This document shows positions 1 to 64,000 of a stretch of DNA of 64,000 nucleotides, piece after piece. The stretch is from positions 3,090 through 67,089 of the forward strand of contig CAXMOC010000255.1 of assembly GCA_964194865.1 (NCBI GenBank). The letters run 5' to 3'. The number at the start of each line of letters is the position of its first letter. The stretch's first letter is position 1. The notes under the pieces were generated by a model. It had not been told where the DNA came from. It ran no database searches and was given only the letters and a program-made list of their open reading frames with translations. Origin of the DNA: an uncultured Opitutales bacterium (lineage in GTDB: Bacteria; Myxococcota_A; UBA9160; SMWR01). Made by a program: the position numbers and the translations under genes.

Positions 1-207
1 GGCGAATGCGTGCAGCTGGAGCCCGGGTTCGAGCCCGAGGCGGTTCGCGCTTTGTCGCGCAGTTGGGCGATCAACGAGTGGAGTGAGCGGAATCTCTACT
101 TCGGTGGGGTTCACGCCGTGGGGGGTGAGGAGGCCGCGGGCGACCCGCGACGCGAGGGGGCCGCCGGTCGGGTACTCGATGCCAGCAGTCGGGAGGGCCC
201 GTGCTAG
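1..207 (+). CDS. gamma-glutamyltransferase-family protein, C-terminal fragment (5' part lies outside the window)
   Basis: The frame is open to the window edge. The tail NLYFGGVHAV...AAGDPRREGAAG resembles the conserved GGT small-subunit C-terminus. The TAG stop at 205-207 shares a CTAG with the convergent stop of the next gene. Confidence 0.45.
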   Translation, partial: GECVQLEPGFEPEAVRALSRSWAINEWSERNLYFGGVHAVGGEEAAGDPRREGAAGRVLDASSREGPC

Positions 208-1493
208 CGGATGAGACCCATCTCGCGACCGACCGCCGCGAAGGCTTGAAGCGCCCAGTCGAGGTGTTCGTGGGTGTGGGTCGCCATGTAGGAAGTTCTC
301 AGCATGGCGCGCCCCGCAGGGACCGCCGGCGAGACGACGGGGTTGGCAAAGACCCCGTGCGCCTCGAGCTTGCCGGTCATCGCAAAGGCCGCGAGGTCTT
401 CCCCGATGAGCAGCGGAATCACGGGTGACGCGGATTGGCCCGTGTCGAAGCCCAGGGTCTCGAGCTCCCGCTTCATGAAACGGGTGTTCTCCCAGAGCGT
501 CTTACGACGCTGGGGCTCCCGCTCGACGATCTCCAGCGCCTTGATCGCCGCAGCGACGGATGGGGGCGGGGGAGCGGCAGAGAAAATCTCGGCGCGGGCC
601 TCGTGCCGGATGTAGTCGATGACCTCGGCATTCCCGGCGATGAAGCCGCCGACGGTCGCCAAGGACTTCGAGAACGTTCCCATCAGCAGGTCGACGCTGT
701 CTTCGAGACCGAAGTGCTCTGGGGTGCCCCGCCCGTGTTCGCCAAAGACGCCCAGCCCATGGGCATCGTCGACCATCAGGCGAGCGCCGTAGCGATTCTT
801 GAGCTCGACGATCTCCGGAAGGATGGCGACGTCCCCTTCCATGGAGAAGACGCCGTCGACGATGATCATCTTGCCCTTCTCGGCAGGGCAGTTTGCCAGC
901 TTCTTCTCCAGATCCGACGCCTCGTTGTGGCGGAACTTGTAGGTCTTGGCGAAACCGAGCCGGCAGCCGTCGATGATGCTCGCGTGATCGAGGCTGTCGA
1001 GTAGGGCGACATCCGAGCGACCGAGCAGACAGGAGAGGACGCCCAGGTTGGCTTGGAAGCCGGTAGAGAACGTCAGAACAGCTTCGCGTCCCAGGAATTC
1101 GGCGAGGTGCTCCTCGAGCTGGAGGTGGAGGTCGAGGGTTCCGTTGAGCAGCCGCGAGCCCGCGCAGCCGGTCCCGTACATGGCGAGCGCCACCGCTGCC
1201 GCTTCCTTGACCTCGGGGTGATTGGTGAGTCCGAGGTAGTTGTTGGAGCCCAGCATCACCAGCTCCTGATCCAGGTAGGTGACGACCGGGTCCTGGCCGG
1301 ATGAGATGGCGCGGTAGTACGGGTAGATACCAGCGTCTCGGACCTGGGCGTAGTACTCCGCCGACTCGGCGCACTTTTGGAATATGTCCACTCGATGGCC
1401 TCCATGGCGCGAGACGGCGGGACGGCTCTCGATCGATGCCTGGGGTGCTACCCCTGGGTCTCTCGATCGTCCGGGTCGACCGCAGTCCGTCAC
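204..1493 (-). CDS. PLP-dependent alpha-oxoamine synthase, serine palmitoyltransferase-like (SPT/AONS/KBL family)
   Basis: 429-codon ORF with family motifs GSNNYLGL, GTGCAGSRLLNGT, FSTGFQANLG, DSLDHASIIDG, KFRHN, MVDDAHGLG, GTFSKS (PLP lysine) and an SPT-like C-terminus RTSYMATHT. The first ~34 codons are Arg/Pro-rich, so the true start may be the in-frame GTG at 1391. Confidence 0.8.
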   Translation of the reverse strand: MTDCGRPGRSRDPGVAPQASIESRPAVSRHGGHRVDIFQKCAESAEYYAQVRDAGIYPYYRAISSGQDPVVTYLDQELVMLGSNNYLGLTNHPEVKEAAAVALAMYGTGCAGSRLLNGTLDLHLQLEEHLAEFLGREAVLTFSTGFQANLGVLSCLLGRSDVALLDSLDHASIIDGCRLGFAKTYKFRHNEASDLEKKLANCPAEKGKMIIVDGVFSMEGDVAILPEIVELKNRYGARLMVDDAHGLGVFGEHGRGTPEHFGLEDSVDLLMGTFSKSLATVGGFIAGNAEVIDYIRHEARAEIFSAAPPPPSVAAAIKALEIVEREPQRRKTLWENTRFMKRELETLGFDTGQSASPVIPLLIGEDLAAFAMTGKLEAHGVFANPVVSPAVPAGRAMLRTSYMATHTHEHLDWALQAFAAVGREMGLIR

Positions 1494-1846
1494 GCGACCC
1501 GACTTTGCAGCTCGAGCTGCGATGGGCTCACCACGCCGTTCTGTGTCCGTCCGCTCGTGGGGGAGTGGGTTTTCTCGGGGGCGATTCGCTTCCGAACGAC
1601 TTCTCAGTCATTGGAATCGGCGGGAGCTTAACCCACGAGCAACAAGGGTGTCATCGGTTCGATTTCCCGCGGGGATTTCAAATGGGTCATTTTCACCTCA
1701 AATTAGAGCCTCAGGCTGCCGAAATGCTGGACTGGGACGAGTCCCCCCTATAGACTCGCCAGCGCAGCGGACACTTTCCCCGCAAGCTCGGGCAGGGGGC
1801 GAGACCGAGCGGCGCTTGGCGCCTATCCGTTCAATCCGGAGTCCAG

Positions 1847-2662
1847 ATGCGAATGGCACTGTATTGCCGCGCGATCGCCCTAGGGCTTTCCGTCGTAGGG
1901 CTCGCGGCGACGCCGGCAGCAGCCTGTTCCCTGGCTGTCGAGCCGACCGCGGCAACTCCCGCGGTCGAGGCGGCTCCGATCCCGGCAGCCGTCGATGACT
2001 TCGAGTATGACCCGCTCTTCGAAGACTTCCTCGAGGAAGCTTCGCCCGCCAACGACCCGTTCGAAGGTACGAACCGGGCGTTTCTGAAATTCAATCGGGG
2101 TTTCGATCGGTTCTTGCTGTCTCCGATGACTCGCGGGTATCGGTTCGTGGTTCCAGAGCCCGCACGCAAGGGGCTGCGTCGGATGTTCATCAATCTCAAC
2201 TCCCCTTCCATCCTCGTCAACGATTTGTTGCAGCTGCGCTTCAAGGACGCGGGCCAGACCTTCGGGCGTTTCCTTCTCAACACGACGCTCGGCGTCGGTG
2301 GCCTGATGGATGTGGGCGTGGCAGCAGGCTGGGAGCACCACGATGCCGACTTCGGCCAGACACTGGCCAAGCTCGGGGTCGGGCATGGCCCCTATCTGGT
2401 GCTGCCGATTCTGGGGCCGAACACGCTTCGCGATGGCCTGGGTGACATCGTGGACGTGGCCTTTCAGCCGTTGACCTATCTGATCGGTCCGACGACGAAC
2501 ATCGTGATCGGGACGGGCAGCGGTTTCACCACTCTGGAAGCGATGAGTCCGGCGATGAAGGCGCTCGAGGAGTCGTCGGTCGACTTCTACGCTGCGCTGC
2601 GAAGCGCGTATCTTCAGAATCGCGACGCCCAGATCTGGCAAGACACCGGCCGCTGGAACTGA
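1847..2662 (+). CDS. mlaA: MlaA/VacJ-family outer-membrane lipoprotein
   Basis: N-terminal signal with a lipobox-like ...ATPAAAC. VacJ core NRAFLKFNRGFDRFLLSPMTRGYRFVVP, LNSPSILVNDLLQ, LLNTTLGVGGLMDVG, GPYLVLPILGP. Confidence 0.8.
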   Translation: MRMALYCRAIALGLSVVGLAATPAAACSLAVEPTAATPAVEAAPIPAAVDDFEYDPLFEDFLEEASPANDPFEGTNRAFLKFNRGFDRFLLSPMTRGYRFVVPEPARKGLRRMFINLNSPSILVNDLLQLRFKDAGQTFGRFLLNTTLGVGGLMDVGVAAGWEHHDADFGQTLAKLGVGHGPYLVLPILGPNTLRDGLGDIVDVAFQPLTYLIGPTTNIVIGTGSGFTTLEAMSPAMKALEESSVDFYAALRSAYLQNRDAQIWQDTGRWN

Positions 2663-2731
2663 GCATCCCCCGAGCCCCGTGCCCGACTGGGGCCGCCGCG
2701 GCCGATCCGATCCGCAAGATTGCGATGGCGT

Positions 2732-3541
2732 TCAGGAAGGTCGATCAGGCGTCTTGCCGTCGGCCAAATCGTGGATTCGCTCGTCGAGAGCCACGAGCAG
2801 GGCGGCGAATCCCTCACGCTTGATCAACGATGAATATTCGGAGCGCCGAAGGGCGAGCTCGCTGACGGTCCCGTTCAGATAGACGTCGATGATGCGCCAG
2901 CCACCCTCGGCCGGTCGCAGGCGGTAATTCAGCTGTACGGCGTCGCCGTTCGGCTCCACCAGACGGCTGTGGACCAGGATGGTGCCGTGCGCCGAAACCT
3001 CTTCCTTGACGGTTTCGAAGATCTGGTCCGAGTAGCCGTCGAAACGCCCAGCGTAGTTGGCGACGGTGAAACGACCAAAGGTCGTGAGGAGTCTGGCACG
3101 ATCCTCGTCGCCAGCCTTTCTCCAGTGCCGTCCCACCGATTTCTCGGCCATGAACGGGATGTCGAAGAGCTGATTGAGCACGGGCTCCAGCTGCCGAAAG
3201 CGACCCTCGTAACCGAGTTCGTCGGCAGCCTTCATCACGCCGATCAACTGTTCGTGAAGCGTGTCGACCACGGCCGTTGGCTCGCCGCCCACGCTGGCTT
3301 CATCAGTCACTGCCGCGGCATCCGCCGCCGGCTGGGATTCCGCGACCGCATCCGATTCGGCTGCCGCTACCGGAACCGCGACCGCATCCGCTTCGGCTGC
3401 TGCCACAGGATCCACAACCGCCTCCGTGTCCGCGACAGCGTCGCTGGCAGGCGAGGGCCCAACCCACAGGGCGGCCATCAGGCTGAACCCAACTTGAAGC
3501 GGTGTTGTCCGAACCTTCACCGGGGTCCCCCCCTCTGACAA
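2732..3541 (-). CDS. MlaC/Ttg2D-family periplasmic lipid-binding protein (HpnM-like)
   Basis: Signal-like N-terminus (GFSLMAALWVGPSPA), then an Ala/Asp/Val-rich linker. The Ttg2D-type core follows: FDIPFMAEKSVGRHWRKA, FGRFTVANYAGRFDGY, LNYRLR...GGWRIIDVYLNGTVSELALRRSEY. It is convergent with the RND gene. Confidence 0.7.
   Translation of the reverse strand: MSEGGTPVKVRTTPLQVGFSLMAALWVGPSPASDAVADTEAVVDPVAAAEADAVAVPVAAAESDAVAESQPAADAAAVTDEASVGGEPTAVVDTLHEQLIGVMKAADELGYEGRFRQLEPVLNQLFDIPFMAEKSVGRHWRKAGDEDRARLLTTFGRFTVANYAGRFDGYSDQIFETVKEEVSAHGTILVHSRLVEPNGDAVQLNYRLRPAEGGWRIIDVYLNGTVSELALRRSEYSSLIKREGFAALLVALDERIHDLADGKTPDRPS
3341..3412. repeat. 36-bp tandem duplication (2 copies, about 31/36 identical) inside the HpnM-like coding region
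   Basis: cgcgaccgcatccgattcggctgccgctaccggaac (3341-3376) is followed by cgcgaccgcatccgcttcggctgctgccacaggatc (3377-3412). The duplication is in frame (12 codons each) and encodes the Ala/Asp/Val-rich linker after the signal peptide. Confidence 0.7.
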
Positions 3542-3631
3542 GAGCGAGAAGTTGCAGACAGCCCGCCGACGACTTCTCGCCGCCGAGTCTAGCGAAGGTT
3601 CCGCTAGACTCCGGAGCCGTTACTTGCCGGC

Positions 3632-6340
3632 GTGGTTGGCGCCGCTCCCAGGAGAAATCAGCGGATCGTGAACTCGATCGAAGCCACGATCGGTCGGCTG
3701 CTCGCTCGATGGGTGGCCGCAGTGCACCGGCACGCGGTCTGGGTGACGGTGGCCATGGTTCTCGTGACCGTGGCACTGGTTTTCTACGTCGTCGGTGGCC
3801 TGGGCATTCAGGGCGACACAGGGTCGCTGTTCTCCAAGGACCTCCCCTTCAAGCAGATCGAACGCCGCTATCACGAGGCGTTTCCCATGCTCTACGAGAA
3901 CATGTTCGTCGTGGTGGACGCGCCGACACCAGAGCGAGCCGGGGAGGCCGCCTCCTTGCTGGCCGCCCGCCTGGAGGCCGAGCCGCATCGGTTCCACCGG
4001 GCCTATCTGCCGGGCGGGGGCGAGTTCTTCGAGAACCACGCCTTTCTATATCTGGCTACGGACGATCTCGACGATCTCGCCGACCGGCTGGCCGTCGCTC
4101 AGCCCTACCTCGCTGAGCTTTCCCGAGACGGCACGCTGCGCGGCCTGGTCTCGCTGATGGCCCGTGGCGGCCGCGCGGTGCGGGAAGGCGACGTAGGCAG
4201 CGATCAGCTCGAGGCGCTCTTCCAGCGCTTCTCCGAAGCTTTGGCGGCGCGGCTCGAGGGCCAACCCTTCAATCTCTCCTGGGCCGAGATCGTGGCCGAC
4301 AACGAGTTCGACATCGACTCACGGCGCCGCTTCTTGCTGGTTCAGCCAGTCCTCGAGTTCAACGAGCTCCAGCCGGCCAAGAAGTCGATCCTGGCCGTAC
4401 GCGAGATTGCCAGTGAGCTCGGTCTGACTCCCGAATCCGGCGTGCGGGTACGGATCACGGGTGATGTGGCGCTCTCCTTCGAAGAGATGGAGGTGTTGCG
4501 AACCCAGGCGGTCGGTGCGGGGATCGCATCGCTCTTCCTGGTGGCCATCATCTTGATGCTGGGGCTGCGCTCGATTCACCTGGTTCTGTCGACGCTCGTC
4601 ACACTGGTCGTCGGTCTGATCTGGACTGCTGCGTTCACCACTGCTGCCATTGGCCACCTGAATATGATCTCCGTCTGCTTCGCGGTTCTCTTCATTGGCC
4701 TCGGTGTCGACTTCGGGATTCACCTTTGTGTTCGCTATCGCGAGCTGCTGGCCAACGGGCGAGAGCACTCGGCGGCTCTGGTCGAAACCTCTCGAGACGT
4801 GGGAAGCTCGATCTTCCTGTGCGCGGTGACGACCGCGGTCGGCTTCTTCGCTTTCGTGCCCACGGACTTCGTCGGCGTTGCGGAGCTCGGCCTGATCTCT
4901 GGAACCGGAATGTTCATCAGCCTGTTTTGCAATCTGACGCTGCTGCCGGCGCTGCTCAGCCTGCCTCCGGTTCCGATCGGTCGCGCGACGAGCGGCGGCG
5001 TGGCGTGGTCGAGTGACGGGTTGGCGGGCCTGCCGCTGCGCCATCCGCGGGTAGTTCGGGGGGCGGCGCTGATCCTGGGTGCCGGAGCCGTGCTGTTGTT
5101 GCCCCAGGCGCGTTTCGACAACAACCCGCTTCGGGTGCGCGACCCCTCGAGCGAATCGGTGCGGACCTTCAACGAGCTGTTGGAGAGAGGGACCTCGTCC
5201 CCGTGGACCCTGAATGCGGTTGTCCCCAGCCTGGAGTCTGCAGAGATGCTGGCGGAGCGCCTCCGGGAACTCGATGTCGTGGAGCGAGTGGTCACGGTGT
5301 CCGACTACGTTCCCGAAGACCAGGACCAGAAGCTCGACATCATCGAAGACGTAGCGATGTTCCTGGCCCCACCTCCGGGCCCCGACGGCGAGGTACGGGC
5401 GCCGTCGTTCGCCAATCAGGTGGGTGCACTCCGGGACCTCGAGCGCGAAATCGGCCGGCTGCTGGAGGAGGGCGAGCAATCGCCGCTGACGACCAGCGCG
5501 GCGGAGCTCCAGCCCATGCTGGTTCGCTACCTGAACGAGCTCGAGGGGTCTCCCGAAGCCGTCGAAGAGATCGAGCAGCTCCAGCTAAGCCTGATGGGTT
5601 CGCTGCCCGAGCAGCTGAGGATGCTCAATGCAGCACTCTCAGCCGGTCGCGTCACGCTCCAGAAGCTCCCCGACACCATTTTGGAGCGCATGATCACGGC
5701 CGACGGGCGCGTGCGAATCCAGATCTATCCGCGCCACGACCTGAATGACCACGCGGCTCTGGCAGCCTTCGTGGACTCCGTCAAGACGGTGACTCCCGAA
5801 GTGGCCGGAAGCGCATCGGAGATTCTAGAGTCGGGTCGTGCCGTGGTCCGAGCCCTGACGCAGGCGATGCTCTCTGCGTTCGTGGTGATCTCGGTATTCC
5901 TGTTGATTCTCTGGAGGCGCGTCGACGATACCGCGCTCGTCTTGATTCCCCTCTTGCTTGCCGCCACCTTGACGGTAGCCGCATCGGTGTTGCTGGATAT
6001 TCCATTCAACTTCGCAGACGTGATCGTGCTGCCCTTGTTGTTGGGAATCGGCGTCGATAGTGGCATCCATCTGGTGCATCGCGCGCGGGTCGCCCCCGAC
6101 GGGGGCGCGCACCTGCTCGGTACGAGCACCGCGCGCGCCGTCGCCTTCAGCGCGATGACGACGATCGCGAGCTTCGGAAGCCTCGGCTTCGCGACCCACC
6201 TGGGAATGGCAACGCTGGGGCAGTTGCTCACCCTGGGTGTGGGGTTCACGATCGTCTGCAATCTGATCGTGTTGCCAGCGCTGATCCGACTGCGCCCGGT
6301 CCGCCCGGAGCTCGTGGCGTCGCGATCCCGGGCCGCCTAG
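3632..6340 (+). CDS. RND/MMPL-superfamily lipid exporter, HpnN-like
   Basis: 902-codon ORF with two hydrophobic multi-helix blocks separated by large soluble domains (RND topology). The transmembrane signatures are duplicated: FIGLGVDFGIHLCVRY and LLGIGVDSGIHLVHR. Size and layout match the hopanoid-associated HpnN group. An alternative in-frame start is the GTG at 3668. Confidence 0.75.
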   Translation: MVGAAPRRNQRIVNSIEATIGRLLARWVAAVHRHAVWVTVAMVLVTVALVFYVVGGLGIQGDTGSLFSKDLPFKQIERRYHEAFPMLYENMFVVVDAPTPERAGEAASLLAARLEAEPHRFHRAYLPGGGEFFENHAFLYLATDDLDDLADRLAVAQPYLAELSRDGTLRGLVSLMARGGRAVREGDVGSDQLEALFQRFSEALAARLEGQPFNLSWAEIVADNEFDIDSRRRFLLVQPVLEFNELQPAKKSILAVREIASELGLTPESGVRVRITGDVALSFEEMEVLRTQAVGAGIASLFLVAIILMLGLRSIHLVLSTLVTLVVGLIWTAAFTTAAIGHLNMISVCFAVLFIGLGVDFGIHLCVRYRELLANGREHSAALVETSRDVGSSIFLCAVTTAVGFFAFVPTDFVGVAELGLISGTGMFISLFCNLTLLPALLSLPPVPIGRATSGGVAWSSDGLAGLPLRHPRVVRGAALILGAGAVLLLPQARFDNNPLRVRDPSSESVRTFNELLERGTSSPWTLNAVVPSLESAEMLAERLRELDVVERVVTVSDYVPEDQDQKLDIIEDVAMFLAPPPGPDGEVRAPSFANQVGALRDLEREIGRLLEEGEQSPLTTSAAELQPMLVRYLNELEGSPEAVEEIEQLQLSLMGSLPEQLRMLNAALSAGRVTLQKLPDTILERMITADGRVRIQIYPRHDLNDHAALAAFVDSVKTVTPEVAGSASEILESGRAVVRALTQAMLSAFVVISVFLLILWRRVDDTALVLIPLLLAATLTVAASVLLDIPFNFADVIVLPLLLGIGVDSGIHLVHRARVAPDGGAHLLGTSTARAVAFSAMTTIASFGSLGFATHLGMATLGQLLTLGVGFTIVCNLIVLPALIRLRPVRPELVASRSRAA

Positions 6341-6361
6341 GTCGTCCGCGTTCTCCTACGC

Positions 6362-7219
6362 CTACGCGAGGACGAAGGCGTTCACGGCATCTCGGAAGCC
6401 ATCGGGGTTGTCCGTCATGACCGAATGGCCGGCCTGGGCGATCACAGCGAGTCTGCCTTTGCCGAGAACTTCGTCGACCATCTGGTCTGCGGTCTCGGGC
6501 GAGAGAATGTCGGAGGCGGCGCCACGCACCACGAGTGTTGGAGAAGTGACCCGCCCCAATGCTTCCCATTGGGCCTCGGGTGAAGACCCGTCGGCATCCA
6601 GCCTTGCAGGATCTCGATCCCCGAAGACCCCGCGCAGGGCCGGATCCATCTTGAGCTCGAGTCGACCCTCGGCGTTCGGCCGCAACCCATAACGCGCCAT
6701 GCGCGTCAGGGCCTGGGGCTTCGCGGCCGGATAGGCGAGTGAGAGCGCCGTCGCGTACTCACTCTCGGAACCGAAAGTCGGCGTTGGGTCGCTCTCGACG
6801 TCTTGACGAATCCGCGTCGTGCCGCGGGCGTCGACATCGGGCCCGATGTCGACGAGCACCAATCCCGCCAGCTTCTGGGGCTGGCGGCCCGCGAACAAGG
6901 TGGCGATCCGACCGCCGAGTGAATGGCCGACGAGCACGAGACGTTCGATTTCCAGCGCCTCGAGCACGGCCTGCACATCGTCGACCATGTCGATATGTCC
7001 GTAACGCAGCTCCGGATCCCAGTCGGAATCTCCGTGTCCGCGGTGATCGAGCGCCAGGGTGCGGTAGGACGCCGCCACTTCGGGCGCGTAATCGTCCCAG
7101 ATGTGTGCCTCGTTGCCGAAGCCGTGGAGAAACAACAACGGCACGCCCTCTTCGCTCCACTCGAGGAGGTGAAGAGAGCATTCATGAGCGCCGGGAACGC
7201 GTCGGGATCTGGGCTCCAT
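6362..7219 (-). CDS. alpha/beta-fold hydrolase
   Basis: LLFLHGFGN oxyanion region, GHSLGG nucleophile elbow, C-terminal AGHSVMTDNP (catalytic His region). Confidence 0.8.
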   Translation of the reverse strand: MEPRSRRVPGAHECSLHLLEWSEEGVPLLFLHGFGNEAHIWDDYAPEVAASYRTLALDHRGHGDSDWDPELRYGHIDMVDDVQAVLEALEIERLVLVGHSLGGRIATLFAGRQPQKLAGLVLVDIGPDVDARGTTRIRQDVESDPTPTFGSESEYATALSLAYPAAKPQALTRMARYGLRPNAEGRLELKMDPALRGVFGDRDPARLDADGSSPEAQWEALGRVTSPTLVVRGAASDILSPETADQMVDEVLGKGRLAVIAQAGHSVMTDNPDGFRDAVNAFVLA

Positions 7220-7293
7220 GGCCCAACATCCTAACAGAGGTGGCTTGAGCGATTCACCGGGGAGTCTTCGCGACGCTCGGCCGATCGAGTCCC

Positions 7294-8703
7294 GTGCTAC
7301 GCTGCGCCGCCGTGCCCGCGCCCGATGATGTGCTCGCCGCGCTCGACCACAGGTTCGAAGCGACGTTGGAAGAGCTCGCCGATCTCGCGCGAATTCCCAG
7401 CGTCTCGGCGCCGGGCTTCGATCCCTCGCAGGTCGAAGCCTGCGCGGAGCGGGTTGCGGAACTTCTCTCCGACGTGGGTCTACACCGGGTGGAGATCCTG
7501 CGCATCGAGGGAGCCCACCCCTACGTAACGGCCGAGTGGCTCGAGGCAGGATCGGATGCTCCCACCGCGATCATCTACGCCCACCACGACGTACAGCCAC
7601 CGGGCCGACTCGAGCATTGGGTGACGCCCGCTTTTGAACCGACCCGGCGAGCCGACGGCCGCCTCTACGGCCGCGGCGTGGTGGATGACAAGGCGGGAAT
7701 CCTGCTGCATGCGGCTGCGCTCCGCGCGTGGCTCGACGCGAGGGGCGCGATTCCGATCAACGTCAAGCTGATCATCGAAGGGGAGGAGGAGATCGGCTCA
7801 GAACATCTCGCCGCCTTTCTGCGGGCTCATCGCGATCGCTTCGACGCAGACGTTCTGGTGCTCTCGGATACCGCCAACCTGGCAACGGGTGTTCCCTCGC
7901 TGACGACGAGCCTGCGCGGGTTGGTCGCGGTCGACGTGAAAGTGCGCGCCCTCGACCATCCCATTCACAGTGGAATGTGGGGAGGCCCGGTGCCGGATGC
8001 CGCAACCGCGCTGACCGTGCTTCTGGCTCGTCTGGTCGACGAGGCCGGTGAGATCGCGGTGCCAGGATTGCTTGACGACGTCCCGGAGCTCACCGAGGAG
8101 CGCCGCAACGCTCTCGACGCACTGCCGTTCGAGGAGGGCAGCTTTCGCAGCGACGCCGGGATGTCTGCCGGAGTCCGCTTCGCCGGTGATGCGCGCTACT
8201 CGGTGTATGAGAGGATCTGGCACCGCCCCTCCCTGGCGATCACGGCGTTGGAGGGCATGCCGTTGGCAACCGCGGCCAATCAACTCATCGCCGACGCCAG
8301 TGCGCGGGTGGGTGTGCGCCTGGCACCCGGTCAGGACGCCGAGCGTGTCTCTAGACTGCTGGTGGATTTTCTAGAGCGCGATCCACCCTACGGTGTGAGC
8401 GTCGAACTCGAGACCAGCGCGGCTGTTCCCGGCTGGATCACGACGCCGGAGGGGCCAGCTTTCGACGCGGCGCGCAGAGCACTCGCCGCTGGGTTCGGGC
8501 ACCCATCTGTCGAGATTGGCTGTGGCGGGTCGATTCCTTTCGTGGGCCCGTTCACCAGCGTACTGGGTGGAATACCCGCACTTCTGCTCGGTCTGGAAGA
8601 TCCGCCTTGCAACGCCCACGGGGAGAACGAAAGCCTCGACGTCGATGACTTTCGCAAGGCGGCGATGGCGTCCGCGCACCTGCTGGCCGAGCTGGGCTGC
8701 TAA
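7294..8703 (+). CDS. M20-family metallopeptidase (dipeptidase/ArgE-DapE-like)
   Basis: Motifs YAHHDVQPP, GRGVVDDKAG, IIEGEEEIGSEH, and the C-terminal NAHGENE metal-ligand region. GTG start. Confidence 0.8.
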   Translation: MLRCAAVPAPDDVLAALDHRFEATLEELADLARIPSVSAPGFDPSQVEACAERVAELLSDVGLHRVEILRIEGAHPYVTAEWLEAGSDAPTAIIYAHHDVQPPGRLEHWVTPAFEPTRRADGRLYGRGVVDDKAGILLHAAALRAWLDARGAIPINVKLIIEGEEEIGSEHLAAFLRAHRDRFDADVLVLSDTANLATGVPSLTTSLRGLVAVDVKVRALDHPIHSGMWGGPVPDAATALTVLLARLVDEAGEIAVPGLLDDVPELTEERRNALDALPFEEGSFRSDAGMSAGVRFAGDARYSVYERIWHRPSLAITALEGMPLATAANQLIADASARVGVRLAPGQDAERVSRLLVDFLERDPPYGVSVELETSAAVPGWITTPEGPAFDAARRALAAGFGHPSVEIGCGGSIPFVGPFTSVLGGIPALLLGLEDPPCNAHGENESLDVDDFRKAAMASAHLLAELGC

Positions 8704-8725
8704 CGTGGCCCCAGCAGGAGGTAGC

Positions 8726-11005
8726 ATGCCGGCCATCGAGACCACGGTGGCGCTCGTTCGCGCCGCCTACGACCAACTCGATCGCAACGTCCAGGTCGCC
8801 AGGCGCCGTTTGGGTCGCCCCCTTACCTACGCCGAGAAAGTCTTCCTCGGCCATCTGGACGACCCCGAGAACGAAGAGTTGGATGCGGGCAAGAGCTACG
8901 TCGCCACGCGACCAGACCGCGTTGCCATGCAAGACGCCACTGCCCAGATGGCGCTGCTGCAGTTCATGCTCGCGGGCATGGACACGACGATGGTTCCCAC
9001 CACGGTCCACTGCGATCATCTGATTCAGGCTCGAGTCGGGTCGCAGGGCGACCTGGCTCAGGCGAACGATGTCAATCACGAGGTCTACGAATTCCTGCGC
9101 AGCAGCTCGGCGCGTTACGGGATCGGCTTCTGGGGTCCGGGTGCGGGCATCATCCATCAGGTCGTGCTCGAGAACTACGCGTTTCCCGGCGGCATGATGA
9201 TCGGCACAGATTCCCACACCCCCAACGCCGGCGGTCTCGGCATGTTCGCCTGCGGGGTCGGCGGAGCCGATGCGGTGGATGTGATGGCCGGCCTTCCGTG
9301 GGAGGTTCTCCTGCCCAAGACCGTGGGCGTTCATCTGAATGGCCAGCTGTCGGGGTGGAGCTCACCCAAGGATGTCATCCTCAAGGTCTGCGAGAGATTG
9401 ACGGTCAAGGGCGGGACCAACCGGGTGATCGAGTACTTCGGTCCCGGCACTGCGTCGATCAGCTGCACCGGCAAGGGAACGATCACGAACATGGGCGCCG
9501 AACTCGGCGCGACGACCTCGATCTTCCCCTACGACGAGAGGATGGCGACGTACCTGAAGGCGACCGGTCGGGAGGAGCTGGCAGATCTGGCCAACAGCCG
9601 GGCCGAGCTGCTTCGCGCGGATCCCGAGGTGGCGAGCGATCCCAGTGCGTTCTTCGACGAGATTGTCGAGATCGACCTGTCGACGCTGGAGCCGCACATC
9701 GTGGGGCCCCACACTCCGGATCTGGCGAGGCCTGCTTCGCGCATGGCGGCCGACGTGGCGGAGCACGGCTATCCGGATTCACTCGCGGCCGCCCTGATCG
9801 GGAGCTGCACCAACTCGTCCTACGAGGACATCGAGCGGGCCGCCGATCTCGCTCGTCAGGCGGTGCGGCGAGGCGCTCGGGCGAAGTCGGCGCTCTGGGT
9901 GACGCCCGGCTCGGAGCAGGTCCACCTCACGATCCAGCGCGATGGTCAACTTGCAGACCTCGAGGCCATCGGTGCGACAGTCCTGGCCAACGCGTGCGGC
10001 CCCTGCATCGGCCAATGGAAGCGCGACGACATCGCGGAGGGTGAGTCGAACTCGATTCTCACCTCCTACAACCGCAATTTCCGTCGCCGCAATGACGGCA
10101 ACGCGGAGACGCTCTCGTTCATTGCGAGCCCCGAGGTGGTGATTGCCTACGCGCTCGCGGGGCGACTTTCGTTCAACCCGCTCGAAGACGAGATCGAGGC
10201 AGGGGATGGGTCTCGCTTCGTACTCGACCCGCCGGCCCCCGCACCCGAGGTACCGAGCCGAGGATTCGTCGCGAGCAACGCGGGGTACCAGGAGCCCCCG
10301 GAGGATCGAACCGGTGTCGATGTGGTCGTCCCGGAGGGCAGCGAACGGCTGCAGCGGCTCGACCCCTTCGAGCCCTGGAGCGGCAGCGATTACACGAAGC
10401 TCCCCTTGCTGCTCAAGGCAAAGGGCAAGTGCACCACGGACCACATCTCGCCGGCCGGCGTCTGGCTTCGCTTCCGGGGCCATCTGGACAACATCAGCGA
10501 CAACATGTTCACGGGAGTCGCCAACGCGTTTACCCCCGAGCCGGGGACGGGCCTCGATCTGCTGTCGGGACAGCGGGGCGTCGCGCTGGCCACCATCGCG
10601 CGGCACTACCGAGCGGAAGGCGAGTCGTGGGTCGTGGTTGGAGACGCGAATTACGGCGAGGGCTCCAGCCGCGAGCACGCCGCCATGTCTCCTCGTCTGC
10701 TGGGGTGCGCGGCGGTGATCGTTCGGAGCATCGCTCGAATCCACGAGTCGAACCTCAAGAAGCAGGGTGTGCTGGTCCTGGCCTTCGCGAACCCCGAGGA
10801 CTATGAGAAGGCTCTCGAGACCGACCGGGTGAGCATTCTCGGCTTGGCAGAGCTGGCTCCAGGCCGGGCCGTCCGCGCGGTCTTCCACCACCAGGATGGA
10901 TCCGAAGATTCTGTCGAGACTCGCCATACCATGAACGAGGAGCAGATCGCCTGGTTCCGGGCCGGCTCCGCTCTCAATTTGCTGCGAACCGAACGCCAAA
11001 CCTGA
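8726..11005 (+). CDS. acnA: aconitate hydratase (about 760 aa, mitochondrial-type length)
   Basis: DRVAMQDATAQMA, IGTDSHTPNAGGLG, Fe-S cysteines in GSCTNSSYED and NACGPCIGQW, swivel domain GDANYGEGSSREHAA. SD AGGAGG at 8715-8720 precedes the ATG at 8726. The upstream part of the 829-aa track ORF overlaps the M20 gene and is discounted. Confidence 0.9.
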   Translation: MPAIETTVALVRAAYDQLDRNVQVARRRLGRPLTYAEKVFLGHLDDPENEELDAGKSYVATRPDRVAMQDATAQMALLQFMLAGMDTTMVPTTVHCDHLIQARVGSQGDLAQANDVNHEVYEFLRSSSARYGIGFWGPGAGIIHQVVLENYAFPGGMMIGTDSHTPNAGGLGMFACGVGGADAVDVMAGLPWEVLLPKTVGVHLNGQLSGWSSPKDVILKVCERLTVKGGTNRVIEYFGPGTASISCTGKGTITNMGAELGATTSIFPYDERMATYLKATGREELADLANSRAELLRADPEVASDPSAFFDEIVEIDLSTLEPHIVGPHTPDLARPASRMAADVAEHGYPDSLAAALIGSCTNSSYEDIERAADLARQAVRRGARAKSALWVTPGSEQVHLTIQRDGQLADLEAIGATVLANACGPCIGQWKRDDIAEGESNSILTSYNRNFRRRNDGNAETLSFIASPEVVIAYALAGRLSFNPLEDEIEAGDGSRFVLDPPAPAPEVPSRGFVASNAGYQEPPEDRTGVDVVVPEGSERLQRLDPFEPWSGSDYTKLPLLLKAKGKCTTDHISPAGVWLRFRGHLDNISDNMFTGVANAFTPEPGTGLDLLSGQRGVALATIARHYRAEGESWVVVGDANYGEGSSREHAAMSPRLLGCAAVIVRSIARIHESNLKKQGVLVLAFANPEDYEKALETDRVSILGLAELAPGRAVRAVFHHQDGSEDSVETRHTMNEEQIAWFRAGSALNLLRTERQT

Positions 11006-11027
11006 TCCAACCATTGCACGGATTCCG

Positions 11028-12062
11028 GTGGCGACCGTTCCGAATCCCTTCGGAATTGGCGCTAGGCGGATTTCCCGTTCTGGCCCCAGTGATTGCCAGC
11101 CGAGGCGTGCCCCCGTGTCCTACTGTTCCCGCGTGCCTCGAACGCTCGTCATCGCCAATCCCAAGAGCGGCAAGATCACCCCGCGCGGCTGGAAGCTGGT
11201 GGAAGACAAGCTTCGCGACGCTCTCGGTCCGATCGACGTCGCACTCACCCGCGCCCCGAGAGACGCAGAGCGAATCGCCCGAGAGGGTGTGCGCGCTGGA
11301 ATCGAAAGGCTCGTCGTCGCTGGGGGGGATGGAACACTGAGCGAGGTGGCCAGTGGTCTGTTGTCGGCAGAGCTCGGCGGCTACGCGGCTATTGGAATCT
11401 TGCCCCTCGGCACCGGCAGCGACTTCTTTCGGACGCTGGGCGGGCCGAAACAGATCGATCGGGCCATCGAACAACTCGCCGAAGGAAAGGCGCGCGGGAT
11501 CGACGCCGGCCGGGTGACCTTTCGAGATGTCCGGGGGAAACCCGCGACGAGCTACTTCGCGAACGTCGCGAGCCTGGGGCTGAGCGGTCTCGTCGACCAG
11601 CTGGTGAACCGAAGCGCGGGCGTCAAACTGCTGGGCGGTCGCGTGTCGTTCCTGATCGGAACCCTCAGCGCGCTGGTTCGCTACCGGGCCGAACCCGTGT
11701 CCCTCTTTCTCGACGAAGAGCCCGTATTCGAGGGGCGAGTGGCACTCGCGGCGGTCGCGAACGGGCAGTTCTTCGGTGGCGGCATGCGGGTTGCGCCGAG
11801 CGCTCGCCCCGACGATGGACAGCTCGATCTCGTCATCGTTCCAGACTCGCCCAAGCTTCGCCTGCTCGGCAGGCTGCCCCGGCTTTATCGGGGCACCCAC
11901 GTCCAGTTTTCAGACACACTGGAATGTCGTGGCCGTCTGATCGAGGCGCGCGCTGCCGAGGGCAGAGTACCGCTCGACGTGGACGGAGAACCTCTGGGGA
12001 GTCTGCCGGCAAGCTTCGAGGTTCTACCCAACGCCCTCACCCTCTTTGGCTGCAGCGCATGA
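11028..12062 (+). CDS. diacylglycerol-kinase-family lipid kinase (YegS/BmrU-like)
   Basis: TLVIANPKSGK, LVVAGGDGTLSEV, ILPLGTGSDFFR, and the C-terminal beta-sandwich part DVDGEPLG. The true start is probably the in-frame GTG at 11115 or 11133. The stop overlaps the next ATG (ATGA at 12059-12062). Confidence 0.75.
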   Translation: MATVPNPFGIGARRISRSGPSDCQPRRAPVSYCSRVPRTLVIANPKSGKITPRGWKLVEDKLRDALGPIDVALTRAPRDAERIAREGVRAGIERLVVAGGDGTLSEVASGLLSAELGGYAAIGILPLGTGSDFFRTLGGPKQIDRAIEQLAEGKARGIDAGRVTFRDVRGKPATSYFANVASLGLSGLVDQLVNRSAGVKLLGGRVSFLIGTLSALVRYRAEPVSLFLDEEPVFEGRVALAAVANGQFFGGGMRVAPSARPDDGQLDLVIVPDSPKLRLLGRLPRLYRGTHVQFSDTLECRGRLIEARAAEGRVPLDVDGEPLGSLPASFEVLPNALTLFGCSA

Positions 12063-13018
12063 GTGAGGATTTTTTTGGCCGGATCCGCTCGGCGTCCGCC
12101 CGCGTCATGGAGAGCGCCCGAGTGGTTCGGATCGACCCGGTGGCTCTAGCAGAGCTCGCAGACGAGCTCCCGACCAAACAAGCGCCGCAGCTTAGCCCCG
12201 CGCACCACTACATAGGGGAGCCCGACGACACCTTGGCTTTCATTCTCACCCTGGATGCGATCAACTTCGGCTCGGGATATTTCCCCTACCTGAACAAGCG
12301 GCCGGGCCTCTCGGGTTATTTCACGGTGGCCGCCTCGCTAAGGGAACGCTGGGAGTCCCAGGGCCCTTTCGGAGCCGACGAGCTCTCGGCTCTCTCGGCC
12401 GCAGATTGCGCGCAACTGATTCAGCAGGATCCGAGCGTTCCCGAGGTTGTGGAGCTGATGTCGCTCTTCGCGCGGGCGCTCAACGATCTGGGTGAATTTC
12501 TTCTTACACACTTCGATGGAGACCCAACCGGCCCGGTCGTTGCAGCCAATCAGTCCGCTGGTCGTCTCGCAGAGATCCTGATCCAGATGCCTCTCTACCG
12601 CGACGTCTCTCGTTACGGCGATTTCGAGGTTCCCTTCTACAAGCGCGCCCAGCTTACAGCTGCCGATCTCGCGGCAGCCTTCGACGGCAAGGGGTACGGA
12701 GCCTTTCTGGACCTCGATCAGCTCACGATCTTCGCGGATAACCTCGTTCCGCACGTGTTGAGACGCGAGGGAGTGCTCGTCTACGACGCCGAGCTCGCCT
12801 CGCGTATCGACGCCGGTGAGTTGCTGCTGGCCGGGTCGCCGGAAGAAGTGGAGATCCGCGCCGGAGCCGTTCACGCCGTTGAGCGGTCCGTGGCCAGGCT
12901 GCGCGAAGCAGGCGTAGACACGACCGCGCACCAGCTCGACTACGTGTTGTGGAACCGCGGGCAGCTGCCGGAAATGAAGGCGCATCCGCGGCACCGGGCG
13001 CGCACAACCTATTATTGA
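12059..13018 (+). CDS. queuosine-salvage protein Qng1 homologue (DUF2419)
   Basis: Collinear with human QNG1/C9orf64 as I recall it: LDAINFGSGYF, YRDVSRYGDFEVPFYKRAQLTAADL, LTIFADNLVPHVLR, EEVEIRAGAVHAVE, and the terminal LDYVLWNRG...HRARTTYY. Only the last 319 codons of the 641-aa track ORF are real. Confidence 0.85.
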   Translation: MSEDFFGRIRSASARVMESARVVRIDPVALAELADELPTKQAPQLSPAHHYIGEPDDTLAFILTLDAINFGSGYFPYLNKRPGLSGYFTVAASLRERWESQGPFGADELSALSAADCAQLIQQDPSVPEVVELMSLFARALNDLGEFLLTHFDGDPTGPVVAANQSAGRLAEILIQMPLYRDVSRYGDFEVPFYKRAQLTAADLAAAFDGKGYGAFLDLDQLTIFADNLVPHVLRREGVLVYDAELASRIDAGELLLAGSPEEVEIRAGAVHAVERSVARLREAGVDTTAHQLDYVLWNRGQLPEMKAHPRHRARTTYY

Positions 13019-13108
13019 TGTGAGACGGAGCGCGACCAACCCGTCTTGAGTTACGCTACCACGGTTGTTTGAGGGGCCTCGACCCCCCCCCGACCGCGGA
13101 GGAGAACC

Positions 13109-13840
13109 ATGGCTCAGAGTTCGTCAGGTGGTCCGTTGATCGCAGCGGCCGTAATCCTCGGCGGCGCCCTGGTAGGCGCCAGCTTCCTACTCAGCAAGTC
13201 CATCGATCGGGGGACCCAAACGCTCTCGAAGCTCGGTGGCTCGCTCGAGTCCGCTGTCGCTGCTCGAGATGCCGGAAGACCCGCAGCGCCCACGCGAGCA
13301 CGACGTCCGGATCCGAGTAAGGTCTACAACGTCGAGGTGGGCAGCGCGCCGGTTAAGGGACCCAAGTCTGCGGCCGTGACAGTCGTGGAGTGGGCAGACT
13401 TTCAATGACCTTACTGCGCGAGGGTCGGTCCGACCCTCCAGAAGGTCCAGGACAAGTACGGCGAGCAGGTTCGAGTCGTATTCAAGCACCTGCCTCTGTC
13501 CATCCACTCGAAGGCGCAGGCCGCCCACGAGGCCGCCGAGGCGGCCCACCAGCAGGGCAAGTTCTGGGAGATGCACGACAAGATCTTCGAGCACCAGCGA
13601 GAGATGAGCCCGGACAACTACCTGAAGTACGCCGGCGAGCTTGGCTTGGACGTCGACCAGTTCAAGGGCGACCTGAAATCCGCCACCGTCAAGGGGCGCA
13701 TCGACGGCGACAAGAAGTTGGCCAGCTCACTCGGCGTCACGGGAACGCCCGCGTTCTTCATCAATGGTCGATACCTGTCCGGCAATCAACCCTTCCCGGC
13801 GTTCGAGAAGATGATCGACACGGAGCTGGCCAAGAACTAG
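13109..13840 (+). CDS. membrane-anchored DsbA-like thiol:disulfide oxidoreductase, predicted selenoprotein (TGA 13406-13408 read as Sec, motif U-P-Y-C)
   Basis: Track ORFs 13109-13408 and 13571-13840 are in the same frame, and the TGA is the only stop between them. Read-through gives a complete DsbA/thioredoxin fold: VTVVEWADFQ-[TGA]-PYCARVGPTLQKV...VFKHLPL...GKFWEMHDKIF...GVTGTPAFFINGRYLSG. SD GGAGGAG lies before the ATG at 13109, and there is an N-terminal TM helix. Confidence 0.7.
13420..13438 (+). promoter_or_regulatory. candidate bacterial SECIS hairpin
   Basis: GAGGGTC-GGTCC-GACCCTC forms a perfect 7-bp (up to 9-bp) stem starting 11 nt after the TGA. The apical loop begins GGU, as in the E. 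coli fdhF SECIS loop. Confidence 0.55.
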
Positions 13841-13845
13841 GCGCG

Positions 13846-15117
13846 TCAGCGAGGGTCGGGCTCGGGCGTCGCGGCCTTTGTGAGCGTGCTGATTGCGTCC
13901 GCTATCTCCAGGATCCTCGTCTTCGACAGGTGCCCGGTTCGCAGCTCTCGAAGCGCCGCCTCTCGGACCGGCACCCGATCCAGGTTCGCCGGCAGCTCCA
14001 CCAAAAGCGCAGAGATGCGCTCGCCGATTCGCAACAGCCCGGGCCGGAGTTCCGTCTCCAGGTCGGGCGTGTGCTCGGGGGCCTCGAACTCCGGATCGCG
14101 GATCGACTTCCACTGCACCTCCTTTGCCGCCTCCAGCAGGGCGCGAAACAGCTGCAGAACCGCGGCCTCCGGGGGCGGGCTGGCGTCCGCGCGCTCGGCG
14201 GCCTCGGTCGCAGCATCCACGGCCGCGTCTAGCACGATCGCCTCTCGCTCGGGCACCTCCAGCGGCAGCCCGGCGCGGCGTTTTGCAACTCCGACCAGGG
14301 GCATCAGTGACAGCCGCTCGTCGACGGCGGCCAGTAGCGCGATGAGCGGAGCTGCAGCCGGTGCCGACTCCGCAGCGCCGAAGTACTGATCGCGAAACGC
14401 TTGGAGGGTGCCGTCCGCTTCCCTTTCGAGCAGCCAGGCGTCCAGGTCGGCCGCAAGGTCCGGAAGGCCCGCACGCACCAGATAGGCTTTGCGGTCGATC
14501 GTGAATGGCCCGATCAGCCTCACGTCCTGGGTTCCCTTCATCCAACTCTGGGCTTCGAGCGTGTCGGTGACCGCAGCGTCGAGCGTCTCATCCAGCAGCG
14601 CTTCGCGCACGGCGGCGTTGTTGGGGATCGAGATGACGGTTGCATGGGGGAATCGGGCCTGGGCGACCCGTTCCAGGTGACCGCCGGCGTTCACACCGAT
14701 CCGGATCTGTCGTCGATCGAGGTCGTCGAGCTTGGAGAATCGCTCACTCGGCTGTGCCAGAACGACCGCGCCGGTTTCGGCGACGGGCACGGTGAAGCGT
14801 CCAATCGCGCTGCGCTCGGGGCGGATCGTCACTCCGGACATCGCTACGTCGAAACGCTCGGCTCGCAGGCCGGCGATCAGATCCCGCCAGCGAAAGCGAA
14901 CGAATTTGACTTCGAGCCCGCGATCCTCCGCATAGGCTTGGGCGATCGCGATGTCGAAGCCCCCGAAAGCGTCCGGCGCCTGGTCCAACTCGGAGCTGAA
15001 GGGAGCGTAGTCACCACTCGTCCCCACCCGAAACAAGTCGGCGGCCAGGCTCGTGTTTGCCTGAGAGAGCGCGAGGGCGCCGACGAGCAGTAGCAACTTC
15101 CCCCCGCGCAGGTGCAT
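13846..15117 (-). CDS. secreted fusion: family-3 solute-binding/cyclohexadienyl-dehydratase(PheC)-like domain + AroQ-type chorismate mutase domain
   Basis: ATG at 15117 gives the signal peptide MHLRGGKLLLLVGALALSQANTSLA. The SBP_bac_3-like part is VGTSGDYAPFS...GFDIAIAQAYA...FDVAMSGVTI. The C-terminal CM_2-like part is IALLAAVDERLSLMPLVGVAKRRAGLPLEVPEREAIVL...LFRALLEAAKEVQ. The 90 upstream codons of the track ORF are Arg-rich and discounted. Confidence 0.7.
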   Translation of the reverse strand: MHLRGGKLLLLVGALALSQANTSLAADLFRVGTSGDYAPFSSELDQAPDAFGGFDIAIAQAYAEDRGLEVKFVRFRWRDLIAGLRAERFDVAMSGVTIRPERSAIGRFTVPVAETGAVVLAQPSERFSKLDDLDRRQIRIGVNAGGHLERVAQARFPHATVISIPNNAAVREALLDETLDAAVTDTLEAQSWMKGTQDVRLIGPFTIDRKAYLVRAGLPDLAADLDAWLLEREADGTLQAFRDQYFGAAESAPAAAPLIALLAAVDERLSLMPLVGVAKRRAGLPLEVPEREAIVLDAAVDAATEAAERADASPPPEAAVLQLFRALLEAAKEVQWKSIRDPEFEAPEHTPDLETELRPGLLRIGERISALLVELPANLDRVPVREAALRELRTGHLSKTRILEIADAISTLTKAATPEPDPR

Positions 15118-15377
15118 CGGTGCCTCCGATTCGATTCTCGGCCGCTCGCGATCGGTCTTTCGCGCGCTCAGGGTAGCCGAACGCGTTTTGGCGAAGCGCG
15201 GTTTGACCACGCGGTCTGAATCCCTTAACCTCCCGCCTTCGTTGGGTTTCTGGTAGCTCCGCCGGAAGGTGGGAGCCCCCGTTTTCAACAACCCAGTCCA
15301 GCTTTGCCCGGGCCGGTCCGAGCCTCGCCGCCGGAAGGCCCGGTTTGGATGCACGCCCGCATCGAGGGGGGGCCGCC

Positions 15378-15851
15378 ATGCTGTCATTGGAAGAGATCGA
15401 AACGGGATCCCTGGTGACCCACCGCAACACCGGGCTCCGTTACAGCGTTGTCGAAGCCGGTGACGAAGAGATCCTGCTCAGCCCCGAGTCCGACGAGATG
15501 CAGGACCTCGTCGTTCCAGTGAAGCTCTTCCGCGAGGAGTTCGTCTCCAGCGACCGCTACAGCTCGGGCCGGGGGCGATCTCGAAGGAGCAGCCGCGGCC
15601 GCCGCGCGCCCGCTCAGCATGCAGCCCCGACAGGCCCCAAGGTCAAGGGCAAGATCAAGAAGCTGGTTCGCGAGCGCGGCTTCGGATTCGTCCGCGGAGA
15701 CGATGGCCGCGAGGTCTTCTTCCACCGCTCGGGCCTCGGACCCAGCGACTACGACTCCCTCTCAGAGGGCGACATCGTTGAGTACGTGGTCCAGGAGGGC
15801 CCCCGCGGCGCCCGTGCCGAGAACGTCCGCGCCGTTAGCGAAGCGGTATAG
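15378..15851 (+). CDS. cold-shock-domain protein with N-terminal extension and Arg/Ser-rich linker
   Basis: C-terminal CSD: KGKIKKLVRERGFGFVRGDDGREVFFHRS...GDIVEYVVQEGPRGARAENV (RNP1-like GFGFV, RNP2-like VFFH). SD GAGGGGG lies before the ATG at 15378. Confidence 0.75.
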   Translation: MLSLEEIETGSLVTHRNTGLRYSVVEAGDEEILLSPESDEMQDLVVPVKLFREEFVSSDRYSSGRGRSRRSSRGRRAPAQHAAPTGPKVKGKIKKLVRERGFGFVRGDDGREVFFHRSGLGPSDYDSLSEGDIVEYVVQEGPRGARAENVRAVSEAV

Positions 15852-15883
15852 CGCCTCAGCGGTCGGCGCCTCAGGGAGTGTCG

Positions 15884-17527
15884 CTACGCCCCGTATCGGT
15901 GGACGATCGGGAGCCTCCGCCCCGAACCGAACGCCTTGGGAGACGTTCGCAGTACGAGCGGGGACTGGCGGCGCTTGTATTCGTTGCGGTCCAGGCGGGT
16001 GGTGACGTCGCGAACCGTCTGAGCCGTCGCGCCTGGAGGCGGCGCAATGCCGCCGGCGCTGAGCCGACCTTCAATGGCTTGCTCCAGGATCGCATCGAGC
16101 ACCTCGTAGGGCGGAAGGTCGTCACTGTCCAGCTGATCCGGAGCCAGCTCCGCTGACGGGGGTTTGTCGATGCTGTTGGCTGGGATCGTTTCTCCCGCCT
16201 CGTTGACGCGACGCGCCAGGGCGTAGACGTCGCGCTTGTAGACGTCGCCAAGTACGGCAAGCCCTCCCACGGTGTCTCCGTAGAGTGTGCAGTAGCCCAG
16301 ACTCAGCTCGCTCTTGTTGCCGGTGGCGAGCACGAGTCGACCCTCGGCGTTGGAGACGGCCATCAACAGCGCACCTCGGATTCGGGATTGGATGTTCTGC
16401 TGAGCGATGCCGTAGTCCACGCGCTCTCCGAGCAGCGCTCGAAAGGTCTCGAGGTAGGCGTCGTAGATCGGCGTGACGTCGACCCGTCGAACCTCGATGC
16501 CGAGCGTCCGTTGCAGCGCTTCTGCATCCTCCACGCTGTGGTCGGAGGAGAATGGGCCCGGCATCGCGATGCCGAGCACGCGATCGGGCCCCAACGCCTG
16601 AACGGCCAGATAAGCGGTGACAGCTGAGTCGATTCCTCCGGAAACGCCGACGACGGCGCCGGGCGGCAGGCGCTGCTTCCGAAAGTAATCGCGAATTCCG
16701 AGGATCAGCCCCGCCTCGAGTTGTGCGGTCGCGCCGGGCTCGTCGAAGTCCGGTGGGGCTTCCGTCGAATCACGTGGGAACTCCAGGACGTCGAAAGCGG
16801 GCTCGAACAGCGGGAGCGCCCACTGGACCCGCCCTTGGTCGTCGACCGCGAACGAACCACCGTCGAAGATCAATTCGTCGTTTCCTCCGACCTGATTGAC
16901 GAAACAGATCGGCACCCGGTGGCGCCGGGCGAGATCACCAATCATGCACCTTCGCTCGCTCGACTTCCCGACGTGCCAGGGTGAGGCCGATAGATTCAGG
17001 ATCAATGATGCGCCCGCCTGCGCGAGCTCCGCGACGGGGTTCGCGGCGTACCCGATCCGATCCACCCAGGTGTCTTCGCAGACCGTCAGTCCGAGCTCGC
17101 CCTGGCGGTTTGCCAGCGATACCACTGCGCGTTGCGCAGCGGGGGCGAAGTAGCGGCGTTCGTCGAAGACGTCGTAGGTTGGAAGCAGCGTCTTGGCTCT
17201 GACCGCTCGAAGCTCCCCTCCTTCCAGCAGGACCGCGGCGTTGTGCAGCTCCTTGCGTCCAGAATCGGTTCCGGGCATGATCGCGCCCAGCGCGATCGGA
17301 ACGCGTCTCGATGCGGGTAGCAGGGCGTCGAGCTCGCGCAGCTGGTCGCGGACGAAGCCGTCCCGCTCGAGCAGATCCATCGGCGGATAGCCGGAGAGCG
17401 CCATCTCCGGGAGCACGACGAGATCGGCGCGCTCGCTCACTGCCTTGGCGGCGGCTTCCTCGATGAGCTGGCGGTTGCCGGCCAGGTCGCCGACCGTGGT
17501 GTTGACCTGCGCGACAGCGACTCGCAT
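15884..17527 (-). CDS. nadE: glutamine-dependent NAD+ synthetase
   Basis: N-terminal CN-hydrolase domain (MRVAVAQVN..., VLPEMALSGYP, LTVCEDTW) plus the NAD-synthase PP-loop domain (VVGVSGGIDSAV, LATGNKSELSLGYCTLYGD). Confidence 0.9.
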   Translation of the reverse strand: MRVAVAQVNTTVGDLAGNRQLIEEAAAKAVSERADLVVLPEMALSGYPPMDLLERDGFVRDQLRELDALLPASRRVPIALGAIMPGTDSGRKELHNAAVLLEGGELRAVRAKTLLPTYDVFDERRYFAPAAQRAVVSLANRQGELGLTVCEDTWVDRIGYAANPVAELAQAGASLILNLSASPWHVGKSSERRCMIGDLARRHRVPICFVNQVGGNDELIFDGGSFAVDDQGRVQWALPLFEPAFDVLEFPRDSTEAPPDFDEPGATAQLEAGLILGIRDYFRKQRLPPGAVVGVSGGIDSAVTAYLAVQALGPDRVLGIAMPGPFSSDHSVEDAEALQRTLGIEVRRVDVTPIYDAYLETFRALLGERVDYGIAQQNIQSRIRGALLMAVSNAEGRLVLATGNKSELSLGYCTLYGDTVGGLAVLGDVYKRDVYALARRVNEAGETIPANSIDKPPSAELAPDQLDSDDLPPYEVLDAILEQAIEGRLSAGGIAPPPGATAQTVRDVTTRLDRNEYKRRQSPLVLRTSPKAFGSGRRLPIVHRYGA

Positions 17528-17572
17528 CGCTTCAGGATCGGCGGCGGCTTCCGCGCCGTCAAGCGGCCTTGC

Positions 17573-18049
17573 TCATGGGAAATAGACGTAGGTGACGTGG
17601 GCGTGACAGGCCGGCTTGGTTGCACCATCTGTCTCGAACCGAATGAAGAAGGTCGCCCGTACACCCCCTCGCGGCACGTTCCGGGCTCCCATCAGCTTCG
17701 CCGACATCCGCACCCGGGAGCCCGAGAGCACCGGGGTGGAGAGCCGCAGCTTCTCGATCCCGGTATTGATGACGCTGCCGCATTTCTCGACGATGACGAG
17801 CTCTGCGAGGAGTACCGGCGCCAACGAGATCGTGAGGTAGCCGTGCGCGATGGTGGTCTCGAAGGGCGATTCACGACGCGCTCGCTCGACGTCGCAGTGA
17901 ATCCACTGCCGGTCTCCCGTCGCTTCCGCGAAGGTGTCGATTCTCTCCTGGGTGATCGCGACCCAATCGCTCTTTCCGAGCTCTTGGCCCACGAAATCCT
18001 TGATCTGCTTCACGCCCGGAATGAGGGTGGGATTCGGCACGCTCATCAC
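17573..18049 (-). CDS. MaoC-like (R)-specific enoyl-CoA hydratase/dehydratase (hot-dog fold)
   Basis: FAEATGDRQWIHCDVERA...TIAHGYLTISL is the typical MaoC dehydratase signature. 158 aa. Confidence 0.8.
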   Translation of the reverse strand: MMSVPNPTLIPGVKQIKDFVGQELGKSDWVAITQERIDTFAEATGDRQWIHCDVERARRESPFETTIAHGYLTISLAPVLLAELVIVEKCGSVINTGIEKLRLSTPVLSGSRVRMSAKLMGARNVPRGGVRATFFIRFETDGATKPACHAHVTYVYFP

Positions 18050-18280
18050 CCCAGAACCGGGCAGCGGCGCGATAGCTTGGGTCGGGCGCTCGTGCGCGAT
18101 GTGAGGAACGGAGCCGCCAAGCCCATTGGCTGGACCGGCGAACGGCGATTCAGCCCTAGCCAGCTGTGATGCTGCCTATCCATCGTCCTCGCACTTCTCG
18201 AGGCAACGCTAGCGAGCATGGCTGGCTCTGGACAGGAGGTCCGCCGCCATTTGCCGGGACGCCGTCTGCGACGGACGCCG

Positions 18281-18286
18281 TATAAT
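18281..18286 (+). promoter_or_regulatory. candidate -10 box (TATAAT) for the downstream aldo/keto reductase operon
   Basis: A perfect TATAAT in an otherwise GC-rich gap, 48 nt upstream of the GTG at 18334, which has SD TAGGAGG. I could not identify a convincing -35 element at canonical spacing. Confidence 0.3.
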
Positions 18287-18333
18287 CGGGGCCGAATCGC
18301 ACCCCGGAGCTGCCACTCCGCGTAGGAGGCACC

Positions 18334-19899
18334 GTGACTGGTCGAACCCGTTTTCTCGTGATTACCGCCATCGCTTTGGTCGTCGGATACTTCGCGGCGG
18401 GGGAATTCCTGTACCGGATGGCGATTGGGCTGGATCCCAGCGGATTTCCGTTGGGTGGGGCGGTTCAACGGATCGCCCTGTCGATCGACCCCAGTCTGAC
18501 GGTGACGGCGGCCGGCATGGTCTGGGGGATCGCCTCGATCCTGGCGGTTTTCGGCGTTGGTTTCTGGCTGACCCGCGGGCGCGTGCGGCGCCGGGTCGCG
18601 GAGACGGACCCCGGTCGACGCAGCTTCCTCACCGGCGCGGCGATGGGGTCGCTGGGGGGTCTCGCCGCTGCTCTGCTCTCCAGCGTGGCTGCAGGACTGC
18701 ACGCTTTCCTGGGCGTCGGTCGTGGCGGCGGCGGGTGGAGTCCGGTTCTTCAGGGCGTGGTCGCCGCGGACGTGGTCAAGACCCACCCCGATTGGAATGC
18801 GGAATGGAACGGCAGTCGCATCGCGTCTCATAGGCGCTTCGGGCGAACCGGCTGGAACGTCTCCGACATCGTGCTCGGCACAGGTCAAATCAAGCACGGA
18901 GACAACGGCGAGCGAATCGCGCGCCTCGCGATCGATCGCGGCATCAACTACTTCGATACCTCTCCGGATTACTCTGGAGCCGGCAGCGAGATATTGATGG
19001 GCCAGGCGATCCGGGGCGTTCGCGATCAGCTCTTCATCGCGACGAAGTTCTGCACCCCGACCGGCCATCTGCCCACGGGAACTTCCGTAGCCCACTACAT
19101 CGAAGCTGTCGAAGCTAGCCTCGGGCGACTCGGCACGGACTACGTGGACCTCTGTCACGTTCATTCGGTCGACAGCGTCGACCGAATGATGGACGAAAAC
19201 GTTCACGAGGCCTTCGATCGGTTGAAGCAACAGGGCAAGGTCCGCTTCATGGGCTTCTCGACGCACACTCCGAATCTCGTCGAGGTGGTCGAGGCTGGCA
19301 TCGAGTCGGGCCGCTTCGATGTGATGATGGTTGCCTACCATCACGGCATCTGGCCGGTTCTTCCCGAGCTGATTCGGCGCGCCCGTCAGGAGCAGGACAT
19401 GGGTGTCGTCGCGATGAAGACCCTCAAGGGCGCCAAGCATCACGGGCTCGCGGGGTTCCGCGATCAGGCGGACGTCTACTCGCAAGCGGCACTGCGCTGG
19501 ACGCTTTCGAACCCCGATATTTCGTGTGCGGTGATCTCGTTCTTCGAGCTTCAACACGTCGACGAGTACCTCGCTGCGTCGGGTAAGAGCCTGACGGCGG
19601 CGGACCTGTCGATCCTTCAGAGCTACGACGCCCAGATCGCGGGCACCTACTGCGCACCACATTGTGGAGCCTGTCTCGATTCCTGTCCCGAGGGCTTGCC
19701 GATCAACGATGTACTCAGGCACCGGATGTACTTCGAGGACTATGGGCGGGAGCAGGAGGCCATGCGCCTCTACGCAAACCTCGACGTGCAGGCGTCGGTC
19801 TGCGCAAGTTGTTCGGCGCCCTGCCAGGGAAGCTGCCCGCTGGGCATCTCGATTCGGGAGCGCAGCCTCGAGACCCACGAGCTGCTCATGCCGTCGTGA
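18334..19899 (+). CDS. aldo/keto reductase with C-terminal Fe-S cysteine clusters and an internal twin-arginine motif
   Basis: AKR core: GINYFDTSPDYSGAGSE, LFIATKF, MGFSTH. C-terminal clusters CAPHCGACLDSCP and CASCSAPCQGSCP. Residues ~84-120 read VRRRVAETDPGRRSFLTGAAMGSLGGLAAALL (Tat-like), so the in-frame GTG at 18583 is an alternative start. Confidence 0.8.
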   Translation: MTGRTRFLVITAIALVVGYFAAGEFLYRMAIGLDPSGFPLGGAVQRIALSIDPSLTVTAAGMVWGIASILAVFGVGFWLTRGRVRRRVAETDPGRRSFLTGAAMGSLGGLAAALLSSVAAGLHAFLGVGRGGGGWSPVLQGVVAADVVKTHPDWNAEWNGSRIASHRRFGRTGWNVSDIVLGTGQIKHGDNGERIARLAIDRGINYFDTSPDYSGAGSEILMGQAIRGVRDQLFIATKFCTPTGHLPTGTSVAHYIEAVEASLGRLGTDYVDLCHVHSVDSVDRMMDENVHEAFDRLKQQGKVRFMGFSTHTPNLVEVVEAGIESGRFDVMMVAYHHGIWPVLPELIRRARQEQDMGVVAMKTLKGAKHHGLAGFRDQADVYSQAALRWTLSNPDISCAVISFFELQHVDEYLAASGKSLTAADLSILQSYDAQIAGTYCAPHCGACLDSCPEGLPINDVLRHRMYFEDYGREQEAMRLYANLDVQASVCASCSAPCQGSCPLGISIRERSLETHELLMPS

Positions 19900-21473
19900 G
19901 ACCGCCGCAGTTGCGACGCGTTTTCGTCGGCCGGAATGCCGCCGTGTGGTTCGCGATTGCAGTGTGCTGCACCCATGGCGTTGCGGCCGAGCCGGCCGAC
20001 TCGTCGGCTTCGGACTCCGAGAGCGCCGGGGCGCTGCCCGAGTCTCTCGCCACTCCCACCCTCGGGTCCGGTGGGCCGTGGGATCTGCCCGCACCGGGCT
20101 CCTGTCGCCCCCAGAGAGGTCTGCGGGGATGGCCGCTGGGAAGTGACGCACCGCCGATTCCTTTTCGCTCGGGCGACACCATCGCACTCGAGCAGTTGGA
20201 GGCGCTCCACGACTTCATTCCGGCGGCCCTCTGGGAGCAGCGTGAAAAGTTGTTCTTCGAAGGAATGCGCCTGCAGATCGGTGGCTGCTTCGCGGACTAT
20301 TCCCCTCCTGACTTCTATCTGGCCGCTTCACAGAAGTTCGCGGGAACGGCTCGGCTTGCGGAGGACGGGGGGCTCGAAGGCTACACCGCTGGCCAGCCCT
20401 TCGTCCCCGGCCAGATCGCTGCCGACGATCCGGACGCCGGTCTGAAGTGGGCTTGGAATTTCGAGCAGCGCTACCAGGCCGCGGGGTTCCAGGGAGACTT
20501 CCGCACCACCGACATGCTGGGCAGGATGTTGCGCGCAGAGCCGTTTATCGGCGAAATCTTCAAGCTTCAACTCAGCTATCGCTCTGATCGCACGGAGGAC
20601 GGCTTCACGGCGCCTGGCTCGAAAGAGAATCATTGGGTGTCTGGCGGCTCGATGAAGGAGCCCTTCGATGCGCGCCACTACGCCTGGCGCCAGTACCGGG
20701 ATGTCGAACATCTGGTGAGCCCCGATCGCAGCGACGATATCCACGCCTATGACCCCGGCCTCCGAAGAGTTCGGCGGGTTTCGGGTGCGGGGGTCGAGGG
20801 GCTCTACATGCCGGCCTTCAACCTCGGCGCCGTCAACCCCACTGCGATTGCCGCGGGAGTTGGCGGCGGGCTCGGCGGGGTAGGCGGCGGAGCCGCCGCC
20901 ATCAGCGGAGGCAGCGCCACGATCGTGACCAAACGCAGCGGGTTCGAGGGGCTCGAACTCCGGCCGCTGCTCTATGAATTCAACGTGCTCGGGATCCAGG
21001 ACGTGCTGGCTCCCATCAACTCCAACGTCGCCTCGTATCCGGAAGACCCAGAGCGCGACTTCGGACCCTGGGGCCTATCCTACGCCAGCGACACCTGGGA
21101 TCTGCGACGAGCGATCGTGCTCGAGGGACGCTCGAAGCGCGGCGTGGGGGGGGATCGGGCTGCCCGCCTGGTTCTCTATCTCGATCTCCAGACGCTCTAT
21201 CCGCTCTATTACATGTCGTGGGATTCGAAGGACGAGCCGATCGATGTCGGCAGCTTCATCGGCCGCTGGAGCGAAGCGCGCGAGGGCTACCCGCCCTGGC
21301 CCGATGACGCGACTCGATCCGTCCGGGTGATCGACCCGGTTGGAGCGGCCTTCACGAACCTGCGGGAGGGCGGCGGCTGGCGACGTGAGTCCTGGACGAT
21401 CGTCTCGATTCCTCCCAGCGACCGCCAGGTCAAGCGGCTGTTGTCTGTGAGGAATCTGACAAACCAGCGCTAG
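19896..21473 (+). CDS. DUF1329-like (LolA-fold-related) periplasmic protein
   Basis: The GTG at 19896 overlaps the upstream stop (GTGA). Signal-like AAVWFAIAVCCTHGVAA. Core YTAGQPFVPG...GLKWAWNFEQRYQAAGF resembles the DUF1329 PFP...WN..RY signature, recalled from memory. A Gly-rich insert lies at AAGVGGGLGGVGGGAAAISGG. Confidence 0.55.
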   Translation: MRPPQLRRVFVGRNAAVWFAIAVCCTHGVAAEPADSSASDSESAGALPESLATPTLGSGGPWDLPAPGSCRPQRGLRGWPLGSDAPPIPFRSGDTIALEQLEALHDFIPAALWEQREKLFFEGMRLQIGGCFADYSPPDFYLAASQKFAGTARLAEDGGLEGYTAGQPFVPGQIAADDPDAGLKWAWNFEQRYQAAGFQGDFRTTDMLGRMLRAEPFIGEIFKLQLSYRSDRTEDGFTAPGSKENHWVSGGSMKEPFDARHYAWRQYRDVEHLVSPDRSDDIHAYDPGLRRVRRVSGAGVEGLYMPAFNLGAVNPTAIAAGVGGGLGGVGGGAAAISGGSATIVTKRSGFEGLELRPLLYEFNVLGIQDVLAPINSNVASYPEDPERDFGPWGLSYASDTWDLRRAIVLEGRSKRGVGGDRAARLVLYLDLQTLYPLYYMSWDSKDEPIDVGSFIGRWSEAREGYPPWPDDATRSVRVIDPVGAAFTNLREGGGWRRESWTIVSIPPSDRQVKRLLSVRNLTNQR

Positions 21474-21524
21474 CCAACGGAATCATGCGTGGAGATTTCG
21501 GGACGGGCGGAGAGGCTGACTGGT

Positions 21525-22970
21525 TCAGCCGGGTCCGTGGATGGATTTGACGAAGGCGTCGCGCAGCGCCGAGCGGATCTGGTCGCGCGAGGCCCCGCCG
21601 TAGATCTTGCGAAACGACTTCAGCGGGATGATTCCCTTGGCCATCGAGCGGTGCCCCCCGCCGACGCCGAGGCCCTCGACGACGTCGCGAACGACGTCAC
21701 CGGCGGCCCGCACGTATCCCACGTTGCGCACCGAAAAGACCAGGTCGGAGCCGACCACACCCGCCGCGATCGCCCACTCGGCTCCCTCGGCCTGTAACCC
21801 GAGATCCGCGACCTGGGGGATCACCTCCTCGCCGACGCGCCCCAGCACCAACAAGTGGATACCGTCTTTGACCTCAGTGGTGGAGAGCGCGCGCCCGAGA
21901 GCGCGCAGCCCATCGGTCGGCAGCGCCGGCCGTTCGATGCGGCGCAGCAGCGCGGGACTGTGACACGAATGCAGGTAGGCGAACGCAGCCATGTCTTCGC
22001 GGCTGGTCTCACGCCCCAGAAGCTGGGTGTCGCTCTTGATGCCGTAGACCAACGCAGTGGCCAGCCGCGAAAATAGCTCGAGGCCCGCAGCCCGAATGTA
22101 CTCGGTCAGGATCGTGGCAGTAGCCCCGTAGCTTGGACGAATGTCGCGAAATACGGCGTCGTAGCCCGGGCGTTCGGGGTGGTGATCGATGACGACGTCC
22201 ACCGAGCGCACCCGCGCGGGCATGTTCTCTCCGAACACGGAAGGCTGCACGTCCAACAGCGCCAGGCCGTCGAACTCATCGAGCTCCTCCGGCGTGACCG
22301 TGCGTACGTCGATCCCCAGCGCTTCGATCATCGCGATGTTTTCCGGGCGCTTGACGGCGCCGAACGAAATGAGGGGAGCCGTAGGACGCTTGCGACCCAG
22401 CAGGGCGCGAAGCGCGTAGCCGCAGGCGATGCCGTCGGGATCGGGATCGGGCTGCAGCAGAATGCCCAGCTTCTCGCGGGAGTCGACGAGGTCGCGCAGC
22501 TCGACGACCCGATGCAGGTTGGTCAAGTGGGCGAATTCCTCGTCGATGTCGTCTCGAATCAAGGAGCGCAATCCAGCGCGCAACAGACAGGGGTGTTCCG
22601 GTAGATCGTCGGAGTCCACCTTGTCCGACAGCAGCAAGAGAGGCGCCTCTGGACGGGCCTTCGAGATTGCCGACACCGCAGCTCGAACGAAGGGAAGATC
22701 CTCGCTGACCAGCGCGAACTCGTCGCCCACCTTGGGGCTGAGCTTCTCGATCGCCTCGACGGTGAGCCCACCCGATAGCGAATGGAAGCCGGGCGGACGG
22801 GCGCGCGGCTCGTCCTCGCGGGGCACCCAGGTGAGAACCTCGGTTTCGCCGCCGCCAATGCGGCTCCACAGACGGGCGAGCTCAGCTCCGTCACAGAGAA
22901 TGATGCGGCGCGCCACTATTCCCCCATCCAAGAAGGCCGACCGCTCAGGAGGGCCGGGCTCTCGGCCCAA
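21525..22970 (-). CDS. DHH/DHHA1-family phosphoesterase (NrnA-like) with N-terminal extension
   Basis: DPDPDGIACG, VVIDHHPE (DHH motif), YGIKSDT, DHHA1 GGGHRSMAKG. The start is uncertain. Confidence 0.8.
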   Translation of the reverse strand: MGREPGPPERSAFLDGGIVARRIILCDGAELARLWSRIGGGETEVLTWVPREDEPRARPPGFHSLSGGLTVEAIEKLSPKVGDEFALVSEDLPFVRAAVSAISKARPEAPLLLLSDKVDSDDLPEHPCLLRAGLRSLIRDDIDEEFAHLTNLHRVVELRDLVDSREKLGILLQPDPDPDGIACGYALRALLGRKRPTAPLISFGAVKRPENIAMIEALGIDVRTVTPEELDEFDGLALLDVQPSVFGENMPARVRSVDVVIDHHPERPGYDAVFRDIRPSYGATATILTEYIRAAGLELFSRLATALVYGIKSDTQLLGRETSREDMAAFAYLHSCHSPALLRRIERPALPTDGLRALGRALSTTEVKDGIHLLVLGRVGEEVIPQVADLGLQAEGAEWAIAAGVVGSDLVFSVRNVGYVRAAGDVVRDVVEGLGVGGGHRSMAKGIIPLKSFRKIYGGASRDQIRSALRDAFVKSIHGPG

Positions 22971-23721
22971 CCCTCTGGTAGTTCCCGAGCCGGGAAGCTT
23001 CTCGCGACCAGGCTTGCTCGTGATACTGCTTTCAAAAAGGCCAGCGGGAATCTGCCCCCGGACTCCGCGCTACCACTGTCTGGCCCGGAGCGGCGCGGAT
23101 TGTAGCGACGATCGCGGCAGCGTGGCGGTCCCGCGGGGGTGCCGGACCCGAGCGGAAAACGGCTCGATCCATTGGTGGGAAACCGGATTGATCCATTCCG
23201 AATCGAGGCGTACTCTGAGGGGGTACGCATCAGCCGGTGGCTCGAGGAGGCCCGAGGTCTCGCTTCAGTCGACCGATTAATGGGCCATGCGGATTGCGTG
23301 CAAGACTGAGTGTCGGCGGGGGCGAGCGAACGGTTCGCAAGGCCGCAGTCAGATCAGGCGGGCGTTGCGGATCGCAGGCGCGGGAGGTCCTCCCGGACCC
23401 GGGAGCTTCCAACAAGCGCACGGAGCTCGAGGGCGGGAACTCGGGCGGCGGCCGCGGTGAGGCCCGATCCATTCGGATACCGCCGGTACACCGCGTCCAA
23501 CGCCAACCTGCCCGAAGGGCGTATAGGCGGCGATAGGATCGTTCGAAGCGCGTTCGCGCCATCGACCGGTCAGGTCCCGCGCGCCGCTCCGGCCAATCAA
23601 AGGGCCTGCCCCGTCGGAGGCCCGGGAGGCACCCGCGACCTCGGCTACGGCACCAAGGCACCGACCCAACGCTACAATGACGCCCCCGCGGCTTGCGCCG
23701 CGGCCCACTGGGAGCGGATTG

Positions 23722-23991
23722 ATGCCGCAGGTCGAGATTCCGCCGCCGTACCGCGGGCCCACCGCGGGCGAGGCCAGGATCGACGTCGAGGGAGCTACCG
23801 TCGGTGAGTGCTTGAAGGCCGTCGGTGACCGCTACGTCGGCTTCGCTGAGCAGATTTTCGACACCACCGGGCGCGTGCATCGCTTCGTTAGCCTTTTCGT
23901 CAACGGAGATGAAATCGATCGCAACGCCCTCGACACCCCTGTCGCCGACGGTGACGAGGTGAGGATTCTGGCCGCGATCGGCGGCGGCTAG
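23722..23991 (+). CDS. moaD: MoaD/ThiS-family ubiquitin-like sulfur carrier
   Basis: 89 aa ending ...DGDEVRILAAIGGG (C-terminal Gly-Gly) with beta-grasp length. The ATG at 23722 is preceded by GGAG. It lies immediately upstream of aor. Confidence 0.7.
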   Translation: MPQVEIPPPYRGPTAGEARIDVEGATVGECLKAVGDRYVGFAEQIFDTTGRVHRFVSLFVNGDEIDRNALDTPVADGDEVRILAAIGGG

Positions 23992-24052
23992 CCCCGCGCC
24001 AGCAGCATTTTCTCTGTTATTCTCCTCGATCTCATCATGGAGGTGCACCCAC

Positions 24053-25783
24053 ATGAGCGGACCCACCGGCGATCGCCTGATCCGAGTCGATATGACCCAG
24101 CTGAGCGCGACGACCGAGCCCTACCCGGACGAGTGGAAGCTGCTCGGTGGCCGGGCGTTGTCGGCAAAGATTCTGCTGACGGAATGCGATCCTGCGTGCG
24201 ACCCGCTCGGGTCGGAAAACGTGTTGGTCATGGCACCGGGCGTGATGTCGGGCACCGCGGCGCCCACCTCCGGCCGCATCTCGATCGGAGGCAAGAGCCC
24301 GCTGACCGGTGGGATCAAGGAAGCCAACGCCGGCGGGAATCCGGGTCAGGATCTGATGAAGCTCGGCTACCGCGTAATCATCGTGAAGGGCCAGCCTGCG
24401 GATCCGGAGAAGCGATACGCGCTCGACGTCACAGCGGAGGGCGCGACCGTCAAGGAAGCGCCCGACACCAAGGGCATGTGGAACTATGCGTTGATCGACC
24501 ACCTCGCCAAGAGTTACAGCCCGACGGTGTCGTTCATCTCGATTGGGCCCGCCGGCGAGCAGCTGCTCACCGGAGCCTCCGTAGCCTGCACGGATCAGGA
24601 GAAGGAGCGCCACCCCGCCCGGCACGCAGCCCGTGGTGGGCTCGGCGCAGTGATGGGAAGCAAGGGTCTCAAGTACGTCGCCATCGAGCCCGCCAAGACC
24701 AGGGCGCGCCAGGCCGCTGCCCGCAAGGAGTTTGCGGCGCGCAACAAGATGTATACGAAGGACTATCTCGAGGGTGGTCAGATCTTCAAGACGGGAACCA
24801 GCTCCGTCGTGCCCGTCGCCAACATGCTCCAGACCTTTCCTTACAAGAACCGAACCGAGGGCCAGTCCCCAGACGCCCAGACCCTCGACGGCGCCCGTAT
24901 CGTGGAGAGCTTCGAGGAGCGCGGTGGCGGCATGCACAACTGCATGACTGGCTGCATCGTCAAGTGCAGCAATGTTGTCCACGATGCCGACGGCAACTAC
25001 AAGACGTCCGCTCTCGAGTTCGAGACGCTTACGCTGCTGGGTGCCAACTGCGCGATTGCGAGCTGGGAGGACGTCGCTGACCTCGACCGACTCTGTGACG
25101 AAATCGGCGTCGATACGATCGAGACCGGCGCCGCGATCGCAGTCTATATGGATTCGGGCGGTATGGAATACGGCGATGCCGCGGGAGCGAAGCGCATCCT
25201 CGAGGAGATCGCTGAAGGTACCGAGCTGGGTAAGGCGATCGGCGACGGTGCCCTATCGATCGGCACCAAGCGCAAGCATCACCGTATCCCCGTGGTGAAG
25301 GGCCAGGCGATTCCCGCCTGGGATCCGAGACCCCTCAAGGCCACTGGTGTCACCTACGCGACGAGTCCGATGGGTGCCGATCACACGGCCGGGCTGATCG
25401 TGAACCCGGGCTTGCCGCCCGAGCAGTTCGCCCAGGCTTCCCAGGAGGTGCAGCTCATCAACGCGGTGTGTGATTCGTCGGGCTTCTGCCAGTTCCTACA
25501 GCCGACGCTCGACGATATTCGCGAGTACTACGGGATGCTCTACGGAGAGGAGGTCAGCCGAGAGCAGATCGCGGATCTCGGTTGGCAGTGCCTCCAGGAT
25601 GAGTGGGAGTTCAACCGCCGCGCCGGCTACACCGAGAAGGACGACGAGCTTCCGGATTGCATGAAGCAAGACCCGATCGGGCCCGCGAAGGTGGTCTTCG
25701 ACGTTCCCCGAGAAGTGGTCGCGGCTGCCTACGAGCGCTTCGATGCACGCGAGGAGCTCTTCACCGCCAAGGCGACGGGCTGA
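24053..25783 (+). CDS. aor: aldehyde:ferredoxin oxidoreductase (tungsto/molybdopterin AOR family)
   Basis: AOR N-domain: LIRVDM...LGGRALSAKILL, GKSPLTGGIKEANAGG. Cys cluster HNCMTGCIVKCS. C-terminal DSSGFCQF. SD GGAGGTG lies before the ATG. Confidence 0.9.
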   Translation: MSGPTGDRLIRVDMTQLSATTEPYPDEWKLLGGRALSAKILLTECDPACDPLGSENVLVMAPGVMSGTAAPTSGRISIGGKSPLTGGIKEANAGGNPGQDLMKLGYRVIIVKGQPADPEKRYALDVTAEGATVKEAPDTKGMWNYALIDHLAKSYSPTVSFISIGPAGEQLLTGASVACTDQEKERHPARHAARGGLGAVMGSKGLKYVAIEPAKTRARQAAARKEFAARNKMYTKDYLEGGQIFKTGTSSVVPVANMLQTFPYKNRTEGQSPDAQTLDGARIVESFEERGGGMHNCMTGCIVKCSNVVHDADGNYKTSALEFETLTLLGANCAIASWEDVADLDRLCDEIGVDTIETGAAIAVYMDSGGMEYGDAAGAKRILEEIAEGTELGKAIGDGALSIGTKRKHHRIPVVKGQAIPAWDPRPLKATGVTYATSPMGADHTAGLIVNPGLPPEQFAQASQEVQLINAVCDSSGFCQFLQPTLDDIREYYGMLYGEEVSREQIADLGWQCLQDEWEFNRRAGYTEKDDELPDCMKQDPIGPAKVVFDVPREVVAAAYERFDAREELFTAKATG

Positions 25784-25815
25784 CCGTCGCTCCAAGCGAA
25801 CTCGGCGGTTTCGGC

Positions 25816-25843
25816 GGGCAGGGAGACCGAGGTCTCCCTGCCC
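25816..25843 (+). terminator. strong hairpin between aor and moeA (intrinsic terminator or attenuator candidate)
   Basis: GGGCAGGGAGACC-GA-GGTCTCCCTGCCC is a perfect 13-bp stem, followed by GTTAAATTTCGG (moderately T-rich). It lies 16 nt before the moeA ATG. Confidence 0.5.
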
Positions 25844-25858
25844 GTTAAATTTCGGGGC

Positions 25859-27103
25859 ATGGGTATGCGTGACGTTCGCATGAAGGGTTTCGCCCAGCGG
25901 GCGGACGTAGAGGAAGTGGACGCCTTCCTGGGCGAGCACGCCCACGCGCTCGACGCCGAGCCGGTCGAGCTGCTGAAGTGTGCGGGACGCGTGCTCGCCG
26001 AAGATCTGTGCTCCGAAGTCGACGTTCCCGGCTTCGCACGCTCCGCCATGGACGGCTACGCGGTGAGGGGCGAGGACACTTTTGGCGCCGGTACCTACGA
26101 GCCCATCACATTGACACTCGAGGGAGAGGCGCTGCCCGGCCGGTCTTTCCCAGGGCGGGTCGAGTGCGGCACGGCCGTGCGGGTGATGACGGGCGCACCG
26201 CTTCCCGCTGGAGCCGACGCCGTCGTGATGGCCGAGGTCTGCGAAGAGCGCGACGGCAAGGTCGAGATCAGTGAAGCGGTCGCCCCGCAAAAGCACGTCG
26301 GAGCGGTCGGCGAGGACATTCGCTCTGGGGATCTGGTGCTTCGCGCCGGCCGGCGTCTGCGTGCTCAGGATGCGGGACTGCTCGCGTCGATCGGCGTCGC
26401 CAGCGTCCGTTGCATAAGACGCCCACGGGTCCAGCTGGTGATCACGGGAGACGAGCTTCTGCCTGCGGGGAGCCGACCCGAGGGCCCGAGCATCGTCGAC
26501 AGCAACTCGGTGGTGCTGCGCTCGCTGATCGCGCGCGACGGAGGCGAGGTGTTGCCCTTCGAGATCCTACAGGATCGTCCGGAGGTCATCCGGGACGCAC
26601 TGATCCGGCCAGGGGCCGATGTGGTTGTGGTATCGGGTGGTAGCTCAGTGGGCACCGAGGACCATGCGCCCCGGCTGGTCGCCGAGCTCGGCCAGCTCCA
26701 CTTCCACGGCATCTCCATGCGTCCCTCGAGCCCCACCGGTATCGGCCGGGTCGAAGGTCGACTGGTGTTCCTGTTGCCGGGCAATCCGGTCAGCTGCCTA
26801 TGCGCCTACGAGTTCTTCGCGGGGCCTCACCTGCGTGCACTCGGCGGGCGATTCCGGGGGTGGCCCCACCGCCGAGTCCGGCTGCCGCTGGCACGCAAGA
26901 TCAGCTCGGCGGTGGGTCGTACGGATTACGTGAGGGTTGCGATCGAAAACGAGCGGGTCGTGCCGATCGCGACCTCCGGGGCATCGATCCTGTCGTCGAC
27001 CGTGCGCGCTGCAGGCTGTGTGGTGGTGCCGCGGGAGCTTGAAGGAATGCCGGACGGCGCCGAGGTAGAGGTCCTGCTCTACGATGACGAGGGTGCTATT
27101 TGA
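25859..27103 (+). CDS. moeA: molybdopterin molybdo/tungstotransferase MoeA
   Basis: PGFARSAMDGYAVR, VRVMTGAPLP, VITGDEL, VVVSGGSSVGTEDH, LLPGNPVS. The stop overlaps the next start (TTGA at 27100-27103). Confidence 0.85.
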   Translation: MGMRDVRMKGFAQRADVEEVDAFLGEHAHALDAEPVELLKCAGRVLAEDLCSEVDVPGFARSAMDGYAVRGEDTFGAGTYEPITLTLEGEALPGRSFPGRVECGTAVRVMTGAPLPAGADAVVMAEVCEERDGKVEISEAVAPQKHVGAVGEDIRSGDLVLRAGRRLRAQDAGLLASIGVASVRCIRRPRVQLVITGDELLPAGSRPEGPSIVDSNSVVLRSLIARDGGEVLPFEILQDRPEVIRDALIRPGADVVVVSGGSSVGTEDHAPRLVAELGQLHFHGISMRPSSPTGIGRVEGRLVFLLPGNPVSCLCAYEFFAGPHLRALGGRFRGWPHRRVRLPLARKISSAVGRTDYVRVAIENERVVPIATSGASILSSTVRAAGCVVVPRELEGMPDGAEVEVLLYDDEGAI

Positions 27104-28998
27104 GACAGCAGCAATTCCTCGAAATTCTGGAGCGCGATGAGGCGGAGCGTCGCTGGCGCTCGGTGCTCGAGCTGACCTCGCTGCCGGCTGAGACCGTGGC
27201 GCTCGAGGACGCGTTGGGTCGGGTGCTGGCCGAAGACGTCCGGGCCGACGTGGACGTTCCCGGCTTCGATCGATCCAACATGGACGGCTTTGCGGTGCGT
27301 GCCGAGGACTGCTTCGGCGCCACCGAGGCGGAGCCCGTGATGCTGGACGCCAACTCGGAAACGATCCCAACGGGTATTGCTCCCACCGAGGAGGTGAAGT
27401 CCGGAACCGCGACGTCGATTGCCACGGGCGGCATGCTGCCGCGGGGCGCCGATGCGGTGCTGCCGGTGGAATTCACCGACATGGAGGGGGATCGGATCGA
27501 GGCTCGGCGCGAACGCGTACCCGGTGCTGCGGTCTCTTTTGCGGGCACCGACATCGGTCGGGGTGAGACTGTGCTCTTCCGTGGTGCCCTGCTGACTTCC
27601 CGGGAGACCGGGGTGCTTGCGGCGATCGGACATTCTGAAGTGTCGGTGGTTCGCCGTCCTCGCGTCGCAATCCTCTCCACGGGCGACGAGATCGTGCAGC
27701 CCGGAGAGCCGATGCGCCCCGGTCTCGTCTACGACAGCAACGGCCGGATTCTGGCCGACGCCGTGCGCGAGCTGGGCGGGGAGCCGAACTTCCTCGGCGC
27801 CTTTCGCGACGAAGAGACGCGGCTGCGCGAAGCTCTAGGCCGGGCTCTTCGGACTGCGGATCTGGTGCTGCTGTCCGGAGGCACCTCGAAAGGGGAAGGT
27901 GACCTCAACGCGAGGGTCGTCGCGGATCTGGATCCCGGGATCGTCGTACACGGAGTTGCGCTCAAGCCGGGCAAGCCGATCTGCCTGGCCGCCTCCGGGA
28001 GGCTTCCGGTGGTGGTCCTGCCCGGCTTTCCGACTTCCGCGGTTTTCACCTTCCACGAGTTTGTCGCTCCCGTGATTCGCGAGCTTGCCGGGAGGGCCCC
28101 CGGCCGACGGGAGCAAAGTCAAGCGCGCCTGGCGACCAAGACGACTTCCGAGCGCGGCCGCCTCGAATACCTGTTGGTCGGTCTGGTACGGCGCCCCGAT
28201 GGGCAGTTGGCCGCCTATCCGATGGGCAAGGGCAGCGGCAGCGTTACTGCCTTCAGCAGGGCGGACGGGTTCGTACGCATTCCGCGCAATACCGAAATCG
28301 TCGACGCCGACACCGAGGTCGAGGTCACCCTGTTGTCTCGAGAGCTTCCGCTCGCCGACTTCGTGGCCATCGGGAGCCACTGCATCGGCCTCGACTGCCT
28401 GGCGGGAGCGCTCGCCCGCAGGGGTTTCACGGTGAAACTGATGGCAGTCGGGAGCCAAGGCGGGCTTGCGGCAGCGCGGCGGGGCGAGTGTGACGTCGCT
28501 CCGATCCACTTGCTCGACCCCGTGAGTGGCGAGTACAACCGCCCGTTCCTCGATTCCTCATTGAAGCTGCTGCCGGGCTACGCCCGCCAGCAGGGTGTCG
28601 TGACCCGCGCCGATGACGACCGCGATACCGACGCGCTGCTCGCGGACCCGATGCTGCGAATGGTCAACCGCAATCGGGGCAGCGGCACACGAATCCTGAT
28701 CGACCAACTTCTGGGGAAGCGCCGTCCAGCAGGCTATCCCTACGAACCGCGTTCACACTACGCTGTAGCGGCTGCGGTCGCCCAGGGACGCGCCGATTGG
28801 GGTGTTACGATCGAGACCATCGCTCGCCAGGCTGGGCTTCGCTTCCGGCCACTCCAGGCGGAACACTATGACTTTGCCATCCCCGTCAATCGCTGGGACC
28901 GCCCCGCCGTGGTGGCGCTGCGCGAGCTGTTGGCGTCGGGCGGAGAGTTGCGCGAGCAGCTCGAAACCCTAGGGTTCGGGCCGACGGAGTCGACCTGA
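27100..28998 (+). CDS. moeA: MoeA fused to a C-terminal periplasmic-binding-protein-like (type-2 PBP) domain
   Basis: N-terminal ~400 aa repeat the MoeA motifs: PGFDRSNMDGFAVR, SIATGGMLP, STGDEIV, LLSGGTSKGEGD, VLPGFPTS. The C-terminal ~220 aa (FVAIGSHCIGLD...NRNRGSGTRILID...ADWGVTIE) look like a PBP2 substrate-binding fold. TTG start. Confidence 0.8.
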   Translation: MRQQQFLEILERDEAERRWRSVLELTSLPAETVALEDALGRVLAEDVRADVDVPGFDRSNMDGFAVRAEDCFGATEAEPVMLDANSETIPTGIAPTEEVKSGTATSIATGGMLPRGADAVLPVEFTDMEGDRIEARRERVPGAAVSFAGTDIGRGETVLFRGALLTSRETGVLAAIGHSEVSVVRRPRVAILSTGDEIVQPGEPMRPGLVYDSNGRILADAVRELGGEPNFLGAFRDEETRLREALGRALRTADLVLLSGGTSKGEGDLNARVVADLDPGIVVHGVALKPGKPICLAASGRLPVVVLPGFPTSAVFTFHEFVAPVIRELAGRAPGRREQSQARLATKTTSERGRLEYLLVGLVRRPDGQLAAYPMGKGSGSVTAFSRADGFVRIPRNTEIVDADTEVEVTLLSRELPLADFVAIGSHCIGLDCLAGALARRGFTVKLMAVGSQGGLAAARRGECDVAPIHLLDPVSGEYNRPFLDSSLKLLPGYARQQGVVTRADDDRDTDALLADPMLRMVNRNRGSGTRILIDQLLGKRRPAGYPYEPRSHYAVAAAVAQGRADWGVTIETIARQAGLRFRPLQAEHYDFAIPVNRWDRPAVVALRELLASGGELREQLETLGFGPTEST

Positions 28999-30327
28999 GT
29001 GGCCACCCAGCTGCGCCGGGGCTCCCGCGTCGGAAAGTATCGGATCGATCGCAGGATCGGGCGAGGCGCCTTCGCCGAAGTCTGGAAGGCGCGCGACACG
29101 GTCGAGAACCGCCCGATCGCACTCAAGCTGACCCGGCCCGATGCGGTGGCAGAGTGGGGCCGCCATGCGATCGAACACGAGGCGCGCATCGCGAGCCGGC
29201 TCGATCACCCGGGTTTGGTTGCCATTCGCAATGCTGACTGGATCGACGGCTGCTTCGCCATCGTGACAGACCTCGCGCTCTGCAATCTCGCCAACTACAC
29301 AAGAGCGCGCCGCTCTGCGGCTACCGCCCTCGAGGTCATTCGCGAGGTGGCGTCCGGGCTGGCCTACGCCCACGAGAGGCGCATCTTTCATCGAGACGTC
29401 AAGCCCGAGAACATCCTGATCTTCGAAGATGGCCGCGCCGCGCTCGCTGACTTCGGCGCGTCGCGCTTTGCCAAGGGTGCGGAGCGCACCGTAACGGACG
29501 CGGGTACGCTCGGTTACATGGCGCCGGAGCAAGCCTACGGGCGCGGGCGCTTTACCTCGGACGTCTTCTCGCTCGGACTGATCGGTTACGAGCTGCTCAC
29601 CGGAGTGCTGCCGTCTTGGCCCTTCGAGTGGCCGCCGCCCGGCCACGATCGCTTTGCTGCCAAGGTGCCCGAATCTCTGCGTCCGGTGCTGCGCAAGGCC
29701 GCCCAGTTCGATCCGCGTCGGCGCTATGTCGATGGCGGCGAGTTCTATCACGCGCTGGAGCGCGCGTTCACCCAGGCCGAGCGCCCGAAGGCGAGCCCTC
29801 CGATTCGCCGCAAGCGACGAGCACCGCCTTCGCCGCTCGCCGTCCAGGCCAACGCCTTTCGCCGCGCCCACGGCAAGGGTCTCGGCATGCGCTTCTCTTG
29901 CCGCCGCTGCGAGAGCCCAATTGCCGAGGCGATGCAGTTCTGCCCCTGGTGCGGAGCATCCGACAACTCCTATCGCGACCTGACGAGCTTTCCGCTGGTG
30001 TGCCCGGACTGCGAGAAGGGGGTGCGCGCCGAGTGGAACGCCTGTCCGTGGTGTTACCCAGGCCGCTTCGTCGGAAACGGCCGCAAGCCGCTGCGCGATG
30101 CCAAGGCGGTGCGCCGTTGTGCGGGCCGGAGCTGTGAGGGACAGCTCCGCCCCTTCATGCGTTACTGTCCGCTCTGCAAGCGCAAGACCAAGCGCGTGTG
30201 GTCGCATCGCAATCTGCCCGATCGCTGTCCGCGCTGCCGCTGGCCGACTTCCCACGCCTTCATGCGCTTCTGCCCCTGGTGCGGTCGCCGCGAATCCCGC
30301 GCGGGCTCGTTTTTATCGGCGCGCTGA
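28999..30327 (+). CDS. Hanks-type Ser/Thr protein kinase with four C-terminal zinc-ribbon repeats
   Basis: IGRGAFAEVWKA, IALK, HRDVKPENIL, LADFGAS, GYMAPE. Then four C-x2-C...C-x2-C units: CRRCES..FCPWCG, CPDCEK..ACPWCY, CAGRSCEG..YCPLCK, CPRCRW..FCPWCG. The GTG at 28999 directly abuts the moeA stop (TGAGTG). Confidence 0.85.
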   Translation: MATQLRRGSRVGKYRIDRRIGRGAFAEVWKARDTVENRPIALKLTRPDAVAEWGRHAIEHEARIASRLDHPGLVAIRNADWIDGCFAIVTDLALCNLANYTRARRSAATALEVIREVASGLAYAHERRIFHRDVKPENILIFEDGRAALADFGASRFAKGAERTVTDAGTLGYMAPEQAYGRGRFTSDVFSLGLIGYELLTGVLPSWPFEWPPPGHDRFAAKVPESLRPVLRKAAQFDPRRRYVDGGEFYHALERAFTQAERPKASPPIRRKRRAPPSPLAVQANAFRRAHGKGLGMRFSCRRCESPIAEAMQFCPWCGASDNSYRDLTSFPLVCPDCEKGVRAEWNACPWCYPGRFVGNGRKPLRDAKAVRRCAGRSCEGQLRPFMRYCPLCKRKTKRVWSHRNLPDRCPRCRWPTSHAFMRFCPWCGRRESRAGSFLSAR

Positions 30328-30643
30328 ACCACCTCACCGATCGAACGAGCGGGCCGCCTGGGCCCAGCCAGCTCGGCGCTCGCTCGCCCCGAGTGGTCTG
30401 CCCAGGCGTTTCGCGAACCCCGTGCGGGCTCGTTTTTGTCGGCCCGCTGAACCACCTCGTCGGTGCCCCTGGGCCCCGGCCAGCTCGATGCTCGATTAAC
30501 CCGAGTGGTCTGCCCAGGCGTTTCGCGAACCCCGCGCGGGCTCGTTTTTGTCGGCCCGCTGAACCACCTCGTCGGTGAAACGAGCGGGGCCCCTGGGCCC
30601 CGGCCAGCTCGATGCTCGATTAACCCGAGTGGTCTGCCCGGGC
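30289..30643. repeat. tandem array of three ~112-123 bp structured repeat units (30289-30411, 30412-30523, 30524-30643)
   Basis: Each unit reads cgcgaa(t/c)cccg.gcgggctcgttttt(a/g)tcgg.ccgctgaaccacctc...cctgggccc.gccagctcg...ccgagtggtctgccc. Units 2 and 3 are near-identical apart from a 12-nt indel (aaacgagcgggg), and unit 1 is more diverged. Internal inverted repeats are GCGGGC...GCCCGC and GGGGCCC-CT-GGGCCCC. The array overlaps the stop codons of both flanking convergent genes. Confidence 0.85.
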
Positions 30644-31711
30644 TAGTAGCCGGAGTGCCTGCGCCTTGATGATCGCGTAGACCTCGACTCCGGGCCGCAG
30701 CTCTAGGGCGTCGACGGCTGCTGGAGTGACCTTGGCCACGAGGGGTTCGCCGGCGTCCAGGTGGATGCGCGCGTTGTCACCGCTGACTTCGCAGGTCGAC
30801 ACGGTCGCACGGATTGCATTGCGGGCGGAGATACGGCCGGGAGGATCACGGCTGAGCAGCACATCTTCGGCGCGCAATCCCAGCCGAACCGATTCGCCGG
30901 CCGGCAGTGTCACAGGGATGACCAGGCGCAAGCCGGCTCGAGTTTCGACGGTGGAGCCCGCGCCGCTGTTCTCCACCACCCGGCCGTCGATCGCATTCTC
31001 CAGGCCCAGTGCTTCCGACACCGGCAGCACCGCCCGGCTCCACAAGACCTCGCGCGGAGGGCCGCACGCGACGACGCGGCCGCGGTCGAGCACTGCGACG
31101 ATGTCACCAACCAGCATCGCTTCGTCGGGGTCGTGGGTGATGTAGACGATGGGGATGTCGAGCTCGTCGCGCACGCGGAGCAGATAGGGCAGGACCCGGG
31201 CGCGCAGCGGCCAATCCAGGGCTGCCAGCGGCTCGTCCAGCAGGAGGGTGCGGGGGCCGGCGGCGAGTGCGCGGGCGATCGCCACGCGCTGGCGCTCGCC
31301 CCCGGAAAGCTCGCCCACTCCGCGCCCGAGCAGGTCGCCGATTTCCAGCGCTTCGATCGCTCGCTCGACGGAGGGCGCCGTGCGGCCGTGGGCGCGTCGC
31401 CGCCCGAAGCGGAGATTGCCCGCTACGGACAGGTGAGGGAATAGCGTCGGGTCCTGGGGAACCCAGCCGAGCGCGCGATCCTCGACGGCGAGACGCAGGC
31501 CCCGCTCGGCATCGTCGAGCCAGACGCCGCCCAGCTGGATTCTCCCGCGCGCCTCGGGGATCAATCCCAGGGCGGCGTGGAAGAGGGTCGATTTGCCCGA
31601 GCCGCTGGGGCCGAAGATCACCGCAACTCGCTCGTGCCAGCCGAAATCGACGTCGAGCCGGAAGCCCGCTCGCTCGAGCTTGAGCTGGATTCGTGACTCG
31701 GTGCCGCTCAC
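30620..31711 (-). CDS. modC: molybdate ABC transporter ATP-binding protein with C-terminal TOBE/Mop domain
   Basis: The GTG at 31711 overlaps the modB stop (GTGA). Walker A GPSGSGKST, signature LSGGERQRVAIARAL, Walker B LLLDEPLAALD. The TOBE-like tail is ISARNAIRATVSTCEVSGDNARIHLDAG. The rest of the 635-aa track ORF is an out-of-frame shadow over modB. Confidence 0.85.
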   Translation of the reverse strand: MSGTESRIQLKLERAGFRLDVDFGWHERVAVIFGPSGSGKSTLFHAALGLIPEARGRIQLGGVWLDDAERGLRLAVEDRALGWVPQDPTLFPHLSVAGNLRFGRRRAHGRTAPSVERAIEALEIGDLLGRGVGELSGGERQRVAIARALAAGPRTLLLDEPLAALDWPLRARVLPYLLRVRDELDIPIVYITHDPDEAMLVGDIVAVLDRGRVVACGPPREVLWSRAVLPVSEALGLENAIDGRVVENSGAGSTVETRAGLRLVIPVTLPAGESVRLGLRAEDVLLSRDPPGRISARNAIRATVSTCEVSGDNARIHLDAGEPLVAKVTPAAVDALELRPGVEVYAIIKAQALRLLARADHSG

Positions 31712-32376
31712 CGGTGACCCCGTCGCAACCAGCCTTCGCCAATCAGCATTGCCGCGAGCGCGATCGTGAAGGAAGCGGTGCACAGCGCGAGGGCTCCGGC
31801 GTCGTCTCCGAGCAGGACGCGCGAGTAGATTCCCAGCGCCAGGGTCTCGGTCCGGCCTGGAATGATCCCCGCCACCAGGGTGGTGGCGCCGAACTCGCCG
31901 AGGGCGCGCGTGAAGCTCAGCAGAGCACCGTAGAGCACCCCACGCCGGGCCAATGGCAACGTGACACGAAAAAATGTTGACAAAGGACTCAGCCCAAGAG
32001 AGCGGGCTACTTGCTCGAAGCGGGGGTCGACTTCCGCGAACGATTGCTCGCACGCCCGTACCAGCAGCGGGAAGCCCACTGTGCCCGCTGCGAGCACCGC
32101 CGCCCACCAGCTGAAGACGATCTCGACCTCGAGCGCGGACCACAGCGCGCCGAGCGGCCCGCGGGGCCCCAGCAACAGCAACAGGAACAGGCCAACGGCG
32201 ACGGGCGGCAGCACCATGGGTAGCGCGATCAGCGCCTGAAGCAGTGATTTTCCGGCGAACTCTCGTCGGGCGAGGGTGTGTCCGAGGAAAACGGCAGGTG
32301 GCAGAATTGTAAGCGTCGCCACCACCCCCACGCGCAAGGTGAGCGCGGTGATCGAGAGCAGCTCCTCGGCGCTCAT
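31708..32376 (-). CDS. modB: molybdate ABC transporter permease
   Basis: 222 aa, five to six hydrophobic helices, EAA-loop region FEQVARSLGLSPLSTFFRVTLPLARRG. ATGA overlap with the modA stop. Confidence 0.85.
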   Translation of the reverse strand: MSAEELLSITALTLRVGVVATLTILPPAVFLGHTLARREFAGKSLLQALIALPMVLPPVAVGLFLLLLLGPRGPLGALWSALEVEIVFSWWAAVLAAGTVGFPLLVRACEQSFAEVDPRFEQVARSLGLSPLSTFFRVTLPLARRGVLYGALLSFTRALGEFGATTLVAGIIPGRTETLALGIYSRVLLGDDAGALALCTASFTIALAAMLIGEGWLRRGHR

Positions 32377-33194
32377 TCGACTTTTCCTCTGTCGCGGGCG
32401 TTAGAATTGGGAGCGCTAGCGAAGCCCGCCGCACCCAGAACCCGCTGGGCGGAGTCGCCCGCCAGAAACTGCACGAAGCGCCGAGCGAGCGGCAGGCTTC
32501 GCGACTCAGCGAGTGGCGCCGCGACATAGAAGATGTGCGGTTGCTCGCCCAACGGCACTTCGAACGCCACCCGCGCCGAGCGCGCGAGCGCGGCGTCGGT
32601 CGCGTAGACGATCGCGACGTCCGCGTGGCCGAGATCGACGGCGCTCAGCGTGGCACGGGCGTGCTCGGTCTGGAGCATCCGGGGGGCGAGGCGCTCGAGC
32701 AGCTGGTGGGTGCCCAGCCATTCCCGGGCATAGCGGCCCACTGGAACCGCGTGCTCGGGGATCGCGATTCTGCGCACGGCGGGGCCGGCGAGATCTGCGG
32801 CATTTGCAATTGCGTGCCCTGTCTGCGCTGAAGCGATCACCACGAGCCGGTTGCGAGCGATGGGCCGTGGGTCTCCAGGCGCAACCAGCCCCGCGGTGAC
32901 CAGCGGCGCGACGAGGCGAGCATCGGCCGAGACGAAGACGTCGATGGGCGCACCAGCGCGTATCTGATGGGCCAGCACGCTGCTCGCGCCGAAGCTCAGC
33001 GTGATTACCGCGTCTGGATGCGCCGCCTCGAAGTGCTCAGCGATGGACAGCAGGGGCTCGCGAAGGCTCACCGCGGCCCCCACCAGTAGCTCCGCTTCCA
33101 ACCCACCCGCGACCAGCAGAAGCAGCGCTGCGGCCAGCCAGGCCCCAAGGGAACGGGCCCTGGAGGTGCCACTCGAATCGCGCTGGCTCGCCAT
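32373..33194 (-). CDS. modA: molybdate(/tungstate)-binding periplasmic protein
   Basis: ATG at 33194 with SD GGGAGGA. Signal LGAWLAAALLLLVAGG. ModA-type motifs LSFGASSVLAHQI, DVFVSAD, DVAIVYATDA. The upstream part of the 431-aa track ORF is discounted. Confidence 0.8.
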   Translation of the reverse strand: MASQRDSSGTSRARSLGAWLAAALLLLVAGGLEAELLVGAAVSLREPLLSIAEHFEAAHPDAVITLSFGASSVLAHQIRAGAPIDVFVSADARLVAPLVTAGLVAPGDPRPIARNRLVVIASAQTGHAIANAADLAGPAVRRIAIPEHAVPVGRYAREWLGTHQLLERLAPRMLQTEHARATLSAVDLGHADVAIVYATDAALARSARVAFEVPLGEQPHIFYVAAPLAESRSLPLARRFVQFLAGDSAQRVLGAAGFASAPNSNARDRGKVE

Positions 33195-33308
33195 CGGATC
33201 CTCCCAGCGTCGCGATGAATACCGAACTTCAGCTCGTTTTCCCTTCGAGGGGTTGTCGGCCGACGGTGGCGTGGCAGGATAGGGGGCTGCCAATCCGGGG
33301 GGCAGGGC

Positions 33309-33755
33309 GTGCGGAAACCCATCATCCTCACTGCACTCGCGGTGATGCTTCTCGTCGCCGCCTCGCTCTGGCTCGAGGAAGGCGAGGTCGTCACCCTCGT
33401 TACCACCGACGACCAGGGCCAGGAATTCGAGACCGGGCTTTGGATCGTCGACCTCGACGGCGTGCCCTATCTGCGGGCGGAGTCCGCTGACGCCAGCTGG
33501 CTCGATCGGATCCGCGCTCGGTCCGACGTTCAGCTCGATCGCGCGGGCCGACGCTTTGCCTATCGCGCGATCCCCCTCGACGATGCGAAGATTCGCGAAG
33601 CCGTGAATCAAGCGATGGACGAGAAGTACGGCGGCCTGGATCGCGTGTTGGTCTGGCTCTGGGATCACTCGGGCGCGGTGCCGATCCGTCTCGACCGACT
33701 ACCCACAGCGAATTCGATGCCGCACAGTGACCTCAGGGTCGGAGCGGTTCGATAG
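33309..33755 (+). CDS. hypothetical membrane-anchored protein (possibly split-barrel/DUF385-like)
   Basis: N-terminal TM/signal MRKPIILTALAVMLLVAASLW. The remainder has coding-like composition (VVTLVTTDDQGQEFETGLWIVDLDGVPYLRAE...). The family assignment is only a loose resemblance. Confidence 0.45.
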   Translation: MRKPIILTALAVMLLVAASLWLEEGEVVTLVTTDDQGQEFETGLWIVDLDGVPYLRAESADASWLDRIRARSDVQLDRAGRRFAYRAIPLDDAKIREAVNQAMDEKYGGLDRVLVWLWDHSGAVPIRLDRLPTANSMPHSDLRVGAVR

Positions 33756-33862
33756 CTCGGCGCCGCGACAACGCCAGGCGCCGCGATTCGCGCGATGCTG
33801 CCGTCCGGGAGCGGGAGCTTGTCGAACTCACGATTCACGAGCTCGCCGCGGGGGGAGACGGT

Positions 33863-35011
33863 GTGGGCCGTGGGCCCGATGGTCGAGTGGTGTTCGTCCC
33901 TTTTACCGCACCGGGGGATCGGGTGCGCGTTCGGATTACCGTCAAGCGGTCGCGTTACTCACGAGGGGTGGTCGACACCCTGCTCGAGCCGGGAATCCAG
34001 CGCACCGAGCCGGTCTGTGCGGTCTTCGGCTCCTGCGGTGGTTGTGCGTGGCAACACGTTCGCTACGACGCGCAGCTCGCCGCGAAGCGTGCGATCGCCA
34101 CAGCGGCCATCGAGCGCATCGGTGGGCTCGCGCTGCCGCATCCGCTGAAAATCACCGCTTCTCCATCGCCGTACGGCTATCGCAGCCGAAGCCGCGTGCT
34201 GGTGGACGGGGGCAAGGTTGGCTACCGGCGACGGCGTTCCAATACCCTGTGCCCCACCCGGCGCTGTCCCGTGCTGGTCAGCGAGCTGGACCAACGCCTA
34301 TCGGAACTCGCCGATGATCCGCCGCGAGTCGAGGGGGAATGGGAGCTTGCCTCCGGGCAGACGGACCCCACGTCGCCGAGCTTGGCGCGTGTTTCCGGGG
34401 ACGGCGATCTCGGCCCGCGCATCTGGCTCTCCGTTGGCGGGGACCGCATCGGCTTCTCGCCCGGCGTCTTTGTCCAGTCGAATGCCGGGCTGATCGACGT
34501 CATGGCGGGTGCCGTGATGGCAGCGGCCGGCACGGGCGACTTGGCACTGGAACTCTTTGCGGGCGCCGGCTTTCTCACGCTCGGGCTCTCGCGGCGCTTT
34601 GAGGCGGTCGTGGCCGTCGAGGGAAACCCGAAGGCCGCGTCCGATCTGGAGCTCAACCTGCACGAGGCGCGAATCGACAACGCCCGGGTGGTGTCGGGTA
34701 CGGTCGAGACTTCGCTCGCAGGCGATCCGCTCGCTGACCTCCGCCCCGACGTGGTGGTAATCGATCCTCCGCGGACAGGGCTCCCCGACGCTGTGGGCGA
34801 TGCGATTGCGGACCGGCAGCCCCAGAGAATCGTCTACCTCTCGTGCGATCCCGCGACTCTCGCGCGCGATCTGTCGCTGTTCGACCACCGCGGCTATTCA
34901 CTGACGCACGCCGAAGCTTTCGACCTCTTCCCCCAGACCCCTCACGTGGAGGTCTTGACGGTCTGCACGCGACAAGTTGGAGTGGAATTGCCAGCGAGTT
35001 CGTCTTCGTGA
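33863..35011 (+). CDS. TRAM-domain, SAM-dependent RNA (uracil-5)-methyltransferase (RlmD/RumA-like)
   Basis: TRAM remnant GRVVFVPFTAPGDRVRVRI. Fe-S cysteines CAVFGSCGGCAWQH plus a downstream C. Methyltransferase motifs ELFAGAGFLTL and VVVIDPPRTG. Catalytic region VYLSCDPATLARD. The start may lie upstream at a non-canonical codon. Confidence 0.8.
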   Translation: MGRGPDGRVVFVPFTAPGDRVRVRITVKRSRYSRGVVDTLLEPGIQRTEPVCAVFGSCGGCAWQHVRYDAQLAAKRAIATAAIERIGGLALPHPLKITASPSPYGYRSRSRVLVDGGKVGYRRRRSNTLCPTRRCPVLVSELDQRLSELADDPPRVEGEWELASGQTDPTSPSLARVSGDGDLGPRIWLSVGGDRIGFSPGVFVQSNAGLIDVMAGAVMAAAGTGDLALELFAGAGFLTLGLSRRFEAVVAVEGNPKAASDLELNLHEARIDNARVVSGTVETSLAGDPLADLRPDVVVIDPPRTGLPDAVGDAIADRQPQRIVYLSCDPATLARDLSLFDHRGYSLTHAEAFDLFPQTPHVEVLTVCTRQVGVELPASSSS

Positions 35012-35042
35012 CGAATCCAGCCTCAGAGGCGGCGCGAGAAGT

Positions 35043-35684
35043 TCAGGGCTCGATCAAGCCGTGGCGGAGCGCGTAGCGGACGAGTTCTGTCGCCTTGCGA
35101 ACGCCGAGCTTGCGCATCAGGCTGGTTCGGTGGGCTTCCACGGTCTTGGTGCTGATGTGAAGCTGGCCCCCGATCTCCTTGGCGGCGAAACCCTCCGCGA
35201 TCAAGTGCAGCACTTCGCGTTCTCGCCCGGAAAGAATCGAAAACGGCTGCTCGCTGGGTGGCCGCGGATCGCGGATCTGGTCGGCGATTTCGCGCGCCAC
35301 CGTCGGGCTGAAGTAGCTCCCTCCGCGCATGACCGCGCGAATTGCGGAGACGATCTCGTCGGTGTGCGCACTCTTGAGGACGTAACCGTCTGTGCCCAGG
35401 GAAACCGCATTCTGGACGATGGGCGGCTCCGAGTGGATTGAAAAGAGGATCGTCTTCACATTGGGATACTTCGCGCGAATTCGCTCGAGTGCTTCGAGAC
35501 CACTGAGTCGCGGCATGCTGACGTCCAGAATGACGACGTCTGGATGATGTTTCTCGGTCTGCTCGAGAGCCTCGAGTCCGTCCGAGGCCTCCGCGCACAC
35601 CTTGATGTCGTCTTCCGCTTCAGCCAGGTGGCGGATTCCCGCGCGTACGATGCTGTGATCGTCGGCCACGAGCAGGGAAATCAC
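35043..35684 (-). CDS. NarL/FixJ-family response regulator (REC + LuxR-type HTH)
   Basis: LLVADDH...DVVILDVSMP (phospho-acceptor Asp), GYVLKS, LSGREREVLHLIAEGFAAKEIGGQLHISTKTVEAHR. No cognate histidine kinase is adjacent. Confidence 0.9.
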   Translation of the reverse strand: MISLLVADDHSIVRAGIRHLAEAEDDIKVCAEASDGLEALEQTEKHHPDVVILDVSMPRLSGLEALERIRAKYPNVKTILFSIHSEPPIVQNAVSLGTDGYVLKSAHTDEIVSAIRAVMRGGSYFSPTVAREIADQIRDPRPPSEQPFSILSGREREVLHLIAEGFAAKEIGGQLHISTKTVEAHRTSLMRKLGVRKATELVRYALRHGLIEP

Positions 35685-35735
35685 ACAGCTAGACTACACC
35701 TCGGGTTGTGTTGCAGGCAACCAATTCAGCTCGAT

Positions 35736-35751
35736 CGCGCGGCGCCGCGCG
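35736..35751. promoter_or_regulatory. perfect 16-bp palindrome in the divergent control region (candidate operator)
   Basis: CGCGCGGCGCCGCGCG is its own reverse complement. It lies between the response-regulator start (35684) and the operon starting at 35806. GC-only palindromes can arise by chance in this composition. Confidence 0.25.
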
Positions 35752-35805
35752 GACGACCACGGGCGATGTGGGCTACGATCGAGGAGCCAAGGCCTCCCGG
35801 AATGA

Positions 35806-36453
35806 ATGATGTCTCCGATCGAGCCCGCCGTGGAGTCTGTGCAGGGTCGCCCACGCGGCTTCATCCTCTACGTCGAGGGGCCAAGAGATCGCGCGATCCT
35901 CAGAGCCTGGGCGTATCGTCTGCTGCCCTCGTTGGGTCGTCAGCTCTTCGGCGGATCGGTCATACTGGGGGGACGACGCCCCGCCCGAGCCGTCGAACAC
36001 TTCCGCGGCGCCGGAGGCGCCGAGGCTGGCCTACTTGGACTCTGCGTGCTGGATCGAGACGCAGGTGTCGAGCCTGCCCAGCCCACTTCCACTGAGCTGG
36101 GCCTGGAGTTCTTCACCTGGGGGCGACGGCACATCGAGAGCTATCTACTCGTTCCCGCCGCCATCCATCGAACGCTTCGCCTGGCCGACGACGACCGACG
36201 CATCCACCGGGCTCTCGACGAAGTCTTGCCCCAGCCGGCCGACGAGTCCGCCTATCGCCGTGTGGACGCCAAGCGGTTGCTCGGACCCAAGGGCGCCTTG
36301 CCCCGCGCCCTGGGCAGGTCGATTCCCCTTCAGCGGGTGGCGCGCGCCACGCGTCAGGAAGAGCTCCATCCCGATGTGCACCTGCTTTTCGACCGCCTGC
36401 GCGACAGGTTGGGAGTGACGCGCCCGCGAGCGGATGGAGCAGGGTTTGAATAA
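35806..36453 (+). CDS. Toprim-like protein of the DUF4435/OLD-nuclease-C-terminal type (tentative)
   Basis: The order FILYVEGPRDRAIL ... VILGGRRPA ... LCVLDRDAG ... FTWGRRHIESYLL matches the VEG...GG...DxD...E-x-Y-L layout I associate with DUF4435/Toprim. There is no ATPase partner nearby. It overlaps the next gene by 20 nt. Confidence 0.45.
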   Translation: MMSPIEPAVESVQGRPRGFILYVEGPRDRAILRAWAYRLLPSLGRQLFGGSVILGGRRPARAVEHFRGAGGAEAGLLGLCVLDRDAGVEPAQPTSTELGLEFFTWGRRHIESYLLVPAAIHRTLRLADDDRRIHRALDEVLPQPADESAYRRVDAKRLLGPKGALPRALGRSIPLQRVARATRQEELHPDVHLLFDRLRDRLGVTRPRADGAGFE

Positions 36454-36862
36454 CCATGCCGACTGCATCTTCTGCCAGATCGTTCGCGGCGAGGCCCCGA
36501 GTTTCTCGCTGTGCCAGGACGAACAGGCGCTCGCTTTCATGGACATTTTTCCGGTCGCTCCCGGTCACGTCCTGGTGATCACGCGGGAGCACTTCGAGAA
36601 CATCTTCGAAGCCTCGGACGATTCGCTGCGCGCGGTCGCCGCCATGTCCAAGCGCCTCGCACAGGCGATTCGAACGCAGCTCGCCCCAGAGGGCCTAGGA
36701 GTGTTTCAGCTCAACGGCGCCGCCGCGGGACAGACCGTGTTTCACTATCACCAGCACCTGATACCTCGTTCTGGCGGCGACTCTCTCCAGCTTCACAGCC
36801 GCGTAAGGGGAAACGACGGCGAGCTGGTGGCGCTTTCGCGCAAGCTGGCCGCCGCGCTATGA
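36434..36862 (+). CDS. HIT-family nucleotide hydrolase/transferase
   Basis: CIFCQIVRGE, DIFPVAPGHVLVITREH, histidine triad FHYHQHLIPR. Confidence 0.85.
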   Translation: MEQGLNNHADCIFCQIVRGEAPSFSLCQDEQALAFMDIFPVAPGHVLVITREHFENIFEASDDSLRAVAAMSKRLAQAIRTQLAPEGLGVFQLNGAAAGQTVFHYHQHLIPRSGGDSLQLHSRVRGNDGELVALSRKLAAAL

Positions 36863-37515
36863 ACCTCGATCCCCGACAACGCGCGTCGCTTGCAGACGCC
36901 GTGACGCGTGCACTCGAGGCCGCGGAGAGTGGATCTCGGGCCGGCCTCCGAGGCTCGTTGGCGCGTGGGCAAGCGGATCCCTACAGCGACATCGATACCT
37001 TCTGGGAGTTGCCCGACGCCCGTTTCCATCCGGCCATCGACGACCTGGCCGAGACGTTATCCCGAGTGGGGGAGATCGATGCCATTCGCTCGGACCCCCT
37101 GCTGCAGAGCTCGGACAAGCGAAGGCTGCTGTTCGTCCAGTTCGCAGACGTGCCGCTCTACTGGCGGGTCGACATCGAGGTCTTCGCCGCATCGATCGGC
37201 ATGGACGCCTCTTATGATCTGGACAACCCAGGGGCCCGGGGGGACGACTGGTCACTCACCCATAGCGCTCTGATGAACGGGGTGGCCGCGCTGAAGTTGC
37301 TGCTTCGCGGCGACGAGGAGGGTGCCAGCGAGTCGCTCCGTAGCGCCTTCGATCGCGTCGATCTCGCGGTTCCGGACGAGCCGCCCTGGGATCAGATCAT
37401 CACGCTCGCCGAGGTGGTGGGCCGCCTGGATCTCGACCAGGCCGAGCTGGTGCGCCGGGTCCAGCTGCACCACCGCGACGCGCTTGTCCAGCGCAGCCAG
37501 TTGCTCCGCCGCTAA
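36859..37515 (+). CDS. polymerase-beta-superfamily nucleotidyltransferase (ANT/KNTase-like) with helical C-terminal domain
   Basis: ATGA overlap with the HIT stop. NTase signature LRGSLARGQADPYSDIDTF (G-S-x9-12-D-x-D) and a third acidic residue in WRVDIEVF. The C-terminal helices contain RVQLHH (an R-x4-H, HEPN-like spacing). Confidence 0.65.
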   Translation: MNLDPRQRASLADAVTRALEAAESGSRAGLRGSLARGQADPYSDIDTFWELPDARFHPAIDDLAETLSRVGEIDAIRSDPLLQSSDKRRLLFVQFADVPLYWRVDIEVFAASIGMDASYDLDNPGARGDDWSLTHSALMNGVAALKLLLRGDEEGASESLRSAFDRVDLAVPDEPPWDQIITLAEVVGRLDLDQAELVRRVQLHHRDALVQRSQLLRR

Positions 37516-37528
37516 CCTAGCTGCTGCG

Positions 37529-38326
37529 ATGCCCGAACTCCTGGCCCTCGACTTCGACGGCGTCATCTCTGACAGCGCTCCCGAATCGTTCGTCGTCGCG
37601 CTGTTGACCTACACCGACGTGATCGACGACTCTGTTTTCCTGGAGCGCAGGGCAAAGCTCGAAGCCGAGCACCTACCGGAAACCGGTCACATCACCGCAG
37701 ATCCCCTCTACACCCGCTTTCTCGAGCTGATGCCTCTGGGAAATCGAGCCGAGGATTTTGCCGTGAGCCTCTCAGCTCTCGAAGCGCGAACATCCCTCCC
37801 CGACCAAGCGGCCTACGACGCCTTTCGCTCTCAGTTGGATGAAGCTTGGCTGCGCAATTTCCACCTGCGCTTCTACGAGAATCGAATCCGGCTCTCGACT
37901 CGAGATCCCATTGGCTGGCGCCGTTTGATGGGCCCGTATCCTGCCTTTCTACGGGTGCTCGAGCGTCGGGCGAGTGAGACACTACTCGTGATTGCCACCG
38001 CCAAGGACCGAAGGACAGTGGGCATGCTGCTGTCCGATTACGGAATCGAAGCCCTGTTCGGGGTCGATCAGGTGTTCGACAAGGAAACCGGTGTCCACAA
38101 GGACTCCCATCTGCGGCAGATCCACAGCACTTTCGGCATCGCCTACGACGAGATCGTGTTCGTCGACGACAAACTGAATCACCTCGACAGAGTGGCGAAT
38201 CTGGGCGTTCGCTGTGCGCTGGCTAGCTGGGGTTACAACGCGGAGCGCGAAGCCAACCAGGCGCGCGATCGCGGACACCTCGTGTGTACGCTCGAGGACG
38301 TGGAAACCCAGCTCTTCGACCTTTGA
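37529..38326 (+). CDS. HAD-superfamily hydrolase/phosphatase
   Basis: Motif I LALDFDGVISDS (DxDxV), motif II VIATAK, motif IV FVDDKLNH. The ATG is 13 nt after the previous stop. Confidence 0.7.
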   Translation: MPELLALDFDGVISDSAPESFVVALLTYTDVIDDSVFLERRAKLEAEHLPETGHITADPLYTRFLELMPLGNRAEDFAVSLSALEARTSLPDQAAYDAFRSQLDEAWLRNFHLRFYENRIRLSTRDPIGWRRLMGPYPAFLRVLERRASETLLVIATAKDRRTVGMLLSDYGIEALFGVDQVFDKETGVHKDSHLRQIHSTFGIAYDEIVFVDDKLNHLDRVANLGVRCALASWGYNAEREANQARDRGHLVCTLEDVETQLFDL

Positions 38327-38432
38327 GCGGCTGGCGAATCAAACGGGCGCGTGGGGTCTTGGCTACGCCCTCGAGCCGTTCTACTCTGGCGACTCCCCCG
38401 GGGAGGATGCGGTGACGGATCTCGGCTTTCGA

Positions 38433-38978
38433 ATGCACGCCGAGCGCACCCCCAACCCCAACAGCATCAAATGGGTGCTCGGCCGCCGTCTGGTCGAGGG
38501 AACCGCCAGCGCCCACTTCGACTCGCCCCCCACGCCGGACGTCTCTGCCCTCGCCCGCCAACTCTTTGCCGTTGACGGGGTGGTCGGGGTCTTTTTCGCT
38601 GCGAACTTCGCGACGATCTCCAAGCGGGCGGAGATCGAGTGGATCGACATCGCCCAACCCATCGTGGACACCATCAAGGAGCATCTGGGCTCGGGTGAGT
38701 CGGCGCTCGGGCCCGGCTTTCGTAGCGAGGATATCTCCCTTGCCGCGGGAGGGGACCTGGTCGAGCGAATCTGTCGTCTGCTCGACGAGGAAATCCGGCC
38801 CGCCGTCGCTCGGGATGGAGGAGATATCGTCTTCGTAGATTTCCGGGAGGGCGTCGTGCAGCTCCGAATGATCGGCGCCTGCAGCGGCTGCCCGAGCTCG
38901 ACCGCTACATTGAAGCTCGCAGTAGAATCGAGGCTCCGGGAGGAGATCCCGGAGGTCCAGGAGGTGGTGGCCGTTTAG
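38433..38978 (+). CDS. NFU1-type Fe-S scaffold protein (Nfu_N + NifU C-terminal domain)
   Basis: N-domain TPNPNSIKWVL...VDGVVGVFFAANFATISK. C-domain IRPAVARDGGDIVFVDFREGVVQLRMIGACSGCPSS (CxxC). An alternative in-frame GTG lies at 38412, after GGAGGA. Confidence 0.8.
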   Translation: MHAERTPNPNSIKWVLGRRLVEGTASAHFDSPPTPDVSALARQLFAVDGVVGVFFAANFATISKRAEIEWIDIAQPIVDTIKEHLGSGESALGPGFRSEDISLAAGGDLVERICRLLDEEIRPAVARDGGDIVFVDFREGVVQLRMIGACSGCPSSTATLKLAVESRLREEIPEVQEVVAV

Positions 38979-38998
38979 CGGCGGCCGGCGCCTTTTTT
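38979..38998 (+). terminator. candidate intrinsic terminator after the Nfu gene
   Basis: A short GC stem (GGCG-GCCGG-CGCC) is followed immediately by TTTTTT (38993-38998). A T6 run is rare in this GC-rich window. Confidence 0.45.
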
Positions 38999-39083
38999 GG
39001 GCGCTGCAATTCGAAATCCGCAAGATCCCCCCGCGTTCCCCCGTAACGGATGGTGCTGAGCGACAACGAGAGGGCGATCGGGT

Positions 39084-40574
39084 TTGAGCGGGGGAAAGCG
39101 TTCCGGGCGAGGGCTCGGCCACAGCGAGAGTCATTGGCGCCGGAGCCAGCGGCAGAGGCGCCGGCGATGGACCCGTCGAGGTCTGGCGACCCTGGCCGGC
39201 TGTCTGGGGCTGACGGCTGGGATATCTGGCCTGATCGGCGGCTCGCTCGTTCGCACGGAGCCAGACGCCACCGGGACGCCTGAGGGTGCCGAGGCCGTGG
39301 CCCAGAGCGCCCAGGCGCCCACCCGGCTCACCCTGCCGCCCCCCGGCCTACTCGAACGACTGCCCGTCACCGAGCGAGTTCTCGACTTGCCCGTCGCGAC
39401 CAACCCATTGGGAGCAGAGCGCTTCCACGAGTTCGTACAGATCAGAGAGGCCGCGCCAGACCGCGAGAACTCGTTTCGCGTGGCCTATACGCTCGACCCG
39501 GAGCTCACCCGCCAGGTGTTCCGAGTCCTGCTAAACGGTCGGGTGGCTCTGGGCCACGTCATCCTGCTCGACCCCCGGAGTGGTCGCGTGCTCGCCTACG
39601 CGTCCACCGATGTGCAGCAGTTCCCACCCACGCGGGCGTATCCCGCCGCGTCGTTGATCAAGGTCATTACCGCCGCCGCAGCACTCGATCGCGATCCGTC
39701 CCTGGCCAACCTTCCCTGTCGCTACCGAGGGAGTCCCTACCGACTGACCCCGGCTCGCATCGATCCGCCCCGTGCCGGGGTGGAAGTTTCGTTCCGCAAG
39801 GCACTGGCCAGCTCGAACAACCAGTGCTTCGCGCAGCTGGCGGTTCACTCGGTCGGCGAAAAGCCGTTGTTGAGCGCCATTTCGCGCTTCGGCTGGTTGT
39901 CTGCGCCCGCTCCAGCCCACGCGCCCGGCTCCGCCGACGCGGGCGAGGACCGCTACGACGTAGGGCGGCTCGGTTGCGGGCTGGCGGGATCACGCATCAC
40001 TCCTCTGCACGCCGCCCAGCTGGCCGCCACATTGGCTCGGGGCGAGCTGGTCGCCCCGCGTTGGATCGAGGCAATCTACGCGGCCGATGGCCGCGAGTTG
40101 GTGCTTCCCGCCACACCGGTGCCGCGGCGGGTCATGACCCCCGAGCTTGCGGCGGAGCTCCGCTCCATGCTGGTGGACACCACCCGCCGCGGAACCGCGC
40201 GCCGGGCGTTTCGACAGCGCAACGGACGCCAGCTGCTGGGTCCCGTCGCCGTCGCCGGCAAGACGGGCAGCCTGTCAGGCAAGAACCCTGAGGGGCGGTA
40301 CGAGTGGTTCGCGGGCGTGGCACCCGCCGATGAACCGCGAGTTGCCATCGCCGTCCTGCTGGTCCAAGGCGATCTGTGGTGGCGAAACGCCTCACAGATC
40401 GCCGCCGAGGTACTTCAGCGCGTCTTCTGCGAGGGCCGCGACTGCAGCCCCGAACATGTTGCCCGCTGGATGCGAGCCCCTTCGGCAACGGCGACGACGC
40501 GCATCGGCCACGGCGGCGTCGAACCAAAGAGCCAGACGGCTTTGCGAGATTCGCCGTTTGCCCCCAATATCTAG
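39084..40574 (+). CDS. penicillin-binding transpeptidase-domain protein
   Basis: N-terminal TM (LATLAGCLGLTAGISGLIGG). Active-site triad of motifs: S-x-x-K in AASLIKV, S-x-N in LASSNNQ, K-T-G in AGKTGSL. Confidence 0.8.
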   Translation: MSGGKRSGRGLGHSESHWRRSQRQRRRRWTRRGLATLAGCLGLTAGISGLIGGSLVRTEPDATGTPEGAEAVAQSAQAPTRLTLPPPGLLERLPVTERVLDLPVATNPLGAERFHEFVQIREAAPDRENSFRVAYTLDPELTRQVFRVLLNGRVALGHVILLDPRSGRVLAYASTDVQQFPPTRAYPAASLIKVITAAAALDRDPSLANLPCRYRGSPYRLTPARIDPPRAGVEVSFRKALASSNNQCFAQLAVHSVGEKPLLSAISRFGWLSAPAPAHAPGSADAGEDRYDVGRLGCGLAGSRITPLHAAQLAATLARGELVAPRWIEAIYAADGRELVLPATPVPRRVMTPELAAELRSMLVDTTRRGTARRAFRQRNGRQLLGPVAVAGKTGSLSGKNPEGRYEWFAGVAPADEPRVAIAVLLVQGDLWWRNASQIAAEVLQRVFCEGRDCSPEHVARWMRAPSATATTRIGHGGVEPKSQTALRDSPFAPNI

Positions 40575-40620
40575 GCCACCGAGATTCTCGCGGTTGGACG
40601 CCTCACGATGAGCGCGTGGG

Positions 40621-41556
40621 ATGAGCGGAACAGAAAACACCTATACACCGTCGCCGAAATCTTCACGGCTGGACAAGGAACGGCTCAAGAAGCTCGCCCG
40701 CAAGGAGCGCATGCGCTCGCGGGCAGGGCGGGGCCCTGGAGAGCGAGCGGAGCTCCGGCAGCTCGCCGTGGAACGCTACCGGGCCGGGATCTTGCGGGTG
40801 GGGAAGAACAGCCGCAAACGGATCAACGCGATCCTCGCCCGCTACTCGCTGGTCGGGGATCCGGCCGTGTTCGATACCGACCTGTTTCCGTTCGTGCAGC
40901 TTCTGGAGCAGAACTGGGAGACGATTCGCGCGGAGGCCGAAGCCGTGTTGCAAGCGCGCGATGCACTACCAGCGCTCCACGAGATCTCTCCGGATCACGA
41001 CCGGCTGAGCGCCGACGATTCGTGGAAGGCTTTCTTTCTCCAGGGCTACGGGATTCGCTGCGACCGCAGCGCCGCACGCTGCCCACGGACCAGCGAGCTG
41101 CTCTCGGCGGTGCCGGGTCTGTGGAGCGCCTTCTTCTCGGTTCTCGGGCCGGGCGCCCACCTGCCCCGGCATCGCGGGCCTACCAAGGCGATCGTCACCT
41201 GGCACCTGGGGCTGATCGTTCCCCGTGAGAGTGAGCGTTGTTGGATTCAGGTGGCGGATCAGCGTTGTCTGTGGGAAGAGGGTCGAAGCCTGATCTTCGA
41301 CGACGCTCGTAAGCACGAGGTCTTGAACGACTCCGCGGAGGAGCGTGTGGTCTTGCTGATCCACCTTCGCAGGCCCATGCGCTTCCCAGGCTCACTGCTC
41401 GGGCGCCTGTTCCTGACGGCCATCAAATGGAGCCCATTCGTTCGTGACGCCCAGAAGAACCAGGCGGCCTGGGAAGATGCGTTCGAGCAGGCACTTGCCG
41501 AGCGCGTTGGGACGGCGGCCAGCTCATCCGCTCCGCAAGTTGCCGCCCACTCCTGA
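40621..41556 (+). CDS. aspartyl/asparaginyl beta-hydroxylase-family dioxygenase (LpxO/OlsC-like)
   Basis: WKAFFLQGYG, SVLGPGAHLPRHRGP (His ligand), RCWIQVADQRCLWEEGRSLIFDD, KHEVLNDS (second His). Basic N-terminal extension. Confidence 0.8.
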   Translation: MSGTENTYTPSPKSSRLDKERLKKLARKERMRSRAGRGPGERAELRQLAVERYRAGILRVGKNSRKRINAILARYSLVGDPAVFDTDLFPFVQLLEQNWETIRAEAEAVLQARDALPALHEISPDHDRLSADDSWKAFFLQGYGIRCDRSAARCPRTSELLSAVPGLWSAFFSVLGPGAHLPRHRGPTKAIVTWHLGLIVPRESERCWIQVADQRCLWEEGRSLIFDDARKHEVLNDSAEERVVLLIHLRRPMRFPGSLLGRLFLTAIKWSPFVRDAQKNQAAWEDAFEQALAERVGTAASSSAPQVAAHS

Positions 41557-41617
41557 GTCTGAGGCGCCTGCCGCGCCCGCCGGCCCGCCTGCTCACTGAC
41601 GGCGTGCGCCCGGTCTC

Positions 41618-42150
41618 TCAGCCGCGTCGCATCAACGCGTAGATATCGGTTCGGCGGACGATGCCGAGCAGCTGTTCGCCTTGGACGACCGGCCAGGATT
41701 GGACGCGGTGACGGTCGAACGCTTCGAGCGCACTGGCCAGCGTGGCGTCGGGCGAGAGTGCGTCATCGACGCCGCTCGTCAGTTCTTCGGCGATGACGAG
41801 GTCGCGCAGAATCGGATCATAGAGTGTGTTCTTCACCTCCTCGTAGGAAATCACGCCCTTGAAGCGTCTGGAACCGAAAGGCTGCGCCGATGCCGAAGAG
41901 AATGAAGCCGACTCCCAGCTCCTGCAGGGCCCGGAGCGGAGCCTCCACCGCAGGGCCCAACAGCAGGCGAGCCGCACCGCTCTCGGAGTCGACCCAGCGA
42001 AGCCCGAGCTGGGGGCCGAGCAGGAGGCCGACCAGCAAGTAGACGGTGACCCGGGGGATTCCGAAACGCGAGGACGCCCGCCCGAGCCCCAGGCTCAGCA
42101 GCAGAGCCAGGGAGAGTGAAACGAAGGCGTCGAAAAAGGGATCCAGCGGA
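41618..42150 (-). pseudogene. remnant of a cation:proton antiporter/CBS-domain gene (internal deletion plus frameshift)
   Basis: One frame encodes only the first ~2-3 helices of a Na+/H+-exchanger-type protein (FGIPRVTVYLLVGLLLGPQLGL...LGVGFILFGIGAAFRF), with no ATG/GTG start after the upstream stop. It runs into a stop near 41817. A second frame continues with a lone C-terminal CBS motif (LVIAEELTSGVDDALSPDATLASALEAFDRHRVQSWPVVQGEQLLGIVRRTDI). The total of ~530 bp sits where such genes are usually 1.5-2 kb. Confidence 0.5.
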
Positions 42151-42162
42151 TTCCCGGCCCTG

Positions 42163-43776
42163 TCAGCGTTGAATGATGAATCCCGCTGCCTGGGCATCCC
42201 AGGTGGCAGGCGTGACTCCCCTCTGACGCAGCCTGTACTTCTGGACTCGGCCGGTCGGAGTGTGGGGTAGCTCGTCGACAAATTCGATGTAGCGGGGCAC
42301 AAAGAAGTGTGGTGCATTGTCGTTTACGAAGCGGGCGAGTGCCTCGGGACCCACGTCCTCACCGGCCTTTCGAACGACGACGATCTTGATCTCGGCTTCC
42401 GATGCGAGTTCTTTGGACACCACACCGTGTGCAGCCACTTCCTTGACGGCCGGGTGCGCCGATACGGCCGCCTCGACGGCGAACGATGACACGTTTCGAC
42501 CCTTGTAGCGCATGAAGTCGGATTTTCTGTCGACGAAGAAGTACTCGCCGTCTGCATCTCGGCGTCCCAAATCGCCCGTGTGGTACCAGAGATTGCGGTA
42601 TGCGCTGAGCGTGGCCTCGGGTTGGCCGAGGTAGCCGTTGAAGATTGCGTAGGGCTCCGTCGGTCGGACGCAGAACTCTCCGACTTCGCAAGGAGGCACC
42701 TCGAGGTCGTCGTCGTCGAGCAGCTTGACGTCGATGCCCTCGACGGGCTCTCCCAGAGCGCTCGGCTTCCACTCCCGACGCCCGTCATCGGTTCTCGCCA
42801 ACAGCCCCATGACTTCGCTCTGACCGTAGCCCTGATCGATCCGCTCGATCGCGAACCGCTCGCGGAATGGACCGATCAGGTCGTCGGGCATCGGCACCAT
42901 CGAAGCCGAGCGGATGGGGTTGTCTGCGTCGTCGGATTGCCGGGGAGCCTGCCAGAGGAAGATGTGCATCGCTCCGAGCGTGAAAGTCATGGTCGCACCG
43001 TAGTAGCGGCAGCGGTCCCAGAACTCGGTGGCCGAGAAGCGTGGGTCCATTCCGACGGGTAGGCCTGTGACCAGGGCTCGATAGATGTTGGTGACCCAAG
43101 CCGCCGAGTTGTACATCGGCAAGCAGTTGTAGAGCACGTCTCCTGCCTGGGCTCCCGCATTGTGAGCGCCACTGACCGCGCCGCGGATCCAGGCGTTGTG
43201 GCTCTGCATGACTCCTTTCGACCGCCCAGTGGTTCCGGAGGTCCACAGCACCGCCGCCGTGTCGCCGTAGGCAATCTCGACGTCGGGCTCCGGCCCAGGG
43301 CATTCGGCGAGGGAGGTGATGTCGACCGCTTCGACACCCAGGTCGATCGGATCGCAGTCTCGCCGAACCACCAACCGCTCGAAGGGCAGCTCCGGGCCGA
43401 GCTCGGCGAGCCGGGGCAGCAGGTGGGCGTCGGTCAGCAGTAGCTTGGCACCGCCGTCCTCCAGGCTGGATCGCAGCCACTCGCCCTTGTAATCGGTGTT
43501 GGTGGGGACCCAGATGGCACCGAGCTTGTTGGCGCCAAACGCGGCGAACACGAACTCGGGGCAGCTGTCCATGAACAACGCGACCGTGTCTCCCCGGCCG
43601 ACGCCCAGCTCCCGAAGACCCGCAGCATAGGAACGCGCGAGCTCGTCGACGCGGCCGTAGGAGTAGTGGTCGGCGCCAGCCATGAGGTAGGGCCGGTCAC
43701 CGATCTTCTCAGCTTGTCTGGAGAGAATTCGGCCCAGTAACCGCTCTTCCCGGTCCTGGAGGCTTGCCCAGTTCAA
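42163..43776 (-). CDS. AMP-dependent acyl-CoA synthetase/ligase
   Basis: AMP-binding motif LWTSGTTGRSKGV, YGQSE, YHTGDLGRRDADGYFFFVDR-type region (YHTGDLGRRDADGEYFFVDRKSDFMRYKG), C-terminal PHTPTGRVQK. Confidence 0.85.
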   Translation of the reverse strand: MNWASLQDREERLLGRILSRQAEKIGDRPYLMAGADHYSYGRVDELARSYAAGLRELGVGRGDTVALFMDSCPEFVFAAFGANKLGAIWVPTNTDYKGEWLRSSLEDGGAKLLLTDAHLLPRLAELGPELPFERLVVRRDCDPIDLGVEAVDITSLAECPGPEPDVEIAYGDTAAVLWTSGTTGRSKGVMQSHNAWIRGAVSGAHNAGAQAGDVLYNCLPMYNSAAWVTNIYRALVTGLPVGMDPRFSATEFWDRCRYYGATMTFTLGAMHIFLWQAPRQSDDADNPIRSASMVPMPDDLIGPFRERFAIERIDQGYGQSEVMGLLARTDDGRREWKPSALGEPVEGIDVKLLDDDDLEVPPCEVGEFCVRPTEPYAIFNGYLGQPEATLSAYRNLWYHTGDLGRRDADGEYFFVDRKSDFMRYKGRNVSSFAVEAAVSAHPAVKEVAAHGVVSKELASEAEIKIVVVRKAGEDVGPEALARFVNDNAPHFFVPRYIEFVDELPHTPTGRVQKYRLRQRGVTPATWDAQAAGFIIQR

Positions 43777-43943
43777 CGTTCTTCGGTCCTTCCAACTCCG
43801 GGCTCCACGCCCCGGGCTTCCAACCGTCGCACGACGGGGGTGCAGTTTCCAGCTGCCCGTTCGCTTCGCTGACGACCGAGTACAATCGGCCGGCGTTGCG
43901 ATCGTCGGCCGAGGGCGTCGGGGTGGCCGACCAGGAGATCTGC

Positions 43944-45251
43944 ATGCGCCCTCAGCCCCCCGGAGCCCCGCACCCCGCGGCCGCTTCCCCCTCGGGCTCC
44001 GGCGGGACTCTCTCCGCCTTGCGAAACCCGCAATACCGCTGGCTCTTTGCCAGCAACATGGCCTTCTTCTTCGCCATGCAGGGTCAGATGCTGATTCGAT
44101 TGCTGCTGGTGTGGGAGATTACCGACAACAAGGCGGCGCTCGGATACACGAGCTTCATGGTGGCCGTGCCCATGGTGCTCATCGCTCCCTTCGGCGGTGT
44201 CATCGCTGACCGTATGGATCGTCGAAACCTGATCCTCGCAGGCCAGGGATTCCTGGCATTCAACGAGACGATCCTGCTCGGGTTGCTGCTGACAGGGAGC
44301 CTGCAGTTCTGGCATCTGTTGGTCGCTGCCTTCCTGATGGGCTGCACGTTTCCAGTCATCATGCCCGCGCGCATGGCGATCGTCGTACAGATCGTCGGAA
44401 GATCGGAGCTCGGAAACGCCATCGCACTGACGTCCGGCGGCATGAACGCGATGCGCGTCGTGGCGCCTGCAGCCGCAGGATTTCTAGTGGCACCCTTGGG
44501 TATTTCCGGCGTCTACTCGGTGGGGGTGGCGCTCTACATAGTCGCTTTTTTGTGTATGTTCGCCGTGGACCGCCGGAAGCCGGCCAGGCTCGGCGTAACC
44601 GAATCGCTCATGGACGACGTGCGGGAAGGCGTTCGCTACATGAGCGCCCATCGAACCGTCATGATTCTGATGGTCTTCGGCCTGCTACCGATGTTCCTGG
44701 CGATGCCGTTCCAGACGCTGCTCGTCGTGTTCGCCGACGAGGTATGGCAGGTGGGAGAACGGGGCTTCGGAGTGCTTCAGGGCGCGGCGGGGATGGGCGG
44801 CGTGATCGGATCCTGGCTGATCGCCCGACGTGGCGAGAAGCCCGCCCGCCTGCGGCTGATGATGGTGAGCGTGGTCCTCTTCGCCGTCTTCTTGTTGCTC
44901 TTTGCCTCGAGCCCGGGCTTCGAGATGGCCCTGCCCCTGATCCTGGCTGCCAACGTATTCGCTGGAATGTTCCAGATTCTCAACAACACAGCGATCCAAT
45001 TGTTGGTTCCAGAGGACGTGCGCGGTCGCATCTCCGGCTTCATGATGATGTCCTTCGGTCTGACCCCGCTCGGTACGCTACCGATGGCGATGCTGGCCCA
45101 GTCGATCGGCGCCCCTGCCGCAGTGGCCGCAGGGGCTACCCTCGTGCTAGCTGGAGCCATCATCTGGTATCTGAGCAGTCCGGTTCTGCGCGGCGTCGAC
45201 GCTGCATTGCTCGAAGCTGGACGACCCAGGGAGGCTGCCGCGGGGGGTTGA
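43944..45251 (+). CDS. MFS transporter
   Basis: From the ATG at 43944: NPQYRWLFASNMAFFFAMQG, the MFS loop motif GGVIADRMDRRNL, and ~12 hydrophobic segments. The 60 upstream codons of the track ORF overlap the ligase gene region and are discounted. Confidence 0.8.
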   Translation: MRPQPPGAPHPAAASPSGSGGTLSALRNPQYRWLFASNMAFFFAMQGQMLIRLLLVWEITDNKAALGYTSFMVAVPMVLIAPFGGVIADRMDRRNLILAGQGFLAFNETILLGLLLTGSLQFWHLLVAAFLMGCTFPVIMPARMAIVVQIVGRSELGNAIALTSGGMNAMRVVAPAAAGFLVAPLGISGVYSVGVALYIVAFLCMFAVDRRKPARLGVTESLMDDVREGVRYMSAHRTVMILMVFGLLPMFLAMPFQTLLVVFADEVWQVGERGFGVLQGAAGMGGVIGSWLIARRGEKPARLRLMMVSVVLFAVFLLLFASSPGFEMALPLILAANVFAGMFQILNNTAIQLLVPEDVRGRISGFMMMSFGLTPLGTLPMAMLAQSIGAPAAVAAGATLVLAGAIIWYLSSPVLRGVDAALLEAGRPREAAAGG

Positions 45252-45303
45252 TGAGAGCATTCTCGAATCGAAACCATGACACGCCCGGCTGGGAGCCGCG
45301 GAG

Positions 45304-46305
45304 ATGAGGGTGCTGGTCACCGGGGGAACGGGCTTCGTCGGCTCGCACGCGGTCGCAGCCCTGACGGCAGCCGGCCATGATGTGCGTCTGCTGGTAAGAG
45401 ATTCCGCCAAGATCGATCGGGTGCTGAAGCCGCGGGGCATCCAGATCGGCGATTACCGGCTCGGAGACATGACCGACTCCAGCTCCGTGCGCAGTGCGCT
45501 CGCTGGTTGCGATGCGGTGCTTCACGCAGCCGCGACCTTCTATGGTGGCGACGAGGTGCTCGATGCCAACGTCAGCGGTGTTCGAAACGCGGTGGGAATC
45601 GCAGCCGAATTGGGCCTGGATCCCATCGTCTACATCTCGACGATCGCAGCGATGTACCCGCCCCCCGGCGACCGGATTTCCGTCGATGACCCCGTCGTCA
45701 ACCTCAAGACCACCTACGGTCGCTCCAAAGCCGAAGGAGAGCGCTACGCCAGGGAGCTGCAGGCCGCGGGCGCGCCGGTGGTGACGATCTATCCGGCGGG
45801 AGTTCTTGGGCCGGACGACCCCGGCCCCAGCGAGTTGATGAAGGGCCTGCGCGACGGCATGCGCTTCGGCTGGCCGATTACCGCCACGGGTGTTTCCCTC
45901 ATCGACGTGCGCGATCTAGCCAGCGTCGTGGCGGCTGCGCTCGAACCGGGCCAGGGGCCACGCCGCTTCATGAGCGCGGGCCACTTCGTCAGCTGGCGGC
46001 AACTCGCCGACCTCTGTGACGGACTCACCGGCAGAAGAGCACCGCGGATTCCCATGCCTCCACCGCTGCTTCGCGGTGCGGGTCGACTGTTCGATTTCGC
46101 CAAGCGATTCGTTGCCCTCGACTACCCGCTTACCCACGAGGCGGCGCTGATGATGACTCGCTTCGTACCCTGCGACAGCCGCACCACGCTCGAGCAGCTG
46201 GACGTTCGGTTCCGCCCGACCGACGAGACACTCTGCGATGGCATTCGGTGGCTTCACCAGACGGGGCAGATCAGCGCGAAGGTTGCTGGAAAACTGGCCA
46301 GCTGA
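45304..46305 (+). CDS. NAD(P)-dependent epimerase/dehydratase (extended SDR)
   Basis: MRVLVTGGTGFVGSH Rossmann motif and the catalytic YGRSK (YxxxK). Confidence 0.85.
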   Translation: MRVLVTGGTGFVGSHAVAALTAAGHDVRLLVRDSAKIDRVLKPRGIQIGDYRLGDMTDSSSVRSALAGCDAVLHAAATFYGGDEVLDANVSGVRNAVGIAAELGLDPIVYISTIAAMYPPPGDRISVDDPVVNLKTTYGRSKAEGERYARELQAAGAPVVTIYPAGVLGPDDPGPSELMKGLRDGMRFGWPITATGVSLIDVRDLASVVAAALEPGQGPRRFMSAGHFVSWRQLADLCDGLTGRRAPRIPMPPPLLRGAGRLFDFAKRFVALDYPLTHEAALMMTRFVPCDSRTTLEQLDVRFRPTDETLCDGIRWLHQTGQISAKVAGKLAS

Positions 46306-46336
46306 GCTCCGGCCGCTGCTGCATCGAATTGGCTGA

Positions 46337-47344
46337 TCAGGCAGGCTCGGCGGGGAATCGGACGAAACGGAAGCGGGCCGGGATGCGTTCGACCGGCTTT
46401 CCATCGACCTCACCGTACGGATAGATGAAAAAATTCGCCGGCTCGCCGCTCTGAGGAGGGGAGAGGGTCAAGTCGCGTCCGACGGTGAACTCGATCCGGT
46501 CGCTCGGAAGGCTCCCGAAGTACTTCTCGATTCGAGAGGACTTCTTGGCTTCACTCGCATCGATGGGAAACCAGCCGCGGTCGGCCTGGTAGACCTCTGC
46601 CCAGCAGTGATAGCCGGGAACCTCGCTGGCGGTTTCGGCTGCAGGAATTGGAAAGCCGATCAAGAAGCGCGCGGGAATGCCCTGGCTTCGAGCCATTCCG
46701 ATGAAGAGCGAGTGAAAGTCGGTGCAGTTGCCGTACTTCGCAGTGCACGCCCAGATCGCGTCTCCGCTGCCCCAGCCGTCGCCGTGCTTCGCGTAGGTCA
46801 TCGTGCGGACCACGTAGTCGTAGAAGGCTCGGATCTTCTCGGCTTCGCTTTCTAGTCCCCGGCTCTCGTTGGCGGCGATGTCCGCGATCACTCCCTCCAG
46901 GGGAATCTTGCGCTGGGCACTCAGGTAGCGTGCAGGATCCAGCCGTTGGCCCGGGCGAGAGGCCTGGGCGGTGGCTGGAACGCCCGACGAAGGGCTGCGC
47001 TCGACGACGAATCGGGCGACGATCTCCGAATCCGAGCCCTTCAACGGCTCACCGAAGTGCTCCGCGAAGATGATCCGGTTTCCGTACCAATCGGTCGTCA
47101 CGCGATGAGCCCAGGGCGATTCGATCTCGGTGGAGAGCAGACGCTGGGATGCTGTTTCGGCCGGGGAGGGTATCCACACGCGGCTCTCGCTACCTGGGGG
47201 CAGCGCGCTGAGGTCCACGCGATACTCGAACTCGTAGCGAGCGGTCTCCGTCCAGGGGTCGAAGTCTGCGGCGCTGGCCTGGCTGCAGAGCAAGCAGATC
47301 GCCATGGCGAACATTGCGGTTTCAGCGTGGGGGCGCTGAGGCAT
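46337..47344 (-). CDS. secreted transglutaminase-like cysteine protease-fold protein
   Basis: The ATG at 47344 gives the signal MFAMAICLLCSQASA. Transglutaminase core YGNCTDFHSLFIGMARSQGIPARF ... GYHCWAEVY ... WFPIDASE (Cys-His-Asp). Confidence 0.75.
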   Translation of the reverse strand: MPQRPHAETAMFAMAICLLCSQASAADFDPWTETARYEFEYRVDLSALPPGSESRVWIPSPAETASQRLLSTEIESPWAHRVTTDWYGNRIIFAEHFGEPLKGSDSEIVARFVVERSPSSGVPATAQASRPGQRLDPARYLSAQRKIPLEGVIADIAANESRGLESEAEKIRAFYDYVVRTMTYAKHGDGWGSGDAIWACTAKYGNCTDFHSLFIGMARSQGIPARFLIGFPIPAAETASEVPGYHCWAEVYQADRGWFPIDASEAKKSSRIEKYFGSLPSDRIEFTVGRDLTLSPPQSGEPANFFIYPYGEVDGKPVERIPARFRFVRFPAEPA

Positions 47345-47463
47345 CGGGCGGCGGTCCTCCGTGCGTCGCTTCAGAACGCGAAGTAATCGACTCCAGAGCG
47401 GAGACAGCCTGCGGCCGTGGTAGGAGCGACGAGAGCGCGAATCATACGCCACCCCTACCGCAC

Positions 47464-48123
47464 TCAACCACGCCCTCGATCGGCGCGGTCTTGCAGCCCC
47501 TCGAAGTCGACCCGCACAAACAGGCCCTTCGCCTCGGCGGTCAACACACCGTGGGCGTGACAGGTTCCGCGAGCGACGATGCGCCGGCCGCGATTCTGGT
47601 CGATCCAGCCCTCGAATTCCAGATCTTCGTCCAGTGGAGTCACTCCTCGATATTTGATTTCGAGCACGGCGGTCATTCCCGACGTGTTGGCCAGGCCTTG
47701 GGCGGCCCCCAGCAGGTCGTCGAAGAGCGCTGCCACCCAGCCGCCGTGAACCCCGCGCGGGGGTCCCTCGTAGGCCAGACCGAGGCGCGCGTGGCCGTAG
47801 ATTGCGGGCGTCCCGTCGCTGCGTTGCCCCACTCGGATTCGAAGCGGTGGCGCGATCGGGTTGATCTCTCCCCGGACCGGGCTCTGGTCCTGGTAGGCCC
47901 GGCGCGAGTCATCCGGTCGCTCAGGGCGGTTGGCGTCGCGGTCGTACCAGCGGGGCCGTCGCGAGCCTTCCAGTCGGCGGAGCATCGAGCGCGCGAGATC
48001 CGTCGATTCCTCGAGCGCTCGGTCGTCCGGGTCGGCAACGCTGACGACTTCGACGATGGCACGCAGCTCTCGAGCGAGCGCACGTCGTCGCTCATCGCGT
48101 TGTTCGTCAACCGGATCGCGCAT
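47464..48123 (-). CDS. PaaI-family hot-dog thioesterase with N-terminal helical extension
   Basis: GPPRGVHGGWVAALFDDLLGAA and LEIKYRGVTPL are typical of PaaI/YbgC-type thioesterases. Start chosen at the ATG at 48123. Confidence 0.6.
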   Translation of the reverse strand: MRDPVDEQRDERRRALARELRAIVEVVSVADPDDRALEESTDLARSMLRRLEGSRRPRWYDRDANRPERPDDSRRAYQDQSPVRGEINPIAPPLRIRVGQRSDGTPAIYGHARLGLAYEGPPRGVHGGWVAALFDDLLGAAQGLANTSGMTAVLEIKYRGVTPLDEDLEFEGWIDQNRGRRIVARGTCHAHGVLTAEAKGLFVRVDFEGLQDRADRGRG

Positions 48124-48263
48124 CTCGCCCCCTCTGCAACGCCGCCCGCCAACTTCTATACCGGCCTGACGACATGAATTCATGTGATTCACGGTCTGCC
48201 CCGAGGGTGGTCGTGAAGGATCGAGGCAGATCCGGTTGTGAGGTGAAGCTCCGTTGCTTCCGG

Positions 48264-49361
48264 TTAGAGAGAGAGGACGGTACGGATACCGCGCCCCGCC
48301 TTGAGGTCGTCCATGGCGCGATTGATCTCGGAGAGAGGCCTCCGGGCGGTGATCAACGATTCGAGATCGAGCCGGCCGGCGCGCCAGAGATCGACCAGGC
48401 GGGGGATTTCGCGCAACGAGTTGACGCTGCCCAGCACGCAGGCGAGCAGCTTCTTACCGCTGATCACGAAGCCGGCCGCGGGGTTGATCTCGATACGTTC
48501 CTGGATGTTCGGCGCACCTACGCAAACGATCGTACCGCCATTGCGCGCTGCCGCGATACCGGTTTGGATCAGGTCGGCGAGGCCAGCAGTCTCGAACGCG
48601 TAGTCGACGCCCACGTCCGTGATCGCACGGGCCCGCGCGACCACATCCTCCTCGCTGGGATCGAGCAGGTCTGTCGCGCCGAATGCCTTGGCCGCATCGC
48701 GTCGCTCGGCGAGCGGATCCGACGCGATAATTCGCGCCGCCCCAGCCACCCGGGCGCCCTGCACGACCGAGAGGCCGACGCCCCCCAGGCCCATCACGAG
48801 CACCGTCGCGCCCTCTACGACCCGCGCGGTGTTGAGGACGGCGCCGACACCCGTCTGTACCGCGCACCCGATCACGCAGGCGACGTCGAGCGGTAGCTCG
48901 GCCGGGATCCCTACCGCGGCGTTTGCGGATGCCACGACGTACTCCGCGAAGGCTCCCAGATTGAGACCGCGGTACACCGGCGCACCCGCACGCGATAGCC
49001 CCGTTGTTCCGTCGGGAAAAGCGCTGGTCTGCAGACCGATGGTATCGACACATAGGCTCGCCTCTTCGCGCACGCACCAGTAGCAGGTTCCACATGGAGG
49101 GCACGGAGTCAGGATGACGCGATCACCGACTGCCAGGCGCGAAACATGGCTGCCAACGGCATCTACCACGCCCGCCGCCTCGTGTCCCAACACGATCGGA
49201 ACGGGGCTTGGGAAGGTGCCGTCGACCATGCTGAGATCCGAGTGGCAGACTCCGCAGTGGGCGATCCGAACGCGGATCTGATCCGATCCCGGCTCGGAGA
49301 TCTCGACATCCTCGCGAATCCGTAGGGGTTCCCCCGATTGCTCGTGCAGCGCAGCCTTCAT
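48264..49361 (-). CDS. zinc-dependent alcohol dehydrogenase (MDR family)
   Basis: HCGVCHSDL, GHEAAGVV, structural-zinc cysteines CPPCGTCYWC, Rossmann VMGLGGVGLS. Confidence 0.9.
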   Translation of the reverse strand: MKAALHEQSGEPLRIREDVEISEPGSDQIRVRIAHCGVCHSDLSMVDGTFPSPVPIVLGHEAAGVVDAVGSHVSRLAVGDRVILTPCPPCGTCYWCVREEASLCVDTIGLQTSAFPDGTTGLSRAGAPVYRGLNLGAFAEYVVASANAAVGIPAELPLDVACVIGCAVQTGVGAVLNTARVVEGATVLVMGLGGVGLSVVQGARVAGAARIIASDPLAERRDAAKAFGATDLLDPSEEDVVARARAITDVGVDYAFETAGLADLIQTGIAAARNGGTIVCVGAPNIQERIEINPAAGFVISGKKLLACVLGSVNSLREIPRLVDLWRAGRLDLESLITARRPLSEINRAMDDLKAGRGIRTVLSL

Positions 49362-49595
49362 GTGGCCTCCTGATCGTCTTCGATCCCGGCGGGAGTATAA
49401 GGCGGGCGATCCTGTGCTCCCAGATTTCTCCTCGAGATCGAAGCGCCCGAGGCTGCCCTTGTTTACTCGACCTTTACCGAGCGGCTCGTCTTCATCCGGT
49501 AGAATTCTTTCTCGAACCGCGAGGGATCACGAGATGGGCCACCTTCGACGGGCAGTTCGAACCTTCGGGCCATCGGTGGTTTCGAAGAGTTTGAG

Positions 49596-50480
49596 ATGAC
49601 CGGACGATTCACGACGATTCGCGATCCGCGCAGCTTCCAGTCTGCGATTCTCATCGCGCTGTTGGCTTACGGCGCGGCGATGCTCGACTTCGAGATTCGC
49701 CCCGCCGTCGCGCTTGCGATCGGGGTGTCTGCACTGGGCTGGCAATTTGGCTTCGCCAAGCTCTGGGGGCTCTCGCGCTTCGATCCGCGCAGTGCCGTGA
49801 TTTCCGCGCTCTCCCTGTGTCTGCTGCTGAGAACGACGTCGCTGACCACCGCACTCCTGGCGGCTTTTCTCGCCATTGGCAGCAAGTTCGTGCTTCGCCA
49901 TCGCGGAAAACACTGGTTCAACCCCACCGCCTTTGGTCTGGCTGGTGTCCTACTACTGAGAGACGATGCCTGGGTGTCCGCGGGCCAATGGGGCACCGCG
50001 CCCTGGCTCGCGCTGGCTCTGGTGGGGATGGGCTCCCTGATCGTGCGCCGCGCCGAGCGCAGCGACGTGACCTGGGCATTCCTGGGTAGCTATCTCGCCC
50101 TGCTTCTGACGCGCTCCTGGTGGCTGGGCGATCCGTTGGCGGTTCCGCTCCACGCGCTGCAGAGCGGAGCGCTGTTGATCTTTGCCTTCTTCATGATCTC
50201 GGATCCGCGTACGACCCCCGACTCGCGGGTGGGTCGTATCACGTTCGGGTGCCTGGTCGCGGCCACGGCGCTGTTTGCCCGTTACTGGCTCTACCAAACG
50301 AACGGGCTCATCTGGTCACTCGTGATCTGTTCTCTGCTCATACCCAGCATCGATCGGGTCTTCCCCGGCCGGCGCTATCGCTGGAGGTCTGCATCCCAGA
50401 CCACCGCACACGGAGGAAACGTCGATGAAGCGCAAGCTGATCTGGGCGCTCTACTTCCTGGTCTTCGCCCTACGAGCTGA
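49596..50480 (+). CDS. RnfD/NqrB-like polytopic membrane protein (stand-alone)
   Basis: ~8 hydrophobic helices. HWFNPTAFGLAG and FFMISDPRTTP resemble the RnfD/NqrB NPA-like and D-P-x-T segments. No other Rnf/Nqr subunits are present. Confidence 0.55.
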   Translation: MTGRFTTIRDPRSFQSAILIALLAYGAAMLDFEIRPAVALAIGVSALGWQFGFAKLWGLSRFDPRSAVISALSLCLLLRTTSLTTALLAAFLAIGSKFVLRHRGKHWFNPTAFGLAGVLLLRDDAWVSAGQWGTAPWLALALVGMGSLIVRRAERSDVTWAFLGSYLALLLTRSWWLGDPLAVPLHALQSGALLIFAFFMISDPRTTPDSRVGRITFGCLVAATALFARYWLYQTNGLIWSLVICSLLIPSIDRVFPGRRYRWRSASQTTAHGGNVDEAQADLGALLPGLRPTS

Positions 50481-51762
50481 CGGGGCAGACGCATTCTGCG
50501 GCTTCTACGTCGCGAAGGCAGATACCAAGATCTTCAACCGAGCTTCGCAGGTGGTGTTGGTCCGAGACGAAGATCGAACTGTTCTCACCATGGCGAACGA
50601 TTTTCAGGGTGACTTGCGCGAGTTCGCCATGGTCGTCCCGGTGCCGACCTTCATCGAGCGCGAACAGATTCACGTTGGAGACAAGGCGATCATCGATCAT
50701 CTTGACGCCTACACGGCACCGCGCCTGGTCGAGTACTTCGACGAAGATCCGTGCGCACCCCGTCCCGTCTTTGCATTCCAATCGCGGATGGCGGCGGGCT
50801 CGATCGCCGAGAGCCGCCGTGCGTCCGCTCTCGGTGTCACCATCGAGGCCAGCTACACGGTGGGCGAGTACGACATCCTGATCCTCTCCGCAGAGCAGAG
50901 CGGAGGACTCGAGACCTGGCTGAAGGAGAACGGCTATAGAATCCCGGAGGGCGCCTCTGAGGTGTTGGGTAGCTACATCAAGCAGCAGATGCGGTTCTTC
51001 GTCGCCAGGGTGAACCTGGACGAGCAGTCGAAACTGGGCTTCAGCTACCTGCGTCCGCTGCAAGTTGCCTATGAGTCACCGCGCTTCACGCTGCCGATCC
51101 GGCTGGGCACCGTGAATGCCAACGGCCCCCAGGAGCTGTTCGTCTACGCCCTCACACGCAAGGGTCGGGTCGAAACCACCAACTACCGTACCGTCAAGCT
51201 CCCCACGGGCATGGACGTCCCGACCTACGTGAAGACCGAGTTCGGCGACTTCTATCGCGCCATGTTCGACACCCAGACTCGAAGAGAAGACGGCCCGGTG
51301 GTCTTTGTCGAGTATGCGTGGGACATGAACTGGTGTGATCCCTGTGCGGCAGACCCGCTTTCGGAACAGGAGCTTCGCGAGCTGGGCGTCTTCTGGCTCG
51401 GTGAGGCGTCACCGGCCAAGCAGATCGCGCCCCGCCCCCCTGGAGCAGCACGGGACGTATTCGTGACGCGCCTCCACGTCCGTTACGACGCCGAGCGCTT
51501 TCCGGACGATCTGGTCTTTCAGCAAACCGGGGATCGGAGCAATTTCCAGGGTCGTTACGTGTTGCGTCACCCCTGGCGCGGGGAATCGAGCTGCGAGCAA
51601 GCGGAGGCCTACCGGCGCGGGCTTCCGGCGCGCCTCGAGCGCGAGGCGCAGACACTGGCGTCGCTGACGGACTGGGACATCGAGCAGATTCGGAAGAAGT
51701 TGGATCTTGAGCAGCCGCCCGAGGAATCGAAGCAGTGGTGGGAACGTCTCTGGAAGGATTGA
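50425..51762 (+). CDS. secreted DUF2330-like protein
   Basis: Signal MKRKLIWALYFLVFALRADGADA, then FCGFYVAKAD...VVLVRDEDRTVLTMANDF...EFAMVVPVP, as I recall for DUF2330. It overlaps the upstream gene by 56 nt. Confidence 0.5.
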   Translation: MKRKLIWALYFLVFALRADGADAFCGFYVAKADTKIFNRASQVVLVRDEDRTVLTMANDFQGDLREFAMVVPVPTFIEREQIHVGDKAIIDHLDAYTAPRLVEYFDEDPCAPRPVFAFQSRMAAGSIAESRRASALGVTIEASYTVGEYDILILSAEQSGGLETWLKENGYRIPEGASEVLGSYIKQQMRFFVARVNLDEQSKLGFSYLRPLQVAYESPRFTLPIRLGTVNANGPQELFVYALTRKGRVETTNYRTVKLPTGMDVPTYVKTEFGDFYRAMFDTQTRREDGPVVFVEYAWDMNWCDPCAADPLSEQELRELGVFWLGEASPAKQIAPRPPGAARDVFVTRLHVRYDAERFPDDLVFQQTGDRSNFQGRYVLRHPWRGESSCEQAEAYRRGLPARLEREAQTLASLTDWDIEQIRKKLDLEQPPEESKQWWERLWKD

Positions 51763-51793
51763 TTGTGTTGGACAGGGAGTCGCGGCTCCGACG

Positions 51794-52429
51794 TCACCCG
51801 GCTTCGGCAATTCCCTCGGCCCGCACCCTCTCGAGGTCGTCGAGCAGCTTGGCACGCTGGCGCTTGTCGAGGGCGTCGTAGTAGCCGCGGATTCGTCCCA
51901 TCCGGTCGGCGAGGACGAATTTGTTGCTGTGAAGGATTGGGCCGCTGACGCTCTCGCTGTTCGCTACGGGTAGCTTGAATCCGTCTACGCTCAACGCCCA
52001 GATAGCTTCGCGCTCTCCCGTGAGAAAACTCCAGCTGTCCTGCGCCGCTCCATGCTTCTGTGCGTAGCTTCTCAGCGCCTCGGGCGTATCGTGCTCCGGA
52101 TCGACGCTGATGCTCACGAGCTGTACGTCGCCCCAGTCTCGGCGCCGCAGCTCGGCCTGAATCCTGGCCATCTCGCGCGTCAACATCGGACACCGACCGG
52201 GGCACTGGGTGAAGATGAAATCCGCCAGCCAGGGTTTGCCGTGTAACTGCTCGCTGCCGAAAGGCTGAGAGTTCTGGTCGAGCAATACGAATTCCGGCAG
52301 CGTCCCCCAGACGGGAACGCTGTCGCTCGCCCCGCAGGCCAGCAGCGAGAGTGTGAGCAACGGCGCGATGAGGCCGGAACACGCCCAGCCCAACCTGCGG
52401 TCGCTCTGGATTCGATGGGCCGTGATCAT
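51794..52429 (-). CDS. SCO1/SenC-family copper chaperone/thioredoxin-like lipoprotein
   Basis: Lipobox LSLLACG, CxxxC motif FTQCPGRCP, conserved H in ILHSNKFVL. Confidence 0.8.
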   Translation of the reverse strand: MITAHRIQSDRRLGWACSGLIAPLLTLSLLACGASDSVPVWGTLPEFVLLDQNSQPFGSEQLHGKPWLADFIFTQCPGRCPMLTREMARIQAELRRRDWGDVQLVSISVDPEHDTPEALRSYAQKHGAAQDSWSFLTGEREAIWALSVDGFKLPVANSESVSGPILHSNKFVLADRMGRIRGYYDALDKRQRAKLLDDLERVRAEGIAEAG

Positions 52430-52436
52430 CTTTCTC

Positions 52437-53261
52437 CTACTTCACTCGCTCGAACCCGGGGGGCCGCTTCTGCATGAAGGATTTCACCCCCTCGGAAAAG
52501 TCCGGCCGCGAAAAGCTCTCGACCATCAGCTTCACTGCCTTGGAGTGGGATTCCGCGAGCGGCTCCTGGAGGCCCTCGTAGACCTGGCGCTTCATCACCT
52601 TCATGGAAGTTGGTGAGCAGTTCGCCGCCATCTCGCGCGCATAATCGTAGACGTGCTTGAGCAGCTCGTCGTGCGGCAGCGTCTTGTTCACCAGGCCCAT
52701 GCGCTCCGCCTCGGCGGCGTCGATTCTGCGCCCCGACATGATGAGATCCAGCGCGTGGGCGGTTCCCACGACGCGTGGCAACAGCCAGTTGATTCCCCAC
52801 TCGGCGATCAGGCCGCGTCGAGCGAAGGCGGTGGTGAACACGGCCCGGTCCGACGCAAAGCGGATGTCGGTGCTCAGGGCGATCGGGACGGCCATTCCGG
52901 CACAGGCACCGTTGATCGCGCAGAGGATCGGCTTTCGGACCGACATCAAGTAGGTGTAGGTCGCGCGGAAACCCGCATCCATCTCGGCGTCACCGGGGTT
53001 GGCGTCCAGCTCGCCGGTGCTCTGCCTCTCCGACTTTCCCTCACTGATGTTGGAGAGTCCCTGCAGATCCGCGCCGGCACAGAAGCCCCGTCCCTCTCCC
53101 GTCAAGACGATCACGACGACGTCTTCGTCCCCCTCGGCTTGCGCGATGGCGTGTCGGAGCTCGTTCCCCATCTTGTCCGTCCAGGCGTTGAGGCGATCCG
53201 GTCGGTTGAGCTTGATGGTGGCGGTGGGGCTGTCCACTTCGTAGAGGATTTGTTCGTACAT
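52437..53261 (-). CDS. enoyl-CoA hydratase/isomerase (crotonase family)
   Basis: ATG at 53261 after SD GGAAGGAAGG. LNRPDRLNAW, VIVLTGEGRGFCAGADL, AINGACAGMA, and the oxyanion/catalytic region. Confidence 0.85.
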   Translation of the reverse strand: MYEQILYEVDSPTATIKLNRPDRLNAWTDKMGNELRHAIAQAEGDEDVVVIVLTGEGRGFCAGADLQGLSNISEGKSERQSTGELDANPGDAEMDAGFRATYTYLMSVRKPILCAINGACAGMAVPIALSTDIRFASDRAVFTTAFARRGLIAEWGINWLLPRVVGTAHALDLIMSGRRIDAAEAERMGLVNKTLPHDELLKHVYDYAREMAANCSPTSMKVMKRQVYEGLQEPLAESHSKAVKLMVESFSRPDFSEGVKSFMQKRPPGFERVK

Positions 53262-53541
53262 CCGGCCTTCCTTCCATTGTGAGATCGACTCTGAACTGCC
53301 TTCGACGTTCGTGACGCGCACCCCAGCGTGCCTGCGCGCGTGCGTCGATGCTCGCGGAAATCCAGACTACCACAAGGCATGGACCGGCACCGATCGAAGA
53401 CTCTGTGGAGAGATCTTGCTGCAGCCGGGATGATGCCCGATCTCGCGCTGCGACGGCCGGGAAAGCCGGTGCGCGGTCGGCCAGCTCGCCTCTTGGCCGA
53501 ACCCGGACGCCTGGCCCCGGTGGCAGTTTGTGAGACGCGCT

Positions 53542-54455
53542 CTAGTCAGTCGGTCTGAAACTGTCTGACTTCGGCTTCCGCGCCTTCCGCCTGCTCGCCC
53601 AGCGTCTGGACACTTCGTCCATCGCCAAGACCCGTTCCGCGGATCGACTGGCTGCGACGTGGAGGATCTCGAGAGCGCGTTGGATGGTGTGCCCACTCGT
53701 CGCTTGGGCGTGGATCGAGCGTGCGATCCGATTGATGATGTCGGAGACGTCCGTTGTCGCGCGTGTGATCAGCTGGCTTTTCTTGCGCTGCTCGAAGCTG
53801 GAATGCTTCACACCGTTGGCGACCGAGCGGATTCTCTCGATGGTGACGGCGATCTCCTCGGTCGCCGTGCGCGGGTCGCGTGCGGCTTCGTTCGAGCGCT
53901 CAACGCCCCGTTGTACAACCGCGGGTCCAACTCCGGCACCCTCGACTGCCCCAGCCGGATTCTCCTGGACCGCGACGATCAGGTGAGCGATGTCGTGCGC
54001 TGGGTTCCCGGTGCGATTCGCGAGCGTGTTGACCTCATCTGCTATCGCTTCGGCAGTCGTCTGGCCGACGACTTTTGCCAGGATCTTGGCGTCGTGAATC
54101 ATCTCCTGGCGCCGCTCTGAAACGTCGTACCAGGCGAGGCTGAGAAAACCCAGCAGCAGCGACAGAATGCCCGTTCCCACTAGCGTCAGAGTCAGTTGCT
54201 GAATCGGGTCCCGCGACCCGAAGAGGCTTGGCTCGTACCGTTCTCCCTCGGTGGAGCCGCGGCGACGTCGAGTGCGGCCGCGGTCTCGTCCAGCTCCACC
54301 GAGACGTGGATTCGTTCCTCGATGAATTCGATGCGAAAGGCGGTTTCCTGGGAGGCATCCCGGGAGCTCTCGCTGGGCATCCCTACGATCAGGAACCAGG
54401 TTGCCGCGACCAGCAGAGCCATCCACAGCCAACCCGTGTGCGCCGCAACTCGCAT
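53542..54455 (-). pseudogene. two-TM membrane protein with MCP-signalling-like coiled-coil tail, apparently frameshifted
   Basis: The frame from the ATG at 54455 gives TM1 (GWLWMALLVAATWFLIVG) plus a short acidic loop, then stops at 54192. A different frame continues with TM2 (LTLTLVGTGILSLLLGFLSLAWY) and a helical tail (TEEIAVTIERIRSVANGVKHSSFEQRKKSQLITRATTDVSDIINRIA...). The frames overlap around 54200-54250. Confidence 0.4.
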
Positions 54456-54823
54456 GGTTGGCCCCCAGTCAGCATTTCCTGCTCTTCCGCGCAGGCCGGT
54501 CGCAGCACCGGCACCGGAAGCGCGGCAATCCAAAGCATCGGGGGGATGTCTTGCCAGGCGAATCGGTCTGTCGGTGGGCGATGTTGAGCGGAATCAGCCG
54601 CCACGAGCGCTCTAGTGGGGGACGTATCTTCCCGTGCTTGCTGGTCCCCAGATCGTGCGGAGAATGGAGCCCGTGACCACGGACACTCGGCCTCTTCGTG
54701 CGTCGGCGCTGCTGGCCTTCGCACACGGCAAGGCTCGAACTGGGAATCGAGACGACGGCGCCTAGCGCCGCCTAGCGCAATAGAAAGGGTGGGCGGTCGG
54801 GTACTCGGCGCCCCGCCGAGCCC

Positions 54824-54928
54824 TCAGGCCTGGGCATCCTTGGCCGCCTTCTTGCGGGCCAGGCGCCGCTTGCGCCGGATCTTGTGGGCGTGTCGCTTGA
54901 CCTTCTGCTTGTTCTTGCTCCGAGCCAT
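54824..54928 (-). CDS. unannotated 34-aa highly basic small protein
   Basis: Reverse strand: GGAGGA-ATCG-ATG GCT CGG AGC AAG ... GCC TGA = MARSKNKQKVKRHAHKIRRKRRLARKKAAKDAQA. It falls below the ORF-track length cutoff. It has a strong SD, and a GC hairpin (CTCGGCG-GGG-CGCCGAG) lies just after the stop. Confidence 0.5.
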   Translation of the reverse strand: MARSKNKQKVKRHAHKIRRKRRLARKKAAKDAQA

Positions 54929-55003
54929 CGATTCCTCCGGTCCCAACGGACCGCACAAACTAGTCGAATCGAGCGCGTCGCGCCGCTCGGAACCCATCGC
55001 GGC

Positions 55004-56455
55004 TCAGTCGTCGAGGATCTCGCTCATCACCGTGCCCATTGCGGCGGTTTCGTCATCGTGGAGCGACTCGACGGCCGGTAAGCTGGCCAGCAGCTTTTCC
55101 AGTTTCTCGGCCACCACGGAGTGCACGGTGTCGAAGACGACGCCCATGCCATCGTGCCCATCGCTGCGCGCAATCGTGCCCCAGATCAGGAAGGGCTCCT
55201 CGCCGGCAGCGCCGTAGATCGCCAAGTGCAAGCGATCTCCCACCTCGAGATCCGGGTGAGAAGCGATCCGCATGCCACCCACGCTGAGATCACGTCCCAC
55301 GAGCACGCGCAACGCCCGGGTGCCGAAGGCCGGAACCTTGGCTTCGAAGGGGAGGCGCTCCGTGGAGCGCCTCTCATTGGGCGACTCAGATTGGTCCGCG
55401 GCCTGTTCGGCCTGTTCGTCCGGGTTGTCCTGGATCGGAGCCATCTTTACATCGACGGGTATGGCGGCGAGCTCGCCCGAAACCTGGCCATCGAGTTTCG
55501 TATCGAGCTCCGCGTCGAGTTCCGGCCTGGGGGTTGCGTCCGGCGGGGGCGGCGAGCCCGAGCCCTCGGTTCGCGGATCAGGTTTGTAGTTGGGTGACAC
55601 CCGTTCGAGAATCGTGCGCTTGCTTCTCGCCGGCCGGCGCAGTTTCATCTTCGCTTGGGCCTTCGAGGGGGGAGTAGTCTCTTCCTCTTCCGTGTCGAGC
55701 CACTCGGATCCCAGTCCGCTGGCGTCGCGCAAGGCGGGAGGTCCCCCCGCCTTGTCCTCGATGATCCAGTCGAGCTCGCGTCGCGCTTCATTGGACAAAT
55801 CCTGGAACTCGACGGCTGCGCTGTACATGCCACCCGTGCCGAGCCGTTCATCGAAGACGGTGCGCAGGATTCGCCCGTCGATCGTGAAGGGCTCGCTGGC
55901 GCCGAGGGACTCGGGCACCTGGAGCCGTATCTTTCGGTCGGGCTCCAGGGTGTAGGAAGAAATCAGCCGACATCCGCGGGAGGAGAGATCCACGAGGGTG
56001 GCGCGTCTCGCCAATACTCCCGTGCGAAAGGAAACTTCGAGCCCCACGGCAACGCGCGGTTCGCCGCGGCGCTCCTCGCCGCGGTAGAGGCTGTGCATGA
56101 TCAGCAGCCGGAGCGCCTCTGGATGCACCGGGCGACGCACCAGGAAGTCGAAGCCGACCTCTCGGAGCTTTTCTCGTAGCTTGTTCGAATCTTCGTTGAC
56201 GATGACGATCCGCACGGGCTGATCTTCCGGCGCGTCCGTTGATGGGCTCGGGATACGTCGCGGTGTCGCCACCAGCAGGGACTTGGGCGCCGGTGTGTTG
56301 GGGGCGATCGCTTCCCCCCTCACCCTGGCGAAATCGACTCCCAGCTCTTCGAGAATCTCCTGAACGTCGTCGAGCTCCCCGTCGTCGAGGAGTAGGATCT
56401 CAGAGGAATGCGCCACTGTGAGTACCTCGATCTGCCCGTTCGCGGGCTCGGCCAC
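55004..56455 (-). CDS. dual-PilZ-domain c-di-GMP-binding protein
   Basis: Two PilZ signatures: RRGEPR...DLSSRGC and RRSTER...DLSVGGM (RxxxR ... DxSxxG). An acidic/Pro-rich linker separates them. The start is GTG at 56455 or 56416 (VAHSSEILLLDDG). The remainder of the 719-aa track ORF is a shadow over the CPBP gene. Confidence 0.7.
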   Translation of the reverse strand: MAEPANGQIEVLTVAHSSEILLLDDGELDDVQEILEELGVDFARVRGEAIAPNTPAPKSLLVATPRRIPSPSTDAPEDQPVRIVIVNEDSNKLREKLREVGFDFLVRRPVHPEALRLLIMHSLYRGEERRGEPRVAVGLEVSFRTGVLARRATLVDLSSRGCRLISSYTLEPDRKIRLQVPESLGASEPFTIDGRILRTVFDERLGTGGMYSAAVEFQDLSNEARRELDWIIEDKAGGPPALRDASGLGSEWLDTEEEETTPPSKAQAKMKLRRPARSKRTILERVSPNYKPDPRTEGSGSPPPPDATPRPELDAELDTKLDGQVSGELAAIPVDVKMAPIQDNPDEQAEQAADQSESPNERRSTERLPFEAKVPAFGTRALRVLVGRDLSVGGMRIASHPDLEVGDRLHLAIYGAAGEEPFLIWGTIARSDGHDGMGVVFDTVHSVVAEKLEKLLASLPAVESLHDDETAAMGTVMSEILDD

Positions 56456-56457
56456 TC

Positions 56458-57237
56458 TTAGGAGTCGTCCAATCCGGCCTGCGGCTGTAATCCGGGCTCT
56501 CGCGAGGCTCGAGGCCCAGACGCGTCCAGATCCGGCTTGAGGCGCCGCCAGAGCCCAACGAGCACGAGAAGCGAGAAGGCGGTGGACAGCGCGATCGCGA
56601 TCGGACCGGCAGCCGCGGAATCCGTCTCCGATGCAGCCCACAACACCGCAACCGCATTGTTGGTTGCGTGGCAGACGATCGAGGCGCGGACGCTTCCAGC
56701 CAGGTAGGCGACGGCGCCGAAGTATGCCCCGATGACCGCCGTGAGAATCGAGTAGACCGGATCCGCGTGAAGCACGCCGAAGAGCAGGGCGGCGCCGAGA
56801 ATGGCGACAGCCGGCCCACGGCGGGCCTCCAAGCCGCGTTGCACGAGCCCGCGGCACAGTAACTCTTCGGCGATCCCAGGTGCCAACGCGAAGCACAACA
56901 GCGCGAGGACAATTTCTGCGCCGCGAGCTCCCGCCAGCTCGCGCGCGAGCACCGCAGGCGTGCTGTCCGCATGCGGAACCATCTGGTAGACGCCGTCGAG
57001 GCCGTAGCTCAGGCTGAGCGTTCCCAGCGCCAACATCAGCAGCGCAGCCCAGGAAAGGCGGCTCTTCCCGAGGCCCAGCCTCGAACTCACCCCTAGGCGC
57101 GAAGAGGAGGCCACCGCCACTGTGAAGAAGGCGAGAAACACCGCGCCTCGAAGCCCGACCCAATAGCTCCCCCAGTCGCCGTCACTGGGCACCGATCCGA
57201 GAGCCACCCAGCTTGCGGCCAATACCACCGGCAGCAT
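56458..57237 (-). CDS. CPBP-family (CAAX/Abi) intramembrane glutamic endopeptidase
   Basis: ATG at 57237. Motifs IAEELLCRG (EExxxR), LLFGVLH (FxxxH), CHATNN (HxxxN). Multiple TM helices. Confidence 0.8.
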   Translation of the reverse strand: MLPVVLAASWVALGSVPSDGDWGSYWVGLRGAVFLAFFTVAVASSSRLGVSSRLGLGKSRLSWAALLMLALGTLSLSYGLDGVYQMVPHADSTPAVLARELAGARGAEIVLALLCFALAPGIAEELLCRGLVQRGLEARRGPAVAILGAALLFGVLHADPVYSILTAVIGAYFGAVAYLAGSVRASIVCHATNNAVAVLWAASETDSAAAGPIAIALSTAFSLLVLVGLWRRLKPDLDASGPRASREPGLQPQAGLDDS

Positions 57238-57343
57238 GATCGTGAAGAGATCTCGTCGAGTACGCACGCAGTCAACGTACAGCGTTCGTCCGTGGGAAGG
57301 GACCGTGCTGGAGCGGCACCGGCCGGCTGCTACCCTCTTCTGC

Positions 57344-57907
57344 GTGCAGGAATCGGCCCTTGCCCCGAGCTTTCTGATCGCAATGCCACAGCTGCTGGAC
57401 CCGAATTTCCGCAGGGCGGTTGTGCTGCTGATCCACCACGACGAGAGCGGCACTTTCGGCGTCGTGCTCAATCGCTCGACGGAGATCACGGCTCCCGCCC
57501 TATGCTCGACACTCGAGGTCGACTGGCGGGGCGACCCTTGCTGGTCGATCGACTGGGGGGGACCGGTCCAGCCCCAGACCGGCTGGGTCCTGTTCGGCGG
57601 CGACGAAGATGCACTCGAGAGCGACGAGGAGGTGAAGCAGATTCGGCCGGGGCTGTGTTTCGCCGGCTCCCTCAACGTGCTTCGCCGGGTGGCGAGTGAT
57701 CCGCCCGAACGAATTCGTCTGTTACTCGGGTACGCGGGCTGGGGTCCCGGTCAGCTCGAGAGCGAGCTTTCTCAGGGTGCCTGGATTACCGCGCCGGTTT
57801 CGGAGCGGGTCGTATTCGAAGTAGAGTCCGACGAAATGTGGGAGCACGTGGTGCGCAGCCTTGGAATCGAACCGGCCACGCTGGTGGCAACCCAGGGAGT
57901 TCACTGA
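57344..57907 (+). CDS. YqgE/AlgH-family protein (UPF0301)
   Basis: FLIAMPQLLDPNFRRAVVLLIHHDESGTFGVVLNR, GGPVQPQTGWVLF, LLGYAGWGPGQLESEL..GAWI. The GTG at 57344 gives ~187 aa. The GTG at 57305 is an alternative. Confidence 0.8.
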   Translation: MQESALAPSFLIAMPQLLDPNFRRAVVLLIHHDESGTFGVVLNRSTEITAPALCSTLEVDWRGDPCWSIDWGGPVQPQTGWVLFGGDEDALESDEEVKQIRPGLCFAGSLNVLRRVASDPPERIRLLLGYAGWGPGQLESELSQGAWITAPVSERVVFEVESDEMWEHVVRSLGIEPATLVATQGVH

Positions 57908-57923
57908 TCGGCCTCGGGCCGAT
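57907..57923 (+). terminator. hairpin at the YqgE stop codon (weak terminator candidate)
   Basis: ATCGGCC-TCG-GGCCGAT is a perfect 7-bp stem beginning at the last base of the TGA. No T-run follows. Confidence 0.3.
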
Positions 57924-58001
57924 GGACGCGCAGTTTCCGAAACGCGCCCGCCAATCTTGATGCGCCTCGATTTGGTGCGCCCGATTCGAATGGGAGGGAA
58001 C

Positions 58002-59087
58002 ATGGCGACGGCAGCCGTGAGCAGCAACGATCGTCTGGTCTACACCACCGACGAGATTCTTCAGAATGGGACCTACAGCGAGCCCTTGATCGCCAACGGC
58101 GTTCGGTGTCACGGAGGGTTCGACGAGGGTGGGCAATATCGCTCTCCCCGCGCATTTCACCGAAACCCCGCGATTCGAGCCTGGCAGGCGCGCCTTCGGA
58201 TCGACGGAAATAGCCTGATCGAGCTGGCGCCGGAGCTCATGCCTCCCCAGTACCCGAATGCCGCACAAGCGAAGCTGTTGCTCGAGTCCGGTGTGCGCGA
58301 GCCGATCGTTCGTGCGCTGACGATCATCTCCATCGTCGAGGGGTTCGGAGCGATCATCCGAGACGTCAAGGTGCCGGACCTGGCGGCTCTGATTCGCGAG
58401 CCCATCGATGGGACGGCCCTGGCTCACCTGCGGGGCGCCCTGTTCGAAGCTCATGCCCGCGACGAGTCCGGCTACCGCGATGAGGGGGGACACAAGCAGA
58501 TGTGGGAGGCCGCTCGAGACCTCGCACTGGAGACCCCCAAGATTCCCGGCGACGTGCTGATGCGCCTGATGGGGCGCCGACGCAAGCGCGGCGATGAGCG
58601 CCGGCCCTTCGAACAGATCGACGAAACACTCGAGCGGATGCTCGCAACGATGGCGCAGGTACTCGTCGTCGAGGTGTTCGCCAACGGTACCTTTGCCTGG
58701 GGCGAGGAGATCCTGTCGGATCCTTCGGTCTCCGCCGCACCCGAAGAGGCGGGCGCAATGGTTCGCTACATCCGCTCGGACGAGAATCCACACGTCGAAT
58801 ATCTGAGGACTGCGCTTTCCGAGGTGAGAGCCCGAACGATCGTCACCGTCGACGGCAAATCGATCCCGGGCCGGGAAGTAGTGGACGGACTGCTGCATCG
58901 GATCTTGCGCACGATCACGCGGGAGCGCCCCCGGGACCAGCGCGACGACGTTCGCGAAAGCCTGGCGTCCGCAATGAAGGCGGCCGGCAAATCGCCCGAG
59001 TTCCTCGCGGAGTTCGACGCCTTGGAGACGCCCTGGACGCCGCCGGGGAAGACTGGCTTCGAACCGGTGGCTCCCGGGGCCGCCTAG
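58002..59087 (+). CDS. uncharacterised protein with carboxylate/His motifs (putative helical di-metal enzyme)
   Basis: ATG at 58002 after SD GGGAGGG. 361 aa with no TM segment. Spaced motifs IVEGFG, LFEAHARDE, VVEVFANG, SDENPHVEYL (E ... E-x-H ... E ... E-x-x-H). The stop TAG overlaps the ubiB GTG by 1 nt. Confidence 0.45.
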   Translation: MATAAVSSNDRLVYTTDEILQNGTYSEPLIANGVRCHGGFDEGGQYRSPRAFHRNPAIRAWQARLRIDGNSLIELAPELMPPQYPNAAQAKLLLESGVREPIVRALTIISIVEGFGAIIRDVKVPDLAALIREPIDGTALAHLRGALFEAHARDESGYRDEGGHKQMWEAARDLALETPKIPGDVLMRLMGRRRKRGDERRPFEQIDETLERMLATMAQVLVVEVFANGTFAWGEEILSDPSVSAAPEEAGAMVRYIRSDENPHVEYLRTALSEVRARTIVTVDGKSIPGREVVDGLLHRILRTITRERPRDQRDDVRESLASAMKAAGKSPEFLAEFDALETPWTPPGKTGFEPVAPGAA

Positions 59088-60355
59088 TGAAAGTCGGCGC
59101 GCGGTTGGCGCGATCCGTCCGGATCGGTTGGACCGCGGTCGCGATCTGGTCGATCTACAAGATTCCGAGTTTTGGTCGCCGCCTGCTCGGGCGCCCGCCA
59201 CTCGAGGATCTGACGGCCACCCATCAGCGCGCCGCGAATCGCATGCTCGACTGCGCGCTGGCGATGCGGGGCGTCGTGATCAAGTCCTGCCAGGCGGTCG
59301 CAACGCGTTCCGATCTGTTTCCGCCTCCATTCATCGAGCAGCTCAAGCAGTGCCACGATGCGGTGCCGCCCAAGCCCTTTTCAGAGGTCCGATCCGCGAT
59401 CGAGCGGGAGCTCGGAAAGCCCCTCGATGCGCTCTTCGCGGAAATCGAGAGCGAGCCCGTCGCCTCGGCTTCGCTTGCCCAGGTCCACAGGGCTCGACTT
59501 CTCGATGGCAGCCGCGTCGCAGTCAAGGTCCAATATCCGGACATCGAGGACATCGTCCGAACCGATCTCGCCAACATGCGTCGCGTGTGTCGCATCTATG
59601 AGTTCTTCGATCCTCAGCCGCTCGAGCTCCTGCCATTGCTCACGGAGCTGACCACTCACCTCTCGCTCGAGCTCGACTTCGAACGCGAGGCCGATAGTGC
59701 GGATCGTGTCCGCGAGCTCTTTGCGGAGGACGACTTCGTCGTAGTGCCGCGGATTCACCGCGCCTTCTCGACGTCACGGATTCTCACCATGGAGTTCGTC
59801 GACGGAATCAAGCCCACGGAAAAGGCAGAGCTGGAGGCCGCGGGGATCGATCCGGCCGACGTGGTTCAGAACCTGATGCAGATCTATGTCCGGATGATCC
59901 TCGGTGCCAGCTTCTTTCAGGCAGATCCCCATCCCGGAAACCTCTTCGTTCGCCCCGACCAGATCGTGTTGATGGATTTTGGCCTGGCCAAGGAGCTTCC
60001 CGAGGGATTTGGCTTGGCGCTGTTCGAGCTGATGTTCTCGATGATGACTTTCAACGAGTCAGCGATGGTCAGAGCCTTCCAGGAGCTCGGGTTCGAGACC
60101 AAGACCGGTGACACGAGCACGTTCGTCCGAATTGCCCACCGGATGATGGAGCGAAGCGACAGCGGTCACTTCGAGGGCGAGTTCACCGAGGAGATGACCG
60201 ATGAGCTCTTCGAAGCGATTCGCGAGGATCCCGTCGTGAGGGTCCCGAGCGACTTCGTTCTGGTCGGTCGGGTGTTTGGCCTGCTCTCCGGGATTGCCCA
60301 CACCCTGGGCCACCGGGCCAACGTGCTCCAAGCGCTGGGGGCATCGACGGGCTGA
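59087..60355 (+). CDS. ubiB: ABC1/UbiB-family atypical kinase
   Basis: LFPPPFIEQLKQCHDAVPP, PVASASLAQVHRARL.DG..VAVKVQYPDIE, LELDFEREA, FFQADPHPGNLFV, LMDFG. Confidence 0.85.
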   Translation: MKVGARLARSVRIGWTAVAIWSIYKIPSFGRRLLGRPPLEDLTATHQRAANRMLDCALAMRGVVIKSCQAVATRSDLFPPPFIEQLKQCHDAVPPKPFSEVRSAIERELGKPLDALFAEIESEPVASASLAQVHRARLLDGSRVAVKVQYPDIEDIVRTDLANMRRVCRIYEFFDPQPLELLPLLTELTTHLSLELDFEREADSADRVRELFAEDDFVVVPRIHRAFSTSRILTMEFVDGIKPTEKAELEAAGIDPADVVQNLMQIYVRMILGASFFQADPHPGNLFVRPDQIVLMDFGLAKELPEGFGLALFELMFSMMTFNESAMVRAFQELGFETKTGDTSTFVRIAHRMMERSDSGHFEGEFTEEMTDELFEAIREDPVVRVPSDFVLVGRVFGLLSGIAHTLGHRANVLQALGASTG

Positions 60356-60547
60356 GCTCGAGGCCTCGGAGCGGCTCTCGGACGCGGCATCTCCTTTGGC
60401 TGGGGCGGCGCGCGGATGTGCCGAACTAGCGGAATTCCAACGCGAATCAGACTCCGTCGCGACGTCTGCGCCTCACCGGCTGGTGGGCCCGGCGGGGCAC
60501 GAGACCGCCGGCTCAACGTAGTGCCCGGAATTGCCGATGTGTGAGGC

Positions 60548-61825
60548 ATGTCGGAGGCTGACGATCTTCTGGTCCAGGTAGTGCCGCACGCGGCGGAGCT
60601 TGATCAGCGCAGTCTCGGAGAGTCACTCTCCGAGATCGTCGATCGCTTCACCGCTGACGGGGCGCTCGGAGTCGTCGCCGTGGATGCGTCGGCGCTTGCC
60701 GCCATCGAGCCGATCTTTGGTGGTCACGCCTGGCGCGCAGCGATGGGGTCGCTGCGTACGGTGATCGAGCAGCTGATCGGAGAGCGCCTGGGAATCGGTG
60801 ACCTGATTCTCTGGGGAGAGACCGGCCGCAGCGAGATCCTGCTCCTGATTTTTCGAGATCTCAAGGAGACCGACTTCTACAGCCGGGAGCTTCCCGACCT
60901 CCACAGCGCCCTCGCACAGGGCCTGCGGGCTCGGGGTAGCCGGATCGGTTATCCCTACCTCAAGTCGCCGCCGAAGCTCCCGATCGGAACCGCTGCCTCG
61001 CTGCGCAACCCGACCATCAGCGCCGAGGCCCAGATTCGAGACGCCCTGGCCGAGGCCCGCAGCGACGGCGCGTTGATCGAGCACATCGGGGCACGGCGCC
61101 GGCGTCAGAAGCTGTTCGAGCTGGTTCTAGAAGGGCGCGTTCGCTCGGTCTACGAGCCGATCGTCGATGTCGAGACGCGAACGGTATTCGGCTACGAAGC
61201 GCTGGTCCGTGGACCCGAGGGCTCCGAGCTTCACTCGCCTCTGGCGCTCTTCGAGAGCGCCGCCGAGGAGGGTCTACTGTTTCAGCTCGACTGTCTCTGC
61301 AGGCGGAGCGGTCTGGACGGAGCCAGGGATTTTCCCGGCGATGCGAAGCTCTTCCTCAACATCCGCCCGACGACGATCTACGACCCAGGCTTCCGATCCG
61401 ACGCGTTGCGCCGAACGCTCGAGGGTTGCGGGCTGGCACCGACCGATGTCGTGCTGGAGATATCGGAACAAGAGTCGATCTCGAGCTTCGAGATCTTCCG
61501 GGAGATTCGCGACTACTACGGAAAGCTCGGGTTCCAGATCGCGATGGACGACGTCGGTTCGGGTTACGCGAGTCTCGAATCCGTGATGGAGCTTTCCCCA
61601 GAGTTCATCAAGGTCGATCGCGCATTCATCGCCGGAATCGATGAGGACCCGGCGCGCCAGGAGCTGCTGCGCGCCCTGCGCGCCGTATCCGATCAGATCG
61701 GCGCACGCATCATCGGCGAGGGTCTCGACAAGCTGGAGGAGCTCGAAACCCTTGGGCGCCTCGGCATTCCCTTCGGTCAGGGCTGGCTCTTCGGCAAGCC
61801 CCATCCGCTGCGCACGGACACCTGA
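60548..61825 (+). CDS. EAL-domain c-di-GMP phosphodiesterase with degenerate GGDEF-like N-terminal domain
   Basis: EAL motifs YEPIV...FGYEALVRG, LFLNIRP, EISEQE, MDDVGSGYASL, IKVDRAFI, IGEGLD, GQGWLFGKP. The N-terminal ~190 aa have GGDEF-like topology, but the signature position reads WGETGRSE. Confidence 0.85.
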   Translation: MSEADDLLVQVVPHAAELDQRSLGESLSEIVDRFTADGALGVVAVDASALAAIEPIFGGHAWRAAMGSLRTVIEQLIGERLGIGDLILWGETGRSEILLLIFRDLKETDFYSRELPDLHSALAQGLRARGSRIGYPYLKSPPKLPIGTAASLRNPTISAEAQIRDALAEARSDGALIEHIGARRRRQKLFELVLEGRVRSVYEPIVDVETRTVFGYEALVRGPEGSELHSPLALFESAAEEGLLFQLDCLCRRSGLDGARDFPGDAKLFLNIRPTTIYDPGFRSDALRRTLEGCGLAPTDVVLEISEQESISSFEIFREIRDYYGKLGFQIAMDDVGSGYASLESVMELSPEFIKVDRAFIAGIDEDPARQELLRALRAVSDQIGARIIGEGLDKLEELETLGRLGIPFGQGWLFGKPHPLRTDT

Positions 61826-61909
61826 GCGCTCAGACCCTTCACGCGTATTCCAACAATCGCCTTCGATTCCGCGCAAGCCGCTCTATACTGCCCGGTCAGT
61901 TTCGGAGGT

Positions 61910-62830
61910 GTGACGGTGGGTCGAAAGCTCGGCATCGCCGCCGCGGTACTGATTGCGGCGGTGGGGCTCGCCCTGATCTACGGGTACGGTCAGCTCACGA
62001 GCTTCCACTCCGTGGAGCTGACCGATTCCGTTCACGTGATCTTTGGGGCGGGCGGCAACGTCGGATTGTTGAAGACCGACCGCGGCCCCGTCATCGTCGA
62101 TACCATGACGTTTCCCCTCCAAGGACGGCGCCTCAAGCAGCTCGCGGAGCGAATCGGCGGCGGTCCAACCCAGGCCCTCATCAACACCCACTATCACGGG
62201 GATCACACCCACGGGAACCCGGCCTGGGCTGTGGGAATGCGCGTCGTGTCGACCGGACGCACCCTTTCCTATCTCGAACACTTCGACTCCGATTTCTGGC
62301 GGGGTGAAAGCGAAGGCACGGCACCTAATGATACGTTCGCGGATTCACACGAGATGCGCGTCGGTGGCAAGACGATCCGTTCGTATCACCTCGGGCGCGG
62401 CCATACCGGAGGAGATCTGGTCGTGCTCTTCGTAGAAGACCGCGTTCTTCACGCGGGCGATCTGTTCTTCAGCGGCCGATATCCCCGCATCGATCTCGAG
62501 GCGGGGGGCTCTGCTCAGCATTGGGTGACAACGCTCGATCGGGTGCTGGCCCTCGACTTCGACCAGGTGATTCCAGGGCACGGCCCCGTCACCGATCGAG
62601 CCGGCCTGACGCGATTCCGAAGCTTCATTGCAGAGGTGGCGGAGCTAGCGGCCGAGGCTGCGGCCGCTGGGAAGACGCTGGACCAGACGCTGGCCACCGC
62701 CGCGCTGACCCAGGATGCGGGCTACGAAGTGATGTGGATACCCTTCCTCGTGAATTTCGATCGCGATTCGGTGATCCGGAGTGCGTGGGAGGAAGCCGCA
62801 GGTGTCGTGGAGCCGGTGGAGCTTCCCTAG
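61910..62830 (+). CDS. MBL-fold metallo-hydrolase with N-terminal membrane anchor
   Basis: INTHYHGDHTHGN (HxHxDH), later HLGRGHTGGD and PGHG ligands. TM/signal LGIAAAVLIAAVGLALI. Confidence 0.85.
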   Translation: MTVGRKLGIAAAVLIAAVGLALIYGYGQLTSFHSVELTDSVHVIFGAGGNVGLLKTDRGPVIVDTMTFPLQGRRLKQLAERIGGGPTQALINTHYHGDHTHGNPAWAVGMRVVSTGRTLSYLEHFDSDFWRGESEGTAPNDTFADSHEMRVGGKTIRSYHLGRGHTGGDLVVLFVEDRVLHAGDLFFSGRYPRIDLEAGGSAQHWVTTLDRVLALDFDQVIPGHGPVTDRAGLTRFRSFIAEVAELAAEAAAAGKTLDQTLATAALTQDAGYEVMWIPFLVNFDRDSVIRSAWEEAAGVVEPVELP

Positions 62831-62841
62831 GAGGTGTCGCG

Positions 62842-63609
62842 ATGGAGCTGTTCTCGATTCAAGACAAAGTGGCGCTAGTCACCGGTGGCTCTCGAGGCAT
62901 CGGACTGATGATCGCTCGCGGTTTCGTCGAAGCGGGCGCGCGGGTGTACATCTCGTCGCGAAAGGCCGCGGTGTGCGAGGAGGTGGCCGCCGAACTTTCG
63001 AAGGTGGGCACCTGTGTCGCACTTCCAGCGGACGTTTCGACGGAATCGGAGGCACGGCGCCTCGCCGAAGAACTTGGAGCGCGCGAGTCCGAGCTCCACA
63101 TCCTGGTCAACAATGCGGGCGCCAACTGGGGAGCGCCCTACGCGGAGTACCCGGACTCCGCCTGGGACAAGGTGCTGGCGCTGAACGTAAAGGCGGTCTT
63201 CCACCTGACGCGGGCATTGACCCCTCAGCTCGAGCGGGCGTCGCGGCCGGGAGACCCAGCGCGGGTGATCAATGTGGGTTCGGTGGACGGAATCTCGGTG
63301 CCTCTGTTGGAAACCTTCGCGTATTCGAGCAGCAAGGCCGCGGTCCATATGCTGACCCGCCACCTGGCGAAACGTTTGGCCGCCCAGGGGATCACCGTGA
63401 ACGCGATCGCCCCCGGCCCCTTCGAGAGCAAGATGATGGAGGCCACCCTGGAGCGATTTCGCGATTCGATCGAGGCGTCTTGTCCGCTGGGGCGCATCGG
63501 TGAGCCCGAAGACATGGCGGGCGTGGCCATCTACCTCGCCTCTCGCGCCGGAGCCTACGTGACCGGCGCGCTGATCCCGGTGGACGGCGGGATCTCGACG
63601 ACCCGGTGA
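62842..63609 (+). CDS. short-chain dehydrogenase/reductase (RhlG/FabG-like)
   Basis: SD TAGGAGG before the ATG at 62842. [13 protein letters not shown], catalytic YSSSKAAV (YxxxK), PGPF. Confidence 0.9.
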
Positions 63610-63926
63610 GTGACGTCGCGGGCGGCCGCGCACGACCCGTCAAGCTCGACGACGATCAGATCAGCGCCGCGCTCGCCGACGTGCCGGGCTGGACGGTTCA
63701 AGAGGGCAAGCTCCACCGCGAGTTCCGCTTCCGCGACTTCAACCAGGCCTTCGGCTTCATGACACGCGCGGCCCTTCACGCGGAATCCATGGATCATCAT
63801 CCGGAGTGGTTCAACGTCTACTCGCGGGTGGTGGTCGACCTGGTTACCCACGACGCTGACGGGATCACTCTGCTGGACCTTTCATTGGCGACCAAAATGA
63901 ACGAGGTTGCCGCCGCTCTGTTGTGA
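63606..63926 (+). CDS. phhB: pterin-4-alpha-carbinolamine dehydratase
   Basis: [43 protein letters not shown] is the PCD/DCoH signature. The GTG overlaps the SDR stop (GTGA). Confidence 0.85.
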
Positions 63927-64000
63927 AGAGTCCGCCGGTTGCGCCTGAGGATTCTGGCGTTGAACGCGGCCGGATCAGTGGGTGCCAAGAGCCGAAAGGT

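Follow-up and report, generated by a model that had tools for sequence, protein, structure and literature searches.

A DsbA-type oxidoreductase gene interrupted by an in-frame TGA at its active-site cysteine codon probably encodes a selenoprotein in an uncultured, Myxococcota-looking bacterium

In the 64-kb window (the whole stretch of DNA analyzed here), a DsbA gene lies in the order M20 peptidase, aconitase, DAGK/YegS, Q_salvage, DsbA, SBP_bac_3+CM_2 (minus strand) and CSD, followed by NAD synthase, MaoC, AKR, DUF1329, DHH and AFOR. The open-reading-frame listing presents the DsbA gene as two ORFs on the plus strand, 13109–13408 (99 aa) and 13571–13840 (89 aa). One-frame translation showed that the two ORFs share a frame and that the sole stop between them is the TGA at 13406–13408, in the context VEWADFQ-(stop)-PYCARVGPTL; the split at a single TGA described in the initial annotation was therefore confirmed by both the ORF listing and the translation. 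The same annotation had proposed that read-through would yield a full-length, membrane-anchored protein of the DsbA/thioredoxin fold. The read-through product is indeed 243 aa long, matches the Pfam domains DSBA (PF01323, E = 3.6e-29) and Thioredoxin_4 (PF13462, E = 1.3e-24), and has a hydrophobic N-terminus at residues 9–28. The features of the locus are as follows.

13098–13104, plus strand: Shine–Dalgarno-like GGAGGAG, 5′ of the ATG at 13109, a candidate read from the sequence.
13109–13840, plus strand: read-through coding sequence of a predicted 243-aa DsbA-family thiol:disulfide oxidoreductase, with selenocysteine (Sec) as residue 100, then TAG; it aligns collinearly and at full length with Cys-type homologues (241–246 aa, 55–63% identity).
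13133–13192, plus strand: N-terminal hydrophobic segment PLIAAAVILGGALVGASFLL, residues 9–28, read from the sequence and conserved in homologues.
13406–13408, plus strand: UGA predicted to be read as selenocysteine U100, position 1 of U-P-Y-C; invariant Cys column, TGA in at least 240 other loci and in three independent assemblies.
13407–13447, plus strand: extended predicted SECIS helix (RNAfold), with a lower stem (13407–13412 with 13442–13447) and a middle stem (13414–13416 with 13439–13441).
13415–13417, plus strand: TGC, resolving Cys103 of U-x-x-C; invariant column C103.
13420–13438, plus strand: putative SECIS upper stem-loop GAGGGTC-GGTCC-GACCCTC, starting 11 nt 3′ of the UGA; 96 Sec-type relatives maintain it through fixed synonymous codons, and Cys-type orthologues do not have it.
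13745–13750, plus strand: Thr213-Pro214 of the G-T-P motif, 3′ of the UGA; columns G212, T213 and P214 are invariant in the alignment.

Residues 9–28 are a probable membrane anchor or signal anchor, which would place the catalytic domain outside the cytoplasm, and we take Thr213-Pro214 to lie at the cis-proline loop of the thioredoxin fold. The 5′ leader (13016–13111) gave no significant fold (z = −1.2), though a hairpin scan had flagged a long stem there.

Homologues numbered in the thousands in a search of 5.8 billion proteins, and many of them are 241–246 aa long and align over 100% of the query at 55–63% identity. All 23 aligned full-length homologues have Cys at the column of the TGA, where it is the first Cys of C-P-[FY]-C, and downstream motifs, including G212-T213-P214, are invariant among the same sequences. 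This alignment bears out the earlier proposal that the TGA occupies the position of the nucleophilic Cys of the redox motif. The same TGA was then sought at the codon level with the motif E-x-[AS]-D-F-Q-TGA-P-[FY]-C, back-translated into a 30-nt degenerate pattern of about 44 bits, for which approximately 0.07 chance matches are expected in the 1.2e12 positions of the genome_contigs set. At least 240 further loci carry TGA at this codon (at least 120 in genome_contigs and at least 120 in metagenome_contigs), and blastp identified all 248 listed pattern matches as DsbA homologues of the window protein. Among the matches listed, the median length of the open frame beyond the TGA is 151 codons, and nearly all reach at least 140 codons; the matches from genomes belong to MAGs labelled Myxococcota, Acidobacteriota, Chloroflexota, Planctomycetota, Verrucomicrobiia and others. 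The recurrence of the TGA in at least 240 loci, with long open frames after it, is unlike the behavior of decaying pseudogenes. A scan of viral_contigs with TGA, TAA/TAG or TGY at this codon returned no match for any of them; since the Cys form was also absent, this control was uninformative. A GC3-periodicity screen of the window for further in-frame TGA candidates gave none, at low power, as the DsbA TGA itself also escaped it. Its output consisted of antisense frames and same-frame gene junctions, such as 55004 on the minus strand, where a PilZ-like gene is followed by a small basic ORF.

The identity of the TGA was examined in other assemblies. The same 99-aa N-terminal product is present in three independent assemblies (Logan ERR13301385, ENA ERZ23498524 and ENA ERZ24794554), which are 99.3–99.7% identical to the window at the nucleotide level and depart from it at other positions; each carries the TGA together with an identical hairpin, so that the base call was reproduced in all three. 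In each of them the gene is split into two ORFs, and the downstream piece is called in one only (L247). A look-up of the 89-aa C-terminal ORF gave no record, and that of the N-terminal piece did match. Over the 143 codons that follow the TGA, dN/dS against six Sec-type relatives was 0.24–0.44, indicating purifying selection, and no frameshift or second stop interrupts this frame in the four strains; the sequence downstream of the TGA thus carries a conserved coding signal. Within the population, four non-synonymous changes and one synonymous change were observed after the TGA; the changes are few and lie at variable columns, and we regard this 4:1 pattern as mild counter-evidence to a selenoprotein.

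The initial annotation had also pointed to a SECIS-like hairpin 11 nt after the TGA, with a loop starting GGU, at a distance within the range known for bacteria. RNAfold analysis of 13400–13460 gave an upper stem of 8 bp (13420–13427 with 13431–13438) closed by a GUC loop, which may equally be drawn as 7 bp with a GGUCC loop. The free energy of this 61-nt segment was −24.6 kcal/mol (z = −3.6), and none of 200 shuffled sequences was as stable. The lower stem of the extended helix starts with the G of the UGA; it is present in some relatives only and may not be required. The consensus of bacterial SECIS elements comprises an apical loop of 3–9 nt on an upper stem of 4–16 bp (PMC13188914, Fig. 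2A), G in the first two loop positions in the pattern N1-G-[G or U]-N-N2 with N1 and N2 paired, a UGA-to-loop distance of 16–37 nt and a minimum free energy of −7.5 kcal/mol or below (PMC13188914). The window element agrees on all four counts: its stem and loop measure 8 bp plus 3 nt or 7 bp plus 5 nt; the loop reads G-G-U-C-C at 13427–13431, with G13427 paired to C13431; the UGA-to-loop distance is 18 nt (5-nt loop) or 19 nt (3-nt loop); and the folding energy is the −24.6 kcal/mol given above for 61 nt. The hairpin was rejected as stand-alone proof, because consensus-compatible stems of at least 8 bp follow 34 of the 1395 TGA trinucleotides in the window (2.4%, compared with 1.9% in shuffles). 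Rfam searches, of the whole window at the gathering threshold and of 13000–13600 at E ≤ 1, returned no match, a result that is neutral with respect to the hairpin.

According to a summary of work on the Escherichia coli fdhF mRNA (PMC8659212; Liu et al. 1998, via PMC8659212), the minimal SECIS is a 17-nt stem-loop spanning nt 15–31, 11 nt from the UGA, with G23 and U24 in the loop and a bulged U17. When the U of the UGA is counted as 1, the window stem likewise starts at nt 15 (13420), and G23 and U24 correspond to 13428 and 13429. The loop of E. coli fdhF also reads GGUC. Unlike the E. coli element, the window element has no bulged U17; position 17 is G13422, which is paired, and the 5′ arm is fully paired throughout. 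Its stem of 8 bp is also longer than that of fdhF, which is approximately 5+3.

A hairpin of this quality follows about 2% of TGAs and is weak evidence when taken alone; the case rests on comparative evidence. Among 233 unique sequences from the pattern matches listed, 110 have a hairpin in register with that of the window, and this group is referred to here as the RVGPTL class. Its proteins are approximately 42–58% identical to the window protein (higher in partial alignments), yet the 19 nt of the hairpin are almost invariant. In the Sec-type genes of at least 96 distinct relatives, Val is encoded by GTC in 96 of 96, Gly by GGT in 96 of 96, Pro by CCG in 94 of 96 and Arg by AGG or AGA in 89 of 96. 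By comparison, these 96 genes encode the Pro at +3 with all four synonymous codons (47/37/8/4). DNA was fetched for seven Cys-type orthologues, of which six encode VGPTL. Their Arg codon is CGC or CGG (CAC, His, in L245), and the Gly codon of the six VGPTL genes is GGC, GGG or GGT. No perfect stem was present in any of the seven, whose local folds range from −6.2 to −9.3 kcal/mol, and the median of the local 24-nt fold in the RVGPTL Sec-type class is −14.1 kcal/mol. The stem was likewise not found in 13 Cys-type paralogues within the fetched loci. The residue encoded by the loop is free to vary among 120 Cys-type proteins (N in 68, G in 8, T in 7, E in 6, and others). By this comparison, the hairpin is specific to Sec-type genes, being kept through fixed synonymous codons in the Sec-type relatives and not in the Cys-type orthologues; the 96 relatives supply the conservation among Sec-type orthologues that the initial annotation had called for.

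The pairing itself was also conserved. Within the RVGPTL class, the helix is paired in register in 97.9% of cells, compared with 23–60% when the 3′ partner is slid by 1–3 columns. Double-sided changes occur at three pairs in 13 cells (G-C to A-U twice, and G-C to C-G), and the covariation score was reached by none of 500 shuffles, a count that is descriptive as the alignment consists of the RVGPTL class only. Other Sec-type subclasses have different hairpins at a similar offset, for example GCTTGCC-GTG-GGCAAGC and ACGTC-CGTGA-GACGT. Across 234 Sec-type relatives, the mode of the UGA-to-loop distance is 19 nt, and the loops mostly start with GU, CG or GG. Judged from these alignments, the occurrence of a TGA at the Cys column together with a conserved, Sec-specific hairpin is far beyond chance.

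Next, the genomic context of the gene was compared with that of its relatives. The window is collinear over more than 20 kb with locus L244, whose DsbA (P0009, 63% identical) is of the Cys type. P0009 and two further Cys-type positional orthologues, P0094 (L241) and P0073 (L245), have the same length as the window protein and are 59–63% identical to it. DAGK/YegS, Q_salvage and DsbA are common to the window and to all three neighborhoods, to which L244 adds SBP_bac_3+CM_2, CSD and NAD synthase. The three orthologues differ from the window gene in having TGY at the active-site codon, ordinary codons after it and no perfect hairpin. The window neighborhood was found in 0 of the 240 Sec-type loci listed. 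In a neighbor-joining tree with the active-site and hairpin residues masked, the window protein falls in a mostly Cys-type clade (P0009, P0104, P0117, P0023, P0065 and P0097), which includes one Sec-type gene (L147), and its sister is of the Cys type in 48 of 60 bootstraps; this comparison is biased, because the Sec-type sample consists of the matches listed and the Cys-type sample was chosen by similarity to the query. A Cys-type gene newly hit by a TGY-to-TGA nonsense mutation would nest in the same way.

The machinery for Sec decoding was sought in the window. ARAGORN, and Rfam at gathering thresholds, detected no tRNA and no known RNA family in the 64 kb, and Pfam found no SelA, SelB or SelD among 50 window gene products, in agreement with the earlier remark that the window holds no selA, selB, selC or selD. 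In locus L145, a tRNA-Sec gene (ARAGORN; Rfam RF01852, 74.4 bits, with the gathering score at 47) lies approximately 400 nt from a member of the family, which lends indirect support to the selenoprotein reading. The family member in L145 also adjoins a thioredoxin-reductase-like gene. TGA is an ordinary stop in the window, where it ends 33 of 56 gene calls, indicating that the genetic code is not reassigned.

On these data, we read 13109–13840 as one gene, predicted to encode a membrane-anchored DsbA-type oxidoreductase with an active-site selenocysteine, and put the probability of this reading at about 0.88; every check that was run on the selenoprotein proposed in the initial annotation came out in its favor. 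The strongest competitor, which we nevertheless regard as improbable, is a recent pseudogene that makes only the 99-aa fragment and arose either from a TGY-to-TGA nonsense mutation in a Cys-type DsbA gene or from a recent loss of Sec decoding. The mostly Cys-type clade, the synteny shared only with Cys-type loci among the loci listed, the lack of Sec machinery within the 64-kb window and the four non-synonymous changes against one synonymous within the population all speak for it. A nonsense mutation, however, would not bring with it the codon set AGG GTC GGT CCG ACC CTC, which is carried by none of the seven Cys-type orthologues and none of the 13 paralogues, and a decaying gene is difficult to reconcile with a 143-codon frame that is intact in four strains, free of frameshifts and second stops, or with a dN/dS of 0.24–0.44 against Sec-type relatives.

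The remaining alternatives have far lower probabilities. That the ORFs represent two real products, a small membrane peptide from 13109–13408 and an independently initiated C-terminal fragment from 13571–13840, accords with the output of public gene callers, which give exactly these two pieces, and is nonetheless very unlikely: a product of 89 aa would be missing both the CxxC helix and one half of the thioredoxin fold, the interval between the pieces (13409–13570) consists of 54 conserved, in-frame codons, and no start signal was seen before 13571. A sequencing or assembly error, with TGC or TGT as the true codon, would require a change of one base only; we give it a negligible probability, as three independent assemblies from different samples, which differ elsewhere, all have the TGA and the identical hairpin, and the hairpin codon set is found only together with TGA. 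Equally remote is a genome-wide reassignment of TGA to Trp or Gly, for which the window offers no specific support and against which stand the 33 of 56 gene calls that end at TGA, with Pfam domains full-length up to the stop, the 65% GC of the genome, and the presence of Cys, rather than Trp or Gly, at this column in all homologues aligned.

If the gene is a selenoprotein gene, as we favor, its expression may be pictured as follows. SelB carrying Sec-tRNA(Sec) would bind the mRNA hairpin at 13420–13438, with G23 and U24 presented in the apical loop, and Sec would be delivered at the UGA (13406–13408) in place of release factor 2, to become Sec100. The resulting extracytoplasmic U-P-Y-C enzyme would then exchange thiol-disulfides on exported substrates via a mixed selenenylsulfide intermediate, in the role of an oxidase or in that of an isomerase or reductase.

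As far as these sequences indicate, Sec and Cys are interchanged within one orthologue group, which is the pattern that Zhang et al. (2006; PMC1794560) described. The exchange may have proceeded by convergence through few synonymous changes, by transfer of a short tract or by repeated loss of Sec to Cys. Block-wise nucleotide identity gave a weak hint of a Sec-like center and Cys-like ends in an ungapped comparison. The 19-nt putative SECIS of the window is nucleotide-identical to those in Sec-type DsbA genes of Myxococcota, Acidobacteriota, Planctomycetota and Verrucomicrobiota. It is conceivable, albeit doubtful, that the window gene is the product of a recent in-place Cys/Sec switch within its positional-orthologue group. 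If the direction was from Cys to Sec, the element would have arisen either through approximately 3–4 synonymous changes in an RVGPTL-coding stretch, by convergence on one optimal SelB-binding hairpin, or through the short-tract transfer of a TGA-plus-SECIS cassette. Were this true, the family would provide a natural series on the birth of a recoding signal inside a coding sequence. The window gene and its Cys-type counterpart at the collinear locus in any case form a clean Sec/Cys orthologue pair, useful for studies of Sec/Cys exchange.

In 2005, Zhang and Gladyshev described DsbA-like selenoproteins (UxxC, with nine sequences from the Sargasso Sea) and DsbG-like ones (PMC1088965), a DsbA-like selenoprotein has been reported from the myxobacterium Anaeromyxobacter dehalogenans (PMC1794560), and a 2026 review lists DsbA-like form 1 (PF01323) and DsbG-like (NF041057) selenoproteins (PMC13188914). 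UxxC selenoproteins of the DsbA type have been known as a kind since 2004–2005, and the present locus is an annotation correction, not a discovery; it leaves our knowledge of the mechanism of Sec decoding unchanged. The locus probably adds an extracytoplasmic Sec-dependent disulfide oxidoreductase to an uncultured, Myxococcota-looking lineage. Its value for annotation lies in a subfamily of at least 96 distinct Sec-type sequences that score well below the cutoff of the only matching curated (seleno)protein model, NF041057; given these low scores, the Sec form would probably escape a pipeline built on that model. Such genes would be recovered by a dedicated model combined with the near-invariant hairpin GAGGGTCGGTCCGACCCTC located 11 nt after the TGA.

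The window protein resembles DsbA-like form 1 in its DSBA domain, in a predicted Sec that comes first in UxxC and aligns to the Cys of homologues, and in a stem-loop right after the UGA with G in a small apical loop. Form 1, whose reference sequence is NIP15863.1, was originally defined on COG2761 (FrnE-like), whereas the window protein is nearer to BdbD, ScsC and actinobacterial DsbA. Its best PDB matches were 7unn and 4pwo (E of approximately 4e-20), compared with 1.6e-6 for FrnE, and the nearest solved structures are those of actinobacterial DsbA (7unn and 4pwo), ScsC (4gxz) and BdbD (3eu3). With the DsbG-like NF041057 (Rcas_1661 family thioredoxin-like (seleno)lipoprotein), which was the best NCBIfam match (E = 2.9e-29), the protein shares the UxxC motif. 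However, it scored 102.4 bits against a curated cutoff of 190 bits, and, unlike the NF041057 lipoproteins, it has no N-terminal lipobox Cys and instead a plain hydrophobic anchor. Other proteins of the RVGPTL class scored 105–124 bits against this model; the Chloroflexota matches lie near NF041057, with L001 (Dehalococcoidia) at 159 bits. The score of 102 bits against the cutoff of 190, together with the lack of a lipobox Cys, indicates on sequence grounds that the window protein belongs to a sister subfamily of the NF041057 lipoproteins that the existing model does not capture.

At the Sec-type loci, which carry TGA at the first position of the [U/C]xxC redox motif (L001-L240, from a scan that returned at least 240 such loci), hairpins were compared at nt +14 to +32 relative to the TGA. 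Among the matches listed, a 19-nt hairpin there, GAGGGTCGGTCCGACCCTC, is near-invariant in MAGs bearing the labels Myxococcota, Acidobacteriota, Planctomycetota and Verrucomicrobiia; the remaining Sec-type subclasses, mostly Chloroflexota, have different hairpins at the same offset.

Several loci contain more than one member of the family. Among the matches listed, three Sec-type DsbA pattern matches were found in L071 and two each in L002, L077 and L192 (three Myxococcota or Myxococcales MAGs and one metagenome contig), the two or three genes lying inside a few kb and each having a separate TGA for its active-site codon. The read-through proteins of L043 and L070, from Anaerolineae and Chloroflexia MAGs, are 427 and 440 aa long. 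In L043, a cyclophilin-type peptidyl-prolyl isomerase domain (NCBIfam PRK10903, with a sub-cutoff score of 72 bits) is joined to the Sec-type DsbA domain on its C-terminal side, so that the L043 read-through protein is predicted to be a foldase-plus-selenoprotein fusion; the L070 protein is highly similar in sequence to that of L043, the only one of the two subjected to the domain scan. At another Sec-type locus, L145, three genes adjoin in 87-2105:

L145:87-1070, thioredoxin-reductase-like gene (Pyr_redox_2)
L145:1143-1239, tRNA-Sec gene (Rfam RF01852, 74.4 bits)
L145:1377-2105, Sec-type DsbA gene, TGA near 1656

A Sec-decoding gene is the immediate neighbour of one Sec-type DsbA family member.

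Two other regions of the window were considered:

24053-33668, cluster with an aldehyde:ferredoxin oxidoreductase (AFOR) gene and two MoeA-family genes
54824-56460, minus strand, PilZ-like gene and downstream small ORF

One of the MoeA-family genes is fused to a PBP-like domain, and genes for the binding protein (SBP_bac_11) and the permease (BPD_transp_1) of an ABC transporter lie nearby. This cluster would fit the use of a tungsten or molybdenum cofactor and has no relation to the DsbA selenoprotein finding. The PilZ-like gene stops at a TGA (55004-55006, minus strand) and is followed in the same frame by a very basic 34-aa ORF, MARSKNKQKVKRHAHKIRRKRRLARKKAAKDAQA (about 54824-54928, minus strand); the GC3 gene caller picked weaker plus-strand ORFs here. 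This TGA and ORF were rejected as a Sec candidate.

When the window DsbA gene (13109-13840) was compared with near-identical strains in two public assemblies (L247 and L248), five within-population differences were observed 3′ of the TGA (13454, 13592, 13600, 13610 and 13805). One is synonymous and four are non-synonymous (K116E, H162N, P168A and E233Q), all four at columns variable among homologues. The gene, the site of a Sec/Cys switch that may have run either way, was compared with Cys-type genes, which have TGY at the active-site codon (L244:10001-10741, L241 and L245). It shares more than 20 kb of collinearity with one Cys-type locus, L244, and with the active site masked it nests inside a mostly Cys-type clade. 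Nevertheless, its predicted SECIS is nucleotide-identical to that of Sec-type genes in other phyla.

Follow-up and report, generated by a model that had tools for sequence, protein, structure and literature searches.

The window, by which we mean the whole 64-kb stretch of DNA that was analysed, has a GC content of 65%, and no tRNA or tmRNA genes were found in it. A Ser/Thr protein kinase gene on the plus strand and modC, which encodes the ATPase of a molybdate ABC transporter, on the minus strand converge on a gap occupied by three head-to-tail repeat units (Table 1); modB and modA lie upstream of modC on the same strand. The kinase matches the Pfam families Pkinase (E = 4.9e-36) and DZR (E = 4.8e-12), with the double zinc ribbons at the C-terminus. 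A protein search with it returned 3444 homologues, the best 120 of which matched at E <= 2e-203, and those among the 120 with a source name came from Myxococcota or Myxococcales. Elsewhere in the window, a tandem repeat with a 36-nt period at 3336-3426 (2.4 copies, 84% matches) lies in a minus-strand ORF of 269 aa (2732-3541), within an N-terminal region rich in Ala, Asp and Val (…AVADTEAVVDPVAAAEADAVAVPVAAAESDAVAE…), where it is probably a low-complexity linker following a signal peptide.

Table 1. Coordinates of the genes, repeat units and related features; positions are those of the window unless a related contig is named.
Feature	Position	Strand	Description
Ser/Thr protein kinase with C-terminal zinc ribbons	28999..30327	+	442 aa; last 13 codons and stop in unit 1
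Unit 1	30289..30411	+	123 nt; native kinase tail 30289-30327 (RESRAGSFLSAR, stop) and spacer copy 1
Unit 2	30412..30523	+	112 nt; pseudo kinase tail 30412-30450 (still REPRAGSFLSAR, stop) and spacer copy 2
Unit 3	30524..30643	+	120 nt; pseudo kinase tail 30524-30562 and spacer copy 3
Palindrome CGGGGCCC-CT-GGGCCCCG	30585..30602	none	GC-rich, in spacer; hairpin possible; without adjacent U-tract
modC, molybdate ABC transporter ATPase	30620..31711	-	363 aa; convergent with kinase; Pfam ABC_tran, TOBE
ModC extension RADHSG and TAA	30620..30640	-	six codons, read from spacer
ModC extensions	window 30620-30643; L005 5342-5416; L012 2190-2225		
modCBA region	L003 4281-5618, compared with window 30620-33668		modCBA absent in L003, present in window

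The GTG start of the kinase directly follows the stop of a gene encoding a MoeA-PBP_like fusion (632 aa), at 28998/28999, with a further moeA gene upstream. This order of moeA, moeA/PBP and kinase (27100-30327 in the window) is also found in the related contigs L002, L003, L004, L006, L011, and L013, and it is kept among Myxococcota contigs with a kinase identity of only 79-85% at the protein level. The conserved moeA neighbourhood hints that the kinase is tied to molybdenum-cofactor or molybdate metabolism.

An earlier sequence-only reading of this DNA had divided the convergent gap into three units, and TRF, MAFFT, blastn, and a motif search all bear this division out. TRF reports an array at 30352-30643 with a period of 112 and a score of 399. 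The three units align in MAFFT with a mean column identity of 90% and match one another by blastn at E = 1e-24 to 1e-42, and a unit motif with 24 specified bases has exactly 3 matches in the window against 0 expected from 100 shuffles. Units 2 and 3 had been described as nearly identical and unit 1 as diverged; we likewise find 97-99% identity between units 2 and 3, which differ by 2 substitutions, a 12-nt indel, and their last 4 nt, and 81-92% identity between unit 1 and the other two. That reading had also spoken of units that have the insert. The indel itself is real, but it represents 12 nt lost from unit 2, between 30464 and 30465, and not an insert in unit 3, because the related contig L014 has two unit-3-type copies and both keep the 12 nt. 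The small inverted repeats that had been pointed out are likewise present as GCTCGTTT/AAACGAGC (arm pair I10) and CGGGGCCC-2nt-GGGCCCCG (I14), the latter being a central palindrome with weaker versions in units 1 and 2. The units meet at junctions of 4-10 nt, which read GTTT in the window and AGAT or CTCCC in relatives, and for which no source was found in either flank.

Each unit opens with 39 nt from the 3' end of the kinase gene, which encode RE(S/P)RAGSFLSAR followed by a stop. When 60 C-termini from the 120 listed kinase matches were compared, a tail of the form RREPRAGSF..R and stop, or ...CPWCGRREPRAGSF(M/L)..R, was found to recur in these orthologues. Because the tail is common to the orthologue C-termini examined, the left third of the unit is conserved coding sequence native to the kinase. 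In units 2 and 3 this stretch reads REPRAGSFLSAR and a stop, and both units therefore carry an untranslated copy of the gene end together with about 80 nt of spacer; in blastn their pseudo-tails align with the 3' ends of the kinase genes in L002, L003, and L004, with 79-88% identity over 39-41 nt. Such duplicates of a gene end are not expected in a mobile element or an RNA gene. Since the length of unit 1 (123 nt) is a multiple of 3, a ribosome reading through the kinase TGA would stay in frame and add 41 residues, ending in REPRAGSFLSAR at the pseudo-stop of unit 2 (30448-30450), which is probably a coincidence of unit length.

At the other end of the array, the last 24 nt of unit 3 form the end of modC on the minus strand, and the last bases of the unit coincide with the last ancestral modC codon. 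Both flanking stops accordingly fall inside the repeat, as had been reported, with the kinase TGA (30325-30327) in unit 1 and the modC TAA (30620-30622) in unit 3. Most of the ModC orthologue C-termini examined end in ...KAQALRRLA and a stop (...ALRRLA or ...RRLA). In the window, ModC reads ...KAQALRLLA and continues with RADHSG, to end in ...ALRLLARADHSG. With no stop left at the ancestral position after ...LLA, the reading frame runs on into spacer sequence, which supplies this extension, and the gene ends at the first in-frame stop within the spacer. The ancestral stop position reads CGG in the window, CGA in L005, and TGA in L006, codons that are 1 or 2 substitutions apart, and modC appears to have lost its stop by substitution from TGA. 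The tail is RADHSG in the window, L011, and L014, TARADHSDGSSV in L012, and TARADQPDHSSIELAGAQRPRSFHR in L005, each followed by a stop, so that 6, 10 or 23 strain-specific residues, antisense to the repeat spacer, follow the ancestral Ala. ModC is 363, 368 or 381 aa long, where most of the listed orthologues have 356-360 aa. We argue from this strain-to-strain variation that the ModC extension is unconstrained.

Five close-relative contigs from other metagenomes (L005, L011, L012, L013, and L014) were picked via 90%-identity clusters of the window kinase and ModC. For the three whose flanks were compared, L005, L011, and L012, nucleotide identity in the flanking genes is 94-98%. In L011, where the gap is complete, there are two units, the second of which equals window unit 3 at 120/120 positions, and there is no unit 2. 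Two units are present in L012, and two were seen in L005, whose contig begins 3 nt upstream of the first unit, at the kinase tail, so that further upstream units are possible. L013 holds at least 3 units and ends within the third. Copy number is polymorphic, from 2 to at least 3, because the unit counts differ between the window and these relatives. The suggestion of a recent amplification is upheld by the near-identity of units 2 and 3 and by the presence in L011 of an equivalent of unit 3 without unit 2; judged from these alignments, unit 2 of the window is a recent extra copy. No single-unit strain was found among the close relatives in which the gap or part of it was recovered, all of them holding at least two units, a pattern that fits drift and is also compatible with some benefit of the array.

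The outgroups L004 and L006 have the same gene order (moeA, moeA-PBP, kinase, convergent modCBA) and no repeat. In L004, whose kinase is 79% identical at the protein level, 25 nt separate the two stops, and in L006, whose ModC is 87% identical at the protein level, the gap is 60 nt. By blastn the spacer showed no homology to these single-copy gaps beyond a doubtful 8/11 match beside the modC stop. In L003 (kinase 83% identical), where modCBA is absent, the kinase overlaps a following TRAM/tRNA-U5-methyltransferase gene, and such a gene lies beyond modA in L005, L006, and L011; these arrangements make the 3' end of the kinase a recurrent boundary of rearrangement. Three independent metagenome contigs also end inside the array or at its edge (L005 at 5581, L013 at 4511, and L014 at 1475). 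The array may account for these ends, as short-read assemblers may break at a tandem repeat, and copy numbers taken from MAGs, including the window's three, therefore need read support.

Comparison of the units among strains indicates how the array changes. The pseudo-tails have decayed, with indels or frame loss in L005_2, L012_2, and L013_2. Over the first 47 nt, unit 1 of the window and unit 1 of L011 show 6 differences, 4 of which match window units 2 and 3; all four are silent, three lying in the coding tail and one past the stop, a pattern suggestive of gene conversion with a tract that extends into the real 3' end of the kinase. In L005, the spacers match at 78 of 81 aligned bases and the identity between pseudo-tail and real tail is only 71%, a likeness of spacers that fits conversion or recent re-duplication. 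Between the window and L005, spacer divergence amounts to 16-24% of positions versus 5.5% at modC four-fold sites, a comparison that gives no sign of purifying selection on the spacer. We infer that the array is without function.

Taken together, these data make it very probable that the array is a strain-variable local tandem segmental duplication (a minisatellite or VNTR) of an ordinary kind, the simple local duplication that the sequence-only reading had held as its fallback. The copies stand head to tail at one locus, the unit is built from local sequence of the flanking gene and spacer, as seen from the kinase tail and the last modC codon, and copy number varies among close relatives with none of the repeat in L004 and L006. 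As to the order of events, we infer that a segment of about 120 bp, with kinase codon 430 at one end, the last modC codon at the other, and the kinase stop and ~80-nt convergent spacer between them, would have been duplicated head to tail in the ancestor of one species-level Myxococcota lineage. As the duplicated segment took in the ends of both genes, both stops would lie within units. Translation would cover the first copy of the kinase tail alone, the downstream copies being pseudo-3'-ends, and the last copy would abut modC, which, lacking its ancestral stop, would terminate where the spacer offers its first in-frame stop. Copy number may then have shifted, by unequal crossing-over or replication slippage, within a range of 2 to at least 3. 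Unit 2 would have been gained in the window and would later have lost 12 nt, and gene conversion may have left the units mosaic and, in some genomes, homogenised.

Comparable arrays are known from other bacteria. In Yersinia pestis, 10 of 88 VNTRs overlap a stop codon (PMC3689786). As in those VNTRs, the units described here are head to tail at one locus, close strains differ in copy number, the stop of a flanking ORF falls inside the repeat, and the upstream protein is little affected by changes in copy number. The unit here is 112-124 bp long and takes in the whole convergent gap, touching the ends of two genes, whereas the units in the Y. pestis survey are at most 60 bp (PMC3689786). The copies here are, moreover, diverged and mosaic, unlike the near-perfect copies in Y. 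pestis.

MIRUs offer a second parallel, being tandem intergenic units of 40-100 bp that overlap the stops or starts of their neighbours and are polymorphic in copy number. Their family is spread over dozens of loci and mostly occupies gaps between co-directional genes of an operon. The present array resembles them in its tandem intergenic units over neighbouring gene ends and in its variable copy number, and differs in being known at one locus and in drawing a third of its unit from the adjacent gene.

The most plausible functional alternative is a terminator or insulator role of the spacer hairpins. The sequence-only reading had raised the possibility of a stacked bidirectional terminator, in which the GC-rich hairpins would stop both convergent transcripts and the duplication would be kept for insulation between the kinase and modCBA. 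A gap between convergent genes is the expected place for such an element, each spacer holds a form of the I14 palindrome, the predicted folds reach -45 to -67 kcal/mol, a scan flagged 3 terminator-like sites against 0.9 expected, and all close relatives examined retain at least 2 units. The three scan matches are, however, one sequence counted three times, kinase-tail sequence CGCGAACCCCGCGCGGG followed by CTCGTTTTT, and the unit 1 copy lies in the coding tail of the kinase, upstream of its stop. In its GC-rich hairpin and its position between convergent genes the spacer is like a Rho-independent bidirectional terminator, but neither strand has a U-run at the central palindrome, and the flanking U/A tract, outgroup conservation and covariation of such terminators are missing. 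Fold z-scores are modest (-1.2 to -3.1). RNAalifold, applied to 9 related units from 4 genomes, a set of low power, gave a positive covariation term on both strands (+1.79 plus, +0.84 minus) and a single compensatory pair per strand (1/34 and 1/31), short of the compensatory changes that keep pairs in a structured RNA. The spacer also diverges faster than four-fold sites, and the 25- or 60-nt gaps of the outgroups have no hairpin array. The proposal of a stacked terminator is thus not supported, and we consider it unlikely.

A broader version, which we rate as quite improbable, would make the ~80-nt spacer module itself functional, as a terminator or insulator without a U-tract or as a 3'-UTR RNA kept in at least 2 copies, with the pseudo-tails acting as conversion donors. 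If this were true, the copies would be homogenised by gene conversion, and the donors would reshuffle the synonymous sites of the real kinase 3' end.

Membership of a REP/MITE-like mobile family had also been proposed, the spacer module or the whole unit being then a dispersed element that inserted here repeatedly. Its size, GC-rich palindromes and intergenic position do resemble REP/BIME or MITE sequences, which are sometimes clustered, and the window search spans 64 kb of one ~80-kb contig of the source genome. The left third of the unit, however, belongs to the coding sequence of the kinase and is conserved in orthologues that lack the repeat, and neither REP/BIME nor MITE elements are expected to contain such flanking-gene sequence. 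No further copies were found in the window by blastn (word size 7, E <= 10), by an nhmmer profile of five units at E <= 10, or with the degenerate 24-base motif allowing 3 mismatches. Nor did three collections yield a locus in another context. In GTDB species genomes the invariant block GCTCGTTTTTNTCGGCNCGCTGAA gave one chance match, in the signal peptide of an Acidobacteria amidohydrolase with dissimilar flanks; in JGI metagenomes the core of the spacer palindrome gave four matches by pattern alone; and in IMG/VR viral contigs there were 0 matches to a 24-base spacer motif that fits every unit examined in L005, L011, and L012 as well as the three window units. These scans have limited power because the collections hold neither the window nor its close relatives. 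Terminal inverted repeats and a target-site duplication were not found at the array; the arm pair I3 is a palindrome, TTCGCGAA, that arises at the unit junction from the head-to-tail join and is not a pair of terminal inverted repeats. For the whole unit this reading is largely refuted, and overall we hold a dispersed element to be very unlikely.

A tandem small-RNA locus, or a 3'-UTR-derived one, with a structured RNA made from each unit, had been the third proposal. The predicted folds are stable, with z = -3.1 for the minus strand of unit 1, and the z-scores and covariation terms given above tell against a conserved structure. No Rfam family was found at the gathering threshold in the whole 64-kb window, and nothing credible appeared at E <= 10 in 30150-30800, where the best match scored 21.2 bits (E = 0.92) against a gathering score of 70 and the remainder was noise at E >= 0.9. 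No promoter-like site was found, near-identical strains differ freely in both copy number and sequence, and the 12-nt deletion costs unit 2 one arm of its long-range pairing. An RNA locus is on these grounds extremely doubtful.

The array is not a CRISPR, as had already been recognised, for its units abut and the whole period is repeated, with no short repeats separated by unique spacers. Two further candidates were rejected: a diversity-generating TR/VR arrangement (DGR), because the three sites at which the tails of units 1 and 3 differ are C, G, and C in unit 3, with no A, so that the substitutions are not at adenines; and an integration site (attL/attR), because nothing lies between the repeats.

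For the local tandem duplication that we favour, the consequences are modest, and the array itself matters little for biology. It is a clean example of how a duplication over two convergent gene ends gives rise to pseudo-3'-ends and, after loss of a stop, to strain-variable extensions of ModC, and of evolution by copy-number change and gene conversion. It also carries a warning for annotation, in that a repeat unit holding sequence of a flanking gene should not be called a MITE or an sRNA. The array could also be of use as a marker for telling apart strains in this uncultured Myxococcota population.

What the first reader, a model, noticed from the sequence alone, without database searches (positions are those of the whole stretch)
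35685..38326. Overlapping four-gene operon: Toprim/DUF4435-like + HIT + pol-beta nucleotidyltransferase (HEPN-like tail) + HAD phosphatase, divergent from an orphan NarL-type regulator
Four genes are packed with 20-nt and 4-nt overlaps and a 13-nt gap. (1) A 215-aa protein has motif order VEG ... GG ... DRD ... IESYLL, reminiscent of DUF4435/OLD-type Toprim nuclease domains. Those normally accompany an ABC/AAA ATPase in anti-phage systems, and none is present here. (2) A HIT nucleotide hydrolase/transferase. (3) A GS-x-DxD nucleotidyltransferase whose helical C-terminus contains R-x4-H. (4) A HAD phosphatase. Every member plausibly acts on nucleotides or nucleic acid, which suggests a nucleotide-modifying, nucleotide-signalling or defence/toxin-type module that I cannot match to a described system. 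The divergent promoter region holds a perfect 16-bp palindrome (35736-35751), and the neighbour is a response regulator with no kinase. Composition is indistinguishable from the flanks, so this is not an obvious recent island.
Basis: inference. Interest (0 to 1): 0.6.

Follow-up and report, generated by a model that had tools for sequence, protein, structure and literature searches.

The report
Orphan Toprim nuclease beside rRNA methyltransferase
The four tightly packed genes are real but do not form a conserved system; the one unusual gene encodes a defence-type (OLD/PARIS-like) Toprim nuclease that has no ATPase partner nearby and is inherited like a housekeeping gene, next to a 23S rRNA methyltransferase, across a clade of uncultured Myxococcota.

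Summary
The genes, their 20-nt and 4-nt overlaps, the 13-nt gap and the 16-bp palindrome are at the stated coordinates. The domain calls mostly hold.

- **Gene 1 (35806-36453):** an OLD/AriB-type Toprim protein. Its model best matches the C-terminal regions of OLD nucleases. E24, D28, D83-x-D85 and E111 are invariant.
- **Gene 2:** a Hint-type HIT protein.
- **Gene 3:** a pol-beta nucleotidyltransferase with a LinB/ANT/TUTase-like helical domain. It is not HEPN, and its R-x4-H is not conserved.
- **Gene 4:** a divergent HAD phosphatase.

The "module" reading fails. Of 51 related Myxococcota loci with a full downstream flank, 3 carry the nucleotidyltransferase, 1 HIT and 28 HAD. Nucleotidyltransferase homologues elsewhere sit in unrelated operons. 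The palindrome is at chance frequency and is not conserved.

The gene-1 clade is notable. Its relatives outside the clade are fused to, or directly follow, an OLD-type ABC ATPase (77 of 77 loci), and two checked lie in or beside defence-type genes. The clade itself has no such ATPase in 928 kb of flanks. It evolves under purifying selection like its neighbours (dN/dS 0.11-0.15). An RlmD-like methyltransferase lies upstream in 59 of 61 loci.

Best reading: an ATPase-less Toprim nuclease taken over for a housekeeping role, possibly acting on RNA. Its function is inferred, not shown.

The parts
33863..35011 (+). RlmD-like 23S rRNA (uracil-C5)-methyltransferase with TRAM and tRNA_U5-meth_tr domains. 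It is the only near-invariant neighbour of G1.
   Evidence: TIGR00479 rumA scores 234.9 bits against a cutoff of 183.55. Pfam finds TRAM and PF05958. It lies upstream of G1 in 59 of 61 related loci with a full upstream flank.
35043..35684 (-). NarL/FixJ-type response regulator, transcribed divergently from G1, with no kinase next to it. It sits between the methyltransferase and G1 in about half of the lineages.
   Evidence: Response_reg E 2e-28 and GerE E 1.8e-20. Present in 34 of 61 loci, and always between the methyltransferase and G1.
35736..35751 (.). Perfect 16-bp palindrome made only of G and C (CGCGCGGCGCCGCGCG). Probably fortuitous.
   Evidence: The window has 3 such palindromes, against 2.6 +/- 1.9 expected. 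It is absent from the intergenic regions of relatives.
35766..35779 (+). Conserved -10-like element (ATGTGGGCTACGAT here, ATGTGGTCTAAT in relatives), about 27 nt upstream of the G1 start. Putative G1 promoter.
   Evidence: It holds the main cluster of invariant columns in the alignment of 8 RR-G1 intergenic regions. Its role as a promoter is inferred; the sigma-70 consensus scan found no promoter.
35806..36453 (+). G1: a free-standing OLD/AriB-type Toprim protein (Toprim core plus helical domain) with a complete predicted two-metal site and no ATPase.
   Evidence: AF2 model with pLDDT 81.8. Best PDB matches are the OLD C-terminal regions 6njx and 6nk8, then GajA, the retron Eco2 effector and Thermus scotoductus OLD. 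Invariant residues are E24, D28, G55, G56, D83, D85, E111 and K156. Distant relatives are AAA_15/AAA_21-Toprim fusions. dN/dS is 0.11-0.15.
36434..36862 (+). Hint-branch HIT nucleotide hydrolase (motif HYHQHLI). A patchy insertion between G1 and NT.
   Evidence: PF01230 E 1.8e-26. Best solved relative is B. subtilis Hit 1y23 at 5e-29. Present only in L009, L010 and L169, with an overlapping but unidentified gene fragment at the same position in L172, and absent from the 80%-identical relative L170.
36859..37515 (+). Pol-beta-superfamily nucleotidyltransferase (GS...DIDxxW, D105) with a C-terminal helical bundle of the LinB/ANT(6)/TUTase type. Substrate unknown.
   Evidence: PF01909 at 23.5 bits against a cutoff of 21. 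Model pLDDT 93.4. Foldseek top hits are LinB, TUT7, MEAT1, poly(A) polymerase, CutA and ANT(6), with no HEPN hit. Found next to G1 only in the closest relatives and in unrelated contexts elsewhere.
37529..38326 (+). Divergent HAD-superfamily phosphatase (motif I DFDGV). Part of the conserved chromosomal backbone HAD-Nfu-PBP, not tied to G1 by distance.
   Evidence: Matches HAD models only below their cutoffs. Weak match to MDP-1. Present downstream in 28 of 51 loci, at distances of roughly 0.01 to 4.6 kb with unrelated genes in between.
38433..38978 (+). Nfu/NifU-type Fe-S scaffold protein, followed by a terminator-like hairpin (38968-38987). This is the end of the same-strand gene run.
   Evidence: Nfu_N E 6.9e-22 and NifU E 5.6e-27. 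It is the only terminator-like site in 34900-39200.

Best explanation
The G1-HIT-NT-HAD cluster is a lineage-specific juxtaposition on a conserved housekeeping backbone (rlmD-like methyltransferase, optional response regulator, G1, a variable insert, then HAD, Nfu and PBP). It is not a dedicated multi-gene system.

The noteworthy gene is G1. It is a member of the OLD/AriB (DUF4435-like) branch of Toprim nucleases that exists as a free-standing 215-aa protein without the OLD-type ABC ATPase to which all sampled relatives outside the clade are fused or adjacent.

G1 keeps every residue expected for two-metal phosphodiester cleavage:
- E24 is the Toprim glutamate.
- D28 sits at +4, like E404 of Burkholderia pseudomallei OLD.
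- D83-x-D85 is the DxD motif.
- E111 lies at the start of the helical domain, like E508.
- K156 is a candidate counterpart of K562.

G1 is vertically inherited, appears to be single-copy (one hit per assembly among the 80 loci kept), and is under purifying selection as strong as that on its housekeeping neighbours.

Inferred steps, none of them shown:
- G1 is an active Mg2+-dependent endonuclease.
- It lost ATPase control and was recruited to a cellular role.
- Its near-invariant linkage to the RlmD-like m5U methyltransferase, together with the tRNA-cleaving activity of AriB and the rRNA-processing activity of the related RNase M5, makes an RNA substrate (rRNA or tRNA processing or surveillance) the most likely target.
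- HIT, NT and HAD are independent accessory or housekeeping enzymes that happen to be co-transcribed here.
For: **Fold and homology**
- The model's best solved-structure matches are the OLD C-terminal regions 6njx and 6nk8 (E 5e-4 and 1e-3, probability 1.0). GajA, the retron Eco2 Toprim effector and Thermus scotoductus OLD follow with non-significant scores.
- A profile search finds AAA_15/AAA_21-Toprim fusions of 555-620 aa in which the G1-like domain is C-terminal. Their best PADLOC models are AriA, AriAB and NsnB.
- Stand-alone distant relatives match AriAB (8e-7), AriB (0.004) and DUF4435 (1e-3).
- The catalytic residues are invariant and map onto the B. pseudomallei OLD active site described in PMC6755086.

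**ATPase contrast**
- In 77 of 77 metagenomic loci of the sister clade that have upstream sequence, the ATPase lies immediately upstream or is fused.
- There are 0 ATPase hits at E<=0.01 in the window plus 84 loci of the Myxococcota clade, 928 kb in all.
- One fused relative lies in a defence island with an MmeI-type RM enzyme, SNF2 helicases, a Schlafen/AlbA protein and BrnT/BrnA. Another sits next to a PrlF antitoxin among metabolic genes.

**Vertical, housekeeping-like behaviour**
- The genome scan found 123 stretches encoding a relative. All 80 kept loci come from MAGs, most labelled Myxococcota or Deltaproteobacteria.
- G1 divergence tracks that of its neighbours (r 0.55-0.81).
- dN/dS is 0.11-0.15 for G1 and 0.15-0.21 for the response regulator, methyltransferase, Nfu, HAD and NT.
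- The clade is monophyletic in an NJ tree.

**Linkage**
- Upstream: methyltransferase 59 of 61, response regulator 34 of 61. Downstream: Nfu 31, PBP 30, HAD 28, NT 3 and HIT 1 of 51.
- The genes inserted between G1 and HAD vary.
- NT homologues lie in unrelated operons.
Against: - There are no experimental data, so nuclease activity and substrate are inferred.
- G1 matches no Pfam or NCBIfam model directly. Its PADLOC AriAB hit is weak (E 0.014). The TM-scores to OLD C-terminal regions are only 0.43-0.54.
- A partner ATPase encoded elsewhere in the genome cannot be excluded, because whole genomes could not be searched.
- All loci come from one clade, so the rlmD-G1 linkage could be inherited gene order rather than functional coupling.
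- RNase M5 was not among the 50 best fold matches.
- The NJ tree has no support values.
- Tight overlaps between G1, HIT and NT do indicate co-transcription and possibly translational coupling in this genome, so a local functional link cannot be excluded.
Confidence: 0.6

Rival explanations
1. One reading: G1, HIT, NT and HAD together form a new nucleotide-modifying, nucleotide-signalling or anti-phage/toxin module.
For: The genes overlap or nearly abut and lie on one strand, with a single terminator-like site only after Nfu. All four families act on nucleotides or nucleic acids. The same order G1-HIT-NT-HAD recurs in L009 and L010, and G1-HIT followed by an overlapping gene start recurs in L169.
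Against: NT accompanies G1 in only 9 of 81 loci and HIT in 2 of 81. With full flanks the counts are 3 and 1 of 51. The 80%-identical relative L170 lacks HIT. NT homologues sit in ccm and xanthine-dehydrogenase-type operons and beside GmrSD. HAD is separated from G1 by unrelated genes in many lineages. Composition matches the flanks and the surrounding block is syntenic and housekeeping. There is no meaningful PADLOC system hit.
Confidence: 0.08
2. G1 is the effector of a split PARIS/OLD-like defence system whose ATPase sensor is encoded elsewhere in the genome.
For: G1 belongs to the AriB/OLD Toprim branch. Free AriB is toxic and is normally held inactive by AriA (PMC12409363), so some form of control is expected.
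Against: In 77 of 77 sister-clade loci the ATPase is fused or adjacent, so a split arrangement would be exceptional. No ATPase was found in 928 kb of flanks. The fixed chromosomal position, vertical inheritance and low dN/dS are atypical of defence genes.
Confidence: 0.15
3. G1 is a catalytically inactive or purely structural or regulatory Toprim remnant, for example a nucleic-acid-binding protein.
For: No activity has been shown. Some Toprim proteins, such as RecR, are not nucleases (established knowledge). G1 matches no curated family model.
Against: All metal-ligand positions (E24, D28, D83, D85, E111) plus H109, R107/R108 and K156 are invariant across sequences only 58-78% identical to the window protein, and most of them also hold in ATPase-linked relatives only 24-35% identical. 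That pattern fits a retained active site.
Confidence: 0.1

Closest known systems
AriB, the Toprim (DUF4435) effector of the PARIS (AriA-AriB) anti-phage system
   Same: Both are free-standing Toprim proteins in which the conserved glutamate lies near residue 25 (E26 in AriB). The AriB active-site segments (residues 19-43, 80-87, 109-115; PMC12409363) lie at nearly the same residue numbers as E24/D28, D83/D85 and E111 of G1. PADLOC AriAB and AriB are the only defence models that G1 and its stand-alone relatives touch.
   Different: There is no AriA-type ABC ATPase adjacent or fused. The PADLOC match is far below confidence for G1 itself (E 0.014). The gene is vertically inherited in a housekeeping block rather than patchy in defence islands. 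The PARIS structures did not appear among the 50 best fold hits.
C-terminal Toprim-plus-helical region of Class 2 OLD nucleases (B. pseudomallei 6nk8, X. campestris 6njx)
   Same: These are the best structural matches over the whole length. The residues of the two-metal site have equivalent sequence positions: E400/E404/D455/D457/E508/K562 in OLD against E24/D28/D83/D85/E111/K156 in G1.
   Different: OLD proteins carry an N-terminal ATPase domain in the same polypeptide. Sequence identity is 16-17% and TM-scores are 0.43-0.54. Class 2 OLD genes pair with a UvrD-like helicase (PMC7049728 abstract), and none is present here.
Fused AAA_15/AAA_21-Toprim 'ATP-dependent nuclease' proteins (555-620 aa, for example P0199, P0207, P0440)
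   Same: They are the closest sequence relatives of G1 outside its clade (E 1e-22 to 1e-10) and share the motifs YxEGxxD, GGR, LDxD, WxRxEIExYLL and ExHP. They branch next to the G1 clade in the NJ tree.
   Different: They carry the OLD-type ABC ATPase. They are only 30-37% identical to P0199 and come from scattered taxa. One lies in a defence island and another beside an antitoxin gene.
Cran1, an archaeal OLD-family ATPase-nickase with a cell-cycle role
   Same: It is a precedent for an OLD-family enzyme recruited to an essential, non-defence function (PMC12796447).
   Different: Cran1 keeps its ATPase domain, and its nickase activity depends on that domain. It is archaeal, and no sequence relationship to G1 was tested.
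RNase M5 (Toprim 5S rRNA maturase)
   Same: It is a small free-standing housekeeping Toprim ribonuclease whose two-metal site is conserved with those of OLD and AriB. G1's conserved neighbour is an rRNA methyltransferase.
   Different: It is not among the 50 best fold matches, and no sequence match was found. The analogy is functional only.
LinB / ANT(6) antibiotic nucleotidyltransferases and non-canonical poly(A)/poly(U) polymerases (for the NT gene)
   Same: Both have a pol-beta catalytic domain followed by a helical domain. These are the best Foldseek hits.
   Different: TM-scores are only 0.33-0.40 and identity is 12-20%. The substrate is unknown. NT is not a HEPN partner.

Membership tests
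Toprim domain, OLD/AriB/DUF4435 branch | Invariant Toprim glutamate after the first strand | tested here: met
   E24 in YVEGPxD is invariant in 15 of 15 clade sequences and nearly invariant in the wider alignment. The model places strand E18-23 just before it.
Toprim domain, OLD/AriB/DUF4435 branch | Conserved glycine after the second strand, and a DxD motif | tested here: met
   G55, G56, D83 and D85 (LDRD) are invariant in the clade. D83 is invariant across all 14 sequences of A2.
Toprim domain, OLD/AriB/DUF4435 branch | Extra metal-B ligands (an acidic residue at Glu+4 and a Glu at the start of the helical domain) and a helical-domain Lys, as in B. pseudomallei OLD E404, E508 and K562 | tested here: inconclusive
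   D28, E111 and K156 are invariant and lie at matching sequence positions.
Toprim domain, OLD/AriB/DUF4435 branch | Fold: Toprim core plus helical domain, similar to the OLD C-terminal region | tested here: met
   Foldseek against PDB gives 6njx at E 5.3e-4 and 6nk8_A at 1.1e-3, probability 1.0, TM 0.43-0.54, with the alignment covering the whole protein.
Toprim domain, OLD/AriB/DUF4435 branch | Match to the curated models PF14491 (DUF4435) or PF20469 (OLD-like_TOPRIM) | tested here: not met
   G1 matches no Pfam family at E<=1. Only 4 and 2 of the 14 A2 members reach E 1.2e-3 and 0.056 respectively. Membership of those Pfam families as currently defined is therefore not shown, although the superfamily relationship holds through intermediate sequences.
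PARIS (AriA-AriB) defence system | An OLD-type ABC ATPase (AriA) encoded adjacent to, or fused with, the Toprim effector | tested here: not met
   tblastn with five ATPase domains gave 0 hits at E<=0.01 in the window plus 84 related loci, against 77 of 77 in the sister clade.
PARIS (AriA-AriB) defence system | Patchy, island-associated distribution typical of defence genes | tested here: not met
   G1 has a fixed position after rlmD in 59 of 61 loci, a divergence that tracks its neighbours, and dN/dS of 0.11-0.15.
PARIS (AriA-AriB) defence system | tRNA cleavage and abortive-infection phenotype | not testable with these tools
   This needs biochemistry and phage assays.
OLD family nucleases (Classes 1-4) | N-terminal ABC ATPase domain in the same polypeptide | tested here: not met
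   G1 is 215 aa and consists of the Toprim and helical regions only.
HEPN domain / MNT-HEPN pair (claimed for the NT tail) | Conserved R-x4-6-H motif and a HEPN helical fold | tested here: not met
   The His of RRVQLH is replaced in part of the family alignment, and that column is neither invariant nor nearly invariant. There is no HEPN structure among the 50 best Foldseek hits.
Pol-beta nucleotidyltransferase superfamily (NT) | A G-S motif, then DxD, plus a third acidic residue; match to PF01909 | tested here: met
   G32, S33, D44, D46 and D105 are invariant. PF01909 scores 23.5 bits against a cutoff of 21. Fold hits are LinB, TUTases and poly(A) polymerases.
HIT superfamily, Hint branch | HxHxHxx histidine triad; match to PF01230 | tested here: met
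   The motif HYHQHLI is present. PF01230 E 1.8e-26 and PDB 1y23 at 5e-29.
HAD phosphatase superfamily | Motif I DxDG(T/V) and motif IV acidic pair; match to a curated model | tested here: inconclusive
   DFDGV and FVDDK are present in the sequence. All Pfam and NCBIfam HAD matches fall below their cutoffs, for example PF00702 at 20.5 bits against 26.4.
RlmD (RumA) 23S rRNA m5U1939 methyltransferase (neighbour gene) | Score above the TIGR00479 cutoff; TRAM domain | tested here: met
   234.9 bits against 183.55, and a TRAM domain. The true substrate (rRNA or tRNA U54) is not testable here.

The most novel reading that the evidence does not exclude
G1 is a former defence nuclease taken over by the cell: an AriB/OLD-type Toprim ribonuclease that shed its ATPase sensor and now works constitutively with the RlmD-like m5U methyltransferase in rRNA or tRNA maturation or quality control. 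That would make it a new housekeeping RNase family restricted to a clade of uncultured Myxococcota, and a clear example of an immune effector moving into core RNA metabolism.
Probability: 0.2. Interest if true: 0.7.

Novelty: new variant of a known kind. Interest (0 to 1): 0.42.

Why it matters
OLD/PARIS/Gabija-type Toprim nucleases are viewed as ATPase-controlled immune effectors, and free AriB is toxic. A clade in which this nuclease exists without an ATPase nearby, keeps an intact active site, and is conserved like a core gene next to an rRNA/tRNA methyltransferase raises two questions. How is such a nuclease kept harmless? And did it move from defence into housekeeping, or the other way round? 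It would add a bacterial, ATPase-free case to the recent archaeal Cran1 example. The result also shows that tight gene overlap alone does not define a system, because the "four-gene module" dissolves under comparative analysis.

Tried and rejected
- **Sequence searches of PDB.** Searches with G1, with profiles A2 and A3, and with P0241 found no Toprim structure. An explicit residue alignment to AriB or OLD was therefore not obtained, and the active-site mapping rests on motif order and spacing.
- **Viral searches.** Foldseek against viral structures gave nothing significant. PHROGs gave nothing for G1 or NT.
- **Cluster look-up.** It gave almost no taxonomy for the fused relatives.
- **Palindrome as operator.** Rejected, because it is at chance frequency and not conserved.
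- **HEPN tail on NT.** Rejected.
- **Recent island.** Rejected on composition and synteny.
- **RNase M5 membership.** Considered and not supported by the fold ranking.
- **My own error.** I briefly misread the ruler and placed the palindrome one base off.

Full report
**1. What is in the sequence**

ORF listing and direct reading confirm four same-strand genes:
- G1, 35806-36453 (215 aa)
- HIT, 36434-36862 (142 aa)
- NT, 36859-37515 (218 aa)
- HAD, 37529-38326 (265 aa)

G1 and HIT overlap by 20 nt, HIT and NT by 4 nt, and NT and HAD are 13 nt apart. Upstream on the opposite strand lies a NarL/FixJ-type response regulator (35043-35684). Beyond it is a TRAM-domain m5U methyltransferase (33863-35011) that passes the RlmD model cutoff. 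Downstream come Nfu (38433-38978), a terminator-like hairpin, and a PBP transpeptidase. GC content does not set the cluster apart from its flanks.

The 16-bp palindrome is at 35736-35751, exactly as reported. The window has 3 perfect palindromes of that length or more, against 2.6 +/- 1.9 expected. The equivalent intergenic regions of the closest relatives hold no palindrome of 12 bp or more, and the aligned segment is not conserved there. What is conserved in that region is a -10-like element at 35766-35779.

**2. Identity of the four proteins**

HIT is an ordinary Hint-branch protein (PF01230 at 1.8e-26; B. subtilis Hit 1y23 at 5e-29).

NT passes PF01909 narrowly. Its model is confident (pLDDT 93.4). 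The best structural matches are LinB, TUT7, MEAT1, poly(A) polymerases, CutA and ANT(6). These are two-domain pol-beta nucleotidyltransferases, not HEPN proteins.

HAD has intact motifs but matches HAD models only below their cutoffs.

G1 matches no Pfam or NCBIfam model. It gives one weak PADLOC hit, to the fused PARIS protein AriAB (E 0.014).

**3. G1 is an OLD/AriB-type Toprim protein**

A 15-sequence alignment shows these invariant residues: E24 and D28 (YVEGPxD), G55 and G56, D83 and D85 (LDRD), R107, R108, H109, E111 (RRHIESYLL), and D154, K156, R157 (DAKR).

The AlphaFold model has pLDDT 81.8. Its best solved-structure matches are the C-terminal Toprim-plus-helical regions of the Xanthomonas and Burkholderia OLD nucleases. 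GajA, the retron Eco2 Toprim effector and Thermus scotoductus OLD follow with non-significant scores.

In B. pseudomallei OLD the two-metal site is built from E400, E404, D455, D457, T506/E508 and K562 (PMC6755086). The order and spacing of G1's invariant residues reproduce this pattern. The active-site segments of AriB also fall at almost the same residue numbers (PMC12409363).

A profile search of 1.8 billion representative proteins found 442 clusters. Beyond the core family, the hits include proteins of 555-620 aa whose C-terminus is G1-like and whose N-terminus is an AAA_15/AAA_21 ABC ATPase. Their best PADLOC models are AriA, AriAB and NsnB, with weaker Old and GajA matches. The best solved relative of one such ATPase is T. 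scotoductus OLD. Some stand-alone distant relatives reach DUF4435 and OLD-like_TOPRIM weakly.

**4. The ATPase contrast**

A metagenome scan with the distant stand-alone clade returned 80 loci. In all 77 that have upstream sequence, an ATPase lies immediately upstream on the same strand or is fused. The same ATPase queries found nothing at E<=0.01 in the window plus 84 loci of the G1 clade, 928 kb in all.

In an NJ tree without support values, the G1 clade is monophyletic. It branches next to three fused ATPase-Toprim proteins (P0199, P0207, P0245), and every other branch of the tree is ATPase-linked. The fused family is diverse (30-37% identical to the query P0199) and taxonomically scattered. 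One member checked lies in a defence island with an MmeI-type RM enzyme, SNF2 helicases, a Schlafen/AlbA protein, BrnT/BrnA and a transposase. Another sits next to a PrlF antitoxin among metabolic genes.

**5. G1 behaves like a core gene**

The family has 1455 members at 90% clustering. Every one that carries a source name is called hypothetical, and the only organism named is Myxococcota bacterium. The scan of 185,579 species genomes found 123 stretches encoding a relative. The 80 kept loci are all from uncultured MAGs, most labelled Myxococcota or Deltaproteobacteria, with a few evidently mislabelled. There is one hit per assembly among them.

The identity of G1 to the window copy tracks that of its neighbours (r 0.55-0.81). 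dN/dS is 0.11-0.15 for G1 and 0.15-0.21 for the response regulator, methyltransferase, Nfu, HAD and NT.

**6. The four genes are not a conserved unit**

Counts come from tblastn of the window proteins on the related loci, counting only loci with a full 6-kb upstream flank (n=61) or at least 5.5 kb downstream (n=51).

| Side | Neighbour | Loci with it |
|---|---|---|
| Upstream | RlmD-like methyltransferase | 59 of 61 |
| Upstream | MoeA-PBP | 34 of 61 |
| Upstream | Response regulator | 34 of 61 |
| Upstream | DUF2255-like ORF | 23 of 61 |
| Upstream | Ser/Thr kinase | 16 of 61 |
| Downstream | Nfu | 31 of 51 |
| Downstream | PBP | 30 of 51 |
| Downstream | HAD | 28 of 51 |
| Downstream | NT | 3 of 51 |
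| Downstream | HIT | 1 of 51 |

In the most divergent class (G1 below 55% identity) the methyltransferase is still present in 27 of 27 loci, but HAD in only 9 of 22.

The space between G1 and HAD is filled by different genes in different lineages, including an acyl-CoA carboxyltransferase-like gene and membrane proteins. HIT is present in L169, whose G1 is 87% identical. L172 (98% identical) has an overlapping gene fragment at the same position whose identity was not checked. HIT is absent from L170, at 80% identity.

NT homologues at about 50% identity lie between ccmB and ccmC, inside a xanthine-dehydrogenase-type cluster, and beside GmrSD and HEPN_RiboL-PSP genes. So NT is a mobile single gene with no fixed partners.

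Where the response regulator is absent, the methyltransferase ends 40-250 nt before the aligned start of G1 in most loci (32 of 36). In some the ORFs nearly abut, which suggests co-transcription.

**7. Interpretation**

The interesting entity is G1: an OLD/AriB-branch Toprim nuclease that is ATPase-less, active-site-intact, vertically inherited, and linked almost invariably to an RlmD-like m5U methyltransferase.

I infer, without direct evidence, that G1 is an active two-metal endonuclease recruited to a cellular role. An RNA substrate is plausible for three reasons:
- AriB cleaves tRNA.
- RNase M5 shares the catalytic architecture.
- The conserved neighbour modifies rRNA or tRNA.

Cran1 is a precedent for non-defence OLD-family enzymes.

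The main rival is a split PARIS-like system with a distal ATPase. I could not test this because whole genomes were out of reach.

**8. Novelty and score**

G1 is a new variant of a known kind: an ATPase-free, housekeeping-like member of the OLD/AriB Toprim branch that current Pfam and NCBIfam models do not capture. Interest is moderate, because the finding is evolutionarily and mechanistically suggestive but rests entirely on inference.

Noticed in passing
window 6829-6854: A 26-bp perfect palindrome, CGTCGACATCGGGCCCGATGTCGACG. It is much longer than the other perfect palindromes in the window, which are 16 bp at most.
   Followed up: no
window 35766-35779; L001, L003, L005-L008, L011 intergenic regions: A conserved ATGTGG(T/G)CTA(C)(G/A)AT element about 27 nt upstream of the G1 start, and a conserved TACAC next to the response-regulator start. 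These are the only conserved blocks in the divergent intergenic region. The sigma-70 consensus scan found no promoter there.
   Followed up: partly
L165/L166 5001-5645; L167 5001-5639; L168 5001-5639: Homologues of the NT gene (about 50% identical) sit as single genes in unrelated operons: between ccmB and ccmC, between two xanthine-dehydrogenase-type gene sets, and beside GmrSD and HEPN_RiboL-PSP genes. This suggests a small mobile or accessory nucleotidyltransferase family of unknown substrate.
   Followed up: partly
window 33309-33755: A small 148-aa ORF with only a weak DUF2255 match. It is conserved in the same position, upstream of the methyltransferase, in relatives (148 aa in L169 and L170; tblastn hits in 23 of 61 loci).
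   Followed up: no
window 27100-33200: A molybdenum-related block: a MoeA fused to a PBP_like domain (27100-28998), a Ser/Thr kinase with double zinc ribbons (28999-30327), and a ModC/ModB/ModA-type ABC transporter on the minus strand (30620-33200). The 635-aa ORF at 30620-32527 is probably over-extended, because its homologues are 357-363 aa.
   Followed up: no
L173/L174 2432-7773: In Rhodoferax MAGs a fused ATPase-Toprim relative of G1 overlaps the 3' end of an MmeI-type RM/methyltransferase gene. The island also holds SNF2 helicases, a PLD-helicase and a Schlafen/AlbA protein, which resembles BREX-related 'OLD-ABC plus TOPRIM' backup modules (PMC12839542).
   Followed up: partly
window 35043-35684 and the related loci: Across the loci, the response regulator is the protein most similar to its window counterpart (mean 68% identity, against 58% for G1). 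It is present in only about half of the lineages, always inserted between the methyltransferase and G1 in the divergent orientation.
   Followed up: partly
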